A DNA stretch of 64,000 bases. Source: an uncultured cyanobacterium. Its GTDB lineage: Bacteria; Cyanobacteriota; Cyanobacteriia; Cyanobacteriales; CAWCAG01. The first letter of the stretch is position 1, and every line of letters starts with the position of its first letter. Where the stretch lies: positions 727,525-791,524 of the forward strand of contig CAWDOD010000011.1 in the NCBI GenBank assembly GCA_963803805.1, given 5' to 3'. Under the pieces are notes generated by a model. The model was given only the letters and a program-made list of their open reading frames with translations, ran no database searches and had not been told where the DNA came from. Shown piece by piece: positions 1 to 64,000 of this stretch. The position numbers were made by a program, and so were the translations under genes.

Positions 1-117
1 TGCAATCCTCTTTAATCTTAAGCTAATAGTGTAAGTGATTACTGTTTCAAAAGTACTAGGACAGAATTGAGTTAGTCTTGATATTTGTTTAACAAGTCTC
101 TCGAATAAGCAAAATCT

Positions 118-549
118 CTACTTATAATTTTCTGGAGGATGCCAGCCACTTTCAACCCAACGTAACCTAGCTGCAACAATAACCGAGTTATTCATTCGTA
201 AAGCTGCAATAGTTGCTCTACCTATAGCTGTCATACCTTCTACCTTTGTGCCATCATTACTCCAAGCAAAATGTTCTAACCAATCCTGCTTACGTGGATT
301 AAATAAAGGTGAAATATTCCCAGTTAAAGGGTCTTTTGCTTGAGTTAAACTGCCTTTAAATTCATTGCAAGGACGACAAGCTAGACAAACATTCTCGAAA
401 GTAGTATTCCCACTTTTAGAAATGGGTTGAATATGATCGTAAGTCATAGGAATACCGCTATTTTCTTCTTTGGTTTGGCAATAACAGCAACAACGACCAT
501 CTTGTTGAATAATTCTTGTCTTTAGAGTCTCAGGGATATAAGCAGACAC
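118..549 (-). CDS. HNH endonuclease (McrA-like, Zn-binding)
   Basis: CxYC...DHIQP..GG-like..N..LACRPCN motif, followed by the LFNPR...W.EHF.W tail of a common cyanobacterial HNH family. Confidence 0.9.
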   Translation of the reverse strand: MSAYIPETLKTRIIQQDGRCCCYCQTKEENSGIPMTYDHIQPISKSGNTTFENVCLACRPCNEFKGSLTQAKDPLTGNISPLFNPRKQDWLEHFAWSNDGTKVEGMTAIGRATIAALRMNNSVIVAARLRWVESGWHPPENYK

Positions 550-554
550 AGTAT

Positions 555-959
555 TTACAGTCTAGGTAGCTTGTAACCTCGCCAACGAAGCAAAACAGCA
601 GCTTGAGCTTTTAATAACATGAAAAGATCCGCTTCTTGCCGTAGTTTTTGTAGTTCTAATTTTTCTGCTGGTGTTAAAGTTTCGCTTTGATTCTTCTCCA
701 ACAAAAGATTATACCTTCCCATCTCAGCATTTGTTTTCTGGCTTCTAGCAATTTCCCAAAGGCTATCATCATCTAACTTATCTAAGGCAGCAAGTGCGGT
801 TTGAAACTCATCAGGTACATTATCCCATGCAGGAGGGCTACCTACTTTTAAGGCCCTTAGTACAATCTCTTCTAAAGGACGTTGGGTTGCTTGGGCTGTG
901 TTTACTAGCCGTTGGTAAAGTAGTTGAGGAATTTCTAAGGTAAGAGTTGCAGTTGACAT
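555..959 (-). CDS. Hypothetical partner of the HNH nuclease, with a possible ribbon-helix-helix-like N-terminus (antitoxin-like)
   Basis: LTLEIPQLLYQRL...RPLEEIVLRAL N-terminus; stop lies 5 nt before the HNH start. Confidence 0.6.
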   Translation of the reverse strand: MSTATLTLEIPQLLYQRLVNTAQATQRPLEEIVLRALKVGSPPAWDNVPDEFQTALAALDKLDDDSLWEIARSQKTNAEMGRYNLLLEKNQSETLTPAEKLELQKLRQEADLFMLLKAQAAVLLRWRGYKLPRL

Positions 960-1064
960 AGAGTTTTTGTTTGTTCATGATATACGAGTTTTTATTGATG
1001 ATAGTTTCAGGGGTTTTGTGAAACATTGAGAGACTGAGTTTTCCTGTGATCGCGACCCTAAACT

Positions 1065-2015
1065 TCATGCTTTGTAATACTTGCTGCTAAATCCTACTGA
1101 CAGTGGTGCGCCATCATACTGACAAGATACACCTATCTTCAATTTTCTTTTGTGGTCATAGTAAGTATGAAAGTGTGTCTGTTTACGGACTAGTTCTAGT
1201 TCAGATGGATTTATGCTTAAGACTCCTAAAATTGCCTCCGAATCAAATGGCAGACTCTGACTCCAAGGCGCAGTCTTTTTTAGTTCAATATCTACATAGC
1301 TAATAAAATTTCCTTCTGCTTCTAACAGCATATGAGCTTGCTCGGAGTCGACAATAATGTTACCTACTTGATTAGGTTTACATCCGACGACTCTTGCTAC
1401 ATCTGCAATAGACATTCCAATATACTGAAAAGGACGGTGGAAGGGTGTGCTTAATATATGTAATCCAGAACCGATAGCTCTATGTATAGCACCTGCAAGT
1501 GTTAATGTACCAAGATAATCACCATTTTGAGGCATAGCAGATGCCTGTGAATTGACGATTGAAACTAGTTTAGGGGGTAAGGTGTTTGTATCTTGCTCAA
1601 AAATATTTTGAACAGGAACTGAAATTGAAACAGTTCGTTGTCCTTGCCACTCTTTACTGAGTGAACTAAGAAAATCTTGCGGAAAAGACCAATAAAATAG
1701 CTTCTTTTGACAATCAGCAATGATTAGAAATGTTGGATTTGACTGAAGTAACCAATAATTGAGAGTTTTTACTTCAATGGGAACTTTAATTGAATTACTT
1801 TCTAATTCAGTTTCTTCCTTACCTTTGCATTGAATATTAAACAGCTTTCCAGTTGGATGTTCTTCTTGCATAACTTCACAGATGAAGTCAATACCAAAGT
1901 CTTTATCTTGAGGAACAGGAATAACATTACAAAATTTTGTAAAAACAGAACTGAAAAGTTCAGCAGCAGTTACACCGATCCTTTGAGATTTAGTACGTTT
2001 AGGTAACTTAGCCAT
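1065..2015 (-). CDS. DUF4365-like PD-(D/E)XK nuclease-domain protein
   Basis: D.GIDF..E...F.IQCKG...NYW motif; likely start is the ATG of MAKLPKR. Confidence 0.75.
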   Translation of the reverse strand: MAKLPKRTKSQRIGVTAAELFSSVFTKFCNVIPVPQDKDFGIDFICEVMQEEHPTGKLFNIQCKGKEETELESNSIKVPIEVKTLNYWLLQSNPTFLIIADCQKKLFYWSFPQDFLSSLSKEWQGQRTVSISVPVQNIFEQDTNTLPPKLVSIVNSQASAMPQNGDYLGTLTLAGAIHRAIGSGLHILSTPFHRPFQYIGMSIADVARVVGCKPNQVGNIIVDSEQAHMLLEAEGNFISYVDIELKKTAPWSQSLPFDSEAILGVLSINPSELELVRKQTHFHTYYDHKRKLKIGVSCQYDGAPLSVGFSSKYYKA

Positions 2016-2096
2016 CACAATACTTGATCGCAATCTTCTTTACCTTAAATATTCTAAACTAGATAAAGCCAGCACCAAATCAAAGAGGAAACCAAC

Positions 2097-4727
2097 GTGG
2101 TAGTTGCAATCGAGGAAATTTTAACCCCGGAAATTAATAAACCGGCGCGTTACCTGGGTAATGAATTAGGTGCAGTACGCAAACCTTGGGCTGATGCCCA
2201 GGTGCGTTGGGTTTTGACTTATCCAGAAATATATGAAGTGGGGGCCTCTAATTTAGGGCATATCATCCTTTACAACGTTTTGAATGCCCAACCTCAACAA
2301 CTATGCGATCGCTCCTATTTACCTGCCCCTGATTTAGCAGCGAAGTTAAGAGAGACACAAACTCCTTTATTTGCCTTAGAATCTCGCCGTTCCCTCGTAG
2401 ATTTTGATATCTTAGGTTTTAGTCTTAGTTATGAGTTGGGGGCAACTAATATCCTGGAGATGTTGGATTTAGCTGGTATTCCCCTTACTTGGCGAGAAAG
2501 GGAAGCAGGAGATTATCCCCTCATTTTCGCTGGGGGGCAAACCGCCACATCTAACCCTGAACCCTATGCTGACTTTTTCGATTTTGTGGCATTAGGGGAT
2601 GGAGAAGAGTTACTACCGGAAATTGGTTTAGTGATTCAAGAAGCTAAAGTTGCTGGTTTAAGCAAAGAAGAATTACTTTTAGATTTAGCACAAGTTCCTG
2701 GGGTTTATGTACCTCGCTTTTACAATGCAGCAGCAGATGGTTCAGTACATCCCAACCATCCAGACGTACCAAAGCGAATATTGCGCCGGGTAGCTACCCC
2801 TATTCCTGCTTATTCTATCGGTTTGGTTCCCTACGTTCAAACCGTTCATGATCGCTTAACCGTAGAAATAAGAAGGGGTTGCACCCGTGGTTGTCGCTTT
2901 TGTCAACCGGGAATGCTAACTCGCCCTGCTACGGATGTAGAACCAGCTAAGGTGGTGGATGCCATTGAAAAAGGAATGCAAGCTACTGGTTATAATGAGT
3001 TTTCCCTCCTTTCTTTAAGTTGTTCTGACTATCTTTCCTTACCTGCTGTAGGCATGGAAGTGAGGAATCGCCTCAAAGATGAGAATATTTCCCTTTCCCT
3101 TCCTAGTCAAAGGGTTGATCGCTTTGATGAAAACATTGCTAAAATTATCGGTGGTACTCGCAAATCCGGGTTAACCTTTGCCCCGGAAGCAGGAACCCAA
3201 CGACTACGGGATGTGATTAACAAAGGACTTACCAATGAAGAACTATTGCGGGGGGTAAAAACCGCTTTTGAACAGGGTTGGGACAAAATCAAACTCTACT
3301 TTATGATTGGTTTGCCAGGGGAAACCGATGCCGATGTTATTGGTATAGCCGAAACTATTCGCTGGTTGCGTCAAGAATGTCGCCTCAAAGGTAGAAAAAG
3401 ATTAGATTTTAATATCACCATCTCCAACTTCACCCCGAAACCCCATACACCCTTTCAATGGCACTCGGTATCAACCTCAGAATTTAGCCGCAAGCAACAG
3501 TTACTCAAAGCAGAATTTCGTCATCTTAAAGGAGTTAAGGTTAACTATACAGACACCCGCATCTCTGCAATGGAAGACTTTGTGGGGAGGGGCGATCGCA
3601 ACCTTGCTGCGGTGATAAAAAGGGCTTGGGAATTGGGGGCGGGGATGGACTCTTGGTGGGAAAACCTAGACAAAGCCTTTCAAGCTTGGGAAAAGGCGAT
3701 CGCAGATGCAGGTTTAACCTGGAAATACCGCCAGGTGACAGAGGGGGAGTGGAATGTCATGGAAAGTGATAACGAGGAAGTGGCAAGTAAAGGTCGTCGC
3801 CAGGAGTATAATTGGGATGAAAGGTTAAACATAAGATTACCTTGGGATCATTTAGATACAGGTATTGATAAAGAGTGGCTTAAAGCTGACTTACAACGGG
3901 CTTTAGAAGCAACTATTGTACCTGATTGTTCTTATGAAGGTTGTTCTCAATGTGGCATCTGTGGTACAGATTTTGGTCATAATATTGTCGCGGAAGTGCC
4001 GCCGATTCCGGAATTTGATGGAGAATTTAAACCTAATCAAAAGCGGGTACAAAGGTTAAGAATTTGGTTTGGTAAACAGGGGGAAATGGCATTAGTTAGT
4101 CATTTAGATTTAGTACGGCTATTTGATCGGGCTATACGTCGTGCTTCTCTGCCCATTTCCTTTACCGGAGGCTACCATCCAGGGCCAAGAATTTCTATTG
4201 CTAGTGCTTTATCATTAGGGGCAACTAGTAGCGGGGAAATTGTGGATTTTGAATTAACTGAAGCCATGGATATTAAGACTTTCCAGTCAAGATTAGCGGC
4301 TCAGTTACCTAAAGATATTACCATTTTTCGTAGTGAAGAAATTGCTATCAAGTCCCTTTCAGCTAATCGTTTATTAGAAAAAGCAGAGTATTTTCTTACC
4401 ATTGCAACGACAGAAACAGTATCTCTAGAAACCTGGCAACAATGGTTAGATGAAATTAAACAAAGTCAAGAAATTAGCTGGGAGAAACTTACTAAATCCG
4501 GCAAGAAGAAAGTAATTAATTTGCGCGCTCGCCTTTTTGAATTAGAGTTAATGTCTCAATCTCCAGAAAATCGTCAAGTGCAACTACGTTACATTGGTAG
4601 CTATCGTAACGACGGCACTCTTTTACAGCCAGAACATTTTATCTATATGTTAGAAGCAGTCACAAAGCAAGAGTTTCAACTTTTAAAGGTTCATCGCCAG
4701 CAATTGATATTAGCCCAAGAATGTTGA
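2097..4727 (+). CDS. TIGR03960-family B12-binding radical SAM protein with C-terminal TIGR03936 radical-SAM-linked domain
   Basis: KPARYLGNE N-terminus, RGCTRGCRFC CxxxCxxC motif, C-terminal SHLDLVRLFDRA...GGYHPGPR. Confidence 0.92.
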   Translation: MVVAIEEILTPEINKPARYLGNELGAVRKPWADAQVRWVLTYPEIYEVGASNLGHIILYNVLNAQPQQLCDRSYLPAPDLAAKLRETQTPLFALESRRSLVDFDILGFSLSYELGATNILEMLDLAGIPLTWREREAGDYPLIFAGGQTATSNPEPYADFFDFVALGDGEELLPEIGLVIQEAKVAGLSKEELLLDLAQVPGVYVPRFYNAAADGSVHPNHPDVPKRILRRVATPIPAYSIGLVPYVQTVHDRLTVEIRRGCTRGCRFCQPGMLTRPATDVEPAKVVDAIEKGMQATGYNEFSLLSLSCSDYLSLPAVGMEVRNRLKDENISLSLPSQRVDRFDENIAKIIGGTRKSGLTFAPEAGTQRLRDVINKGLTNEELLRGVKTAFEQGWDKIKLYFMIGLPGETDADVIGIAETIRWLRQECRLKGRKRLDFNITISNFTPKPHTPFQWHSVSTSEFSRKQQLLKAEFRHLKGVKVNYTDTRISAMEDFVGRGDRNLAAVIKRAWELGAGMDSWWENLDKAFQAWEKAIADAGLTWKYRQVTEGEWNVMESDNEEVASKGRRQEYNWDERLNIRLPWDHLDTGIDKEWLKADLQRALEATIVPDCSYEGCSQCGICGTDFGHNIVAEVPPIPEFDGEFKPNQKRVQRLRIWFGKQGEMALVSHLDLVRLFDRAIRRASLPISFTGGYHPGPRISIASALSLGATSSGEIVDFELTEAMDIKTFQSRLAAQLPKDITIFRSEEIAIKSLSANRLLEKAEYFLTIATTETVSLETWQQWLDEIKQSQEISWEKLTKSGKKKVINLRARLFELELMSQSPENRQVQLRYIGSYRNDGTLLQPEHFIYMLEAVTKQEFQLLKVHRQQLILAQEC

Positions 4728-4971
4728 ATTGCTCTTTTATTGCTTGTTGTTGGGCTGTCCTTTACCGGTTTTTACTATGAGGTTGATAGGAGCGAATTAT
4801 TTTTGCACTTTTAAGGTTGCGATCGCGAGAGATTAATCTTGCAACAAACCATCTCTTAATTTAATCAGGACGCACTAACTAAGTAATAGGTGGTAATTAA
4901 TGATATTATGCTCAAGTGTTATTAGCAATTAACTAGAAAAAACTCATTTGTGCAGTTATCAGGAATTAAAG

Positions 4972-5541
4972 ATGTCTACAATTAGAAACAGGGGTAGAAT
5001 TAAAGTTAGAAAATCTTTAAGAAAGCCTAACAACAAAATTATTTTAACTCCTGAAGGGGTTGACTTATTAACACAAATAGCCACTAATTATCATCTATCT
5101 AAGTCTGAATTGGTTGAGTACTTAGCTAGAGGTTCTCTTGCTGTGGTTAATCCGGCTGCGAAACTAACCATTAATTTGGGAGAATCGAATCAGGTTATAC
5201 AAAAAGAGACGGTGTCTTCAGAAACTAATGAGCTATTAGAAAAGCGTTTAGAAGAGAAAGATGAGCAAATTCGGGAATTGCAGCAGCACCAAAACTATCA
5301 AGAAATAAAAAGTGATTCTTGCCTACAACTCAAAATTGAGGAGTTAGAGCAAGAAGTCCTTATTAAACAAGAGCAAATAGAAAAGCTAGAGAAGGAATTT
5401 TCTCAGCTAGAAGCTGAAGAAGAAGAGATAATTAAACCAGAAATAGATTGGTTAGCTATAACGGCTCTGTTACTAGCTTTAACGATGATCTTGGCTCTAT
5501 TTATAAGCCATTATTACTTTGGTGCTATTACTCCAAGCTAA
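4972..5541 (+). CDS. Hypothetical protein: putative DNA-binding N-terminus, coiled coil, C-terminal TM helix
   Basis: LTPEG..LL..IA....LSKSELVE resembles ribbon-helix-helix; E/Q/K-rich heptads; hydrophobic C-terminus. Confidence 0.55.
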   Translation: MSTIRNRGRIKVRKSLRKPNNKIILTPEGVDLLTQIATNYHLSKSELVEYLARGSLAVVNPAAKLTINLGESNQVIQKETVSSETNELLEKRLEEKDEQIRELQQHQNYQEIKSDSCLQLKIEELEQEVLIKQEQIEKLEKEFSQLEAEEEEIIKPEIDWLAITALLLALTMILALFISHYYFGAITPS

Positions 5542-5548
5542 CAAAAGG

Positions 5549-5592
5549 TGGTGAATTTTGAGTTAGCATTCAGCTAAACTCAAAATTCACCA
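5549..5592. terminator. Long hairpin between convergent genes, probable terminator
   Basis: TGGTGAATTTTGAGTTAGC...GCTAAACTCAAAATTCACCA inverted repeat with one bulge, just after the stop at 5541. Confidence 0.7.
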
Positions 5593-5609
5593 AAGAAAAA
5601 TATTATTAA

Positions 5610-5727
5610 TTAGAGAACTCCAATAAATAAAATATCCTCGCCAAGTATAAGATTTTAGCAACTAGCAACTAGCAACTAGCCATTAGCTTATCGCTTTTGG
5701 ATAAGTCTTTTTTTGGCTCTCTCTTAC
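5610..5727 (-). repeat. 118-bp dispersed MITE-like element, copy 1 (reverse complement of 11533-11650)
   Basis: Near-identical to the reverse complement of 11533-11650; internal (TAGCAAC)n heptamers; imperfect terminal IRs; overlaps the TAA stop at 5724-5726. Confidence 0.85.
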
Positions 5728-6428
5728 TTAACTGTCGGAGTCAATAGGGTTACTTTACTACTATCAACCATAATTGTCCAAAAACCGCGATCGCTTAAAT
5801 TTTTCAACATAGCATTTGCTTCACTTTCGCTAGTAGTATGAATAGCAATCAAATAAGGGCGAGCTAGGTAAGAAACTAAACCGATTTCTTTACTTAATAG
5901 CTGTTGTAATTGGTTTGCTATTTCCGGCTGATTTACGTAGTCGATTAAAATAGCATAACCTGTACCTAAAGCTTGAGGATTATAGCTAGGAAGATTATTA
6001 GTTTGAGGAAGAGCTACAGAGATGGTTTCCGAAGTGTTAGGTAGCCCTTGAGTAATTATAGGAGGAGGTTCAGAAACCACTTCTAAAGGTAGTGTTTGAG
6101 AACTTTCTACAATCACTGCCGTTAAATCTAAGTTTTCTTGAAAGTATTGCCCCCATTCCTCGGCATCTTCCCGGTTAATAAAACTACCAATATGAGTAAC
6201 ACTCTTGCCTAAATAGTCACAAAAAGAAACTTCTATATCATTAGGTATAGCTTGAAGAACTTTTGCCCTTTTATCCTCAGTTTCTGTAACTATTAGCAAT
6301 ACATATTCATTATTTTCAGGAACAACACAACTCAACAAAGTAGATTGAGCTACCGAAGGAGTAGCTAGAGTAACAGGTAATAGGTAACAGGTAATAGGTA
6401 ATAGGTAATAGGTAATATTAGTTCGCAC
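5724..6428 (-). CDS. Secreted hypothetical protein (possibly SPOR-like domains)
   Basis: Signal-peptide-like N-terminus (TPSVAQS) encoded partly by (TTACCTA)n heptamers; two alpha/beta segments joined by a Pro-rich linker. Confidence 0.55.
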   Translation of the reverse strand: MRTNITYYLLPITCYLLPVTLATPSVAQSTLLSCVVPENNEYVLLIVTETEDKRAKVLQAIPNDIEVSFCDYLGKSVTHIGSFINREDAEEWGQYFQENLDLTAVIVESSQTLPLEVVSEPPPIITQGLPNTSETISVALPQTNNLPSYNPQALGTGYAILIDYVNQPEIANQLQQLLSKEIGLVSYLARPYLIAIHTTSESEANAMLKNLSDRGFWTIMVDSSKVTLLTPTVK

Positions 6429-6619
6429 AGTTATTTCATGGGGTTGGGTGGGGTAAACTAAATTAGCAGATAAGCCACTATTACGAATAGTTAACTCGAC
6501 CTATGGCTAGGCTTTTATGTCCTGAAGGAACTTAAGGAGCCATATATTCCGTCAATATTCAGTAACACTCGTTACTAAGTTAAGCTGGAATAAAGCAGGT
6601 GCGCTTCAAGGAAAAAGCT

Positions 6620-9600
6620 ATGGTAGTTCCTATTTCAATTGTTATTACTACTTATAATCGAGAAAAGTTTCTCGGATTTGCCATAGAGAGTATTTTAAGG
6701 CAAACCTGGCTAGATTTCGAGCTATTGATTTGGGATGATGGTTCTACCGATAATTCCCTGGCTGTTGCTCAAAACTATGCCCAAGAAGATCAACGAATTC
6801 GGGTAATTGCCGCAGAACATCAAGGTAGAATACTCGCTTTAAAAGGTGCGATCGCCCAAACTCAGGGGCAATATCTAGCTTGGGTAGATAGTGATGATCT
6901 TCTTGCACCGACGGCTTTAGAAGAGACTTTAGTTGTCTTAGAAGCTAATTCTGACACAGGTATGGTGTATACCGATTATTGGGATCTTCATGACAATGGT
7001 AAAGTACTTGGTTATGGTCAGCGAACTAAGGTTGCTTATTCTCCTCATCAACTGCTAACTAATTTTATGACCTTTCACTTCCGGTTGATACGTCGTACTG
7101 TTTTTGAGGAAGTGGGAGGTATTGATAGCCAATCTTTATATACAGAAGATTATGATCTTTGTTTACGGCTTTCTGAAGCAACAGAAATTAAACATTTAGC
7201 CAAACCTCTCTATTATTATCGCAGCAACCCAGAGAGCTTTTCTTACCAAAAAAGAGCCGAACAAATTTATGCTAGCTATGGGGCAACTTTAAGGGCATTA
7301 AAACGAAGAGGACTTAGCGATCGCTACGAGGCAGTTGTTAAAACCAAAGGTTTTGGTTGCAAGATGGAAGCTTGGTTAGGTTTACGCCCTCTCAAAAATC
7401 TTGCAACGAGGTTTTTAAATTTACCCATCAAGTTTTTAAAAACTAATGCAGGTTTGAGTTTTTTCCCCACCTTAGTCACAACTCTATGTTTAATCCCTAC
7501 CTTAAACGCCCAGGCACAAACCATTAATTCCGCCAGTGATGGTACAGGAACTATTGTTAACCAAACTGGCAATCAGTTTAATATCCAAGGGGGAAGCTTA
7601 TCAGGAAATGGGGGCAATCTATTTCACAGTTTCCAAGACTTTGGGCTTTCTGCATCCCAAACTGCCAACTTCCTTTCTCAACCTGGCATTAATAATATTT
7701 TAGGTCGAGTTGTCGGGGGCAATGCTTCGGTAATTAATGGCTTAATTCAAATAACAGGAAGCAATGCCAACCTCTTTTTAATGAATCCCGCAGGTATGGT
7801 TTTTGGTAGCAATGCCCAATTAAATATTCCTGGTTCCTTTACCGCTACCACCGCTACAGGTATAGGTTTTGAAGGAGGAACTTTTAACAGCGTCGGCACA
7901 AGCGATTATAACTCTTTAGTAGGTAATCCTAATGCTTTTGTCTTCAACAGCTTACAACCGGGGGCAATTATTAATGCAGGGGATTTAGCCGTTACAACGG
8001 GTAACAACCTTTCCTTGATTGGCGGTACTGTTGCTAGTACAGGAACATTACAAGCCCAGGGGGGTAACATTACCATTAGTGCTGTACCCGGAAGTACTAG
8101 GGTAAGAATTAACCAAGCTGGACATATTTTAAGCTTAGAAATTGAACCACCTACTAACGCTCAAGGTGATCCTCTGCCCATTGTCCCTTTAATGTTACCG
8201 GAATTGTTAACAGGAAGTGATGTGGGGGATACAGGCTTAGAAGTTAACCCTCAAGGAGAAGCACGCTTAAGAAACTCTGACACTACCGTAGGAGTAGGAG
8301 ACGTGGCAGCAAATCAGTTAACCGCAGAAAGTGCCACCTTAACAGCAGCGAGTAACTTAACTTTAGTTGAAAGCAACTTACAAACTACAGGGGATTTAAA
8401 CCTCAAAGCAAAAGATACTGTTTATGCGAGGGATAGCGCCAACGCGCCTTTACAAATAAAAGCAGGGGGCAATCTCTACATTCAAGGGGACAAAGGTATT
8501 GATATTTTGGCTTTGCAACATACCCAAACTCCTTTTGTTAGCGGTGGCAACTTAAGCTTAGTTAGTGACGGCATTATTTCTGGGGATGCCCATTATCTCA
8601 GTGGCGGCAATTTCTCCATCCTTAACTTACAAGGAGATGGAGGCAACTTTGTTAGTTTTTATGACCCCATCATTAGTTCTACAGGGGATGTTACCTTTGG
8701 TAATTATACAGGGGTTTCTTTAAAAGTAGAAACTTTGGGCAGTATTAACGGTGGCAACATTATCATCAACGGAGCAGATACTCCCGGTGCTATACCGACA
8801 AGCGATCCTCACTTCACTGTCCTAACTACAGGTAACGGTGGGTTAGTTTTGCAAGCAGGAAAAACTAGCTTAGATAATACAGCTAATACACCCCAAACTA
8901 CAGGAGGAACTACTTTTAATGGTTCCGGGACTCCTACCACTGGAAGTATCAATGTAGGGGATATTGATGTCGGTTTTGATGGCTTTACCCATTACGGTGG
9001 CCCTGTGATTATTGAAGCCACTGGTAACGTGCAAACGGGAAATATTAGTACTTTTAATAACGATGATTTTGTAGTAGGCAGCGATCTCAGGGGAGATATT
9101 ACTATCACAACAACAGGTAATATTACCACAGGAGCAATCGATTCTTCTACAAACCTTAATTTTCCTAGCAATGATCAAAGTTTTGGTGGTGATATAAATT
9201 TAATCGCAGGAGGTCAAATCACCACAGGAGACATTAATTCCTCTGCTGTAACAGAAACCTTTGGAGGCGCAGAAGCAACTGGTGGTAATGTTACTTTAAC
9301 TGCAGGAACAACGCTCACCACGGGAACAATTAATGCTTCAGCATTAGCACAAGAAAATGATGGCGGTGGCCCTACCTTAGCAAGAGGGGGAAATGTTATT
9401 TTAACAGGTGGTTCAACTCCTGGTAGCAATATTATTTTTGGTGGTATCGATACTACTGCTATTGGAATACTTGGTCTTGGCAGCAATCAAGGTTTTGGGG
9501 GTCAAGTTACTGTCACAGCTAGCAACGGCACTGTAAGAGGTCTTCTCGGTGGCAACACCGTTGCTACTGGGGGTACGACCCAAGGTGGAGATGTTAGCAT

Positions 9601-11491
9601 TACCCACGATGGTGGTGCTGATAATGATCCTTTCAGCATTGGCGATGCCAGCACTAATGGCTTAGCAGGGGGCATTAATACAGGTACTAACACCCTTGAC
9701 ACTGGCTCTTTCCCTGTCCTTCCCAATGGTGGTGCTGCTTCCGGAACACCAACAGATATTACCATCACTTCCGTCAACACTCCTCCCACCCTCGCTACAA
9801 ACTCCTTAAGCGGGGCCCAACAAGACCAACCTTTCACCTTCACCTTTGCAGACTTAAACCCAGTTACGGGAGATGTTAATAGTGATAATCTTACCTCCAT
9901 TACTATTATTTCTATTGATGCCGGTACACTGACAGTCAACGGCGTAACAGCAACAGCAGGAACGGTTATTTCTTCTGGGGATACTTTAGTTTACACACCC
10001 CCAGCAGGAACTACAGGCAGTGTAAATAGTTTTACCATCAGTGTTAGCGATGGTGTCTCTTCGACTCAGCAACCAGTAAGCATTAATGTAGCAACCATAG
10101 CCGTAGATGATCCTATTCCAGATGATCCTATTCCAGATGATATTCTTCCCGAAGAAACTCCTCTGCCAGAAGTTAATTTTGACCAACCCGTTCCCCAATT
10201 GCAAATTGACCCCATCATTCAGCAATTGGAGAAGAAATTTACTGAGGATTTTGAAGATTATTTTGGTGAAGAAGATGATAACGAAATTACTAGTTTAGAT
10301 GAAGCTAAAGATATTTTACGCAGCATCAACAGAGAAACAGGAGTTAAACCAGCCCTTATTTACGCTGCCTTTTTCCCTGCTGAATTAGCTGCACCTTCAG
10401 AAACTGAGGAGGAAAAGCAACTAGATAAGTCTAATAACTTAAAATTTCCTTCCCAAGAAAACGATCAATTAGAACTTGTTCTCGTAACTGCTGAAGGAGA
10501 AATTCTCCGCAAACCGATGCGAGGTATAACTCGTGCCAAGGTACAACAAGTTGCTAAAACCTTTCGCCGCACCATTACTAATCCTTCCCGTCCCAATGCT
10601 TACTTAGTCCCGTCCCAACAGCTATATCAATGGCTGCTTGCTCCCTTAGAAGAGGAGTTGCAGGCCCAAGGGATTAATAACATCGCCTTCATCCTTGATG
10701 CGGGGATACGTACTATACCCCTTGCTGCCCTCCATGATGGACAGCAGTTTATCTTGGAAAAATATAGCCTAGGTTTAATGCCAAGTCTTTCCCTAACTGA
10801 CACTCGCTATGTTGATGTGAAAAACATGGAAGTTTTAGCCATGGGAACCGAAACATTTTCTGATCTACCAGATTTACCCGCCGTACCCATAGAATTAAAT
10901 ACAATTGCTAACAATTTATGGCCGGGTAAATCTTTGCTGGGGGACAAATTCACTCCAGGAAATCTCAAATCAGAACGTGCTAATGTACCTTTCGGTATCA
11001 TCCACCTCGCTACCCATGCTGAATTTAATGCTGGTAAACCCAATAATTCCTATATTCAATTTTGGGACCAGAAAATCAGTTTAGATCAATTGCGTCAGCT
11101 AGGCTTAAATCAGCCTGCGGTAGAGTTGATGGTGTTGAGTGCTTGTCGTACTGCTGTGGGCAGTGTGGAATCAGAGTTAGGCTTTGCTGGGTTAGCTAAC
11201 CAAGCCGGAGTTAAATCAGCCTTGGGAAGTTTATGGACAGTCAGCGATGAGGGGACTTTAGGCTTTATGACCACACTATACGAGCAACTTAAGGTTGCTC
11301 CTATTAAAGCAGAAGCATTGCGCCAAGCACAACTGGCGATGATTAAAGGGGAAGTTAGGTTGCAAGACGGCAAGCTAATTACTCCAGAAATTGAAGTCTC
11401 TTTACCGCCCAATTTAGCTGCATTAGGGGATGAAGAGTTGAATCATCCTTATTATTGGAGTGCTTTTACTATGATAGGAAGTCCTTGGTGA
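6620..11491 (+). CDS. GT2 glycosyltransferase fused to a TpsA exoprotein (filamentous haemagglutinin N-terminal domain, beta-helix, cadherin/Ig-like domain, CHAT protease domain)
   Basis: SIVITTYNR, DDGSTD, VDSDD and EDYDL GT2 motifs; internal hydrophobic AQAQ signal; NLFHSF and NPAG TPS motifs; IHLATHAEF and LSACRT CHAT dyad; HPYYWSAFTMIGSPW end. ATG 6620 follows AAGGA; the frame is open from 6599. Confidence 0.88.
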   Translation: MVVPISIVITTYNREKFLGFAIESILRQTWLDFELLIWDDGSTDNSLAVAQNYAQEDQRIRVIAAEHQGRILALKGAIAQTQGQYLAWVDSDDLLAPTALEETLVVLEANSDTGMVYTDYWDLHDNGKVLGYGQRTKVAYSPHQLLTNFMTFHFRLIRRTVFEEVGGIDSQSLYTEDYDLCLRLSEATEIKHLAKPLYYYRSNPESFSYQKRAEQIYASYGATLRALKRRGLSDRYEAVVKTKGFGCKMEAWLGLRPLKNLATRFLNLPIKFLKTNAGLSFFPTLVTTLCLIPTLNAQAQTINSASDGTGTIVNQTGNQFNIQGGSLSGNGGNLFHSFQDFGLSASQTANFLSQPGINNILGRVVGGNASVINGLIQITGSNANLFLMNPAGMVFGSNAQLNIPGSFTATTATGIGFEGGTFNSVGTSDYNSLVGNPNAFVFNSLQPGAIINAGDLAVTTGNNLSLIGGTVASTGTLQAQGGNITISAVPGSTRVRINQAGHILSLEIEPPTNAQGDPLPIVPLMLPELLTGSDVGDTGLEVNPQGEARLRNSDTTVGVGDVAANQLTAESATLTAASNLTLVESNLQTTGDLNLKAKDTVYARDSANAPLQIKAGGNLYIQGDKGIDILALQHTQTPFVSGGNLSLVSDGIISGDAHYLSGGNFSILNLQGDGGNFVSFYDPIISSTGDVTFGNYTGVSLKVETLGSINGGNIIINGADTPGAIPTSDPHFTVLTTGNGGLVLQAGKTSLDNTANTPQTTGGTTFNGSGTPTTGSINVGDIDVGFDGFTHYGGPVIIEATGNVQTGNISTFNNDDFVVGSDLRGDITITTTGNITTGAIDSSTNLNFPSNDQSFGGDINLIAGGQITTGDINSSAVTETFGGAEATGGNVTLTAGTTLTTGTINASALAQENDGGGPTLARGGNVILTGGSTPGSNIIFGGIDTTAIGILGLGSNQGFGGQVTVTASNGTVRGLLGGNTVATGGTTQGGDVSITHDGGADNDPFSIGDASTNGLAGGINTGTNTLDTGSFPVLPNGGAASGTPTDITITSVNTPPTLATNSLSGAQQDQPFTFTFADLNPVTGDVNSDNLTSITIISIDAGTLTVNGVTATAGTVISSGDTLVYTPPAGTTGSVNSFTISVSDGVSSTQQPVSINVATIAVDDPIPDDPIPDDILPEETPLPEVNFDQPVPQLQIDPIIQQLEKKFTEDFEDYFGEEDDNEITSLDEAKDILRSINRETGVKPALIYAAFFPAELAAPSETEEEKQLDKSNNLKFPSQENDQLELVLVTAEGEILRKPMRGITRAKVQQVAKTFRRTITNPSRPNAYLVPSQQLYQWLLAPLEEELQAQGINNIAFILDAGIRTIPLAALHDGQQFILEKYSLGLMPSLSLTDTRYVDVKNMEVLAMGTETFSDLPDLPAVPIELNTIANNLWPGKSLLGDKFTPGNLKSERANVPFGIIHLATHAEFNAGKPNNSYIQFWDQKISLDQLRQLGLNQPAVELMVLSACRTAVGSVESELGFAGLANQAGVKSALGSLWTVSDEGTLGFMTTLYEQLKVAPIKAEALRQAQLAMIKGEVRLQDGKLITPEIEVSLPPNLAALGDEELNHPYYWSAFTMIGSPW

Positions 11492-11532
11492 TTGAATAAT
11501 ACCAAAGCGCTATTTGGTAGCACAGGTTATTT

Positions 11533-11650
11533 GTAAGAGAGAACCAAGAAAAGACTTATCCAAAAGCGATAAGCTAATGGCTAGTTGCTAGTTGCTAGTT
11601 GCTAAAATCTTATACTTGGTGAGGATATTTTATTTATTAGAGTTCTCTAA
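11533..11650 (+). repeat. 118-bp dispersed MITE-like element, copy 2
   Basis: Inverted copy of 5610-5727 with only a few substitutions. Confidence 0.85.
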
Positions 11651-11738
11651 GAGTAGTGTTCTCCTTGACGTTACAACGGATCAATCAACGGGAATATTAA
11701 CCTTACAGAAGTTGTTAAAGCCCAAGGATAAGTCATAG

Positions 11739-14700
11739 ATGAATTTAGCAATAGATTTTATGAGCGGACTTGTGGGATACCGTCTCGTTAAGGAATTATA
11801 CAATAGCTCTAGAACTATTGTTTGTCGAGCCGTTCGCGTAGAAGATGAGTATCCTGTCGTCGTTAAACTGTTAAAGCGAGACTATCCTAGTTTTCCTGAA
11901 CTGCTGCAATTCCGTAACCAATATACTATTACCAAAAATCTTGACCTACCTGGGGTTATTAAAACCTACGCTTTGGAGAATTGCCGCAACAGCTATGCCC
12001 TGATAACAGAGGATTTTGGCGGTATATCTCTCAAAGAGTATGCCCTAACCCATCCTCTACAAATAGGTGAATTTTTAGCGATCGCTCTACAACTGTCTGA
12101 AAGCCTCAATGGACTTTACCATCATCGTATCATTCACAAAGATATCAAGCCTGCCAATATTCTCATCAATGCCGACACCAAACAAGTAAAATTAATTGAC
12201 TTTAGCATTGCTTCACTGCTACCCAAAGAAACCCAAGAAATCAGCAATCCTAATGTCCTCGAAGGAACCCTCGCTTATATTTCCCCGGAACAAACGGGGC
12301 GAATGAATCGGGGTATCGATTACCGAACTGATTTTTATTCGGTTGGAGTTACTTTCTATGAACTACTAACTGGAAAGTTACCCTTTGTCTCCAATGAGGT
12401 AATGGAGTTGGTGCATTGTCATTTGGCTAAACAACCTCCGGCATTAGGGGGACGGGGAGAGATTCCCCAGGTGTTGTCAGACCTTGTGATGAAGTTGATG
12501 GCGAAGAATGCTGAAGAGCGCTATCAGAGTGCTTTGGGGTTGAAGTCTGATTTAGAGAATTGTTTATCTCAATGGCAGAAACAAGGGAAGATTGCGACGT
12601 TTACATTGGGAGAAAGGGATATATGCGATCGCTTCATCATCCCCGAAAAACTCTACGGCAGGGAAGCAGAAGTTGCTCAGTTATTAGAAGCCTTTGAGAG
12701 AGTTAGCAATCTGATATCAGATACCAAATATCAGAAATCAGTTCAATCTGTTTGTCCGCGAAGTGAATTAATGCTGGTTGCTGGATTTTCTGGCATTGGC
12801 AAAACAGCAGTGATTAATGAAGTTCATAAACCCATCACCAAAAAACGAGGCTATTTCATTAAAGGCAAGTTTGATCAATTTAATCGCAACATTCCTTTTT
12901 CGGCTTTTGTCCAAGCTTTTCGTAGTTTAATGGGACAATTGCTAGGGGAATCTGATCTCGAACTCGCCAATTGGCAAAGGCAAATCCTCAAAGCAGTAGG
13001 AGAAAACGGACAAGTTATTATTGATGTGATTCCTGAGTTGGAACGTATCATTGGACAACAACCCAGGGTTCCTGAACTGTCAGGCATTGCAGCACAAAAT
13101 CGCTTTAACCTGCTGTTTGGGCAATTTGTGAATGTATTCACAACCAAAGAACATCCCCTCGTAATTTTCCTTGATGACTTGCAGTGGGCAGATTCAGCCT
13201 CTTTGAACCTGCTGAAATTGCTCATGGACGAGTCAGAAGCAGGCTATCTACTGGTGTTAGGAGCCTATCGTGATAACGAAGTTTTTCCTACCCATCCGTT
13301 GATGCTGACTCTAGATGAACTTCAACAACAGGGTAGAAAGATTAATACCCTGACCCTAGCCCCCTTAAACGAAGTGAATATTACTCGTTTGGTTGCTGAT
13401 ACGTTGCTATGTAAAACGGAAATCGCTGCGCCATTATCCCAACTAGTCTATCAAAAGACCCAGGGGAACCCATTCTTTACAACCCAATTTTTGCAAGGGT
13501 TACATGAGGATGGCTGTATCACCTTTGCTCCTGATTTGGGTTACTGGCAGTGCAACTTGACCAAGGTGCGGCAGTTGGCACTAACGGATGATGTGGTAGC
13601 GTTTATGGTGGGACGGTTGCGAAAGCTGCCGGCGATCACCCAGGAAGTCTTGAAACTGGCGGCTTGTATTGGTAACTGTTTTGACTTGCCAACCTTAGGG
13701 ATGGTGTGCGATCGCAACCAAGAAGAAGTAGCAACAAATTTATGGAAAGGATTACAAGAGGGCTTTGTAATCCCAGAAAGCGAAACTTATAAGTTTTTTC
13801 AAGGAGAACAGAATCAAAATCAGACTATTGAAGACATTACCGTTGGCTATCGTTTTTTACATGATCGCGTCCAACAAGCAGCTTACTCCCTGATTCCCAA
13901 AACCGAGCGGGGAATTGCCCATTATCAAATTGGACAACTGCTACTGCAAAAGATACCTCCAGAAGCACGAGAAGAGCGTATTTTTGAACTCATCAATCAA
14001 CTCAACCATGGTACAAACCTAATCACCGAGCAAAAAGAACGAGACGATTTGGCTCAACTAAATCTTACCGCTTGCCGTAAAGCCAGGGCAGCCACAGCCT
14101 ATCAAGCCGCTTATGATTATGCCACCATCGGCATCACTTTGCTCAGAGAAAAGCCTTGGCAACGACAGTATGGGATGACCTTAACCCTCCATGAATTAGC
14201 CGCAGAAATCGCCTCCCTAACCGGAGAATTTGAGGAGATGGAAGCTTGGATTGAAGCGGTAGTCCATCATAGCAAAACCTCACTGGACAGAATACAAACC
14301 TATCAAGTTAAAATTCAAGCCCTCACCTCTCGTAATGAATTTGTTGAAGCGATTGCCACCGGGAAATTTGTCCTGGAACTATTGGGGGCCACTTTGCCCG
14401 ATACTCCTACCCTGGAGGATGTACAACAAGCAAGGCAAGAAATTACGGACTTAATTGGCGATCGCTCAGTAGCCGAATTTGTCCATCTGCCCCAGATGAA
14501 AGAGCCAGAAAAGCTAGCCATTCTACAAATTTCTACGAGCCTCATCCCCGCTTGTTATATGACGGGTTCCATGCTCTATTTGTTAATTGTACCCCTTCAG
14601 GTCAAATTATCAATCCAATTTGGCAACAGTTTATTTTCTCCCTATAGCTATGCCAGCTACGCCTTTCAACTCAGTACCACCTGGCAAGATATGGCCATTG

Positions 14701-17150
14701 CCCAACGATTTGGGCAATTGGCCTATCACCTTGCTTCAGAACCAGAGGCGAAAAATATTCGTGCTGCCACTTTTATCGTTTTGGGGGGCTATTTTTATCA
14801 CTGCACTAGCCATCTCAGAAAGACATTGCCGATCCTGATTGAAGGCATTCAAGCAGGCTTAGAAACTGGCAACTTAGAATTCTTTGGCTACAACGTTCAA
14901 AACTTTGGTGTCAACGCTTTCTGGAGTTGTCAATCTTTAGCAGACTATGAAACCCAGATTCATAGCTACCATCAGCAATTGCTCAGCCTCAACCAAGTAA
15001 CCACCTCCAATCATTGTTTCATTTACTGGCAATCGGCCCTAACCCTATTAGGCAACTCAGAAGGAGAAATCATCTTACGCCAAGATATCTATGAAGAAAA
15101 AATTATAACTGAAGCCCTTGCTGCGAATGATACGTGGCGATTATTTCAATTTTATTTTTACCGCTTAGCCACCGGATTTATTTTAGACCAATTGCCCGAA
15201 GTGCAACAAGATGCCAATCGCGCCCGACAGTACTTAAGTGGATGTGTCGGCAGTGCGGCTGAGCCAATTTTCTACTTTTACGACTCATTAATCGCTCTTA
15301 CCGAATTGGAGGAAACCTCTTTAAACTCAGAGACGCAATGGCAGCGGCTGCAAGACAATCAAGAGATTTTGCACAAATGGGCAAGCCATGCTCCCATGAA
15401 TTACTTACACAAATGGCAACTTGTGGAAGCAGAACGGCAACGGGTATTAGGGGGAATTCCAGAAGCAATAGAATATTACGAACAAGCCATTATGGGAGCT
15501 AAAGAAAACGAATACATCCAAGAAGAAGCCTTAGCCAACGAACTTGCTGCTAAATTCTACCTCAATTGGGGTAAAGAAAAAGTAGCGAGCGGTTATATGC
15601 AAGAAGCTTACTATTGCTATGCTCATTGGGGAGCTAAAGCTAAAGTTTCTAATCTCGAAAGCAACTATTCTCAACTACTAGCTCCAATTCTTAATCAGCC
15701 CCAGTCTGTCTCTAGCAGCGAAGAAAGCATTCTCGAATCTACTAGCAATTATGAAAAATCCTCTTCTACCATCTCCTTAGCCTTAGATTTCGCTGCTCTC
15801 CTCAAAGCTTCTCAGAGCCTTTCTAAGGAGATTGAACTTGATAAGTTGCTTGCTGCCTTACTGAAACTTATCATTGAAAATGCTGGAGCCAATAAATGTG
15901 TCCTCATGCTCAATAAAGCCGGGCAGTTGCAAGTAGAAGCGGTTATGGTACTAGGACAATCACCCCATGTCATGAAATTAGTTCCTGTTGAAGCCAGCCG
16001 AAATATTGCCCGTAACCTAATCAACACTGTGAAGCGAACGTTAAAATCTACTGTGATTATGGATGCTACGGTGCATCCTTCCTTAAGCAACGACTCTTAC
16101 GTTCAACAACATCAACCCAAAAGTTTGTTATGTACTCCCCTGCTTTACCAGGGCAAGTTGTTAGGTATAGTTTACTTGGAAAATAACCTAGTTGTAGGAG
16201 CCTTCACCGCTAACCGAGTAGAGGTTGTTAACTTGCTTTGTACCCAGGCAGCTATTTCCATTGAGAATGCCCAACTCTATCAACAACTAGAAGCATATTC
16301 CCATACCTTAGAAGAAAAAGTAGAAGCTAGAACTAAACAACTTAAAGTAGCTCAACGACAAATCATTTCTCAAGAAAAACTCGCTTCATTAGGAGCTTTA
16401 ACCGCAGGTGTGGCACACGAACTACGCAACCCCCTCAACTTTGTCAATAACTATGCTGAAGGTTCTGCTGAGTTGAGTGTAGACTTACTAGAAGCCATTG
16501 AAGAACAATCAGCAGTTATCAACCCAGAAGATTTGGAGTATCTTAAGGAGATTGTCGTTGATCTTAAAGATAATGCTGCTGCTATTCAACAACATGGCCG
16601 AAGAGCTGCCAGTATTATCCTCAACATGATGCAACACAGTCGTAGCGATGATAGTGTTTATCAAAAAACTAACCTTAATAAACTTCTAGAAGAAGCTAGG
16701 CAGTTAGCTTACCACAGTAAAAGAAGTATTGATAATCACTTCAATATAACTTTTGCTACCCACTACGACGAGTCCATTGGAGAAGTTGAAGTATTTTCTT
16801 CTTCTTTGAACCGTGCTTTCATTAACCTGATCGATAATGCTTGTTATGCTGCTTGGATGAAGTATCAAGAGCAAGGAGAACCCTTTATTCCTAAGTTGTC
16901 CCTAACAACGAGGAAATTAACAGAACAGGTAGAAATCCGCATCCGCGACAATGGTATAGGAATTTCCCAGGAAATAGTAGAAAAAATTTTCAATCCTTTC
17001 TTTACCACTAAACCTACCGGAGAGGGAACGGGATTAGGATTATCCCTAACCCATGAAATAATTGTTGGACAGCATAGGGGAAGTTTGCAAGTAGAAACAG
17101 AACTAAGCAGTTTTACAGAGTTTATTCTTACCCTACCTGCCGGAAAGTAA
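11739..17150 (+). CDS. Trifunctional Ser/Thr kinase / AAA (STAND-like) ATPase / GAF / histidine kinase (HstK type)
   Basis: HKDIKPANIL, GFSGIGKT Walker A, FLDDLQWAD, GNPFF, GAF domain, AHELRNPL H-box, DNGIG and GTGLGL. Confidence 0.93.
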   Translation: MNLAIDFMSGLVGYRLVKELYNSSRTIVCRAVRVEDEYPVVVKLLKRDYPSFPELLQFRNQYTITKNLDLPGVIKTYALENCRNSYALITEDFGGISLKEYALTHPLQIGEFLAIALQLSESLNGLYHHRIIHKDIKPANILINADTKQVKLIDFSIASLLPKETQEISNPNVLEGTLAYISPEQTGRMNRGIDYRTDFYSVGVTFYELLTGKLPFVSNEVMELVHCHLAKQPPALGGRGEIPQVLSDLVMKLMAKNAEERYQSALGLKSDLENCLSQWQKQGKIATFTLGERDICDRFIIPEKLYGREAEVAQLLEAFERVSNLISDTKYQKSVQSVCPRSELMLVAGFSGIGKTAVINEVHKPITKKRGYFIKGKFDQFNRNIPFSAFVQAFRSLMGQLLGESDLELANWQRQILKAVGENGQVIIDVIPELERIIGQQPRVPELSGIAAQNRFNLLFGQFVNVFTTKEHPLVIFLDDLQWADSASLNLLKLLMDESEAGYLLVLGAYRDNEVFPTHPLMLTLDELQQQGRKINTLTLAPLNEVNITRLVADTLLCKTEIAAPLSQLVYQKTQGNPFFTTQFLQGLHEDGCITFAPDLGYWQCNLTKVRQLALTDDVVAFMVGRLRKLPAITQEVLKLAACIGNCFDLPTLGMVCDRNQEEVATNLWKGLQEGFVIPESETYKFFQGEQNQNQTIEDITVGYRFLHDRVQQAAYSLIPKTERGIAHYQIGQLLLQKIPPEAREERIFELINQLNHGTNLITEQKERDDLAQLNLTACRKARAATAYQAAYDYATIGITLLREKPWQRQYGMTLTLHELAAEIASLTGEFEEMEAWIEAVVHHSKTSLDRIQTYQVKIQALTSRNEFVEAIATGKFVLELLGATLPDTPTLEDVQQARQEITDLIGDRSVAEFVHLPQMKEPEKLAILQISTSLIPACYMTGSMLYLLIVPLQVKLSIQFGNSLFSPYSYASYAFQLSTTWQDMAIAQRFGQLAYHLASEPEAKNIRAATFIVLGGYFYHCTSHLRKTLPILIEGIQAGLETGNLEFFGYNVQNFGVNAFWSCQSLADYETQIHSYHQQLLSLNQVTTSNHCFIYWQSALTLLGNSEGEIILRQDIYEEKIITEALAANDTWRLFQFYFYRLATGFILDQLPEVQQDANRARQYLSGCVGSAAEPIFYFYDSLIALTELEETSLNSETQWQRLQDNQEILHKWASHAPMNYLHKWQLVEAERQRVLGGIPEAIEYYEQAIMGAKENEYIQEEALANELAAKFYLNWGKEKVASGYMQEAYYCYAHWGAKAKVSNLESNYSQLLAPILNQPQSVSSSEESILESTSNYEKSSSTISLALDFAALLKASQSLSKEIELDKLLAALLKLIIENAGANKCVLMLNKAGQLQVEAVMVLGQSPHVMKLVPVEASRNIARNLINTVKRTLKSTVIMDATVHPSLSNDSYVQQHQPKSLLCTPLLYQGKLLGIVYLENNLVVGAFTANRVEVVNLLCTQAAISIENAQLYQQLEAYSHTLEEKVEARTKQLKVAQRQIISQEKLASLGALTAGVAHELRNPLNFVNNYAEGSAELSVDLLEAIEEQSAVINPEDLEYLKEIVVDLKDNAAAIQQHGRRAASIILNMMQHSRSDDSVYQKTNLNKLLEEARQLAYHSKRSIDNHFNITFATHYDESIGEVEVFSSSLNRAFINLIDNACYAAWMKYQEQGEPFIPKLSLTTRKLTEQVEIRIRDNGIGISQEIVEKIFNPFFTTKPTGEGTGLGLSLTHEIIVGQHRGSLQVETELSSFTEFILTLPAGK

Positions 17151-17207
17151 TGGGAGCAAGGAGCAGAAAAGAGTTACAGCTTATTACTCATATACCCTAA
17201 TCATTGA

Positions 17208-17801
17208 TTAAGAGCTATAGCGCTCTTCTGCCCAAGGTTCTCCCCTGGTGTGGTAGCCGTTGCGTTCCCAGAAGCCTAATTCTTCTTCTTTAAGGAATTC
17301 TAAGCCATTAATCCATTTAGCGCTTTTCCAGGCGTAAATGTGGGGGATGACAGTCCGCATGGGGCCACCATGTTCTGGGGGTAAAGGTTCACCAAACAGG
17401 GTATGAGCAAAGAAATTATCCTCTCGGATAAAATCATCAATAGCCACATTAGTGGTATAACCACCGTAACAATGTTCCAGGACATGGTTAACTTGAGGGT
17501 CAAGATCCAATAATTCCATGAAATCTGTAATCTTAATTCCAGTCCATTGCACATCTAACTTTGACCAACGAGTGACGCAATGAAAGTCTTTGGTAAAGTT
17601 GTGTTGTGGCAAACTCAGCATATCTGACCAACTAAAGGTTTTTGGTTCTACTAAACCCCAAACTTTAAGTTCCCATGTAGACTGATCAACTTTAGGAGTT
17701 GCCCCATAGGTGAGAACCGGAAAGCCATTGGTAAGATATTGCCCAGGAGGAGTGCGATCGCTGTTTTCTGGATCTGGTTTATTAAAAAATTTCCCTAACA
17801 T
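17208..17801 (-). CDS. Sulfite oxidase-like molybdopterin oxidoreductase
   Basis: PPGQ, DFHCVTRWS, EHGGP.R, WKSAKW and GFWERNGYH motifs. Confidence 0.9.
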   Translation of the reverse strand: MLGKFFNKPDPENSDRTPPGQYLTNGFPVLTYGATPKVDQSTWELKVWGLVEPKTFSWSDMLSLPQHNFTKDFHCVTRWSKLDVQWTGIKITDFMELLDLDPQVNHVLEHCYGGYTTNVAIDDFIREDNFFAHTLFGEPLPPEHGGPMRTVIPHIYAWKSAKWINGLEFLKEEELGFWERNGYHTRGEPWAEERYSS

Positions 17802-17921
17802 AGTTGTTTGAATAATTGCTAATTGCTAATTGCTAGTTATTAATTGGGTGACAAGGTGACTAATCTTCAATATCACCTTATCTTCCCCTTTTGACTTTTG
17901 ACTTTTAACTTTTGACTTAAT

Positions 17922-18098
17922 TTAATCTTCGTCGTCTTCTTCCTCAGCTTCAGGATAAACAAAGCTATTAGAACGCCCTGTAAGTATAGATTTCCCTAAA
18001 GAGAGAGCTTTTTGTGCTTCGAGTTCTGCTTTACGCTTCCAGTGACTTCTACGTTTATTACGTTTAGATTTGGATGTTTTCTTCTTTGGTACTGCCAT
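17922..18098 (-). CDS. rpmF: 50S ribosomal protein L32 (absent from the ORF track; 58 aa)
   Basis: Manual translation [58 protein letters not shown]. Confidence 0.97.
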
Positions 18099-18168
18099 GG
18101 TTATAAGTAATTAAGTTCAGGATAACCTTTATATTTTAAGAGATTGAGAGTCGATTATTTTGTCTTGA

Positions 18169-19055
18169 TTATGGATTAGTAGTTTCTGGTTGCTCATCCC
18201 TGTCATCTTCATCTAGTTCTATACCAGCATTCGTGCCATCATTTTCTGTTCCTTGATCAGTAGGAGAACGATCCCTGTTTTCGGCATCACTTTCTGAAGT
18301 GTTTGTGGGAGTAGAACCAGATTCATCTTCATCTAGTTCTATACCAGCATTCGTGCCATCATTTTCTGTCCCTTGATCAGTAGGAGAAAGATCCCTGTTT
18401 TCGGCATCACTTTCTGAAGTATTTGTGGGAGTGGAACCAGATTCATCGTCTGAAGTTGGTGTTGTTACTGGTGGCTCAACTGAGCGCCTAGGAACCCCGT
18501 TAGAAGGCGGCCTAAAGTTTCTCCTGTGGGAGGTACACCTTGAGGTACTGGCAAATTACCACCATTACGGGGGGCGGGGGTTGGGGCAGATCCTCCTGTT
18601 GTATCTTCTGTATCAATAGCAGTTTCAAAGTTGAGTAATGCCTCAGCGTTGGGCATATAACTAACCCAGAATTGAGCATCTGGTTGCTTGTTCCATTCTT
18701 GGCGAGTTACTTCTACCATCATTATTGGTGCGATCGCTCCTTTGTTTTCCCCAGAAATAGTTACTTTAACTTCGGTAATTAAAATATCTTTATCAAAGCT
18801 ACGTTGCACCGCAGCCCTAGCAACAGCTAATCCCCTGGCTAACATGGTCTGATAAGTTTCCCCCGGTTGACGGTTAAGATTAACATCAACACGGGCTACA
18901 TAAGCTTGGGCAACTTGAGGAGTTATGGTTTCTAAACTTAACCAACTTATACCCGTCATACCAACGATGGTAGCTGCTCCTAGGGCAGGAAAACTTCTTG
19001 ATTTTGAGGTAAACTGACTAAACGCTTTGGTATTATTTACTTTTACTTTTGACAT
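18169..19055 (-). CDS. Conserved cyanobacterial secreted hypothetical protein with a Pro/acidic tail, split by a 1-bp frameshift near 18510
   Basis: AQAYVARVDV...RAAVQRSFD core; a -1 shift restores PPSNGVPRRSVEPPVTTPTSDDES..., open to TAA at 18169; span 887 nt = 3n+2. Confidence 0.7.
18203..18447. repeat. Two tandem 120-bp repeats encoding an acidic 40-aa unit on the minus strand
   Basis: TCATCTTCATCTAGTTC begins at both 18203 and 18323; unit DESGSTPTNTSESDAENRD.SPTDQGTENDGTNAGIELDE. Confidence 0.9.
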
Positions 19056-19270
19056 TATCTATTAACTCTAGTGATTTTCTTAGGGGACTTACAATAGTTA
19101 GTGAACTAAAATCGTTCACCGGAACTATTGACAGTTCTAAAAGCAGTACTAATTATTAATTATTTTTCTTTTTAAGTTAATTTTTCTACTACTTAAGGGC
19201 TGATAATCGTTTTTGGCTCCAAGCAATTTCTGAAAATTAGCTGCTTATAAACCATTGAGGCAGACAGTAG

Positions 19271-21172
19271 ATGACAAAATACTCTTGTATAGCGATTGGC
19301 ATTAATCAATATCAGTTTCTACAACCTTTGAATTACGCTCAAGCAGATGCTTTTAGCTTACGGCAATTTTTCATTAAAGAAACGAATCTGTCCCCGCAAC
19401 AATGTTTACTCCTAACGGAATCTTCCCCTTGGCTAGAAAGAAAATCCACTTACCCAACTAAGGAAAATATTTTAAGCTGGCTCAAAAAAAGTGATGCTGT
19501 CACAGGGGAACCAAATATGTTTTGGTTTTTGTTCAGTGGCTATGGTGTCAATTGGCAAGGGAAAGATTATTTAATACCCATAGATGGCAACCCCCAAGAT
19601 ATCCCGAATACGGCAATACCTTTGGAATCGTTATTGACTGAGCTACAAAAGCAAGGGGGGGATAATATTTTGGTATTGCTAGATATTAACCGTTCCCCAG
19701 GTATCTTTGCTGGAGCATCTGTAGGGGCGCAAACCGCAGCTTTGGCAAGGGAAATGGGTATTGCTTTGATTCTTTCTACTCAGGTTAATGAATATTCCCA
19801 TGAATCCGCTAGTCTTGGTCACGGGTTTTTCACAGAAGCACTTTTAGAAGCCCTAGATTATTATCGCCAAGATTTAACCTTGGAAGTATTAGAAAATTAT
19901 CTTCGTTACCGTCTACCTGAAATTGGTGAGCATCATTGGCGACCGGCCCAAACTCCTATTATAATCACACCATCTCCTCAAGCTAGCAAAGGGAAAATTC
20001 TTCCTGGCAACCAAGAATTTATCAGTTGGCATAACTATTCAGGTTATGGGCAAACTACCTCAAATTCTTCCTCAACAGGGGTAGGGGAAAATGTTGTAGT
20101 TGATCACCACAATAATGGTACAGGGCAAGCTAATCAAACAGGAGTTTTGGATGTAGAAGAAATATCCCCTCATGGCTCTCCTAATAGTTCTCCTAACGGT
20201 TCTCACCCTTACCCACACCATAATGGTAACGGTTCTGGTAGTTCAGCTATTGTTTTTAAACCTAAACCACCTCAAAAGAAGAGTCAAAATTGGTCAGAAT
20301 GGCTGATTTGGGGAGGAGGCGCTGCTTTGATAGCGGCCTTGGTTGTCGCGGCTGTAGCCATCGCTAACCAAGATGATACTAGACAAGAAAGTATTGCTCA
20401 GACGGAAGAACAAATAGCTCCCCCCGTCCCCAGTAACCCCCAAGGCACTGATAGTACTCCGGTTATACCTGCCAATCCCCAAGTAACTATTTCTACGGCT
20501 CAGGCTCCTGCTACCCCTCAACCAACGGCTACTTCGAGTTCAGAGACTCCCCTGGAATCTCCCCCTTTACAGGCTACTAATCAAGGAATCTTAACCCAAG
20601 CGAGAACCTACATCCAAGCGAACCAAGCTTCCGGTTTTAATCGAGCCATTAACCAAGTCCGCAAGATTCAGCCAGGGCAACCATTTTATGAACAAGCCCA
20701 AGCAGATATTACTCGCTGGAGTCAAGTTATTTTAGATATCGCCCAAGGTAGGGCTAACCAAGGTAACTTTGGTGGTGCGATCGCCGCAGCTAAATTAGTT
20801 CCCCCAGATCGCCAAACTATTCATGACAATGCCCAAATCTCTATTCAACAATGGGCTGTCCAAGGGGAACAGCAAAAGAATAATCAACTACTTCTCCAAG
20901 GAGCGAAAGAGCAAATTCGCCCTAATCAAGCTTCTTCCTATAACCAAGGAATTAATATCCTTAAAGCCATTCCTCAAGGGCAATCAGGCTATCAACAGGC
21001 ACAGGAGTTAACTACCCAATGGAGCCGTCAGATTTATTTAATTGCCAATTCCCGCGCCGCTAGGGGCAATTTTTCCCAAGCTATTAATACAGCAGTGTTA
21101 GTTCCTAAAAATACCCCTTCTTATGCACAGGCTCAACAGGCGATCGCCCGTTGGCGAAAAGGGGAAAAATAA
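19271..21172 (+). CDS. Pseudo-orthocaspase: peptidase C14 fold with substituted dyad, TM helix and extracytoplasmic helical repeats
   Basis: IAIGINQY, FSGYG (for SGHG), LLDINRS (for DACRS), GHGFFT.AL, TM segment WGGGAALIAALVVAAVAIA. Confidence 0.85.
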   Translation: MTKYSCIAIGINQYQFLQPLNYAQADAFSLRQFFIKETNLSPQQCLLLTESSPWLERKSTYPTKENILSWLKKSDAVTGEPNMFWFLFSGYGVNWQGKDYLIPIDGNPQDIPNTAIPLESLLTELQKQGGDNILVLLDINRSPGIFAGASVGAQTAALAREMGIALILSTQVNEYSHESASLGHGFFTEALLEALDYYRQDLTLEVLENYLRYRLPEIGEHHWRPAQTPIIITPSPQASKGKILPGNQEFISWHNYSGYGQTTSNSSSTGVGENVVVDHHNNGTGQANQTGVLDVEEISPHGSPNSSPNGSHPYPHHNGNGSGSSAIVFKPKPPQKKSQNWSEWLIWGGGAALIAALVVAAVAIANQDDTRQESIAQTEEQIAPPVPSNPQGTDSTPVIPANPQVTISTAQAPATPQPTATSSSETPLESPPLQATNQGILTQARTYIQANQASGFNRAINQVRKIQPGQPFYEQAQADITRWSQVILDIAQGRANQGNFGGAIAAAKLVPPDRQTIHDNAQISIQQWAVQGEQQKNNQLLLQGAKEQIRPNQASSYNQGINILKAIPQGQSGYQQAQELTTQWSRQIYLIANSRAARGNFSQAINTAVLVPKNTPSYAQAQQAIARWRKGEK

Positions 21173-21235
21173 TTGCTAATCGCTAGTTGCTAATCGCTAG
21201 TTGCTAGTTGCTAGTTGCTAATTGCTAGTTGCTAG
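21171..21235. repeat. Heptamer short tandem repeat (about 9 x [A/T]A/GTTGCT-type), STRR-like
   Basis: aattgct aatcgct agttgct ... between convergent genes; similar tracts at 17813-17840 and 17890-17917 (TTTTGAC). Confidence 0.8.
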
Positions 21236-21279
21236 CTGAACGTATGAGGTACAAAATGTTTGGTGTTTGTAGCTTTTAG

Positions 21280-22980
21280 CTAAAAATTAAGGTTCAAACT
21301 AAAATAAAAACCATCATCCTGAAGATTTTCTCCTCGGTCATCTAGGTTAACCAAAGGTAAAGCAGCATCCAAACGCAGATTAAGATTTCTTACAGGTGAC
21401 CAAAGCACTCCCAAACCTAAACCCGCCAGGAAATTTTGCTCAGGTCTAACATTAGGATTATCCCCATTATCAAACACCACTCCCATGTCAAAAAAGGGTG
21501 CTAACTGAAAAACACCAACTCCCTCTTCGCCCCTAGCTAAAGTAATCCGATCTTCTACAGTTAAGCGTACACCATTATCCCCTGCCCTCGCTCCTTGGCG
21601 AAAACCTCTCACAGTAGTTCCCCCGCCAATGGTAAAAGTTTCTGAACCGAGGAGGTTATCAGGACTAAACTGCCCGTCAACTTGTACAATCAACAGATTA
21701 TCTGGACTTAAGCGTTGTACCCTCTGCACTTGACCCAACCAACTAACAAATTGACCATCGGGAATATCACCAGAATTTTCCGTCGCATCAAGTAAACCTG
21801 TACCGAAATTAAACTGCGATCGCACTGCCCAAGCCCCCGCAACATCTCGCTTGAGATAATCCTGTGCCAATCTAAACACACTAGTACGGGTTGTCCCATC
21901 TGCTTCTGCCCCCACACCAAAGGGAGTACCAATATTGTTAAACAGAAAGGTTTGTCCAGTGCGATGGGCAAAGCCAACAGAAAGAGCAAACTCTTCTAGG
22001 GAAGTACGGATAATTGGTTGGCGGAAACTAACCTCATAAAGTTGGGATTCCCCTTCAATACCTAACTCATCAAAAGGAGCTTGGGTAACTTCGTTATTGT
22101 CGGAAATGAAGCGCAGTTGTACTGTACCGTTTTTGGGGTTAACGGGGATAGTGTAGTTAACATCAAAGATATCGGAACCCCCGGTAGTGGAACGGATATA
22201 ACTCCCCCTGAGATTATCTCCTAATCCCGTCAAATTGCGGTAGCCCAAGGTGATACCTGTACGTTCGGAACCTACACTAGCAGAGGAGTAGTTATCCACA
22301 AAGGCGTTGCCGTAAAAAGGTTTAGATTCAGTAACATTAAGCACTAAAAGGGTTTCTCCCGCTTCTGTACCCGGTTGCAGTTCGATTTTAATATCTTCAA
22401 AGAGGGGGTCAGTTTTAAGGAGGCGGAGTTTGTCTTCTAACTCTTGGATATTTAAGGGGGTGGTAACTCCTTGATTGATGCGAGAGAGGACGTATTGGGG
22501 TTTGGTACGTTGTAGACCGTTAATTTGCACATCGGCAAGGCTACCTTCAATGACTTGGATGGTGACAATGCCATCTTCAATGGCTTGTCTAGTGAGGATT
22601 GCGCGACTATTGACATAGCCAGCATCGAAGTAGAGTCGAGTAATAGCATCTGCCACCCCTTGGAGTTGGGAGAGGGAGACTTGTTGCCCTTCTAGGGGTG
22701 AGGTGATGGGGGCAAAGTCTGTGGGAGTGAAGATGGTGCTACCAAGGATTTGGATTTGTTGCAGAGGGAAGGTAAAAGTATCCTCGGTGGCAGGGAGATT
22801 ATCTTGTTGTTGTTCCTCTGGTTGGGGGAAGATTGGTTCCTCATTAACAGGGGTTGGTAATTGTTCTTCTGGTGGTTGAATGAGTCTGTCCCGGTTGGGA
22901 TCTGGTGTTTGGGCTAAGGTTTGAGCCGAGGATATGGCGATGAGGAAGGTTGTGGTTAGGGTTAGTTTGAATAGGTTCAT
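21280..22980 (-). CDS. ShlB/FhaC/HecB family two-partner secretion outer-membrane transporter (TpsB)
   Basis: Signal peptide; POTRA motif (IT.LY...GYVNSRA..., IQVIEG); DNY..ASVG; VRGF motif; terminal Phe. Confidence 0.92.
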   Translation of the reverse strand: MNLFKLTLTTTFLIAISSAQTLAQTPDPNRDRLIQPPEEQLPTPVNEEPIFPQPEEQQQDNLPATEDTFTFPLQQIQILGSTIFTPTDFAPITSPLEGQQVSLSQLQGVADAITRLYFDAGYVNSRAILTRQAIEDGIVTIQVIEGSLADVQINGLQRTKPQYVLSRINQGVTTPLNIQELEDKLRLLKTDPLFEDIKIELQPGTEAGETLLVLNVTESKPFYGNAFVDNYSSASVGSERTGITLGYRNLTGLGDNLRGSYIRSTTGGSDIFDVNYTIPVNPKNGTVQLRFISDNNEVTQAPFDELGIEGESQLYEVSFRQPIIRTSLEEFALSVGFAHRTGQTFLFNNIGTPFGVGAEADGTTRTSVFRLAQDYLKRDVAGAWAVRSQFNFGTGLLDATENSGDIPDGQFVSWLGQVQRVQRLSPDNLLIVQVDGQFSPDNLLGSETFTIGGGTTVRGFRQGARAGDNGVRLTVEDRITLARGEEGVGVFQLAPFFDMGVVFDNGDNPNVRPEQNFLAGLGLGVLWSPVRNLNLRLDAALPLVNLDDRGENLQDDGFYFSLNLNF

Positions 22981-23140
22981 TTTTGGTACGATTAGGAAAC
23001 GTTATACCGAATCCTGGTAGGCTACATGAGTTATCAGGGTAGACAACAGGCACTCTTGGTTTGAGAGATTTGTCCGGTGAATTTTATAAAGTAGTCTTGT
23101 AAGGTGCTGTTAGCCACAGGCGTAACACCCATATTTCTTG

Positions 23141-23491
23141 CTAATCAGACAATAAACCAGACATTTCTAAAACGCTATTTGACCAACTTTGGGATTGTTC
23201 CGCGACAAATGCCCGCTTGTTTTCATCAGCCCAAATGCTTTCCCAACTCCATTGCCAAGTTGCTAATTGGATTTGTATTTCAACTAATTTGGCTGCTGTT
23301 TCTATTTCAGCGTTGGTAGCAGTCCATTCAATGAAAAATTTACTTTCTTCAATTAAACTTTTGACTAAATCTATGTTGGCTGCATTGCCAGAAAAAGATT
23401 TGATACGGGCTAGGTTAGCAGCTAATCCTCCTAAGCGAGTAGGTAATTCATCTTGTAAATATCTTGCTTTAATAGCACTCCAGTCTTTCAT
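23141..23491 (-). CDS. Hypothetical helical protein, translationally coupled to the upstream DUF5674-like gene
   Basis: RYL.D.LP.RLGGLAANLARI...ESKFFIEW motif; ATGA overlap at 23488-23491. Confidence 0.65.
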   Translation of the reverse strand: MKDWSAIKARYLQDELPTRLGGLAANLARIKSFSGNAANIDLVKSLIEESKFFIEWTATNAEIETAAKLVEIQIQLATWQWSWESIWADENKRAFVAEQSQSWSNSVLEMSGLLSD

Positions 23492-23823
23492 ACTTCTCCT
23501 AATAATTTTTCAGTAATTAAGGTTACTTTCTCTCGGATACTAGGATCGAGAATTTCTAATGAACGATTGTTTTGACGCGGACGGATATTAATGAGAGATT
23601 CAAAGGTAACTTCTTGAGTTGAAGGATTCCAATCTGCTCCCCAAATATCTTCTTGACGACTACCATCTTCCAAAAGGACACCTTCACAGTCTGCATGAAG
23701 TTGACCACCACCAGCTAAGATACCGCGTTCAATGTCTACAGCTAATTTTATGTATGTGCCAAGGGGCTTTAACATCTCATTTATTTGTTCTTTGGTGGCG
23801 TAGTCGCGTATTAAGTGAATCAT
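23488..23823 (-). CDS. DUF5674-like protein
   Basis: YIKLAVDIER.ILAGGG.LHADCE..LLEDGS.Q.DIWGA...SLINIRP.QNN; likely start MIHLIR at 23823. Confidence 0.7.
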   Translation of the reverse strand: MIHLIRDYATKEQINEMLKPLGTYIKLAVDIERGILAGGGQLHADCEGVLLEDGSRQEDIWGADWNPSTQEVTFESLINIRPRQNNRSLEILDPSIREKVTLITEKLLGEV

Positions 23824-24024
23824 CCACAATATTTCCCTAGTTAATTTTCCCAAATCAAATCACACTAATACTCGAAAAGACCGATTGTCAACTTTTTTTC
23901 TGAGGTAAAATTTCAGCATTTGGTAGTCATCTTTAAGATGACTTAGGTTGTTAGCCTGGGATTTTAATCCTTGGCGGGTTGGGTGAATAAGCTAGGGACA
24001 TGATTCAAGGTCAGCTTGTAGCTT

Positions 24025-24372
24025 TTAGCCCACTGCATAGTCACTCATTTCCCGCATGAAAGGAGGATGAAAACCCAATACAATGTCTTGTTTTGGTACA
24101 CCCAAATTAACCAAATCTGCGGTAATATCATGCTCGGTTGAATTGGCAAAAATCCAGATTTTTCCCTGGCGAATGTCAAGATGTATTGTACAGTGGTGTA
24201 TCCAGCGCTTATCCTCCCAACCCAGATGGACAATTTGGTAGTGATTGCGCTGTGTATCAAAGATAGTTTCAACCTCAATCTCACCATAAGCTGGCTTGTT
24301 TTGTGCATAATCCATCAACAATTGCTGTACAATTTGCTGATAGTGCGTTAATTTATCCCTCAGTCCTTCCAT
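24025..24372 (-). CDS. xisI: XisI family protein
   Basis: FD..R.HYQ....GW...R.IH....H.DI..GKIWI...TE..I..DLV.LGVPK.DIVLGFHPP..R..SDYAVG. Confidence 0.92.
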   Translation of the reverse strand: MEGLRDKLTHYQQIVQQLLMDYAQNKPAYGEIEVETIFDTQRNHYQIVHLGWEDKRWIHHCTIHLDIRQGKIWIFANSTEHDITADLVNLGVPKQDIVLGFHPPFMREMSDYAVG

Positions 24373-24396
24373 AGTGAAATTTGCTCCAGTTCAATA
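24359..24396 (-). pseudogene. 3' remnant of an xisH-like gene
   Basis: Frame overlapping the xisI start reads IELEQISLWKD*, like the XisH C-terminus; nothing further upstream. Confidence 0.55.
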
Positions 24397-24404
24397 CAGT
24401 TTTT

Positions 24405-24458
24405 GTTGGGTTACTCTAACGAGAAGGCTACGCCAACACGACCTTCTACCCAACCTAC
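24405..24458 (-). repeat. GTAG-type REP-like hairpin repeat
   Basis: GTAGGTTGGGT...AACCCAAC on the minus strand, immediately after the TpsA stop. Confidence 0.65.
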
Positions 24459-24461
24459 TTT

Positions 24462-27400
24462 TTATGGTTGTTGATTGGGATGGCTAAATTTTGCACCGGA
24501 TGGGGAGGTGCAGGTGGTTCCCTGTGGGTTTTCTTCTTCGTTTTGTTCCTCCGTTGTGTTATCAGTGATAGTTACTTCTGGTATTTCACAAATCCCCTGG
24601 CTTGCACCAAGGTTGTTTAATTGGGTGACATCATCCGTTGCTGTTAGGTCTTGGGTGGGGATGTTTGTTGTCGGGTTTGTGGGGTCGGTTGGCGTTGTTG
24701 GAGTTCCTGGGTCTACTGGCGTTGTTGGAGGAGTGACCGGTACAGTAGTATTCTCTAAATCAAATGTTGCTACTTGTGCGTCTGTTGCCTCTGCTGTTAC
24801 CTGATAATTACCCTCAATACCATTAGCTGTGAAAGGATTTATCGCTTGCCCTTGGGCATCGGTGAAAACCGTTGTACCATTACCGAAAGTACCCGACGCA
24901 CCACTTGCTGGAGCGCTAAAGGTTATTTCTAAGCCTGCGAAGGAGAAAGGTTGACTAGTGAAAGCATCAATAAGTTGGACGCTTAACGGAGTAGCAAAAG
25001 CTGTCTCTACTTGGGCGCTTTGGGGTGTGCCAGTGGGAGTTAGAGCAAATTGCATCTCTACTGCACCAATATCGACAGTTCCGTTAAGAGTACGTGTTGC
25101 CCCCCGTTGGTCAGTGGTTATGCCCATGGGAATATTGCCATTATTGCCTGCATCTAGGGCAGGGCTGCCGGGGATGAGGGCATGGGTTTGTGTTGTACCG
25201 CCATTGTCAGCGAGGGGGTTGATAACTTCACTAATATCGGTGATGCCTGCGGAGGCAAAGGTAAGATCGCTGCCTGTACCTATGGTGCTGGTTCCTGTTG
25301 CACCAGTGATGTCGCCGATGAGGTTGTTGGCAGCGCCGTTAATGTCGTCGCCAGAAACATCAGGGTGGATATTGTTTCCCGTGGGACTGTTGTCAAAGTT
25401 TCCGGCGATGATGCTATTGCTGATAGTGAATGTTCCTCCACTCCTCAAGATACCGCCACCATCTCCTGTTCCGTCTCCATCAGAATCTGCCGTGTTGTTG
25501 GTGATAGTACTATTAGTGATCGTACCTCCATTATTACTATAAATACCGCCGCCGCTACCTGTTGCTTCGTTACTACTAACAGTGCTATTGGTCAGGGTTA
25601 CTGCACCACCGCTGTTGAAAATACCACCGCCGTTTGATGTTGCTTCGTTTCCACTAACAGTGCTATTAGTCAGGGTCACATCACCAGCGCTGAAAATGCC
25701 ACCGGCGACACCTGATCCTGCCGTATTGCCACTGACAGTGCTATTGATCAGGGTAACTGCACTACCAAAGCTCGAAATGCCACCAACGTTACTACCGGCA
25801 CTATTATTACTGACAGTACTATTAGTCAAAGTTACAGTGCCAGACGTTGATAAAATACCTCCTTCATCATTTTGTGCCTGATTATCGCTGACGATGCTAT
25901 CGATCAGCGTCACCGAACTATTACTGTAAATGCCAGCGCTACTTCCTGCCTGATTACCACTGACAGTGCTATTAGTTAGGGTCACATCACCAGCGCTGAA
26001 AATGCCGCCACCTCTATTAAAGCCAGCATTACCATTGCGAATAGTCAAAGCATCAAAAGTAACCTCCCCACCTCCCGTAACATTAAAAATACGAAACTCC
26101 GCCATCCCTGCCGCATCGCGTTCCACAATCACATTAGCCGCACCATTAGCATCGCCGTCTATAGTAAATTTCCCGTAGCTGTGCTGATCTCCAACTGACC
26201 TTGAGTCAGGGTTATCTGGTTTATCCCTGGGGCAAAACGAATCGTATCTGCACCCGAACCAGTTTGACCTTCTACAGTACTGTCACTATTAGAAGCCTCT
26301 AACGCTTCGCGCAAATTCAGTATCCCATCATTATCTGTTGCCCCTGTAGCTGTATCATCTACGTCTTCTTGCACCGTCAAAGTAGCCAAAATTCCCTCAT
26401 AGCTATCCTGAGTTTCAGCAGTAAAAGGATTTGTCGCTTCAATGCTTCCAGTTTGATACTCTAACTCCCAATCTGCCCCAAACTCACTACTACCAGTCAA
26501 GTTAGTGGAAGCTGCCACATCTGCTGCGGTTAAGGTAGCTAAACTATCAACAAATTCTTTCCCCACATCCCCTAAAGCAGCAAAACAACTGTAGAGGAGT
26601 AAGTCGGCATTCACCCCCAAGCCACTTTGCCACTGCTGTATCTGTGCTTCATACTCACTGAGGTTTTGCTGGGAAACAAAGTCTTTACCTAACCAGAAGT
26701 TCCCCCCATTTCCTTCTGTAACAATAGCAAGGCTATTTACAGTACGGTTTTGTTGCCCTAAAGCTGCTAACTTGTCCCCCACAAAAGCGATACCATTGTC
26801 CTCTGTTGTTACCACAAAAGAAGTTGTTCCTTTCACTCCACCATAAAGTAGGCTTTTATAATCTTCTACGGTGCTATCAATGAAAGTGTAGGCTAAGGAG
26901 TCCCCTTCTCCGGGAAATAAGACTACTGTGGGGGCGCTGTGGTTGCCGTTGTGGGTAGAAATTAAGTCTGGGTTGGTGGGAGTTACCTGGTTAGTTGCCA
27001 TGAAGGTAACATCTTGGGCTGTTACTTCCCCAGCTATGGCTACATCCCCATCACTAAAGTTAGTTCCCCCAGTTAAATAAATTTTGCCGTCTGTTCCTAC
27101 GGTGATTTCGTTGGCATGGCCTGTTTCATTGCCTCCACTGAGGTAACGGGGAATATCTATTGCTTTTAAGCCGACACTATCTCCATGATTTTCTGGAGTT
27201 AAGGGGGCTGCATCTAAGATTAATTCTAAGGCCATCCCTTCTTGAGTGATACGAATCTGCTTCTTTTCAGGAATAGCAGCAATAGTAACATTTCCCCCTG
27301 GGGCTTCTAGGGTTCCGGTACTGATGACGCTGTTACCTACTAACCATAATGATGCCCCTGGACTTACTTCTAGGTTCCCTTCGTTGATGATTAGTCCGGT

Positions 27401-27901
27401 TTGAGTGTCAAAGACGAAACTGCTGGGATTTCCTGTTAGTTGAGAAAAGTTGTTGTCTCCTAAAGCGTTGAAGAAGCTGTCTCCGATACCAATACGGGTA
27501 GCTGTGGTGGCGGCGAAGCTACCTGGTACGTCTAATTTTGCCCCTTGGCCAAATACCCAACCGGAAGGATTCATTAAGTAGAGGTTAGAGTTGCCTCCGG
27601 TGAGTTTGATTAGTCCTTCTACTACCGAAGGGTTGCCCCCGGTTATTCTGCCCAGGATGTTGTTGATTTGGGGGTTGGAGAGGAAGTTGGCTATTTCTTG
27701 GGGAGATAAGCCAAATTCAGCGAAGGAGTGGAAGAGGTTGTCTCCAGCTTGGGTTCCGCCGGTGATGTTGTAGGTGTTGCCGTTGTGGTTGATGATTGTC
27801 CCTACTCCATCTGGTGCGGTGGTGATGGATTGGGCTTTTACTTTTGAGGTGAAGAGGAGGAGGGCTAGGGGTAAAAGAAAGAGGCTTTTGACTAGTTTCA
27901 T
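24462..27901 (-). CDS. TpsA exoprotein (haemagglutinin N-terminal domain, DUF4347-like domain, GGGI beta-helix repeats, Ig-like domain), split by a -1 frameshift at 26159-26174
   Basis: Signal KVKAQS; NLFHSF and NPSG; DLLLYSC..DVAAS..LTG..GADWELE; LTNSTVSGN.A..GGGI repeats; L.PGSPALDAG..DQRG..DIGAVE. The two ORFs join as GNLTIDGD; span 3440 nt = 3n+2. Confidence 0.85.
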
Positions 27902-28106
27902 TTGTGATGGAGGATAGAGAGTATTTACTTGGATGTTGTTACTTGGGAGATAGTCTTAATTGATGAATAATAAGAAATTACTCTGAATTACCATGGGGCT
28001 TCTACTTATTTACTAAGAGAGAGTACCACAAAATAATTAGGAGAATATAAAGTTAAGATAAAGTTTGTTTTTCTTTCCAGTGTTTGTTGCAGCCTAAATT
28101 CTCATG

Positions 28107-28141
28107 CCCCCTAAATCCCCCCATATTGGGGGACTAGGGGA
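28107..28141. repeat. Small cyanobacterial dispersed hairpin repeat
   Basis: CCCCCTAAATCCCCCC-ATATT-GGGGGACTAGGGG stem-loop. Confidence 0.55.
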
Positions 28142-28436
28142 GACAGAGAAATACGGGAATATTACTGTTATCTAGCAAACTTGTGGCAAGGTTAAACTGC
28201 GATCGCCTCTTTAAATACCTATGACTTTTAGCCCCAAAAAGATGATCCAGCAGCTATAGGCGCACATCCTTGTTGTAAGACTAAGCTAAGATCTAATTGC
28301 CGATAATGCGTCGATTTATCCCCTAGTCCTTCCATAATGAAATTTCTCTCTAAACCAGGCGTGAGTGTCATGACCTTATCTGTTAGGGTAGGGAGCAAAA
28401 GACCATGCCTACCCTTGGGCTGCACATAGCTAACAG

Positions 28437-29420
28437 CTAACAGCTAATAGCTTGAATCGCTTCTGTACTCAAGCGAGGGCCGTAGGTTGTCACAACCTTG
28501 GCTGAAGCGGCTGAAGCCAATTTCCCTGCTTGGGTAAAATCCTGGCCTTGGGTAATACCGTAAAGCATTGCCCCAGCATACATATCTCCTGCACCAACAG
28601 TATCAACAGCTTTAACTTGATGGGCAGGAATAGTGATGATTTTTTCGCCATCAAAAATAAGGGAACCTTCAGAACCAAGGGTGATAGCAAAGCCTTTGGC
28701 AATGGTTTTTAAAAACTCAGTAGCAGTTTTAATTTCTTTGGTATTAGCCATTTTTAAAGCTTCTGCTTCATTAGCAAACAGAAAATCCACCCCGGAACCA
28801 ATCATTTCTAAAAGCCCTGGTTTAAAAAATTCCACCATGTTAGGGTCAGATAAAGAAAGGGATGTTTTAACCCCCGCTTGTTCTGCAATCTCCTTAGCTG
28901 TAATGGCTGTAGCTTTGCCAATAGAAGAACTAACTAAGTAACCTTCAATATAAATGTATTGGGAATCGGCGATCGCCTCTGGCACTAGTTCGTCTGTTGA
29001 TAGATCAGCCGTGATGCCTAAAAATGTGTTCATGGTGCGGTCAGCATCCGGAGTTACAAAAACCAAACAAGTTCCTGTGATGCCTTCTGGTCGATTGTCT
29101 AAGGTTGAATTAGTAGCCACACCGCAGTTGAGGAGGTCTTGTAAATAGATAGAACCCGTAGCATCGTTGGCAATTTTACAGGAATAGAAAGTTTTGCCTC
29201 CCATTTGACTAATAGCAACTATTGTATTGGCAGCGGAACCACCACAGGCAGTTTGAGAAGAATAGTTTTTTAACTGTTCCAAGATTTCTTGCTGGCGTTG
29301 TTCATCGACAAGAGTCATTACGCCTTTATCAATATTCAATTTTTGCAAGAGTTCAGCAGTGATTTTAAATTCTTTGTCTGCCAAAGCATTACCAATGCCA
29401 TATACGTTGTATTTTTTCAT
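28437..29420 (-). CDS. PfkB-family kinase (adenosine kinase-like)
   Basis: GIGNAL.D, GGSAANT, FANEAEA, VDTVGAGD motifs. Confidence 0.92.
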   Translation of the reverse strand: MKKYNVYGIGNALADKEFKITAELLQKLNIDKGVMTLVDEQRQQEILEQLKNYSSQTACGGSAANTIVAISQMGGKTFYSCKIANDATGSIYLQDLLNCGVATNSTLDNRPEGITGTCLVFVTPDADRTMNTFLGITADLSTDELVPEAIADSQYIYIEGYLVSSSIGKATAITAKEIAEQAGVKTSLSLSDPNMVEFFKPGLLEMIGSGVDFLFANEAEALKMANTKEIKTATEFLKTIAKGFAITLGSEGSLIFDGEKIITIPAHQVKAVDTVGAGDMYAGAMLYGITQGQDFTQAGKLASAASAKVVTTYGPRLSTEAIQAISC

Positions 29421-29462
29421 GTTGATTGGGAAATGAGCCTAAACCGCCTTGCTAATTTTACC

Positions 29463-30002
29463 TTAATTGCTCTCGGCTAATAATGTGATCACTTCTTCAC
29501 ACCAAGCAACACGATAACTTTCATAACCAATGCCACAACGCAGAGTTGCATAAAGACATTTTTGTTCAAAGGATAATTGAGAAACATGAGGAAAATTTTG
29601 CTGCTCTATTTCTCTATAAACTGATAACTGTTGAAAATGAATTTGACGGTGACGTTCAATTTCTGCCAAAATGATTGACTTTGGCACTAACTTCGCTGCA
29701 ATTATTTTGACTAACAACTCTTCACGAATTGCCATTGGTTCAGTAGGTTCTAATAACCAACTTCTAAGTGCTTCTATCCCTGTTTCTGTGATGGAATAAA
29801 GCTTTTTGTCGGGACGACCTTCTTGAGGAATAATTTCTACAGTGATCGCACCTTCTTTTTCTAATTTACTTAACTCTCTGTATATTTGTTGTTGGCTTGC
29901 TTGCCAGTAATATTTACTACTTTGGGAAAACTTTTTCCATAAATCATAACCACTATAGGAGCTATCCCCCAGGGTTGCCAAAATTGTATGGGCTAATGAC
30001 AT
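29463..30002 (-). CDS. PadR family transcriptional regulator (AphA-like C-terminal domain)
   Basis: SGYDL.K.F....YWQASQQQIYREL..LE..G...GRPDKK.Y.IT..G...L..WL. Confidence 0.92.
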   Translation of the reverse strand: MSLAHTILATLGDSSYSGYDLWKKFSQSSKYYWQASQQQIYRELSKLEKEGAITVEIIPQEGRPDKKLYSITETGIEALRSWLLEPTEPMAIREELLVKIIAAKLVPKSIILAEIERHRQIHFQQLSVYREIEQQNFPHVSQLSFEQKCLYATLRCGIGYESYRVAWCEEVITLLAESN

Positions 30003-30155
30003 TTTTTAGTTATAAGTTATCACAATAGTATTTAAAGGAATTAGCTTTTACCGCTATATTACGGGGATGGTATTATGGATAGAAAAAGTTGTGTCAGCAA
30101 CAATGACTACTAAAGGTGCAGATACTGAGAACTTAAACTACTTGAAAACCGCATC

Positions 30156-33100
30156 ATGCAAATTCTCTCTGGATATCAAACCCTTAAGCTCATTTATGAA
30201 AGCGCCAACTCCCTAGTGTACCGCGCCCTGAGAGAAGCAGACCAGCAACCAGTCATTCTCAAACTTCTCAAGGAAGATTATCCTACCCCTACAGAATTAA
30301 CTCGCTACAAACAAGAATATGAAATTACTCGCAACTTAGCTATAGATGGAGTAGTCAAGACCTATAGTTTAGAGCCTTATCAACGCAGTTTAGTAATGGT
30401 TTTAGAAGATTTTGGGGCAACTTCCCTCAAGGAATGGAGACAAGGGCAACCCTTACCCTTAAAAGAATTCCTACAACTAGGGATCAAGATAACTCAGACT
30501 CTTGGGGAAATTCATCAGCAAAATATTATTCACAAAGATATTAACCCTAGTAATATTGTCCTCAATCTGGAAACACAAGAGCTAAAAATTATTGATTTTG
30601 GTATTTCTACCCAATTAAAGCGGGAAAGTCCTACTCTACAAAATCCTCATATCCTTGAAGGTACTTTAGCTTATATATCCCCAGAACAAACAGGGAGGAT
30701 GAACCGTTCCTTAGACTATCGCAGCGACTTTTACTCCCTTGGTGCCACCTTCTACGAATTACTCACCGGACAATTGCCGTTTGAGACGAATGATGCACTG
30801 GAGTTGGTACACTGCCACATAGCAAAAATCCCCCCTTTTATGGAGATGGGTAGAGAGGGAATTCCCAAGGTGATTGTAGATATTGTCATGAAATTGCTGG
30901 CGAAGACGGCAGAGGAACGTTACCAAAGTGCTTGGGGAATTAAAGCCGATTTAGAAGAATGTTTCAATCAATTAGAAGCAAAAGGAGAAATTGCCGATTT
31001 TCCTTTGGGAACTCAAGATATTTCTGATAAATTTCAAATTCCGCAAAAACTCTATGGACGTGAGGTGGAAGTTGAAACTTTACTAGCCGCATTTGATCGA
31101 GTCGCAAACAATACCCAATCTCAAATCGAGATGATGTTAGTGGCAGGTTATTCCGGCATTGGTAAGTCATCCCTGGTTGCCGAAATTCACAAACCTATTA
31201 TCGGAAAACGCGGCTATTTTATCTCTGGCAAATTTGACCAGTTTCAGCGCAACATTCCCTACTTAGCTATTGCTAGAGCCTTTAAGGGATTAGTCAAGCA
31301 ACTGTTAAGTGAAGGCGAAGCAAAGCTAAGTCAATGGCGAGAAAAACTTTTAGATGCTGTTGGTAGCAATGGGAAGATAATTATCGATGTCATCCCAGAA
31401 GTAGAACTAATTATTGGTAAACAACCGACAGTACCAAAATTAGGGTTAAGTGAGACTCAAAATCGCTTTAACCTCGTTTTTGGTAACTTCATCCGAGCTT
31501 TTTGTACCAAAGAGCATCCTTTGGTTATCTTCCTTGATGACTTGCAGTGGGCAGACTCTGCCACACTCAAGTTGATTGAACTGATGATGAGTGATACCCA
31601 AATGCAATGCCTGTTTCTGATTGGGGCTTATCGGGATAATGAAGTTAACCCCACCCATCCTTTGATGATGACACTGCATAACCTAGAAGAAAAACAAGCT
31701 ACAGTTAACCAGATTACTTTAGCACCCTTAGTGAGCAAAGATGTTAACCAATTGATTGCTGATGCTGTCAATAGTGATATTGAAACAGCCAAACCTTTAG
31801 CCGAATTAGTACAAAGCAAAACTAGCGGCAATCCTTTTTTTGTTAATCAGTTTCTTAACACTTTGTATTCAGAAAATTTAATTAGTTTGAGTCTCACTAG
31901 GGATTGCCAATGGCAATGGGATCTTAGCCAAATTGAAGCCCAAGATATCACAGATAATGTGGTGGAGTTGATGATTGGCAAGGTTAAGAAGTTGCCTCCG
32001 GCAACTCAGCAGGTTTTACGTTTAGCCGCTTGTGTTGGTGCTGATTTTGACTTAACCACCCTTGCTATCATTAGTGAAAAATCTCAAACCGAAATTTACT
32101 CTCAACTCACTTCAGCACTGCATTCTGGGTTGATTCTACCAAAATCTGAGTTAGATCAAAACCTCTTAATTCAAGAGTATAAATTCCTTCACGATAGAGT
32201 GCAACAAGCCGCTTATACTTTAATTGATGAATCACAAAAACAAGCAATTCACTTAACAATTGGTCGCTTACTCTTGCACAATACTCCACCGGAGGAATTA
32301 GCAGAAGAGATATTTACCATTGTCGATCATCTCAATCTTGGTGTTGAACTTGTCAAGCAACAACAAGAAGGTAATAAAATTGCTCAGTTAAACTTAATGG
32401 CGGGCCAAAAAGCTACAGCAGCAACGGCTTATAGGGCAGCAGTTAACTATTTACACACAGGACTCAAACTGCTAAGTCCAGACTGCTGGCAGTTTCAATA
32501 TGACTTAACTTTAGCACTTCATCAGGAAGCCGCAGAAGCTGCATATCTCAACGGCGATTTTATGGCAATGGAAAAATTAGCAGAGGAGGTGTTTAACAAT
32601 GCTAAAACTGTGCTAGACAAAATAAAAGTTTATGATGTCAAAATTCAAGCCGTTGGCGCACAAGGCAACTTCAAAGAGGCAATTAAAATAGGGTTGCAAG
32701 CTTTGAAGCAGTTAGGAATAATATTACCAGAACAGCCGAGCCAATTGGATATTCAAAGAGGATTTGAGGAAACTGCTTCACTCTATTCTAGGCAAGAAAT
32801 TGAAGAGTTAATTAACCTGCCGGATATGACCGAACCAGAACCCCAGGCAGCTATTTATATTCTATCTAGTATAAGTGCTGCTGCCTATATAGCGGCCCCC
32901 CAACTCATGTTGTTGATTGTCTTGTCAATGGTTAATTTATCTATCCAATACGGTCATTCCACCTGGTCGGCATTTAGTTATGCCTGTTACGGATTAATTC
33001 TGTGTGGAGTTGTTCAAGAGATCGAGTTAGGTTATACATTCGGCAAATTGAGTTTAACTTTGGTGGCACAATTAAATACTAAAAGAAGTAAGGCTAGGGC

Positions 33101-35633
33101 ATTGGAGGTATTGGGCGCTCATGTAATGCACTGGAAAGAGCATTTTAGGGAAACACTAGCAATTTTGAGTGAGGGCTATCGAAGTGGAGTGGAAACAGGA
33201 GAATTTGAATTTGCTGGTTATTGTGCATTTTATGTCTGCGATCATTCCTATTTTATCGGTCACGAACTTACGGATCTAGAACAGAAGATGGGGCGCTACA
33301 GTAACGCCATCAGTCAAATTAGGCGAGAAAACCCTTTTTATTGGGTGGCAATGTTTCGCCAGGTTGTCCTTAACTTGCTGGGCCAGTCTAAAAATCCTAC
33401 TTGTTTAGTAGGTGAGGTCTACAATGAGGAGCAATGGTTACCACTTGCTATTCAAGCAAATGACAGATTAGGAATTCACTTACTTTACCTTAATAAACTT
33501 ATTTTAAGTTATCTATTTGGTGAAAAGGATCAAGCTGTACAAAATGCTGTTAGAGCAGAACATTATTTAGACGGTGTAACAGCAATGGTAGTTGTACCTC
33601 TATGGCATTTTTATGATTCTTTAGCACATTTATCCGTATTTGTTGAGGCTGCAAAGCAGGGAAAGCAAGCCATACTCAATCGAGTAAACACCAACCAAGA
33701 AAAAATGAGACAATGGGCGCATCATGCCCCGATGAATTTCTTGCATAAATTCTATCTAGTAGAGGCAGAGAAAGCACGAGTTTTAGGACAAGTCCTTGAA
33801 GCTGAAGAGTTTTATGAACAAGCCATTGCCGGAGCAAAAGAAAATGAATATATCCAAGAAGAAGCCTTAGCTTATGAATTAGCTGCTAAGTTTTATCTAG
33901 AGCGTGGTAGGGATAAGATTGCCCAAACTTATATGCAGGAAGCTCATTACACCTATACTTGCTGGGAAGCCAAAGCTAAAGTTGCAGATTTGCAAGCAAA
34001 ATATCCCCAATTACTTACTAAATCATCAACATCCAGAAGTATTACTACCACCTCCACAATAATTTCAAATTCCACAAGTGATTCTCAATCGGGAGAAACT
34101 TTGGATTTAGCCACAGTTATGAAAGCGTCCCAAACCATTGGTAAGGAGATTGAATTAGATAAATTACTCACTAACTTAATGACCATTCTCATCCAGAATG
34201 CAGGGGCGCAAACAGGCTTTCTTATTTTGCAAACCGCAGGAGAATTGGTAATTGAAGCATCAGGGACAGTGGATGATGAGGAAGTTAGCGTGTTGCAATC
34301 TCTCCCTATTGCTAATCGAGTTGCAACCTCAGTAATTAACTATGTTAGCAATGCCCAAGAAACAGTTGTAGAAACAGACGCAGCACAAAGTGGCAACTTT
34401 ACTACAGATCCTTACATCCAAGGCAACCAAACCAAATCTCTCCTCTGCGCCCCTTTGCTGAACCAGGGACAACTCAGTGGCATCGTTTACCTTGAAAATA
34501 ACCTGACCACTGGCGCTTTTACTACAGATAGATTAGAAGTTCTGCAATTGCTTTCTGGACAAGCTGCCATCGCCATCGACAATGCCCGACTCTACAATAA
34601 CTTAGAGCAAAAAGTTAGCGATCGCACCCAGGAATTAAAAAACACCCTCGACACTCTCCAAGCCACTCAAAATGAACTAATCCAATCAGAAAAACTGGCA
34701 GCATTAGGACAACTTATCGCCAACATCGCCCATGAAATCAACACTCCCCTAGGCGCAATTAAAGCCTCAATTAATAATATTGCCAATGCCCTTGATAATT
34801 CTAGCCAACTCTTACCCCAACTTCTCAGCCAACTTTCTCCCCCACAACAGGTTGATTTCTTCGCTTTAGTTGCTACAACTGCTCGAAAATCCCCCACCCT
34901 AAGTTTCCGAGAAGAAAGAAAACTCAGACGTAGCTATAGAAAAGAGTTAGAAGAGTACGAAATTGAAGATGCTGACTTTATTGCTAGTAAATTAGTGGAA
35001 ATGGGTTTTAATCAGGACATTGAACCTTTCATTCCTCTATTGCAAAACCCCCAGAGTGATTTAATTATTAATGCTGCTTACAATCTGGCTATACAACAAG
35101 CAGACTCAGAAAACATTCAACTAGCCGTAGAAAGGGCGGCAAAAATTGTTTTTGCCCTGAAAAATTATGCCCGTCAAGAACAAAGTGGAAAAAAAGTTAA
35201 GGCTTCAGTGACTGAAGGAATAGATGTTGTCTTAACTATCTATTACAATCAATTAAAACAAGGAGTTAGGGTCACAAAAAACTATCAAGATATTCCTGAA
35301 ATTCTCTGTTACCCCGAACAACTAAATCAGGTGTGGACAAATTTAATTCATAATGCCCTGCAAGCTATGGATAACCGAGGCAAATTAGAGATTAATGTTA
35401 CTCAGGAAGGGGAGAATATTGTTGTTAAAGTAACTGATTCTGGCTGTGGTATACCTGAAGATATTCAAAAGCAAATTTTCCAGCCTTTCTTTACTACCAA
35501 AGCAGCAGGAGAAGGGAGCGGTTTAGGTTTAGATATTGTTAGCAAAATTATTGCTAAACATCAAGGTAAAATTACTGTAGATTCTGTTCCTAGTAAAACC
35601 ACTTTTACCGTTTTCTTACCGATTATTAAATAA
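30156..35633 (+). CDS. Second trifunctional Ser/Thr kinase / AAA ATPase / GAF / histidine kinase
   Basis: HKDINPSNIV, DFG, GYSGIGKS, FLDDLQWAD, GAF domain, AHEINTPL, DSGCG, GSGLGL. Confidence 0.93.
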   Translation: MQILSGYQTLKLIYESANSLVYRALREADQQPVILKLLKEDYPTPTELTRYKQEYEITRNLAIDGVVKTYSLEPYQRSLVMVLEDFGATSLKEWRQGQPLPLKEFLQLGIKITQTLGEIHQQNIIHKDINPSNIVLNLETQELKIIDFGISTQLKRESPTLQNPHILEGTLAYISPEQTGRMNRSLDYRSDFYSLGATFYELLTGQLPFETNDALELVHCHIAKIPPFMEMGREGIPKVIVDIVMKLLAKTAEERYQSAWGIKADLEECFNQLEAKGEIADFPLGTQDISDKFQIPQKLYGREVEVETLLAAFDRVANNTQSQIEMMLVAGYSGIGKSSLVAEIHKPIIGKRGYFISGKFDQFQRNIPYLAIARAFKGLVKQLLSEGEAKLSQWREKLLDAVGSNGKIIIDVIPEVELIIGKQPTVPKLGLSETQNRFNLVFGNFIRAFCTKEHPLVIFLDDLQWADSATLKLIELMMSDTQMQCLFLIGAYRDNEVNPTHPLMMTLHNLEEKQATVNQITLAPLVSKDVNQLIADAVNSDIETAKPLAELVQSKTSGNPFFVNQFLNTLYSENLISLSLTRDCQWQWDLSQIEAQDITDNVVELMIGKVKKLPPATQQVLRLAACVGADFDLTTLAIISEKSQTEIYSQLTSALHSGLILPKSELDQNLLIQEYKFLHDRVQQAAYTLIDESQKQAIHLTIGRLLLHNTPPEELAEEIFTIVDHLNLGVELVKQQQEGNKIAQLNLMAGQKATAATAYRAAVNYLHTGLKLLSPDCWQFQYDLTLALHQEAAEAAYLNGDFMAMEKLAEEVFNNAKTVLDKIKVYDVKIQAVGAQGNFKEAIKIGLQALKQLGIILPEQPSQLDIQRGFEETASLYSRQEIEELINLPDMTEPEPQAAIYILSSISAAAYIAAPQLMLLIVLSMVNLSIQYGHSTWSAFSYACYGLILCGVVQEIELGYTFGKLSLTLVAQLNTKRSKARALEVLGAHVMHWKEHFRETLAILSEGYRSGVETGEFEFAGYCAFYVCDHSYFIGHELTDLEQKMGRYSNAISQIRRENPFYWVAMFRQVVLNLLGQSKNPTCLVGEVYNEEQWLPLAIQANDRLGIHLLYLNKLILSYLFGEKDQAVQNAVRAEHYLDGVTAMVVVPLWHFYDSLAHLSVFVEAAKQGKQAILNRVNTNQEKMRQWAHHAPMNFLHKFYLVEAEKARVLGQVLEAEEFYEQAIAGAKENEYIQEEALAYELAAKFYLERGRDKIAQTYMQEAHYTYTCWEAKAKVADLQAKYPQLLTKSSTSRSITTTSTIISNSTSDSQSGETLDLATVMKASQTIGKEIELDKLLTNLMTILIQNAGAQTGFLILQTAGELVIEASGTVDDEEVSVLQSLPIANRVATSVINYVSNAQETVVETDAAQSGNFTTDPYIQGNQTKSLLCAPLLNQGQLSGIVYLENNLTTGAFTTDRLEVLQLLSGQAAIAIDNARLYNNLEQKVSDRTQELKNTLDTLQATQNELIQSEKLAALGQLIANIAHEINTPLGAIKASINNIANALDNSSQLLPQLLSQLSPPQQVDFFALVATTARKSPTLSFREERKLRRSYRKELEEYEIEDADFIASKLVEMGFNQDIEPFIPLLQNPQSDLIINAAYNLAIQQADSENIQLAVERAAKIVFALKNYARQEQSGKKVKASVTEGIDVVLTIYYNQLKQGVRVTKNYQDIPEILCYPEQLNQVWTNLIHNALQAMDNRGKLEINVTQEGENIVVKVTDSGCGIPEDIQKQIFQPFFTTKAAGEGSGLGLDIVSKIIAKHQGKITVDSVPSKTTFTVFLPIIK

Positions 35634-35668
35634 AAAAAATAAAAAATAAATTTATGGACTAATAAACA

Positions 35669-36245
35669 ATGACCACAACATTAACCTCAAAGCAACAAAG
35701 GCTCTATACCTTAGAAGAGTATCGTAACCAAGAACAAATAGCAGAATTTAGGAGTGAATATCGTGATGGAGATATTGTAGCAATGAGAGGAGGTACAATT
35801 AACCATAACCGCATCAGACGCAACATTTGTACAATTTTACAATTAGCTCTAAGGGGCAAAGATGCCGAAGTCTTTATGAGTGATTTGCGCCTCTCGATTC
35901 CTCACTATCAACGAGGCATTTACCCAGAGGAAATGGTTATCCAAGGTGAACCCGCTTTTAATGAAGAGCGCCAAGATGAGATGCTTAATCTTAGCATCAT
36001 TTTTGAGGTACTTTCTCCCTTTAGCCAAAATTACGACCGAGAAAATAAATTTCGCTTTTATCGTTCTGTTCCCGAATTAAGAGAATATATCTTAGTAACT
36101 CAAGAAGAATATTTAGTTGAACACTACTCAAAAATGAGTCTGAACAATGGTTATTTCAAGACTATGAAGGAAAAAAACAAAGGTTTTTTGTATTTCTATA
36201 GAAGTAGAAATATCAATCGCCGATATATATAAAAATGTCTTTTAA
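35669..36245 (+). pseudogene. Uma2/DUF820 family endonuclease, decayed
   Basis: SEY.DG.I.AM.GGT..HNRI, FEVLSP, YRS.P.L.EYILV.Q; YPD motif changed to YPE; the native tail (EQWLFQDYEG; SIEVEISIADIYKNV) lies in two shifted frames after about 36140. Confidence 0.8.
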
Positions 36246-36275
36246 ATTTTACTATCTTGAGCCTGATTTTTATAA

Positions 36276-36677
36276 ATGACTAAAACAGCTATCCTTTGTA
36301 TCGATGACGAGCGTATCATTTTAAATAGTTTACGCAAACAACTTAGCCAACATTTTGGTAAAAAATACCTCTATGAATGCGCTGAGACTGTTAAGGAAGC
36401 TTGGGAAGTTATCGAAGAATTAGATGAAGATGATATTTCAGTTATAGTAGTTATTTCTGATTGGCTAATGCCTGAGGTGAAAGGAGATGAATTTCTCATT
36501 CAAGTTCATCAATACTTTCCTAAAGTGGTAACAATTATGCTCACTGGACAGGCAGATGAACAAGCTATTACCAGAGCGAAACAAGAAGCTAATTTACACA
36601 GTTGTCTTCGTAAACCCTGGGATGCAGCTACTCTAATTAAAGTAATTGAGTCAGGATTAGAGAAAGCTAATGGCTAA
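36276..36677 (+). CDS. Single-domain response regulator
   Basis: CIDDE, SDWLMP..GDEFL, MLTGQ, KPW. Confidence 0.92.
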   Translation: MTKTAILCIDDERIILNSLRKQLSQHFGKKYLYECAETVKEAWEVIEELDEDDISVIVVISDWLMPEVKGDEFLIQVHQYFPKVVTIMLTGQADEQAITRAKQEANLHSCLRKPWDAATLIKVIESGLEKANG

Positions 36678-38403
36678 GCCAGCAATTATTTGTGTTGATG
36701 ATGAACAGGTAGTGCTGATTAGTTTACGCAATCAGCTTAGTCAAGTATTGGGCAGAGATTATCAAATTGAATTGGCGGAAAGTGGAGAAGAAGCATTAGA
36801 AATTTTTGCTGAATTTAGAGAAGATAACATCGAAGTTGCTTTGATTATAACTGACCAAATTATGCCGGGGATCAAAGGAGATGAACTTTTACTTAATATT
36901 CATCAACAGTCTCCTAAAACTTTGAAAATTATGTTAACAGGCCAAGCTGATTTAGAAGCAGTGGGTAATGCCGTTAACTCAGCTAACCTTTATCGCTATT
37001 TAAGCAAACCTTGGCAACCTGAAGACTTGAATTTAACTGTTAAAGAAGCCCTTAAAAGTTACCTTAAAGATCAGCAACTAGCCCAACAAAAAATAAAGCT
37101 AAAACAAGCGAATAAAGAACTAGCTAAGTTCAACCGTAACCAAACTAAACTTATTGAACAACTGCAAGATAGTCAACGGAAATTGCAGGCTATTTTTGAC
37201 CAAACTTTTCAATTTACCGGAGTATTAAACCCTGAAGGTATTCTCCTTGAAGTTAACCAAACAGCAGTGGATTTTAGTGGTTTGTCTTCCTCAGAACTTT
37301 TAGGCAAACCATTTTGGCAATGCCATTGGTGGACAATTTCTCAAGCAACTCAAAATAAATTACAAGCAGCAATTTACCAAGCAGTTGCAGGTAAGTTTAT
37401 TCGCTATGAAGTTGATGTTTTGGGGGTAGGGGGAATTGTAATTACTATTGACTTTTCCGTCAAGCCAATCCTTAATAAAAAGGGTGATCTGGATTTTTTG
37501 ATTGTGGAAGGGCGAGATATTAGCGATCGCAAAAAGGCAGAAGCAGAAAGAGAAAAGTTCACTCAAGAACTATTACAACTAAACAAAACCTTTTCCTCCT
37601 TTGTACCTAGCCAGTTTCTCCAATTTTTGCAAAAAGACAGTATTTTAGAAGTGCAACCGGGGGAAGCAATACAAAAAGAGATGTCTATTTTATTTTCTGA
37701 TATTCGCGGCTTCACCAATCTCTCAGAAAAAATGACTCCTCGTGAGAACTTTCGTTTCATCAACTCCTATCTTTCTCGCATGAGTCCAGCTATTATTGAG
37801 AACCAAGGCTTCATTGATAAATATGTAGGTGATGGCATTATGGCATTGTTTGATGGGGAAGCTGACAATGCTGTTAAAGCTGGCATCTCTATGCTGCAAC
37901 GTCTCAAGTTATACAATCAACATCGTGGTAACTGCAATTATGTACCCATCAGAATTGGTATTGGCATCAATACAGGAGACTTGATGCTTGGCATAGTGGG
38001 GGAAGAAAGCCGTATGGATACAAGTGTCATTAGCGATGCAGTTAATTTAGCTTCTCGCTTGGAGGTGTTGACAAAAACCTATCGAGTTCCTTTGCTAATT
38101 TCTCACCATACCTTCTCCCAGTTGCAAACTCCTCATCAGTATGCAATTCGCTTTATTGATCAGGTAAAGGTTAAGGGAAAATTAGAAAAAGTTACTGTTT
38201 ATGAAGTTTTTGATAGCGACTCTCCAGAGATTAAAGAAGGTAAGTTATCCACTAAAACGTCTTTTGAAGAAGCCTGGTTACTTTACCACCAACAGGATTT
38301 TCAACCAGCCGCCAGGATTTTTGCCAATTGCTACAAAGAAAATCCTGGCGACACCGTTGCGAAGGTTTATCTGGAACGTTGTCAGCAAAAAATTCTTCCT
38401 TGA
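36670..38403 (+). CDS. Receiver-PAS-class III adenylate cyclase
   Basis: CVDDE/TDQIMP receiver; PAS domain (GKPFW..WW); FSDIRGFT, DKYVGDG, GINTG, SDAVNLASRLE. Confidence 0.92.
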   Translation: MAKPAIICVDDEQVVLISLRNQLSQVLGRDYQIELAESGEEALEIFAEFREDNIEVALIITDQIMPGIKGDELLLNIHQQSPKTLKIMLTGQADLEAVGNAVNSANLYRYLSKPWQPEDLNLTVKEALKSYLKDQQLAQQKIKLKQANKELAKFNRNQTKLIEQLQDSQRKLQAIFDQTFQFTGVLNPEGILLEVNQTAVDFSGLSSSELLGKPFWQCHWWTISQATQNKLQAAIYQAVAGKFIRYEVDVLGVGGIVITIDFSVKPILNKKGDLDFLIVEGRDISDRKKAEAEREKFTQELLQLNKTFSSFVPSQFLQFLQKDSILEVQPGEAIQKEMSILFSDIRGFTNLSEKMTPRENFRFINSYLSRMSPAIIENQGFIDKYVGDGIMALFDGEADNAVKAGISMLQRLKLYNQHRGNCNYVPIRIGIGINTGDLMLGIVGEESRMDTSVISDAVNLASRLEVLTKTYRVPLLISHHTFSQLQTPHQYAIRFIDQVKVKGKLEKVTVYEVFDSDSPEIKEGKLSTKTSFEEAWLLYHQQDFQPAARIFANCYKENPGDTVAKVYLERCQQKILP

Positions 38404-38456
38404 CATATTCAATAAGTTGAGTATATTATTACCTTAATGCACAACTAGTTGCATAA
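38400..38456 (+). promoter_or_regulatory. Putative sigma70 promoter of the efflux operon with two palindromic PadR-type operators
   Basis: TTGACA (38400) followed 16-18 nt later by TATATT/TATTAT; ATATTCAA-TAAG-TTGAGTAT (38405-38424) and CAACTAGTTG (38442-38451) share a CAA-N4-TTG core. Confidence 0.6.
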
Positions 38457-38501
38457 AAACAAATTGTGTATCAAGTTAGCATCTTTATCTGCTATGAAAC
38501 C

Positions 38502-39047
38502 ATGGATCAGCAGTCTACGCCAGAATTTCTTGAACAAGAACAATCTCTCTCACCAGTAAGACAGAAAAACCCCCTGCAACTAAAAAAATGGCAAATAGTT
38601 TCTGCTAGTTTGCTGCTTTTACTAGCTGGTATAGGCATTGGTAAATTTGAGCCAAACAACCTTCCCACCAAAACACCAAGCCAAGTTAAACCACTTCCTG
38701 TTGAGACAACGAAGGTTGAGTTAGCCAAAACTTACCAAACTGAACAAAGCTATACAGGGGAAGTGGTTGCAATGCTAGACAGTGAAGTTGGTTTTGAACG
38801 TAGTGGTAAATTAGTAACAATTTTGGTAGAGGAAGGGGATCGCCTCACCAAAGGGGCAGTTATCGGGAAATTGGATACAACTAATTTAGCAGCACAGCGT
38901 CAATCTTTGGTTGCCCAAAAAGCCCAAGCAGAAGCTAAATTAACAGAACTAAAAAACGGCGCGAGAACAGAACAAGTTACCGCAGCAGAGGCAAAAGTTA
39001 GGGAGATAGAAACCCAATTAGAATTAGAAAAACTTAAGCGCGATCGC
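38502..39047 (+). pseudogene. RND efflux periplasmic adaptor (MFP), 3'-truncated at a HIP1 site
   Basis: TM anchor, YTGEV, GFERSG.L..I.VEEGD....G..I..LD lipoyl half, start of the alpha-hairpin; homology stops at GCGATCGC 39040-39047. Confidence 0.85.
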
Positions 39048-40572
39048 CAAACCTGTTTTATCAATCTTCCTAGCTTTGCTATTACCGATTCTCGGTTTTA
39101 TTCAAGCTGGTAGCCTTGAACAACAATTCTTCCCAGCAGCAGATCGAGATCAACTGCAAATTGAACTAGAGTTATCTTCCTCCGCCTCTTTAGGGCAAAC
39201 TCAAACTTTAATTAAACAAATTCGCCAACAAATCATCAATTATCCAGAAGTAACAGATATTCACTGGTTTTTAGGTAGAAGTGTTCCCCGTTTTTACTAT
39301 AATTTGGTTGGTGCAAGAGAACAACAAGCTAACTATGCCCAAGCCTTGGTACAATTAAATGCTCTCACCTCTACTTCCTTAGCCCAAAAGCTGCAAACTG
39401 AACTAGATAAAGCCTTTCCTGCTGCCAGAATCATCGTTAAACAACTAGAACAAGGGCCTCCTTTTGCTGCACCAATTGAAATGCGCATTTATGGCTCAAA
39501 CCTAGAAGTATTGCAATCATTAGGAGAATCTGCTAGGCAACTTTTAGTGCAAATTGCTGAAGTCACCCATACCCGTGCTAGTTTAGCAGAAATTCAACCC
39601 CAACTACGATTGCAACTAGATGAAGAGCAAGCCCGGTTAGCAGGATTAGATCGCAATGCCATTGCCCAACAGTTGGATACCATCTTAGAAGGTGTAGTCG
39701 GTGGTTCAGTTTTAGAAGCAACGGAGGAATTACCTATCAGAGTTCGTTTAGGGAATCAAGATCGAGGTGATTTAGCACAAATCTCTTCCTTAGACTTACT
39801 CGCAACCTCTCCCAGTCTCAATAGCAAACCTAACAATCCCCTCAATGCTGTCCCTTTGTCCTCCTTAAGCAAAGTCACACTGCAACCAGAACTTGCCCAA
39901 ATCACCCACTACAACGGACAAAGGGTTAACACTGTTCAAGCTTTCTTACAGGCAGGAGTCTTACCCCCAGAGATTTTAAGTCAATTCCAAACCAAACTAG
40001 ACAACAACAAATTTGCTTTACCCCCTGGCTATACCTTTGAATTTGGGGGAGAAGAACAAGAAAGGAACAGTGCTGTAGGGGGGTTGGTTTCTACTGTGGG
40101 AGTCATCATTATCATCATGGTAGCGGTTTTAGTGCTTTCCCTTGGTTCCTTCCAACTAGCAGGGGTAATTGGTATAGTTGCCATCGCCTCTTTTGGGTTA
40201 GGCATCTTCTCCATCTGGCTATTTGGCTATCCCTTTGGCTTCAACCCCATTATCGGTACAGTAGGTTTAGTTGGTGTGGCAGTAAATGATTCCATTGTGG
40301 TTCTCGATACCCTCTCAAATCACCCTGAAGCAAAGACTGGCAACCCGAAGGCCATACAACAGGTGGTATTACATTCGACGCGCCATGTCCTCACCACCAC
40401 CCTAACAACTGCCATTGGCTTTGTTCCCCTACTCCTATCCGGTGGAGAATTTTGGCCGCCTTTAGCTGTTGCGATCGCCGGTGGAGTAATCGGTGCAACT
40501 CTGCTTGCCCTCTACTTTGTTCCCGCCGCCTATTATTTATTACAATTGCTAATTGCTAATCGCACTTTTTAG
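39040..40572 (+). pseudogene. AcrB-type RND permease, C-terminal half only
   Basis: Frame opens at the HIP1 site (AIAKPVLSIFLALLLP); FFP.ADR, QGPP..APIE.R, GVAVNDSIV, R.V.TTTLTT.GF.PL; N-terminal half absent. Confidence 0.85.
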
Positions 40573-40764
40573 ATTTTAAGTTTATTCCTCCCGTAACTGT
40601 GATATTTGTATTTACTTAGCAAGCTATGATTAGGCTATGCCCAGGGATTAATGATGTGATGTACAACTTTTTTGAAACCCCTGTAATTAACCAATCATTT
40701 TGGGATGATATATATAAATCAAGCTCCGAGATATTGTTCTATACAGAAGCAATGAAACATAATA

Positions 40765-41656
40765 ATGAAGATTTTTGAAAATAAAATAAGCAAATTAGTA
40801 TACGGTAGCACAGAAGAAGTGCTTAACACTCAGGTAGCCGATGCTTCTGTTGACTTAATTTTTGTTGATCCTCCTTACAATATTGGCAAAAAGTTTGCCA
40901 ACTTTTATGATCAAATGGCCTAGTGATAAAGACTATGCTGAGTGGTGTTATCAATGGATTGATATTTGTATTAAAAAACTCAAGCCTTCAGGCTCAATGT
41001 ATTTGATGACAAGCACCCAGGCAATGCCCTATCTGGATTTGTATGTAAGAGACAAATTGTCTGTCTTATCTCGTATTGTTTGGTCTTATGATAGTTCTGG
41101 TGTACAAGCTAAAAAGCATTATGGCTCTCTTTGGGAGCCAATTTTGTTTTGTGTTAAAGACAAAAATAATTACACATTTAATGTAGATAATATTCTCATA
41201 GAGGCTAAAACAGGAGCAAAGCGTAAGCTGATTGATTATAGAGGTAAAACTCCAAGACCTTATAACACAAAAAAAGTACCTGGCAATGTTTGGAATTTTC
41301 CACGAGTACGTTACCGGATGGAAGAATATGAAGATCACCCATCTCAAAAACCAGAGGCATTACTAGAAAGAATAATTAAAGCAAGTTCTAATATAGGGGA
41401 TTTAATTCTTGACCCTTTTGCTGGGACTTTTACTACCTGTGCTGTTGCTCAACGTTTAGGTCGAAAATCTATTGGAATTGAGTTTCAAGAAGACTATTTT
41501 AAAATTGGTTTACGTCGGCTAAATATTACGGATAAATTTAATGGTGAAAAACTTAAGCCATTAGATAAAAACTATGTAAGAAAAAATCAATTGAAGAAAG
41601 ATGAGCAGCAAATGGAGTTGTTTGAGCCATGGAACATAAATTTACTCCAGTCATAA
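40765..41656 (+). pseudogene. Beta-class adenine DNA methyltransferase (YhdJ / M.AvaIII-like) with a +1 frameshift at about 40912
   Basis: MKIFENK...DLIFVDPPYNIGK in the frame from 40765 ends at TAG 40921; KWPSDKDY...HPSQKPEALLER...DPFAGTFTT lies in the next frame; span 892 nt = 3n+1. Confidence 0.85.
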
Positions 41657-42735
41657 AAAAGATTCTTAAAAATTATTTTGGTGATTCTGCCGAGAAGATT
41701 TACGAAAAAAGCTATCTTATTGAGTATTTGAACCGTAAAACAAAGTCAGTAAATCGCGGCAGTAAATCAAGAGGATCATTTGCAAATCACTATGCAGTTT
41801 ATGTACTTATTGAAGACTATATTTCAAAAGGATTTGCGACTACTAAAAGCTCATATTCTGAGTATGAAGGAGCTATTTACACGAATCTATTGACAAGAAT
41901 AAGGGAACTACCTTTTGGGCAGAGACTTCAAAACCATGCACTAAACAGCAGAATGAATGAAGAATTCAAGAAATTCTTTCCAAATATTCAATACAAGCCG
42001 ATTATCAGGGATTTAGAAACTAAAAGATATTGGATCAATGAAAACCTTTTAATCATATCTACTAATGGTAAACAATATAATATTGCCAAGGCAATTATTA
42101 AAATAATTGATGCTTATATTGAGGGAAAAAGGTCTGCTTTTAATCAATTTATTACCTATACATCGGAACTTGCCCTAGCTTCAAAGGACAATTCAGATCA
42201 AGCGATAGATTTTATAAATAAACAAATTCAACCTGACGTAGATGCAAGAGTATTTGAGATCGTAAGTTATGCTATCTTGAAATCCTATTATGCAAATACT
42301 TTTTTGTATTGGGGATGGGAAGCAGAAGACCTAAACAGAGAGCCACTTAAGCTATACAAGACAGGCAGGACTAATGCTAATGATGGTGGAATTGACTTTG
42401 TAATGAAGCCATTGGGAAGAATTTTCCAAGTCACAGAAACTTTGGATTTCAAAAAGTATTTTCTAGATATTGATAAAATTCAGCGATATCCAGTCACGTT
42501 TGTAATTAAAACAGAACTAGAAGAAGATAAAATTTATGAGCAATTGAAATTAAAGGCTCAATCACTGTATGGAATAAAAGCTATAGTACAGAAATATATG
42601 GAGTCTATTGAAGAGATTATAAATATTCCGAAGCTTAATAAAATATTTTTTGAACAAGTGGAACAAGAAAAAGTTAGACAGATAATGCAAGAAATAGTTC
42701 TTCAAAGCAGAATAGAGTTTAACTACTACGAATAA
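41629..42735 (+). CDS. Type II restriction endonuclease, probably AvaIII/NsiI-like
   Basis: Overlaps the MTase end; ARVFEIVSYAILK and KTGRTNANDGGIDF...FQVTET motifs; specificity inferred from the MTase family only. Confidence 0.7.
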   Translation: MEHKFTPVIKKILKNYFGDSAEKIYEKSYLIEYLNRKTKSVNRGSKSRGSFANHYAVYVLIEDYISKGFATTKSSYSEYEGAIYTNLLTRIRELPFGQRLQNHALNSRMNEEFKKFFPNIQYKPIIRDLETKRYWINENLLIISTNGKQYNIAKAIIKIIDAYIEGKRSAFNQFITYTSELALASKDNSDQAIDFINKQIQPDVDARVFEIVSYAILKSYYANTFLYWGWEAEDLNREPLKLYKTGRTNANDGGIDFVMKPLGRIFQVTETLDFKKYFLDIDKIQRYPVTFVIKTELEEDKIYEQLKLKAQSLYGIKAIVQKYMESIEEIINIPKLNKIFFEQVEQEKVRQIMQEIVLQSRIEFNYYE

Positions 42736-42885
42736 CATTATCCAACAGTTCTAGATAAAGATTATCAAAAGAGAAATTAGCTCTTTATCCTTAAGATAAT
42801 GCGACTTAATTATAGGTAACATAAAAAATAGGGTTATAGATGTTGGATGGGCAACTCATAAAATCCCTTGAAGAGGCATAGCTTT

Positions 42886-43434
42886 CTAAGTAAACAAAAA
42901 CCGACAAATATAAACTGCCCCTAAAATTCCGACAACATCAGCAATTAAACCTGCTACCAAAGCATGGCGAATTCTTTTTATGCCTACTGAACCAAAATAA
43001 ACCGCCAGTACATAAAAAGTAGTTTCCGTTGAACCATACATAGTTGCCCCGATTTTTGCAACTAAAGAATCCTGTCCATATTCTTTGACTAAATCACTCA
43101 ACAAACCAAAGGAACCGCTACCAGAAAGAGGGCGCATAATTCCTAAGAGGAGGTTTTCTGGAGGGAAACCAATAAATTCAAGGATAGGAGATACTGCGGT
43201 GATGAAAAGATCCAAAGCCCCAGAAGCCCTAAACATACCTATAGCTACTAAAATAGCGACTAAATAAGGAATAATTCTAATGGCAATATCAAAGCCGTCT
43301 TTTGCCCCTTCAACAAATACTTCATACACTTTTATGCGACGAAATACTAAGGCATAAAAAGGAATACTAACTAATAGCAGAGGAATAACATATTTAGCTG
43401 CGGTGTCGAAAATGTCTACTACTGATTCAATCAT
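42886..43434 (-). CDS. SpmB-like nucleoside-recognition (Gate) membrane protein
   Basis: VYEVFVEGAKDG, PYLVAILVAIGMFRASGA, RPLSGSG, GSTETTFYVLAVYFGSV. Confidence 0.88.
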   Translation of the reverse strand: MIESVVDIFDTAAKYVIPLLLVSIPFYALVFRRIKVYEVFVEGAKDGFDIAIRIIPYLVAILVAIGMFRASGALDLFITAVSPILEFIGFPPENLLLGIMRPLSGSGSFGLLSDLVKEYGQDSLVAKIGATMYGSTETTFYVLAVYFGSVGIKRIRHALVAGLIADVVGILGAVYICRFLFT

Positions 43435-43699
43435 TTTAATTGCTAGTTACTAATGGCTAATGACCTGGGACTTAGACAAAAACAAAGCCTGAACTCTCTT
43501 GATACATCTGAGAGACGTTTTTCCTTTTACATTCTCCCCATATTTTCTCTATACGCTTCCTAAACTCTCTTTTCTGGGATTAATTTCTTAGTAAAGAATC
43601 TAATATCAGCTTCAACTTGTACCGGAGTGAAAACAATTCAGTCAAAAATAGTGTAGGGAAAAAAAGACGGCTGTGTATTAATTAGTCCAGAAATCAGGG

Positions 43700-44332
43700 T
43701 TAGTTATTAGTTTGAAATGATTCCGTTTCTTGTTCAATTGGGGTTGGGTTTATTTCATTATTTTTTTCTGGTTCTTTTTCGAGGAGAATTTCTGTCTCCC
43801 TTGCCTTTGCTTTGGCTGTGGCATTTTCCCAACTTGCTTGGTAAACTGCCATTTCCCTTTGGGCAGTTTCGTAGTCAGGACTAGACTTAGGTACAGACTC
43901 CATCAACTTTATAGCTGCTTGCCATTGATTAGCGGCTGTTTGCCACTCTTGTGGGGTTTTGGCGATTTGAGAACTAGAGGCGGCATTTTTGGCTTGGCTT
44001 TGGGCTAAAGTATAAGGGGAAGGAGTAAGGGGTTCTTCGGGAATAGAACTAGGAGACGGTTTTGCTTCCAAAATAGGCGAAGGTTCTACCCCAGGAAGGG
44101 GATTTGTTTGGGGAGAAACTTGAGGAGGTGGTGTAGAAGTATTGGTTTGTGAAGGTGCAACCGAAGCAGATTGAGAAGAGAATAAAGGGGATTCACATTC
44201 TAATTCTAACCCCATAATACACCTTACTTCATCTGTAGCGACCACAGCAGCAAGTCCTGCGATCGCAACAATTAAACCGAATAAAGATATAGTTCTATCC
44301 AAACTAGATTGACTCATAAAACAGTTTATCAA
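43700..44332 (-). CDS. Membrane-anchored hypothetical protein with Pro-rich linker and helical domain
   Basis: N-terminal TM; A.T..EW..AA.QW..AI.LM..VP.SSP.Y..AQ cyanobacterial helical motif. Confidence 0.6.
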   Translation of the reverse strand: MINCFMSQSSLDRTISLFGLIVAIAGLAAVVATDEVRCIMGLELECESPLFSSQSASVAPSQTNTSTPPPQVSPQTNPLPGVEPSPILEAKPSPSSIPEEPLTPSPYTLAQSQAKNAASSSQIAKTPQEWQTAANQWQAAIKLMESVPKSSPDYETAQREMAVYQASWENATAKAKARETEILLEKEPEKNNEINPTPIEQETESFQTNN

Positions 44333-44353
44333 TTACTAATTAACCCTAATTCC

Positions 44354-45301
44354 TTATATAGCTTGTTGATGTCCTAATTTAAGGAAAATACTTTCTAAGT
44401 CTTCTTCAGTACAATGGAAACCTGTCAGGGGAATATCTAATTTTACTAGCGATCGCAATAAATTTGCACGATCTTGAGTTTCTCCAGAAAAGTTAACTCG
44501 CAAACTATTTTCCCCGAATACTTGCCACTCTTGTACGAAAGGATTTTTGCTTAATTCGCCTTGTAACAAGTCTAATTTACCCAAAGTGGAAATGGTGATT
44601 TGCTGCTGGCTTAAACGTTGATAAAGTTCTTTCAATGAAGCATTTTCTACCAAGTAACCCAACTCCATAATCCCCACTGAAGTACATAATTCCCCTAAAT
44701 CACTCAGAACATGAGAAGAAATTAAAATCGTCATCCCCGCTTCTTGTAAAACTTTAATAATGTCGCGAAATTGCCTCCTAGCGATGGGATCTAAGCCGGA
44801 AACAGGTTCATCTAAAAGAAGTAAAATCGGTTCGTGAATAATAGTTCTCGCCAGACTGAGACGCTGTTTCATGCCCCGTGATAAAGTAGCAATAAGGCTA
44901 CGGCGCTTATTACCTAACTGTACTAGTTCCAACACTTCATACAACCGCCTATGACGTTGGGGTTGCTTCAGATGGTACAGCCGAGCAAAGTAGTCCAGGT
45001 AATCCCAAACTGTTAAATCTTCGTATAAAGGGAAGTCGTCAGGGAGATAACCTAAACGTCGCTTTAAAATCGGGTTACTATCATCTTGGCTGAGGCGATC
45101 GCCATTGAGATAAATTTCCCCATTTGTTGGTTCTTCTACTGCGGCTAACATCCGAATCAGAGTAGTTTTTCCTGCCCCATTGGGACCAATTAAACCATAA
45201 ACTTCACCACTAGCTATTTGCAAATCCAGTTCACGAACCGCAACATGGCGATCAAATTGCTTAGTAAGTCCGCGAGTTTCTATGGCTATTTCTTGTGTCA
45301 T
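44354..45301 (-). CDS. ABC transporter ATP-binding protein
   Basis: GPNGAGKT, LSRGMKQR, LLDEP, SSH. Confidence 0.95.
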   Translation of the reverse strand: MTQEIAIETRGLTKQFDRHVAVRELDLQIASGEVYGLIGPNGAGKTTLIRMLAAVEEPTNGEIYLNGDRLSQDDSNPILKRRLGYLPDDFPLYEDLTVWDYLDYFARLYHLKQPQRHRRLYEVLELVQLGNKRRSLIATLSRGMKQRLSLARTIIHEPILLLLDEPVSGLDPIARRQFRDIIKVLQEAGMTILISSHVLSDLGELCTSVGIMELGYLVENASLKELYQRLSQQQITISTLGKLDLLQGELSKNPFVQEWQVFGENSLRVNFSGETQDRANLLRSLVKLDIPLTGFHCTEEDLESIFLKLGHQQAI

Positions 45302-45366
45302 TGCTTATTAAACATTAGTTATTGAAAGCTATAATCAGCCTATAAATGAGGATTACTCATCATAAT

Positions 45367-46152
45367 TTACCAAAGTTTAAACCGAGAAACAATTGCCTTC
45401 GCAATTTGTTGGGGGAAATAAAGACTTGAATCAATAAACAGAGTTCTTTGGGGGGCAACAATTTCTAAAGCTGACTTAGTTGTATGAGGATTATAATTAA
45501 GTCTTTCTGTTGTAACAATCTTGAGTTTCTGTTGCAAATTATCCACTGTAACTTGCCCCGTTTCAACTAAATCAAATATTTGCTTTCTTTCAGTAAAAGG
45601 AAATGAGTTCATGAGATTGTTTAAATTGTCTAAATCTTTAGTTGCTAAGACTAAATCAAAAGCATCTTGGCGAGTAAGGAGACGTTCCAACCTAATTATA
45701 TCTGGTGCATTTAAACAAACAAATTGAGCTAAAGGCAACTTTTGTACCGCATAAATAACTTCTTCTTCACCTCTTAAACCGTCAAAAATCAGTAAAGGTT
45801 TAACCTGTTGAGGATCAAGATAAAGTTGCGTCAAAATATAAGCTATTCCTGAAGGAACTTCTTCTCGATAGCGGCGAGTATAACTAAAACGTTCAACTCT
45901 ATCTAAATCTTTTACTTCCCGCCCTGCTTTTTCTAACATAGGGGCGAGAATAAATTTGTCAGTGAGGATGCGTCGATTGGGTAAAAGAGTAAAATTCAAT
46001 CCTTCTGCCATTAAAGAAGTAACAGTAGTGCTTTTGCCAACCCCTGTATTACCCACAAGGATTAGACAAGGAAAATTAACAATTTTTTCCCAACCTAAAG
46101 GGATAGGTAAACCTAAACCTATTCTTGCCATCAAACATTGATCATTTACCAT
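45367..46152 (-). CDS. P-loop NTPase (nucleotide kinase-like/AAA) of unknown function
   Basis: LILVGNTGVGKST Walker A; FDGLRG. Confidence 0.7.
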   Translation of the reverse strand: MVNDQCLMARIGLGLPIPLGWEKIVNFPCLILVGNTGVGKSTTVTSLMAEGLNFTLLPNRRILTDKFILAPMLEKAGREVKDLDRVERFSYTRRYREEVPSGIAYILTQLYLDPQQVKPLLIFDGLRGEEEVIYAVQKLPLAQFVCLNAPDIIRLERLLTRQDAFDLVLATKDLDNLNNLMNSFPFTERKQIFDLVETGQVTVDNLQQKLKIVTTERLNYNPHTTKSALEIVAPQRTLFIDSSLYFPQQIAKAIVSRFKLW

Positions 46153-46258
46153 GATACGAAATCAACACCCTTCACGGGCAAACAGCATCAATAACGACTT
46201 AGCTTACTAACTAAGTAGCACTCCCAAAGTATCTCATCAATTTCCGGTATTAATTAAA

Positions 46259-46358
46259 TAAGAGCATTCCAAGAAAAAAATGCTCCAGAAGCTAATAGCT
46301 ATTAGCTATTAGCTAAAATCAGAAGATTTTGGATACTTCCTTCATTAGAGTACTCTAA
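46259..46358 (+). repeat. Diverged third member of the 118-bp element family
   Basis: TAAGAGCATTCCAAGAAAA...heptamers...GCTAAAATC...TTAGAGTACTCTAA matches the ends and layout of 11533-11650. Confidence 0.6.
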
Positions 46359-46421
46359 CTGTCAATGTCTTTACCTGTTGCCTGTTCCCTTCCTCGCAAA
46401 CCAATTTAAAAGCATAACAGA

Positions 46422-47129
46422 TTATCTCACTTTCACAATTAAAAGAGAAAAATAGGGTAACTTTAACTGCGATCGCTCCTCTAAATTATCGTAAATAACT
46501 TGATCAGGGAAAGTAGCTTTTTCTATTACCCAACTTGACTTGAGTAGGTTGTGTTTATGTAAAATTTGCCAAACTTGTTGGTAAACAGAACTTACCTTCA
46601 TCAAAACTACCACATCCGCCCAACGGATTACCTCTACTAATTCTTCTGGGTGATATAAAGCTGGTAAAACAGCTAAACGTTGAGAACGTACTGTTAAGGG
46701 TATACCCAAAGCATTAGCAGCAGCTAGGGGAGAACAAACCCCTGGTACAGTTTTAATAGTAACTTGAGGATGTAGTTGCTGCAAAGTTTGGGCTAAATAG
46801 GTGAAGGTGCTATAAAAACTCACATCTCCTTCACAAGCAAAAGCAACATCTTCTCCTGAGTGTAGATGATGCCAAACCTCTTCTGCCGCATCTTCCCAAG
46901 CCTTGATCAGAACCTTTTCTTCCTGGGTATAGGGAAAAATCAAAGGTAATTTGTGCTGCGGTGGAGATAACCAAGGTTCAATAATTTGCTCAGCAATTCC
47001 TGGTTTACCATGTAATCCTGCGGGGAAAGCAACTACCGTCGCCTCCTTGAGGATGCGTAGGGCTTTCAGGGTAATTAACTCAGGATCTCCTGTACCGACA
47101 CTGATACCGTAGAGAAGAGGTGATTGCAA
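46422..47129 (-). CDS. cobI: Precorrin-2 C20-methyltransferase
   Basis: LYGISVGTGDPELITLKA, EGDVSFYSTF, VPGVCS, VLMKV, PYFSL. Confidence 0.9.
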   Translation of the reverse strand: MQSPLLYGISVGTGDPELITLKALRILKEATVVAFPAGLHGKPGIAEQIIEPWLSPPQHKLPLIFPYTQEEKVLIKAWEDAAEEVWHHLHSGEDVAFACEGDVSFYSTFTYLAQTLQQLHPQVTIKTVPGVCSPLAAANALGIPLTVRSQRLAVLPALYHPEELVEVIRWADVVVLMKVSSVYQQVWQILHKHNLLKSSWVIEKATFPDQVIYDNLEERSQLKLPYFSLLIVKVR

Positions 47130-47141
47130 AATTTCTTTCCT

Positions 47142-47840
47142 ATGTTACCAACTGTTATTTTACCGGGCTATTTAGCTGCTGCTCAAGATTATCAAGAACT
47201 AGAAAATGCTTTGCAACAAAGGGGCTATCCTACCACAACTGTCCCTTTAACTAAATGGCATTGGCTTCCTACCTTGGGAGGGCGTTCTGTTGTACCGATA
47301 ATAAAGCGTATTCATCATACTGTACAGCAAGTACAACAAAAATATAACTGCTCGCAAATTAATTTAGTTGCCCATTCTGCGGGAGGTTGGATTGCTCGTA
47401 TTTATTTAGGAAAAATCCCCTACAATACTCATGGGAATGGGGAGAAAGTTGCAGGAGTGTGGCAAGCTTATCCTCAAGTTGCTTCCTTAATTAGTTTAGG
47501 AACCCCCCATGTAAGTCAAGAGCGATGGACAAAAAAGAACTTGGATTTTGTTGCCGATAACTATCCTGGGGCTTTCTACCCTGGTGTTAAGTATGTCTGC
47601 GTTGCTGGTAAAGCTATTTATGGAGAAAGGAAACTGGGAAGCTGGCTTGCTTATAACAGTTATAAGTTGACTAGCGGTGAACCAAATACTTGGGGAGATG
47701 GCATCACTCCTGTAGCCGCAGCACATCTAGAAGGTGCAATTAATCTTACCTTAGAAGGAGTTCAGCATTCCCCTCAATCTTCTGGGAGTTGGTATGGTTC
47801 TCCAGAAGTTATTCCAGCTTGGGTTAATTACTTGTCCTAA
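47142..47840 (+). CDS. Alpha/beta hydrolase (lipase/esterase)
   Basis: AHSAGG nucleophile elbow, SLGTPH, GDGITP, GVQHSP. Confidence 0.85.
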   Translation: MLPTVILPGYLAAAQDYQELENALQQRGYPTTTVPLTKWHWLPTLGGRSVVPIIKRIHHTVQQVQQKYNCSQINLVAHSAGGWIARIYLGKIPYNTHGNGEKVAGVWQAYPQVASLISLGTPHVSQERWTKKNLDFVADNYPGAFYPGVKYVCVAGKAIYGERKLGSWLAYNSYKLTSGEPNTWGDGITPVAAAHLEGAINLTLEGVQHSPQSSGSWYGSPEVIPAWVNYLS

Positions 47841-47843
47841 AAT

Positions 47844-47872
47844 TAAACCGGGTTAATTATTAACCCGGTTTA
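47844..47872. terminator. Perfect palindrome between convergent genes
   Basis: TAAACCGGGTTAAT-T-ATTAACCCGGTTTA. Confidence 0.7.
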
Positions 47873-47934
47873 GGAATTCTTGTACTAAATTTTAGTTACC
47901 AGGGGCTAGAAACGAAAAATCCTGGCTTTTTAAT

Positions 47935-48408
47935 TTATTGGGGAGCGCAAGTACTATACTCCCCCAGGCTGCCCTCTTCTCCACCAACTTGGATGCCTGT
48001 GTCAAGAATTTGGGCATCGGCAATATTCAAGTTTTCCATGGAAGCCCCAGTAACATCAGCATCGTAGATGATAGCATTGGCGAAGTTAACGCCATCTAGA
48101 TCGCTATTATTCATGCAAGCATTGGTAAGAAAAGCAGAGTTGAGGTTAGCCCCTTCGAGATTTGCACCAGTTAGATCTGCACCTTCGAGGTTAGCTTCAA
48201 AAAGATTTGCTCCTTGAAGGTTAGCTTCTCGCAAATCTGCACCAATTAAATGAGCGCCTTCTAAGTTTGCACCTTCTAAGTTACAACCTGGACATTGATT
48301 GGTATCTAGCAGTTTTTCAGTATGAAGGGGATTTTCTGCTCTTAAAGAAGTTGCTAAAAATAAAGGGGTTATTAAGGCTAAAGCTGTTACTAAAATTTTG
48401 GTTTGCAT
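47935..48408 (-). CDS. Secreted/lumenal pentapeptide repeat protein
   Basis: Signal peptide, LL.T.QCPGCNL, A(N/D)LxG repeats. Confidence 0.92.
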   Translation of the reverse strand: MQTKILVTALALITPLFLATSLRAENPLHTEKLLDTNQCPGCNLEGANLEGAHLIGADLREANLQGANLFEANLEGADLTGANLEGANLNSAFLTNACMNNSDLDGVNFANAIIYDADVTGASMENLNIADAQILDTGIQVGGEEGSLGEYSTCAPQ

Positions 48409-48969
48409 TGAATTTTATCCTCACTTACTTCACAAATTAATCTATTCGCTACCACACACAAAGCTTAAAAGATAACTTCTTCAAATTAATCTACTATAAT
48501 TCTAGCATTTGCCTTGCTTCAGTTACCTCCGTCTTTGGTTAGCTTTTACTACAAGAGGCGATCGCCTTTTTCCTGAGCTACAACGAAAAATCAAAATTTA
48601 TCCTTAGCTGCCCCTAAGCAATACTCTAGATTTAATTGCTATACCAAAATCTCAACTTCTTGTTAATGCTGTTGCGATAAGACGAGCCTATGGCTTCGCT
48701 ACGTGCCAATTTTTATAGCAATAAAATAATAATCAAACAACTTTAATACTGTCATGCTGAATCTCTTTTAAGGTGATGCACTATCTACATTTTGTTTCTC
48801 CCTATTAAGGGTAAAAAGTTAACCAATAACACTATTGTAAAAGCGATTTTGCTAGCTTACTTTTATTGCCGGTAGTAAATCGAGATCATCTAGGTTCAGT
48901 TAGTCAACAAGGGTACAAATAAACTAATAACTCCTCTTTTGATCTACCACCTAATCTATGTAATCAAAA

Positions 48970-50334
48970 ATGACAGTATCTGAAATTATCCACGATTATG
49001 GCCAGAAAATCACCAGTACAAATGAAGAAGGAAAACTAAGCTATTGGCAAACAATTATGGGGGCATCTCTAATTGGTATTGCTGGAGGGTTAGTAGCAAC
49101 TAGTTATTATTTTGTTCTAGAAAAACTTTTACATTTTTTCTGGCATACTTTCCCGGAATTTGTAAACCCTTATTTCCCCCCTTGGTTGCCTGCTTGGAAC
49201 TACGTTTGGATTGTTACCACAATAGGGGGATTTTTTGTTGGTTTATCTCTTCACTTATTAGGATTACCTGGAGAAATGGCGGTGGTAATAGATAGTGTCC
49301 ATGATCCTGGTAGAATGGACACCAAGCAAACACCTGGGATGATTATCACCTCCTTGATTTCTATTACTGCTGGAGGTAGTGCAGGACCAGAAGCTCCTTT
49401 AGTACAGGTTAATGGTAGTTTGGGTAGTTGGTTAGGAACAAAGTTAAACCTAGCCGTGAACAATGTTCGTATCTTCACCTTTTGCGGTATGAGTGCTGCC
49501 CTGGGAGCCTTTTTTGGCGCACCGATTGGGGGAGCGCTTTTTGCCTTAGAAATTCCCCACCGCCGCAGTTTAGAATACTATGAAGCCATTGTACCAGCTA
49601 TCATTGCAGGTATATTTAGTTTCTCTGTCTTTCGCTTCAGTACCGGTTTAGATGTAGGAGGTATTTATCGCTTCGATTTATTGGCTGATTTGCCAACTCT
49701 TTCTTGGTTTCATCTCCTCCAAGGAATTATTTTAGGTTTGGCTGGAGGACTAGCGGCAATTATCTTTATTTATATTTTTCGTTTCACTAAATCTTGGATT
49801 GAAGCTATTGAACATCGACATATTTTACTAGCAACTTTAGGTGGTTTGTCCATCGGCCTCATTGCCCTCATTTTTCCCCAAACTCTCTTCTTTAGTGAAG
49901 AACAAATTGAAACAGTTATTGAACAGGGGCCAACTTTAGGGGTAACTATGTTGCTAGGCATTGCTGTAGCCAAAATGTTTGCCATCAGCTTTACTCTCCA
50001 CGGTGGCTTTAGAGGCGGCTTTATCTTCCCTCTATTCTTTATCGGCGCTAACTTAGGATTAGCAATTTCCATTGCCCTACCGCAATTTCATCCCACCATC
50101 GCCATGCTTTGTCTTATGGCAGCAGTTAATGTGGCAGTCACCAAAACCCCTGTCAGTACCGCTGTTATTCTTACTGTTCTTTCTGATACTACCATTCTGC
50201 CCATAGTTGCGATCGCTTCTTTTACTAGCTTTCTTATCACTGCCAATATTTCTCTATTGAAAACCCAAAGATCCCGCAGTTTTGAGGAGATTGAAAATGG
50301 TAGCGTCAGCGGGTATGAACCTAAATTTAGTTAA
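48970..50334 (+). CDS. ClC-family chloride channel/transporter
   Basis: GGSAGPEAP, FGAPIGGALFALE, GFRGGFIFP; many TM helices. Confidence 0.9.
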   Translation: MTVSEIIHDYGQKITSTNEEGKLSYWQTIMGASLIGIAGGLVATSYYFVLEKLLHFFWHTFPEFVNPYFPPWLPAWNYVWIVTTIGGFFVGLSLHLLGLPGEMAVVIDSVHDPGRMDTKQTPGMIITSLISITAGGSAGPEAPLVQVNGSLGSWLGTKLNLAVNNVRIFTFCGMSAALGAFFGAPIGGALFALEIPHRRSLEYYEAIVPAIIAGIFSFSVFRFSTGLDVGGIYRFDLLADLPTLSWFHLLQGIILGLAGGLAAIIFIYIFRFTKSWIEAIEHRHILLATLGGLSIGLIALIFPQTLFFSEEQIETVIEQGPTLGVTMLLGIAVAKMFAISFTLHGGFRGGFIFPLFFIGANLGLAISIALPQFHPTIAMLCLMAAVNVAVTKTPVSTAVILTVLSDTTILPIVAIASFTSFLITANISLLKTQRSRSFEEIENGSVSGYEPKFS

Positions 50335-50415
50335 TTAACAGATAAAAAGATCAAAGTACTGATTCTCCAGAATTTACTGAAAATCACTTTAAGTAAATTC
50401 GTGGGAGTTTTTTCA

Positions 50416-51405
50416 TCAATTGTCTAGCCAAGTCAACAAATCAGCAAGACTTTGGAAATTTAAAATTGCCTTACCAAGACTGTCTAATTTCTCCACAGAT
50501 AACTGCTCAATTCTAGTCTTTATCTCTGGAGATAGTTCACCCAAAGAACGTTCCAGCAATCCTAAAATTAACTGTTGCATACCCTCCTGTCTACCCTCCT
50601 GTCTACCCTCTTGTCTACCTTCTTGCCTACCTTCTTGTCTACCTTCTTGTCTACCTTCTTTTAATCCCTGCTTTCTTCCTTCTTCCCTCGCTTCTCTCTT
50701 ACCAAGAATAACTGCCCCTTGCTGATCTCTAATAAACATTTCTCGCTTTTCTAATTCTTCTAACTCTTTGGTAGTGAAATTTGCTTCATTGGCAATCATA
50801 AATGCTTGCTCTAATTCTGGTATCATTTCCATATTGAGTGGTATTTCCTCTAAAACATTGGTTTTTCTCATAAAGTAGATCCACTTGTCTGTAATTGTTT
50901 CCAAATCTTCTAACTGTTTTTTAAATTTAGGTAATTCCACAAAAACTAACTCTAAATCGTTATCTGGATAAACTAAATTATCATCTCTTTCTTGAAAAAC
51001 AAAATGAGAAATAACTGGCGATCGCTCCTTAAAAACTTTAAAGTCAGTAATAGTTAAGGCAATGACTGGTTGTAGTTTCAGATATCCTTCACCTCTTTTA
51101 AGCTGATTGGTATAAGTCTTGGCAGCATTGTATAAAACTCTTTTTTTGAAAGCTTCAACATTAATAACTTGCATTTCAATAATGACGTTTGTGCCATCAC
51201 TAATTCTCGCTTTGACATCTAAATAAGAGTCTTTGAGGGTAGCAACTTTACCAGCAGAATAAGTGTCAATTATTTCTAAGTCTTGGATAATATCCTGCCC
51301 TTCATAAAGCAGGGCATTGAGAAAACTAATCAGTATATTCTTGCTATTTTCTGAACCGAATATCTTCTTAAAGGCAAAGTCGGTTTTAGGATTAACAAAT
51401 CTCAT
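50416..51405 (-). CDS. Rpn family PD-(D/E)XK nuclease/putative transposase with DUF4351-like C-terminus
   Basis: NPKTDFAFKKIFG, LDV, IIEMQV, FVELPKF, DKWIYF; (QEGR)n linker; L..L..A.L.F.SL.DL..WL end. Confidence 0.9.
   Translation of the reverse strand: MRFVNPKTDFAFKKIFGSENSKNILISFLNALLYEGQDIIQDLEIIDTYSAGKVATLKDSYLDVKARISDGTNVIIEMQVINVEAFKKRVLYNAAKTYTNQLKRGEGYLKLQPVIALTITDFKVFKERSPVISHFVFQERDDNLVYPDNDLELVFVELPKFKKQLEDLETITDKWIYFMRKTNVLEEIPLNMEMIPELEQAFMIANEANFTTKELEELEKREMFIRDQQGAVILGKREAREEGRKQGLKEGRQEGRQEGRQEGRQEGRQEGRQEGMQQLILGLLERSLGELSPEIKTRIEQLSVEKLDSLGKAILNFQSLADLLTWLDN
50581..50660. repeat. 12-bp tandem repeat encoding (QEGR)n within the Rpn gene
   Basis: About six copies of ACC(C/T)TC(C/T)TGTCT. 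Confidence 0.9.
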
Positions 51406-51489
51406 CTTATTTCAGCTAGAACAATGGCTAAGGGTTTCTATTTTAATCTTCAAACTTAGTTGTTAAGGCGAAAAAAACCCAATAAATTA

Positions 51490-52095
51490 CTAACTTGAAG
51501 AAGAATTAGATTTAGTAGGATTGCTTAACTTCCACAAACAACTAGAAATTAAGTTAGTAACAATATGAGCTATTACTGGTACGAGTAAGTTTCCAGTTAA
51601 GATTGCACTCATACCTAAAATTGCCCCGACAACACTTGCCCAGACTACATAGGGCCATTGTTGGGAACCGCTAAAATGGAGGATACCAAAACAAATACTA
51701 GATATTACCACTGCTGCAATATCTCCTCCCAAAGCAGGTAACATTACTCCCCTAAATAGTAGCTCTTCGCTTAAGCCAGGTAACAGCCCTAACCAAATAA
51801 TATCTTGCCATTCTAGGGGTTTAAGGACTAACTCTAAATAAAAATCTGCACTTTCACGATAAGCTGGCCACAAACGATAAACTAAGCTACTAATAGTTGG
51901 AATAATTAGGGCTAAACTCAAGGCAATTAAAACTGAATTAGTATTGAAATAAAAAGGTAGCAGAGAAACGGAACCAAAGTATTGCCAGATTTTTGCAGCA
52001 ATCAACAAAACAACAGCCGTAACCCCCATAACTACCAAAACTTGGTTGCGAGTTAGGGGTTCAATTTCAGGGTGGTTAGGAGATTGGTTAGTCAC
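51490..52095 (-). CDS. CPBP family intramembrane glutamic endopeptidase (CAAX/Abi)
   Basis: SEELLFRG, FGILH, AH..TN. Confidence 0.92.
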   Translation of the reverse strand: MTNQSPNHPEIEPLTRNQVLVVMGVTAVVLLIAAKIWQYFGSVSLLPFYFNTNSVLIALSLALIIPTISSLVYRLWPAYRESADFYLELVLKPLEWQDIIWLGLLPGLSEELLFRGVMLPALGGDIAAVVISSICFGILHFSGSQQWPYVVWASVVGAILGMSAILTGNLLVPVIAHIVTNLISSCLWKLSNPTKSNSSSS

Positions 52096-53170
52096 AGGTT
52101 TGAGATAGAGAACTTAGAGACGATAGGGAAGGATTTAAGGCCCCAGGGTCAATACCGGCACGATGGGCAACTAAAATCCCTAAAGCCTCTAAATATGAGT
52201 TTACCCGAATTGCTTTAATACCAACTTTTTCTGGATCAACTTGCATTTGAGTTTGATTGTTCTCAACGGCAATAATTATTCTACTACTGTTGTTGCTTAA
52301 ACTTAGTAAGGCGCTACCACCACAAGCCGTAGCGGGTACAACTACAGCATTAACTTGTTCTGCCCAGATGTCTTCAGGTAAATTAATGTAACCTGGTTGG
52401 GGAATTATGTATTGAGGGGCGCGACTTAATCCAGCTAAGACGCAGGGTAAGAAGGTGTAGCCTAATTCTTCAGCCGCCGCACGGGGAGAAACTGTAGGAT
52501 CTACTGGTAAGGGCAATAAAGCGGGGGCGTGGGCGCAAGGTATTTTAAAAGTTCGTACAATGAGGTGAGAGATAACCGCTTCTGCCCCGGCGAGGGGATC
52601 TACCCCTGAACCTTGACGATAGTTTTGTAAGGCGATAGTTTCAACTTCATCAGGAAAACGGGCAACTACGGCGATCGCTTCTGCATCCTCTTGTTTGATC
52701 AGCTTTTCTGCGGCCCCTAACAAACTATCTGGGTTACTAATTGTTCCCATACTTGCCCCTGAAGGGGCTGTACGCAGTTCTACCCCCAAAGGTTTGTCAG
52801 TCCTTATGTAGTTGGTTACAGATAGCCCCAACGTTGCTCTGGCGGCATCTGCGGCTTGAAGATGGCGTAGTTGTAATTCAGGTTCTATGGCTTTGTCGAA
52901 GATTAAACCAATGCGGTTTTGTGGTACTGGACGCAAGCCCCAATTGCCAACAGCGAACTGATCTAGGGCATAACCTTCTACATAATAGCTGTTAGATAAT
53001 GGCCAGTATAACTGTGCGCCATTGAGAACATTAGGATGGGTGATTAGGCGATCGCAGGTTTGTGATATTGCCCTAGCCACAGGCAGGGCATCTCCCGCAT
53101 AACCACCGATGGCAGCGCCAATACCAGTAGGAACAATTAAGACTACGGTGTAAGAAGGTTGGTTTAACAA
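52088..53170 (-). CDS. DUF3326 family protein
   Basis: PTGIGAAIGGYAGDA, THPNVLNGA, GAEAVISH, AEELGYTF. Confidence 0.88.
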   Translation of the reverse strand: MLNQPSYTVVLIVPTGIGAAIGGYAGDALPVARAISQTCDRLITHPNVLNGAQLYWPLSNSYYVEGYALDQFAVGNWGLRPVPQNRIGLIFDKAIEPELQLRHLQAADAARATLGLSVTNYIRTDKPLGVELRTAPSGASMGTISNPDSLLGAAEKLIKQEDAEAIAVVARFPDEVETIALQNYRQGSGVDPLAGAEAVISHLIVRTFKIPCAHAPALLPLPVDPTVSPRAAAEELGYTFLPCVLAGLSRAPQYIIPQPGYINLPEDIWAEQVNAVVVPATACGGSALLSLSNNSSRIIIAVENNQTQMQVDPEKVGIKAIRVNSYLEALGILVAHRAGIDPGALNPSLSSLSSLSQTCD

Positions 53171-53175
53171 AAATA

Positions 53176-53367
53176 TTACGCTTCAACAACTTCAGATTCT
53201 TTAGTGACAACAGCTTCCACTTGAACTTTTTGCTGTTCACTATCTACTTTGGTTACAGCCCAGCGTAAAGGTTTACCTTGCTTAGTTAATTCTGCTTCGA
53301 TTTCCTGTTGTAGTTTGGTAGGAGATTCTTGGAGATTGATTTCTGCGGTGATAAAATGGGTGGTCAT
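53176..53367 (-). CDS. Small conserved cyanobacterial protein
   Basis: MTTHFITAEI.L...IE.EL...G.PLRWAVT...VEAVVT; co-oriented with the DUF3326 gene. Confidence 0.75.
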   Translation of the reverse strand: MTTHFITAEINLQESPTKLQQEIEAELTKQGKPLRWAVTKVDSEQQKVQVEAVVTKESEVVEA

Positions 53368-53394
53368 TTTTAATTTAATTTTTTTAGTCTGGTT

Positions 53395-54195
53395 CTAGCC
53401 CTTAATTTTAATAGGTTCGGTAATTGTTTGCTTATTTGTATCATCCGAACTTGCTAACGAATCCCAATTTTCAACGGTTTGCCGATAAAACCAAGAGTTG
53501 AGTTTTTCCTCCTCTACATAACCTTTTAAACTAGGATCGACCCATATATGCAGTTTTTCCAAACATCCCAATTCTGAAGCTACACTTTCTATATCTTGCC
53601 ATTGTTGAATAAAGCAATCTGCCCAAGACTTTCTAGTCATAATCGACTCAGCAAAATTAAGTCCTGCGGCTAACATTCTTTTGCCATTAGTACCTCTAGC
53701 ATTTATCGGTTCCCAAAATATAACTTCTGGGTTAACTTCCATGATTTTTTCTAGATGTACCCTAAAATCATCACGCTTCATAAAAGGGGGAGTAGGGGCA
53801 ACAGCAACATACAAACGACAACCTGCTTGATAACCTTCTAATAGGGCTTGGTAACGTACAGTTGGTGATGGTGCTTGTGGTTCAATTTTACGACTTAATT
53901 GATCATCTAAATAAGGTAGACTCATGCCCACTGTAACATTAGGATGATTGAGTATATCAAGGTCTTTTAGCCACAAAGGAGAGCGAGTCAAAATTCTGAC
54001 TCGCTTGTTATATTTAATGAGAATTTGAACAACTTGACGAGTAATAGTTGCAGTTTCTTTGTTTTGATAAGGATCTGTTCCTGAACACAATAGAACTACA
54101 CCTTTTCCTGAGTTTGTTCTTTCCCAAGTCTTTTTACGAGTGAGAATTTTCTCTAGTTTTGCAGGTATATCTTCACGAATAAATAGATATTCCCC
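53395..54195 (-). pseudogene. SplB/spore-photoproduct-lyase-like radical SAM protein, 5'-truncated
   Basis: SGTDPYQ, ILTRSPL..D, EP.AP.P..R motifs; the frame extends upstream (GEYLFIREDIP...) to a C-run near 54192, but no CxxxCxxC motif is present. Confidence 0.75.
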
Positions 54196-54199
54196 CCCC

Positions 54200-54557
54200 T
54201 TTGGTAGTAGTTGGACAGAAGAAAAGTTAGAGAGGATTCGTAAATATCTTTCTGCTTATACAACTATTATGAGAAAGCATAATTTTAAATATGCTTATAT
54301 AGATGCTTTTGCTGGAACAGGATATCGAGAATTAAAAGATGGAGAAGAACTGGGACAATTGTTGCTTCCTGAACTATAAATCAATTAGTGAATATTTTGT
54401 CAAACGATTGAAAACTATATTTCCAGGAGTAGTAGAAAACCCTCTTATACTTCGTAACTCTTGTAATACTCCTTTGTATTTACTATGTTTTGCTGCCGCC
54501 AATGATCAAGGGGCAAAGACAGCAATCAAGATAGCCCAACACATATTAAAAGAATAA
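54200..54557 (+). pseudogene. Three-Cys-motif partner protein (TcmP-like) with a large internal deletion
   Basis: FG.SWTEEKL..I.KYL.AY...YIDAFAGTG N-terminus joined out of frame near 54375 to the C-terminus RL.TIFP.V..NPL.LRNS.N.PLYLLCFAA.N..G...A.KIA. Confidence 0.8.
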
Positions 54558-54601
54558 TTATTTTTATTAACTAGCAGATTAATGATCCACTTACTAATTG
54601 A

Positions 54602-54669
54602 GTAGGGTGTGTTAGCAGGTAATAATAATTGTCAAAAACACTTCAATTTTGGTTCCTGCGTAACGCACC
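54602..54669 (+). repeat. GTAG-type REP-like element, left copy
   Basis: GTAGGGTGTGTTAG...CGTAACGCACC. Confidence 0.75.
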
Positions 54670-54672
54670 ATC

Positions 54673-54823
54673 GGGAGCATCTCAGTTTTGCAGAAATAGT
54701 TTGTCTGTGAAGTTAGCTATTAGCTGTTAGCTGTTAGCTTTAAGAATACATTTCTTGCTGCTTCAGTGAAACTAATATCAAGTTGACGGCTAAAGCCTGT
54801 ATTTACAAATTTGAGATGCTCCC
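54673..54823. mobile_element. 151-bp MITE with 12-bp perfect TIRs and a 9-bp target-site duplication
   Basis: GGGAGCATCTCA...TGAGATGCTCCC flanked by CGCACCATC at 54664-54672 and 54824-54832. Confidence 0.9.
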
Positions 54824-54836
54824 CGCACCATCTCTA

Positions 54837-54933
54837 ATACCAATTTTTTAAACTGTGACTACACACACATAAATCAAAAGAGCGTAGCTACGAAAGGTTG
54901 TTTATCTGTAAGCCTAATTTAGGGAATTGGTAT
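54837..54933. mobile_element. Second short MITE-like element
   Basis: ATACCAATT...AATTGGTAT terminal inverted repeats, about 97 bp. Confidence 0.5.
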
Positions 54934-54962
54934 AATACTATAATTCCTAAAGGTTAGATATC

Positions 54963-55033
54963 GGTGCGTTACGGCGGGATTAAATATTTTTGTTGAGTTA
55001 CCATTTTGAAAATAGCCGCCTAACACACCCTAC
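54963..55033 (-). repeat. GTAG-type REP-like element, right (inverted) copy
   Basis: Reverse complement reads GTAGGGTGTGTTAG...CGTAACGCACC. Confidence 0.75.
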
Positions 55034-55137
55034 TGGACTGGCTTAAAGCAAAAGTCCGTTTAAACGGTTAATATATGAAACGGGGAATTTATTTCTAGCT
55101 AGCTTAATATAGAAGACTATACTTGCACTCCCAGCAA

Positions 55138-56262
55138 ATGATAATAATATTACTCCTTATTCTAATTGGCGCTTCTCTATTTTTTTACCTAGCTTGTACT
55201 TGGTTTACCTGGCACTTTTTCACTTCATCAATACCAACTAACTCCGATTTTACTCCCCCTGTAACAATAGCTATGTCTGTCTGTGGTTTAGAACCAGGCG
55301 CATGGGAGAATTGGTTATCTTTTTGTCAACAAGATTATCCTGATTATCAAATTCTATTTGGGGTTACAGATGCTCAAGATCCTGCCTTACCTTTATTACA
55401 AAAATTAGTAGCAACCTATCCTAAAAAAGTTAAACTTTTTCCTGGATTAGAACCCAAAGGTATTAATTATAAAGACAGTAACCTTAACTATCTTTTACAA
55501 CAAACTGAACAGGAATTTATTATTTTTGCTGATAGCGATATTAGAGTTGAGCCTGATTACATCTCTAGAGTTATTGCACCCTTAGCAGATGAGCAAATTG
55601 GTATGGTAACTTGCGCTTTCATTGGCTACAATCCTCAAAGTTTAGGGGCGGCGATCGCTTCCTTTGGGCGTTGTTTTGATTTCATTCCTAGCCTTTTAAT
55701 TGCCCGTTTCCTGGATGGAGGGCTTAAATGTGCCATCGGTACAACCATCGCTACCCGCAAATCAGCTTTGGCTAAATATGGTGGCTTGCATCTTAACCGT
55801 ATTGGTTCTGATTATAATTTGGGTAAACGAGCTACAGATGCGGGGTATAAAGTAGAATTATCTCCCTATGTTTTAGAATCCGATACCGGAGAAGAAAAGG
55901 TTCAACAGGTTTATCAAAGGGAGTTACGCTGGGCAAGAACTATTCGCTTCAATCGCGGTTCACAATACTATACAATGGCGTTTTGCTATGGTACGGTTTA
56001 CTGCCTGCCTTTACTAATAATTTCTGGCTTCTCTCACTGGGCGATCGCCGTTACCTTAATAACCTGGCTCATACGCTACATTCAAGTCCTAGCATCCATT
56101 TTAACAATCAAAGCCCCTCGCTTAATAGTCTGGCTTTGGGCATTACCTCTACGAGACTTACTTAGCTTTGTAGTATGGCTGGTAGGCTGCTTTGGGCAAG
56201 AGGTTTACTGGCGTGGGCGTAAGTTGAAAATTGAAGGAGATGGAATCATTAAAGATAATTGA
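55138..56262 (+). CDS. GT2 ceramide-glucosyltransferase/HpnI-like glycosyltransferase
   Basis: N-terminal TM, SFCQQDYP.YQILFG, ADSDIRV, RELRWARTIR, V.WRG. Confidence 0.8.
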   Translation: MIIILLLILIGASLFFYLACTWFTWHFFTSSIPTNSDFTPPVTIAMSVCGLEPGAWENWLSFCQQDYPDYQILFGVTDAQDPALPLLQKLVATYPKKVKLFPGLEPKGINYKDSNLNYLLQQTEQEFIIFADSDIRVEPDYISRVIAPLADEQIGMVTCAFIGYNPQSLGAAIASFGRCFDFIPSLLIARFLDGGLKCAIGTTIATRKSALAKYGGLHLNRIGSDYNLGKRATDAGYKVELSPYVLESDTGEEKVQQVYQRELRWARTIRFNRGSQYYTMAFCYGTVYCLPLLIISGFSHWAIAVTLITWLIRYIQVLASILTIKAPRLIVWLWALPLRDLLSFVVWLVGCFGQEVYWRGRKLKIEGDGIIKDN

Positions 56263-56338
56263 TAAATATACTGAATCCCTATTCCCTGCTGCCCATTTTA
56301 TTGTATGATAGTAAATTGTGTCTTAACTTAAACTAGTC

Positions 56339-56536
56339 ATGCCTAAACTAAAAACCCGTAGGGCTGCGGCAAAGCGTTTTCGGAAAACAGGGACAGGAAA
56401 AATCATGCGCCGTAAAGCCTACAAAAATCATCTTCTTTTGCATAAAGGAGAAGATCGCAAACGCCGTCTCTCTAATGCCACTGAAGTTCATGAAAATGAC
56501 GAGAAAAATGTTCGCTTGATGATGCCTTATATGTAA
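56339..56536 (+). CDS. rpmI: 50S ribosomal protein L35
   Basis: [19 protein letters not shown]. Confidence 0.98.
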
Positions 56537-56590
56537 TTAATCAAGTATTTTTAGTTGTTAACATTTATAAAGAAAAACTAAACATCAATT

Positions 56591-56944
56591 ATGACTAGAG
56601 TAAAACGCGGTAATGTTGCTCGCAAACGCCGCAAAAAAATTCTCAAACTAGCTAAAGGTTTTCGGGGTTCTCACTCCAAACTTTTCCGTACTGCTAATCA
56701 ACAGGTGATGAAAGCATTGCGTAATGCTTATCGCGATCGCCGTAAGAAAAAGCGCGATTTCCGCCGTTTGTGGATTACCAGAATTAACGCTGCGGCACGT
56801 CAACAAGGAATGAGCTATAGTCAGCTAATTAATAAGTTGAAAAAATCCGATATTCAACTGAATCGAAAAATATTAGCACAATTAGCTGTTCTTGATCCCC
56901 CTACTTTTAATAAAGTGTTGGAAACAGCGAGTAAAGCTGAGTAA
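56591..56944 (+). CDS. rplT: 50S ribosomal protein L20
   Basis: MTRVKRG...[16 protein letters not shown]. Confidence 0.98.
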
Positions 56945-57055
56945 TTAGGTAGTAGGTAATAGGTAATAGGAGATGTTAGTTTTGTTTGATAAAGCTGGCA
57001 GAATAAATTACAAATTCCTATTTCCTTTTCTCAACCGAGGTTTTTATAAGAAACA

Positions 57056-57838
57056 ATGTGGTTAAGAACAGGATTTTTGAGCTTATTTTTAGCTGGTAGT
57101 CTTATAGCTGTATCAGTTTCTTCTGTTCCCTCCTACGCCGCAGAGTTGGCAGATATTGAACGTCGGGGCAAATTAATTGTCGGAGTTAAAGATAACTTGC
57201 CCCCCTTGGGTTTTCGGAATGAACAGGGGAAACTGCAAGGATTAGAAATAGATATTGCTAAAGGTTTGGCAGAAGAATTATTAGGTGACTCCGAAGCAAT
57301 AATCTTTAAACCTGTCACTAATTTAGAACGCTTTCAAGTAGTTCTTAAAGATGAAGTAGATATAACTATCGCTAGGGTAACATTCACAGATTCCCGCGCT
57401 AGGATAGTTGATTTTAGCCCTTATTATTATTTGGATGGAACGGGCTTAATTAGTAAAAATAGCTTCCCAAAAAAACTAACTGCCTTTACTCAAAGTACCA
57501 TTGCTGTACTAGAAAATTCCAATACCATTGCCGTAATTAAATATCACTTACCCCAAGCGAAATTAGTCGGAGTTGAATCTTATCAACAAGCATGGCAACT
57601 ATTAGAAAATAATCAAGCAGACGCATTTGCTGGAGATATCACCATCCTCACAGGTTGGGAACAAGAATATCCTCAATACCGCCAACTACCTCTCTATTTA
57701 TCTGGTGAACCATTGGGGATAATTATGCCGAGAGGATTGCAATATGGGGAATTGCGACGACAAGTAAATAAGGCGATCGCAACTTGGCATGAGTCGGGTT
57801 GGCTACGGGAGAGGGCAACTTATTGGGGTTTGCCTTAA
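57056..57838 (+). CDS. Amino-acid ABC transporter substrate-binding protein (SBP family 3)
   Basis: RGKLIVGV, G.L.GLEIDIA, R..IVDFS.YY. Confidence 0.9.
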   Translation: MWLRTGFLSLFLAGSLIAVSVSSVPSYAAELADIERRGKLIVGVKDNLPPLGFRNEQGKLQGLEIDIAKGLAEELLGDSEAIIFKPVTNLERFQVVLKDEVDITIARVTFTDSRARIVDFSPYYYLDGTGLISKNSFPKKLTAFTQSTIAVLENSNTIAVIKYHLPQAKLVGVESYQQAWQLLENNQADAFAGDITILTGWEQEYPQYRQLPLYLSGEPLGIIMPRGLQYGELRRQVNKAIATWHESGWLRERATYWGLP

Positions 57839-57956
57839 AAGATTATAAATTATATCAGGTCTTTCACCTCCTAGCTAGGCAAGTGGTAAAATGCTAAAGC
57901 TAGGCAAGAAATAGCCTTTAATTAATAAATTTCTAATTAATATCTTGATTAAACCT

Positions 57957-58493
57957 ATGGACAATACTCTTCCTATAGTTTATCTTTCTACTTTATTAGT
58001 CATCTTAAGTTTATCAGCTATCTTTATTTTACGTCAGGTTCTCAAAGTTCGTAAAAAAGAAGTAACCCTTGGTAAGCTACAAAAAAAGCTTCAAAACGAA
58101 AAGGGAACAGCCCAAGAGTATTACGAATTAGGTAGTATTTATCTTGACAAAAAGCTTTTTGTTCAAGCAGTTTCATTACTACAAAAAGCCCTTAAAAATA
58201 ATGAAGAAATAGAGTCGGAAAACCAAGCTTTAATCTATAATGCTTTAGGTTATGCTTATTTTGCTCAAGAACAATACGACTTAGCTATTCGTTATTACAA
58301 AGATTCTGTTAAGCAAAATCCTGGTTATGTTACTCCTTGGAATAATTTAGGTCATGTTTATGAAAAAAAACAATTAACTACTAAAGCTTTAGAAAGTTAT
58401 GAAGAAGTTCTCAAGTACGAACCAGAGAATAATGTAGCGAAAAAAAGAGCTGAATCTTTACGCAAACGTATGGCTCCTTTGAGTAGTAAATGA
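57957..58493 (+). CDS. ycf37: TPR protein with N-terminal TM (Ycf37-like)
   Basis: TM helix followed by three TPRs (YYELGS, YNALGYAYF, WNNLGHVYE); downstream of rplT. Confidence 0.7.
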   Translation: MDNTLPIVYLSTLLVILSLSAIFILRQVLKVRKKEVTLGKLQKKLQNEKGTAQEYYELGSIYLDKKLFVQAVSLLQKALKNNEEIESENQALIYNALGYAYFAQEQYDLAIRYYKDSVKQNPGYVTPWNNLGHVYEKKQLTTKALESYEEVLKYEPENNVAKKRAESLRKRMAPLSSK

Positions 58494-58604
58494 CGAGGTG
58501 ACTAAGACCAGGAGAAGACAGGGAAGAAGGCATAATACTAAGCTCTTTCAATAGATATCTTCGACTGACATTTATTAAAATATTTTAGAAAAGCTTGAAC
58601 CATT

Positions 58605-58816
58605 TCAGGGCCAAAGATTGACTATCTTTAAAATAATTATACGAGTTTCTTGATCAGCTTCTTGCCATTCTTCTGCTAATAGTAAATTTCGCAAAGGTTT
58701 TTGGTTCCCTCTAAACCCCCAAGAATGTAACCATCATCAGGAGAAGGAAAGGAACTTTGACCACCTAAAACAACATCATGAGAACCGGGTTGTTCGGACT
58801 TTTGAGATTCATTCAT
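58605..58816 (-). pseudogene. Remnant of a GUN4-domain protein
   Basis: Manual translation: P..HDVVLGGQ...ILGGLEG leader, then a shifted frame LRNLLLAEEWQEADQETRIIIL (start of a GUN4 domain), then a stop. Confidence 0.65.
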
Positions 58817-58882
58817 AGTGCATCTAAATATTAATAAGCCGTTCAAAACTTACGGAAAACAAACACAATCCTAGCCCTAAAC

Positions 58883-60673
58883 TTAAAGAATTGGTGTCAT
58901 ACCAGGATTAGGTTGATTTGATGCTGTTGCCCCAGAATAAATTACTCCTTGTTGGGCATCTAAAGTTAGAATTGCCCCTTCCCTAATCACATCTGTCGCC
59001 TTCTTCACCCCAACAATTACCGGAACCCCTAACCGCAAACCAATAATCGCCGCATGGCTAGTTAGGCTTTCTTCTTCGGTGATAATACCCCCTGCCTTAC
59101 GAATCACCTCAATAAACTCGGCATTAGTAGAAGGGGCTACTAAAATTTCTCCATTATTAAAGTTAGCAATTTCTTCCGGATAACGGATTACCCTTGCCAA
59201 ACCACTCACAGAACCTTCCCCAATACCAATACCTTGCCCTAATACAGAAGTGACAACTTCGACTTTAATTAAGTCAGTGGAACCAGAAACCCCTTGAAGA
59301 GTTCCTGCTGTCATCACTACCAAATCCCTTTCTGAGAGCAGATTAAGCTCCTGTGCCACGTTAATCGCTGCTTGGAAGGTTTGCCCCGCCGAAGGAAGAT
59401 CGAGAACTAACAGAGGCTTTACACCCCAAACTAACTGCAATTGTCGGGCTACATGGACGTGGGGTGTAACCGCTAAAATACGAGTTTGGGGTCGGAATTT
59501 AGAAACATTCCGGGCAGTAGCCCCACTTTTAGTTAAAGTCATAATAGCTGCTGCATCCAACTCCGCCGCTATTTGACTCACTGCTTGGGAAATGGCATGG
59601 GTAATGGAACGTCTGCGGGGGGTGTCTCTTTTGGGGGGTATTTGTTCCTGTTCAATGCGGGCAGCAATTTTGGCCATTGTACCCACAGCTTCTACGGGAT
59701 ACTTACCCACCGCAGTTTCGTTAGAAAGCATTACCGCATCTGTACCATCGAGAATAGCATTGGCAACATCAGAAACTTCTGCGCGGGTAGGACGGGGATT
59801 ATTTAACATACTGTCGAGCATTTGTGTTGCGGTAATGACAGGAATACCCAACTCATTGGCGGTGCGAATCAGACGCTTTTGTAAAATAGGAACGTCTTCC
59901 GCTGGTAACTCTACCCCCAAGTCTCCCCTAGCTACCATTACCCCATCAGACAAAGAAAGGATAGCTTCCATTTGCTCAATGGCTTCATGTTTTTCAATTT
60001 TGACAATTACCGGAACAGATTTACCGGCACTAGCGATTAATTCCTTAATTTCTAAAACATCTTGGGGATTGCAAACAAAACTCAAAGCAATCCAATCAAC
60101 CCCTTGATCTAAACCAAAAGTTAAATCAGTACGATCTTTTTCCGTTAAAGCACGGACAGAAAGATAAACTCCGGGGAAGTTAACCCCTTTGTTGTCAGAA
60201 AGAACTCCTTCAACAACAACACGACAATGTAATTCCTTACGACTAATATCAACTTTTTCCACCAGCATTTCTACCTTGCCGTCGTCAAGGAGAATTTTTG
60301 CCCCTTCCGGAACTTCTTCTGCTATGGGTTCGTAGCTAACAAAGCCAATTTCTTTGGTACAGGGAACTTGGCGACTGGTGATGATATAGGGATCACCTTT
60401 TTTTAATTGAATTGGGCCATCTTCAAACTTACCTAAGCGAATTTTCGGTCCTTGTAAATCCTGAAGAATACCCACAGGAGTATTCAATTCAAAAGCAGTC
60501 TGGCGAATTAAGCGTATACTACGCTGGTGATCTTCGTGAGTCCCGTGGGAAAAGTTGAGCCGCAAAGTAGTTGCCCCGGCTTCAATAAGCCTACGAAGCA
60601 CTTCTGGCTTAGCTGTAGCAGGGCCAATGGTGGCAACTATCTTTGTCCGATGCAGCAAGTTTTGCGGTGGCAT
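58883..60673 (-). CDS. pyk: Pyruvate kinase with C-terminal PEP-utilising domain
   Basis: TKIVATIGPA, DLQGPKIR, MVARGDLG, TATQMLDSM, TSHAAI. Confidence 0.97.
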   Translation of the reverse strand: MPPQNLLHRTKIVATIGPATAKPEVLRRLIEAGATTLRLNFSHGTHEDHQRSIRLIRQTAFELNTPVGILQDLQGPKIRLGKFEDGPIQLKKGDPYIITSRQVPCTKEIGFVSYEPIAEEVPEGAKILLDDGKVEMLVEKVDISRKELHCRVVVEGVLSDNKGVNFPGVYLSVRALTEKDRTDLTFGLDQGVDWIALSFVCNPQDVLEIKELIASAGKSVPVIVKIEKHEAIEQMEAILSLSDGVMVARGDLGVELPAEDVPILQKRLIRTANELGIPVITATQMLDSMLNNPRPTRAEVSDVANAILDGTDAVMLSNETAVGKYPVEAVGTMAKIAARIEQEQIPPKRDTPRRRSITHAISQAVSQIAAELDAAAIMTLTKSGATARNVSKFRPQTRILAVTPHVHVARQLQLVWGVKPLLVLDLPSAGQTFQAAINVAQELNLLSERDLVVMTAGTLQGVSGSTDLIKVEVVTSVLGQGIGIGEGSVSGLARVIRYPEEIANFNNGEILVAPSTNAEFIEVIRKAGGIITEEESLTSHAAIIGLRLGVPVIVGVKKATDVIREGAILTLDAQQGVIYSGATASNQPNPGMTPIL

Positions 60674-60924
60674 ATTTAATAGCAGAAGGCTGGGGTATGA
60701 AAGCTGAAGGATAACAAACTTAGAGGAAAATCACCAAAGGTATTTTTCCCATACAATTGGCTATCCTCTCATAGATAAGGATTTATCGCCATAGTTAATG
60801 GGCAAGGCGTGATAAGTTTAGCTGTTATTCTATGGGTGAACTGTCTTTAGTTTTCTGGCTATAACTCTAACCTGTAGTTAAGAAGGTGAGTGTTTGTTAT
60901 AGCAAAACAACCAGCAAGCAACTT

Positions 60925-62802
60925 TTATTCAGGAGGCTCAAAGCGACAAAGAGAGAGCGGTGTAACGTGACAAGCTTCTTGATTGGTAAGCTCTGGATCT
61001 CTCCACAGGTAAAGCCGATTAAGATTAGCCAGAGAAGACAAAGGAGTTATATCTTCTATCTCATTTCCCCGCAAGAAAAGCCAAGTTAAATTAGTTAGAG
61101 AAGAAAGAGAGGTTATGTCTTTTATTTCATTTTCCTCTAGGTTAAGCCAAGTTAAATCAGTTAGAGAAGACAAAGGGGTTATATCATCTATTTTGTTTCC
61201 CCGCAGTCCAAGCCAAGGCAAATTGGTCAGAGAAGACAAAGGGGTTATGTCCTTTATTTCATTGAACCCCAGGTCAAGCCCATTCAAATTAGTCAGAGCA
61301 GCAATAGGAGTTATATCTTCTATTTGATTTCCTTCCAGGTTAAGAGAAGTTAAATTAGTTAGAGCAGCAATAGGAGTTATATCCTTTATTTCATTCAACC
61401 CCAGGTTAAGAGAAGTTAAATTAGTCATAGAAGTAATAGGAGTTATATCTTCTATCTCATTTTCATCTAGGTCAAGCTGAGTCAAATTAGTCAGAGAAGA
61501 TAAAGGGGTTATATCTTCTATTCCGTTTCCCTCCAGGTTAAGCGAAGTTAAATTAGTTAGAGACGCAATAGGAGTTATATCCTCTACTTCATTTATTCCA
61601 TTTCCCTCCAAGTCAAGCCAAGTCAAATTAGCTAGAGAAGCAACAGGAGTGATATCTTCTATTTCATTCAACCCCAGGTCAAGCCAAGTCAAATTAGCTA
61701 GAGAAGCAACAGGAGTGATATCTTCTATCTCATTTTCATCTAGGTTAAGCTCAGTCAAATTAGCTAGAGAAGCAACAGGAGTGATATCTTCTATCTCATT
61801 TTCATCTAGGTTAAGCTCAGTCAAATTAGTTAGAGTTCCAATAGGAGCGATATCTTCTATCTCATTTTCATCTAGGTTAAGCTCAGTCAAATTAGTCAGA
61901 GAAGCAACAGGAGTGATATCTTCTATTCCGTTTCCCTCCAAGTAAAGCTTAGTCAGATTAGTTAGAGCAGCAACAGGAGTGATATCTTTTATTTCATTTT
62001 CCCCCAGCTCAAGCACAGTCAAATTAGTTAGAGTTCCAATAGGAGTGATATCTTCTATTTCATTTTCCTCTAGGTCAAGCTCAGTCAAATTAGTCAGAGA
62101 AGACAAAAGGGTTATATCCTTTATTTGATTTTCTCGCAGGTAGAGCCAAGTCAAATTAGTCAAAGAAGACAAAGGGGTTATATCCTTTATTTCATTGAAC
62201 CCCAGTTCAAGCCAAGTCAAATTAGTTAGAGAAGTAACAGGGGTTATGTCCTCTATTTCATTCAACCCTAGTCCAAGCTCAGTTAAATTAGTGAGTGAAG
62301 CAACAGGGCTTATATCCTCTATTTGATTTCCCTGTAGGCCGAGCCTAGTTAAATTAGTTAGAGTTGCAACAGGAGTTATGTCCTTTATTTCATTTGACCA
62401 CAGGTCAAGCTCAGTTAAATTAGTTAGAGTTGCAACAGGAGTTATGTCCTCTATTTCATTTACCCATAGGTAAAGCCCAGTCAAATTAGTGAGTGAAGAC
62501 AAAGGGGCTATATCCTTTAATTGATTTCTCCCCAGGCCAAGCTTAGTAAGACTTGTTAACTCTCTCTGGGCAAGCTGACAATCTTCAGTTTCAACTTTCT
62601 TCAACAACACCTCAACGGTATGTCGTGCCGCCTCAGTTAAATCCTCTCGATTTTCGCACCATTCGGCAAAGCTCTCAAACTGCTGTACTTCGGCCCCTGC
62701 TTGATGCCAACTACCACCGACACCTAAAGCAATAATTGCATAGATAAAGCTCGTTGTAGACATCCCTACTCCCCAGCACCGACTTTGTTTGTTACTTCTC
62801 AT
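60925..62802 (-). CDS. Secreted internalin-like leucine-rich repeat protein (about 24 x 22-aa repeats)
   Basis: Signal-like N-terminus, FAEWC...C N-cap, LTNLTxLxLxxNEIEDITP repeats, C-cap with two Cys. Confidence 0.92.
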   Translation of the reverse strand: MRSNKQSRCWGVGMSTTSFIYAIIALGVGGSWHQAGAEVQQFESFAEWCENREDLTEAARHTVEVLLKKVETEDCQLAQRELTSLTKLGLGRNQLKDIAPLSSLTNLTGLYLWVNEIEDITPVATLTNLTELDLWSNEIKDITPVATLTNLTRLGLQGNQIEDISPVASLTNLTELGLGLNEIEDITPVTSLTNLTWLELGFNEIKDITPLSSLTNLTWLYLRENQIKDITLLSSLTNLTELDLEENEIEDITPIGTLTNLTVLELGENEIKDITPVAALTNLTKLYLEGNGIEDITPVASLTNLTELNLDENEIEDIAPIGTLTNLTELNLDENEIEDITPVASLANLTELNLDENEIEDITPVASLANLTWLDLGLNEIEDITPVASLANLTWLDLEGNGINEVEDITPIASLTNLTSLNLEGNGIEDITPLSSLTNLTQLDLDENEIEDITPITSMTNLTSLNLGLNEIKDITPIAALTNLTSLNLEGNQIEDITPIAALTNLNGLDLGFNEIKDITPLSSLTNLPWLGLRGNKIDDITPLSSLTDLTWLNLEENEIKDITSLSSLTNLTWLFLRGNEIEDITPLSSLANLNRLYLWRDPELTNQEACHVTPLSLCRFEPPE

Positions 62803-63182
62803 CTGCCAACTCCTTAACTCAAGGACATTTTATTACATGGCAAGAAGCGATCGCGCTCCGCGTACCACTCCTTGGCGATACCTACGGTGGGCTTCTCCTT
62901 CCACCAGACGCTACGCGAATGCCTACGTATTCTCAATTCTATCAATCGTGAAAAGCTGAACTATAACTTTTCTTCGCCACTAGATGGCCTAACACAGACA
63001 AAACCATCTCAAATAGCTCATTAGGGTTATTTGTGCATCCAATAGCACCATGTTGGCGTGCTTCTGCAATGTGTCGTGGCTCTTTTGAGCTAGCGTAAAC
63101 GATAAAGCCCAAAGTTCATCAATGCTAGTGTGAAGATAAAGGGGTTATTTCTTCTATAAACAGAAAACAGAGAGTTTTGGGG

Positions 63183-63398
63183 TTAGTTTTCTTCTAAACA
63201 ACGCAAACAAACACGAAACAAAGCTATAACTGTAAGAATTTCTACAGTTAATTGAAACGGTAAAGGAGTTGCAATTAAACCACAAACCAAAAGTACTGCT
63301 CCCACGGCTGCTGCGGTGAGACGATAAACTTCTTCGCGGGTTTTCAATCCTAACCAAATAAATCCTAAACCGACTATCAAGAAAATTATGTAAGTCAT
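63183..63398 (-). CDS. Small hydrophobic membrane protein
   Basis: 71 aa with 2-3 hydrophobic segments. Confidence 0.6.
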   Translation of the reverse strand: MTYIIFLIVGLGFIWLGLKTREEVYRLTAAAVGAVLLVCGLIATPLPFQLTVEILTVIALFRVCLRCLEEN

Positions 63399-63440
63399 AG
63401 ATTTAAACTTTACTTATTTACAGCTATTACATCTAAAATA

Positions 63441-64000
63441 ATGCCAGATTATAAACAACAAGTAATTGATTTTTTTAATAAAAGGACTGCTTATGATGCA
63501 GAAAGCGAGAAGCATCCTAGAGAAGCAAAACGCTTGTTAGAATTAGTTCCTATCATCTCTGGACAAACAATTCTTGATATTGCTACTGGTACAGGTTTGG
63601 TTGCTATTGGTGCAGCCCAAAAAGTAACTCGGAAAGGCTCGGTAGTTGGTGTTGATATGTCACCAGGAATGTTGCATCAAGCCCAAAATAAAATCATAAC
63701 AGAGGGATTAGATAACATTGAATTGATTGCTGGGGATATAGAATTAATCAATTTTAATGCAGAACAATTTGATATTATATTTTGTTGCTCTGCTATTACT
63801 TATATTACTAATATTCCTACAATCCTTAAGCGCTGCCATACCTGGTTAAAAACTGGAGGATATTTTGCTTTCACCTGTCCTTATAAAACCGCTTATATGG
63901 CACAGATAAAAGTTAAAATATGTCAGGATTTATGGGGAATTGATTTACCTCATATCAATCAACCTCTATGGACTCCTGAACAATGTCGTCTTCTTTTAAA
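63441..64000 (+). CDS. Class I SAM-dependent methyltransferase (UbiE-like), runs off the window end
   Basis: Manual translation MPDYKQQ...ILDIATGTG...VGVDMSPGML...GDIE...FDII...LKTGG. Confidence 0.88.
   Translation, partial: MPDYKQQVIDFFNKRTAYDAESEKHPREAKRLLELVPIISGQTILDIATGTGLVAIGAAQKVTRKGSVVGVDMSPGMLHQAQNKIITEGLDNIELIAGDIELINFNAEQFDIIFCCSAITYITNIPTILKRCHTWLKTGGYFAFTCPYKTAYMAQIKVKICQDLWGIDLPHINQPLWTPEQCRLLL

Follow-up and report, generated by a model that had tools for sequence, protein, structure and literature searches.

The window analysed here, a stretch of 64,000 nucleotides, carries on its forward strand one gene (6620..11491; 1623 aa plus stop) whose product combines a GT2 glycosyltransferase, an internal predicted signal peptide, a TpsA passenger and a CHAT protease domain in a single chain, and this fusion is real and kept in many cyanobacteria. 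The best explanation, which we put forward tentatively and with somewhat less than even confidence, is that the gene encodes a conserved "three-in-one" two-partner-secretion exoprotein equipped with its own glycosylating GT2. The initial annotation had proposed that the GT2 stays in the cytoplasm as a giant n-region, glycosylates the passenger in cis before Sec export and is released by signal peptidase; judged from sequence, that overall interpretation is partly supported.

As first described, one frame runs uninterrupted from GT2 to CHAT; it contains no stop between the ATG at 6620, or an alternative GTG called at 6599 (1630 aa), and 11491, and the domains were all matched by Pfam. Residues 1-250 (6620..7369) form the GT2 cassette, of GT-A fold, as defined by Pfam (Glycos_transf_2, PF00535, residues 6-165, E 1e-31), invariant columns and an AF2 model, and the motifs first read there were found at residues 39-44 (DDGSTD), 90-93 (DSDD) and 176-180 (EDYDL). 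The predicted internal Sec-type signal peptide (residues 251-299; 7370..7516), recognised by a family-wide motif, is followed by the TPS secretion domain, the part that TpsB recognises (residues 302-515; 7523..8164; PF05860, E 2e-41; TIGR01901 adhes_NPXG, residues 335-412, E 8e-21), with an NPxG-type motif, LMNPAGMVFG, legible in the translation. With its PF05860 domain, this motif and a TpsB gene in the window, the protein shows features of a TpsA. The passenger proper (residues 516-1051; 8165..9772) is a presumed beta-helix by composition (T 14.6%, G 15.3%, S 8.0%, N 7.9%) and is 34-43% identical to the passengers of relatives. It leads into a Cadherin-like domain (residues 1052-1157; 9773..10090; PF17892, Cadherin_5, E 8e-7), the Ig-like domain of the initial annotation, which was found in 9/12 fused loci fetched from relatives. 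An acidic Pro/Asp/Glu-rich linker and pre-CHAT region, evident in the translation, follows (residues 1158-1330; 10091..10609) and gave no family match in the Pfam search. The chain ends in the caspase-like CHAT domain (residues 1331-1621; 10610..11482; PF12770, E 2e-68), whose His/Cys residues, first noticed by eye, are H1462, H1466 and C1509; these are invariant in 19/19 relatives and are predicted to be catalytic.

GT2 and TPS occur together in one protein in all of the 120 best homologs, 114 of which also carry CHAT; these homologs span many cyanobacterial genera, closed genomes included, and proteins of GT2-TpsA architecture are widespread in sequence databases, where they bear generic names. 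The single open reading frame is kept at 12/12 fused loci fetched from relatives, and 13 of 29 orthologous GT2 matches to a GT2-only query sit in frames of at least 1162 aa. Matches at E <= 1e-100 numbered seven, in 7/401 phylum genomes (its own included) and all free of stops, a lower bound given that three candidates were scored per genome. The linker between GT2 and signal segment varies from 34 to 167 aa across homologs and is in frame every time. Contigs of a strain about 88% identical cover 7029-8400, and the indels within them are all compensating and restore the frame; a 418-nt contig, which may derive from the source sample, spans 7243-7660 with 0 differences. Together these data indicate that the fusion is under selection.

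That the join is instead an artefact, arising from misassembly, from loss of a stop codon or from a chimeric contig, is refuted by the single frame conserved in relatives and has next to no probability; independent assemblies are many, closed genomes among them, contigs bridge the join (7243-7660 and 7029-8400), which rules out the misassembly that had been raised as a caveat, and no points in its support were found. A further caveat was that relatives might encode GT2 and TpsA as separate genes; adjacent split genes were sought at 12 loci with short-frame GT2s, and none was seen. No TPS or CHAT gene lay near the stand-alone GT2 orthologue at any of these 12 loci within the 2.9-14 kb fetched around each, three of them (L022, L024 and L025) being limited by contig ends.

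The hydrophobic segment between GT2 and passenger is well supported as a real, cleavable Sec signal peptide by prediction. It shows the classical n-h-c layout, with a basic n-region (net charge +2 over the 10 residues preceding the uncharged stretch), an h-region at about residues 275-292, GLSFFPTLVTTLCLIPTL, and a c-region reading N-A-Q-A. The initial annotation had placed a segment ending LNAQA|QTI near 7517; it was found there, and signal peptidase I is predicted to cut after A299 (299|300, bases 7516|7517), 2-3 residues before the TPS domain begins. The sequence thus has what marks a signal peptidase I substrate: a positively charged n-region, an h-region and, after it, small residues at both -3 and -1. 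An h-region followed by a site of the type [A/V]-x-A|Q occurs in 109/121 sequences; among these 109 the residue at -3 is A or V in 101 (A in 72, V in 29), that at -1 is A in 107 and that at +1 is Q in 107, whereas a net charge of at least +2 before the uncharged stretch is seen in 58. (A strict count of "AxA" after the h-region, 71/114, was too narrow and is superseded by this position table.) The AF2 model has pLDDT <50 over residues 251-299, as expected of a membrane segment. The segment lies just before the TPS domain, as the signal peptide of a TpsA does, but inside the protein and not at its N-terminus. Since the GT2 precedes a segment with all the features of a cleavable Sec signal peptide, it would stay in the cytoplasm; the initially proposed topology, with a cytoplasmic GT2, an exported passenger and a predicted cut at AQA|Q, is thus highly probable, being supported by signal-peptide features that are conserved across the family. 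There is precedent for Sec targeting through an internal hydrophobic segment behind a cytoplasmic N-terminal domain in RodZ (PMC5674894).

The same layout, a cytoplasmic N-terminal domain and one hydrophobic segment, is also that of a classic type II membrane protein, and the segment could be an uncleaved signal-anchor, with GT2 inside and the passenger reaching across the periplasm and through TpsB as a trans-envelope link. Later release might then come from the protein's own CHAT protease, which could free the passenger, or from a rhomboid, a gene for which follows the short relatives of the type GT2-membrane segment-tail at two loci (L021 and L026). We consider this improbable: conservation at -3, -1 and +1 equals that of the cleavable signal peptides of unfused TpsAs, the uncharged stretch (h- and c-region together, median 20 aa) has the same length as in the N-terminal signal peptides of the unfused paralogs and often holds a Pro, and a TPS domain that begins so soon after the site leaves no spacer for reaching TpsB across the periplasm.

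More improbable still is that one frame yields two products, an ordinary cytoplasmic GT2 and a TpsA made from the internal ATG at 7364 (M249), the in-frame join having no mechanistic meaning; this internal start had been named at the outset as a challenge to the fusion. M249 would give a signal peptide of 51 aa, near the 52 aa of the unfused paralog C2_906301, and this Met is kept in the closest relatives. When Met codons were considered across the family, however, just 34/114 homologs had one in the 45 aa that precede the hydrophobic segment. There is never a stop between the two parts despite the variable linker and about 50% sequence divergence, and the compensating indels of the related strain keep the frame exactly within the linker. 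A promoter and terminator scan over 6200-11800 was at background (14 promoter-like sites against 11.8 +/- 3.3 expected), with no prominent site before 7364. As an observation on this gene and its closest relative, the possibility of a separate TpsA starting at M249 does count against the single-chain exoprotein.

The fused system looks, from its gene neighbourhoods, like a working TPS system. A TpsB transporter gene (POTRA_2 and ShlB by Pfam; 21280..22980, reverse strand) lies about 10 kb downstream of the fused gene, and in 6/12 relatives a TpsB homolog 47-54% identical to it lies immediately beside the fused gene, in divergent orientation; the genome holds 6 clear TpsB genes, among which that of the window is the candidate partner. 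It sits beside a second TpsA gene (26159..27901, reverse strand), whose product starts MKLVKSLFLLPLALLLFTSKVKA|QSI. The initial annotation had given this protein the same cleavage pattern, AQ|SI, at its true N-terminus; the site is indeed the same and in that position, but by the -3/-1 rule the cut falls between A and Q and not after AQ. Around the 12 fused genes of relatives the only recurring neighbours are TpsB and CHASE2 sensors (4/12); no glycosyltransferase or sugar gene recurs beside them, and neither a priming glycosyltransferase nor a sugar-nucleotide gene is conserved there.

The genome encodes 8 TpsA-CHAT proteins, or 9 with the adjacent C7 ORF pair included, and GT2 is present on only one. 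The unfused paralogs share with the fused protein a TPS domain (54-67% identity), a CHAT end (42-59% identity), a Gly/Thr/Ser/Asn-rich passenger and the xA|Q site; they differ in that their signal peptide is at the true N-terminus, whereas in the fused family about 250 aa of folded enzyme come before it. Composition was considered as a mark of glycosylation and set aside as uninformative, the passenger being the same in this respect as 7 unfused paralogs (NxS/T density 17.9 per 1000, within their range of 4.7-26).

The GT2 itself looks active. Of its catalytic signatures (D39/D40, G41, S42, D44, D90, D92, D93 and D177), G41, S42, D44 and the four later Asp residues are invariant in 25/25 fused and stand-alone sequences and D39/D40 are conserved in at least 90% of them; the invariant DDGS.D, DxDD and D177 columns are joined by a confident GT-A fold in the AF2 model (pLDDT >88 across residues 1-240), which ends in a helix (212-229) and a beta-hairpin (236-249). 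A Foldseek search with this model returned GT-A enzymes, and the closest solved structure was K4 chondroitin polymerase (K4CP; sequence E 4e-33, Foldseek E 1e-21), other close structures being SpsA, heparosan synthase, WrtF, RmlT and TarP. The acceptors of these closest structures are all glycans or polyols, none a polypeptide. By sequence, the GT2 is a mobile cassette nearest to glycan-elongating enzymes. Fusion to TpsA is its commonest architecture (38/90 cluster representatives), and it is also found alone, within EPS loci, and in fusions with sulfotransferases, TPR+GT41 (OGT/HMW1C family), a 2OG-Fe(II) oxygenase, GT4, GT32 and GT34; elsewhere it is placed ahead of a signal-like segment and an exported Gly/Tyr/Pro-rich tail belonging to another protein family, or occurs with just a membrane segment and a short tail. 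At one locus it lies 20 nt behind a C39-ABC exporter and at another within an RHS locus. The fusions to TpsA, to the exported tail, to TPR+GT41 and to the oxygenase, the exporter and RHS neighbours, and a sequence match to GalT1 of a streptococcal adhesin pathway suggest a link between the cassette and protein modification and secretion. Because orthologous cassettes (45-61% identity) occur without a TpsA nearby, the acceptor need not be TpsA.

We propose the following sequence of events for the single-chain exoprotein. The N-terminal GT2 would be made first and would fold in the cytoplasm; nucleotide-sugar donors occur in no other compartment. The basic-hydrophobic segment would then act as an internal Sec signal peptide in an N-in orientation, the passenger of about 1320 aa threading through SecYEG, and signal peptidase I would cut after A-Q-A to leave a passenger with an N-terminal Gln. 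TpsB would export this passenger to the surface, where the C-terminal CHAT and cadherin-like domains would act, and the GT2 would remain on the cytoplasmic side of the membrane, held there by its signal-peptide tail. Its likeliest job would be to add sugar to the exported polypeptide before or during entry into the translocon, either directly or by extending the primer sugar of another enzyme; it would modify its own passenger and perhaps the unfused TpsA-CHAT paralogs as well. That the GT2 glycosylates protein at all we suggest with some hesitation. A narrower version is conceivable but doubtful: its internal signal peptide would keep the GT2 at the entrance of SecYEG, where the passenger, still unfolded, would receive its sugar while being fed in. 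The 7-8 unfused paralogs could be served too, and signal peptidase would then release the enzyme. Against this, targeting of a hydrophobic internal signal may take place during translation, and modification in the cytoplasm would then have little time to occur. Several observations speak against an enzyme specific for the passenger: the same cassette in EPS and exosortase loci and in fusions with sulfotransferases and other glycosyltransferases, the glycan-elongating nature of the nearest structures, and a passenger composition that is ordinary beside that of the 7 unfused paralogs.

With an identical topology, the GT2 may act not on the passenger but on a glycan, such as a lipid-linked oligosaccharide, an exopolysaccharide or another envelope glycan. 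The cleaved signal peptide would then serve as a tail anchor holding the GT2 at the inner membrane, the site at which glycans of this kind are assembled, and the fusion would fix enzyme and exoprotein at 1:1, the adhesin/protease and the matrix sugar being produced together. This is consistent with the best sequence and fold matches, which are enzymes of polysaccharide or teichoic acid; with the locus (L015) at which a stand-alone orthologue sits between exosortase/DegT and Wza/Wzc genes; with an exosortase near the fused genes of two loci (L035 and L036); with the fusions to sulfotransferases, GT4, GT32 and GT34, which suggest stepwise building of a glycan; and with the cassettes that carry a membrane segment and short tail only. 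It leaves unexplained, however, why TpsA should be so frequent a partner when any membrane anchor would do, EPS genes are neither conserved beside the 12 fused genes nor present beside the fused gene in the window, and a stable anchor is an extra assumption, cleaved signal peptides normally being degraded. We regard action on a glycan as rather unlikely on balance.

Glycosylation of the passenger, our preferred reading, has its closest counterpart in HMW1 of Haemophilus influenzae, a TpsA that is glycosylated in the cytoplasm by HMW1C before export (PMC2877744, PMC3983070, PMC4550697). HMW1A/HMW1B/HMW1C and the fused protein have in common a TpsA secreted by way of a TpsB and, as proposed here, its coupling to a cytoplasmic glycosyltransferase; they differ in that HMW1C is the product of a separate gene, belongs to GT41, has a GT-B fold and N-glycosylates Asn, with hexoses placed at NxS/T, whereas here the enzyme is a GT2 of GT-A fold in the same chain. 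The passenger ends in a CHAT protease here and in an adhesin domain in HMW1. A separate HMW1C-like GT41 with tpsA/tpsB is absent, the fused GT2 being found instead; the genome has two GT41 matches, on contigs C2 and C10, both unlinked to the fused gene, and the neighbours scanned at the 12 fused loci included no GT41.

K4CP of E. coli (PDB 2z86/2z87) aligns through its second GT-A domain, to which the cassette is about 26% identical; in sequence, query residues 4-237 fall on chain residues 375-606, in fold the rmsd is 2.4 A over 256 columns, and DxD-type GT-A signatures are common to both. K4CP, however, has two GT-A domains that polymerise a free polysaccharide, whereas the fused protein has a single domain tethered to a secreted protein, which places it outside the two-domain polymerases of the K4CP/heparosan synthase type; the cassette also ends in a helix-hairpin tail of its own (RRGL...GRFxLRxK). 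Next after K4CP by sequence among PDB entries, over only the first 105 or so residues, was GalT1 (5hea, E 1.5e-19), which we take to be a GT2-type domain that extends sugars on a streptococcal serine-rich-repeat adhesin in the cytoplasm before export. GalT1 differs in being a separate enzyme that follows a priming glycosyltransferase and in belonging to the accessory Sec pathway of Gram-positives. TpsAs and autotransporters, as type V proteins, can also carry an ESPR, an N-terminal extension that precedes their n-h-c signal peptide of classical type; the ESPR is only about 25 aa long and has neither fold nor catalysis, whereas the extension here is a 250-aa enzyme.

The initial annotation knew of no characterised example of this architecture, and our literature searches agree: in the openly accessible literature covered, PMC3482391 included, no description of a GT2-TpsA or GT2-TpsA-CHAT fusion was found. 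Two-partner secretion, with one cargo and one pore, counts as the simplest of the secretion routes. If the single-chain exoprotein works as proposed, it would represent a new way of coupling modification to export and a natural bacterial Sec signal peptide that functions and undergoes cleavage some 250 residues into a protein; it would also offer a handle on the role of the many secreted CHAT proteases of filamentous and mat-forming cyanobacteria. Were the GT2 to work at the mouth of SecYEG, it would be a cytoplasmic-side counterpart of translocon-associated glycosylation, and the arrangement would then be a trick of general use, another protein family having the same cassette ahead of an internal signal segment and an exported, Gly/Tyr/Pro-rich tail. 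Were it to act on a glycan, a single gene would yield a surface protein and an enzyme of matrix glycan in stoichiometric amounts.

A quick tree of the GT2 domains grouped 29 of 39 TpsA-fused GT2s, and with them 3 short "solo" proteins, in a single clade (SH-aLRT 96); the remaining 10 fused GT2s were placed in the unresolved backbone.

The fused gene reads as a single, uninterrupted frame on the forward strand, from a GTG at 6599 or an ATG at 6620 to 11491, and its translation (P0001) comprises 1623 aa. Pfam scans placed a Glycos_transf_2 (GT2) domain at residues 6-165 (E = 1e-31), with related GT2 models extending to about residue 218, a TPS domain at residues 302-515 (E = 2e-41), a Cadherin_5 domain at residues 1052-1157 (E = 8e-7) and a CHAT domain at residues 1331-1621 (E = 2e-68); the NPxG haemagglutinin N-terminal model TIGR01901 (NCBIfam) was also matched, and none of the NCBIfam GT2 equivalog models came near its cut-off (best, 80 bits versus 423). 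Between GT2 and TPS the protein reads ...KFLKTNAGLSFFPTLVTTLCLIPTLNAQA|QTINSASDGTGT, with A-Q-A|Q at bases 7516|7517. Every element listed in the initial annotation (GT2, signal-like segment, TPS, Ig-like and CHAT) was found in its place by ORF reading and Pfam, confirming that GT2, TpsA and CHAT occupy one frame.

Residues 1-520 served as query against 5.8 billion proteins, with only those 892-2841 aa long considered; 8000 candidates were scored, and 4075 reached E <= 1e-3. Among the best 120 matches listed (51-90% identical to the query), PF00535 and PF05860 occurred together in all 120 and PF12770 (CHAT) additionally in 114; all organism-named matches in this list were cyanobacterial, some from closed genomes, and the genera include Nostoc, Anabaena, Calothrix, Tolypothrix, Coleofasciculus, Leptolyngbya, Stenomitos and Pleurocapsa. 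Because the length filter and ranking favour fused forms, a six-frame search of whole genomes was added. The 520-aa query (E <= 1e-100) found matches in at least 7 of 401 genomes of the phylum, own genome counted, a lower bound since three candidates were scored per genome; each of these matches spanned residues 4/5 to 512/518 with no stop, and the frames holding them were 1633-1850 aa long. With only the GT2 part as query (260 aa, E <= 1e-35), 29 matches came from 25 of the 401 genomes; the frame was at least 1162 aa long for 13 of them and 240-620 aa long for the other 16. When the regions around 12 long-frame matches were fetched, leaving out the window's own, GT2 and TPS shared one ORF in all 12, CHAT was present in 11 (a contig end cuts the twelfth) and a cadherin-like domain in 9.

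The initial annotation had raised a misassembly or lost stop over 7300-7520 as a possible source of the join. In public sequencing runs, a 418-nt contig (7243-7660), possibly from the source sample, bridged the join with 0 differences, and contigs of a strain about 88% identical covered 7029-8330 and 7029-8400. The only indels in these contigs were four of 1 nt at 7399-7411 (two insertions, two deletions), one pair of which falls in the internal signal peptide's n-region, and an insertion/deletion pair at 7994/7998; as the indels are paired, the frame is regained within about 10 nt. Since the join is conserved across homologous proteins and genome loci and bridged in public runs, both artefacts are excluded.

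The segment ahead of the TPS domain was compared in P0001 and the 120 listed matches (121 sequences), and in all it consisted of a basic stretch, then a hydrophobic one, then a small-x-small site. Anchored on this site, 109 sequences could be placed, the other 12 being missed by the pattern or carrying long inserts; at -3, 72 had A and 29 had V; at -1, 107 had A and 2 had S; and at +1, 107 had Q, after which the TPS domain opens with [S/Q]-I-x-P-A-x-D-G-T. Unfused TpsAs in the window's genome have N-terminal signal peptides that close with this xA|Q site as well. The uncharged h+c stretch, measured only roughly since any charged residue in the c-region shortens it, had a median of 20 aa in fused (n = 109) and unfused (n = 15) proteins alike, a length that fits a signal peptide, not a transmembrane anchor. 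By every sequence criterion the internal segment is a signal peptide, with predicted cleavage by signal peptidase at A299|Q300; the conserved +1 Gln recalls mature Bordetella FHA, which reportedly has a pyroglutamate N-terminus. Only 34 of 114 sequences had a Met in the 45 aa preceding the h-region, and the linker between residue 215 and the h-region was 34-167 aa long and never out of frame, which argues that the family needs the join to be translated through and does not rely on an internal ATG. Such an ATG is present in the fused gene at 7364 (M249); it would yield a 51-aa signal peptide, and a second product may arise from it.

TpsA passengers pass unfolded through SecYEG and are taken up by TpsB via the TPS domain, a positive n-region followed by an h-region gives N-in insertion, and Leloir glycosyltransferases require the nucleotide sugars of the cytoplasm. 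We propose that the GT2 would fold in the cytoplasm, the internal signal peptide would direct the chain to Sec, the passenger would be exported, with cleavage at A299|Q300, and the GT2 would remain at the membrane. Co-translational targeting by a hydrophobic internal segment that follows a cytoplasmic domain has a precedent in RodZ (PMC5674894). The predicted topology, already put forward in the initial annotation, is strongly supported. What the sequences show directly is the domain order and its conservation, the intact catalytic signatures, the signal-peptidase-type site and the TpsB partner.

A TpsB gene (POTRA_2 and ShlB, Pfam) lies at 21280..22980 on the reverse strand and adjoins a second, unfused TpsA (TPS and DUF4347, 580 aa; 26159..27901, reverse strand); in 6 of the 12 fused loci of other genomes, a TpsB 47-54% identical to that of the window lies directly next to the fused gene in the opposite orientation. 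The window's genome (5.3 Mb, 11 contigs, 97% complete) holds one fused TpsA gene, 16 unfused ones and 6 clear TpsB genes; with so few TpsBs for 16 unfused TpsAs, the transporters are probably shared. These gene sets were recorded on contigs C2, C4, C7, C8, C9 and C11, together with many stand-alone CHAT proteins; CHAT closes 7 of the unfused TpsAs, and two neighbouring ORFs on C7 make an eighth. The window's second TpsA is followed in the same direction, upstream of TpsB, by a 556-aa ORF resembling a TpsA passenger (24462-27901 for the pair, reverse strand) and 37-38% identical to the passengers of two fused loci, L037 and L038; the two ORFs may be one gene split in two.

In an alignment of 13 fused and 12 non-TpsA GT2 orthologues, G41, S42, D44, D90, D92, D93, F152, F154, R155, L156, R158, D177 and Y178 were invariant and D39, D40 and H153 at least 90% conserved, forming DDGS.D, DxDD, FHFRL.R and DY signatures. 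AlphaFold2 run on this alignment gave a confident GT-A fold (mean pLDDT 82.5; >88 over residues 1-240), whose conserved tail RRGL...GRFxLRxK is made of a long helix (212-229) plus a hairpin (236-249); pLDDT was below 50 over residues 253-299. Its catalytic signatures and predicted fold indicate an intact enzyme. The closest solved protein by sequence was E. coli K4 chondroitin polymerase (K4CP; second GT-A domain, E = 4e-33), followed by GalT1 (5hea; 1.5e-19) and heparosan synthase; K4CP also came first by fold (E = 1e-21, 256 columns at rmsd 2.4 A), ahead of a Leptospira glycosyltransferase, SpsA, heparosan synthase 2, WrtF, RmlT and TarP. P0001 is not itself a glycosaminoglycan polymerase, as it has only one GT-A domain. 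These nearest enzymes act on glycans or polyols, and the structural likeness to glycan-acting enzymes favours the main rival reading, which we regard as somewhat less likely than the one preferred below: the GT2 would synthesise a glycan, for example EPS or a lipid-linked sugar, and being fused would serve only to co-produce and localise the enzyme.

An exhaustive search with the GT2 part across 1.84 billion cluster representatives gave 1893 matches at E <= 1e-30; from the best 150 listed, 90 (at least 41% identical) were kept, and the 60 dropped were 28-39% identical and mostly multi-GT2. The GT2-TPS fusion, in 38 of the 90, was the commonest architecture among them, and 4 carried a sulfotransferase. 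Pfam scans of 28 other kept representatives revealed GT2 with TPR and GT41 (OGT/HMW1C family; P0181, P0201), with a 2OG-Fe(II) oxygenase (P0211), in DUF4915/GNAT/TPR combinations (P0189, P0191, P0206), with a methyltransferase, GT32, GT34 or GT4 domain, and as tandem GT2s; the six named proteins look like a toolkit of multi-domain modifying enzymes around one GT2 type. Its range of partners indicates that the GT2 is a mobile cassette. In a quick tree, 29 of 39 TpsA-fused GT2s grouped with 3 short proteins in one clade (SH-aLRT 96), the other 10 sitting on a poorly resolved backbone.

The 16 short-frame orthologues were considered as split TpsA genes and rejected; no TPS or CHAT genes were found in 12 of their loci (2.9-14 kb available each), and the separate neighbouring GT2 and TpsA genes that would have spoken against the initial annotation were likewise not found there. 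Stand-alone orthologues of about 260 aa lie between DegT/exosortase and Wza/Wzc genes (L015) or start 20 nt after a C39-peptidase ABC exporter (L018:3121-6133), a layout that recalls glycocin (SunS/SunT-type) loci. GT2 was joined to Sulfotransfer_3 or Sulfotransfer_4, often in tandem genes, at L016:5862-7562, L017:5137-6882, L019:4989-8560 and L022:5174-6877, and in proteins P0123, P0135, P0163 and P0193; in L019, an RHS-repeat protein (10050..14000) and an unknown 454-aa protein are encoded upstream of these genes. Such EPS or exosortase contexts, and the joining to sulfotransferases and other glycosyltransferases, again favour glycan synthesis. A further architecture of about 400 aa (L021:5891-7087, L026:6048-7253, L024:1185-2381; protein P0152) comprises GT2, a signal-like segment ending in A-x-A and a Gly/Tyr/Pro-rich low-complexity tail, by its sequence a second family with the enzyme tethered before an exported polypeptide; in L021 the next ORF encodes a rhomboid protease.

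Our tentative reading is that the GT2 might modify the exported polypeptide, its own passenger and perhaps those of paralogs too. This is favoured because enzyme and substrate are the simplest link between the fusion's halves, the other of which has no cytoplasmic life; because the cassette is also tethered before a second kind of exported polypeptide; because its recurrent companions include protein-directed modules (TPR-GT41, 2OG oxygenase) and neighbouring protein or peptide exporters; and because of the HMW1/HMW1C precedent, in which a TpsA is glycosylated in the cytoplasm yet secreted (PMC2877744, PMC3983070, PMC4550697). On the side of glycan synthesis, the passenger's composition is not special and no priming glycosyltransferase lies beside the fused genes; two GT41 genes elsewhere in the window's genome neither prove nor exclude priming. 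The fused gene has the features of a TpsA, except that its signal peptide is internal, and it resembles HMW1ABC in idea but falls outside that group, its enzyme being of another family and fused, not separate. The full-text literature within reach, which excludes subscription journals and supplements, yielded no description of the GT2-TpsA(-CHAT) architecture, nor did passages of a polymorphic-toxin survey (PMC3482391), in agreement with the initial annotation's view of it as uncharacterised; such proteins are plentiful in databases under generic names ('CHAT domain-containing protein', 'filamentous hemagglutinin family protein'). Taken as a whole, that annotation's interpretation is partly supported, with cleavage and self-glycosylation standing as predictions.

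Several neighbours were also recorded. A Peptidase_C14 (caspase-type) protein (19271-21172, forward strand) adjoins TpsB, and two giant Ser/Thr-kinase-AAA_16-GAF-histidine-kinase proteins are encoded on the forward strand at 11739-17150, directly downstream of the fused gene, and 30156-35633. Among the 12 fused loci of other genomes, CHASE2-domain sensor proteins occur near the fused gene in 4 (L027, L032, L035, L036), a DUF928 protein adjoins it in one (L027:15274-16263), and a small YbjN/chaperone-like (TY-Chap1-like) protein lies just downstream at L029:14496-14972 and L031:8992-9468.
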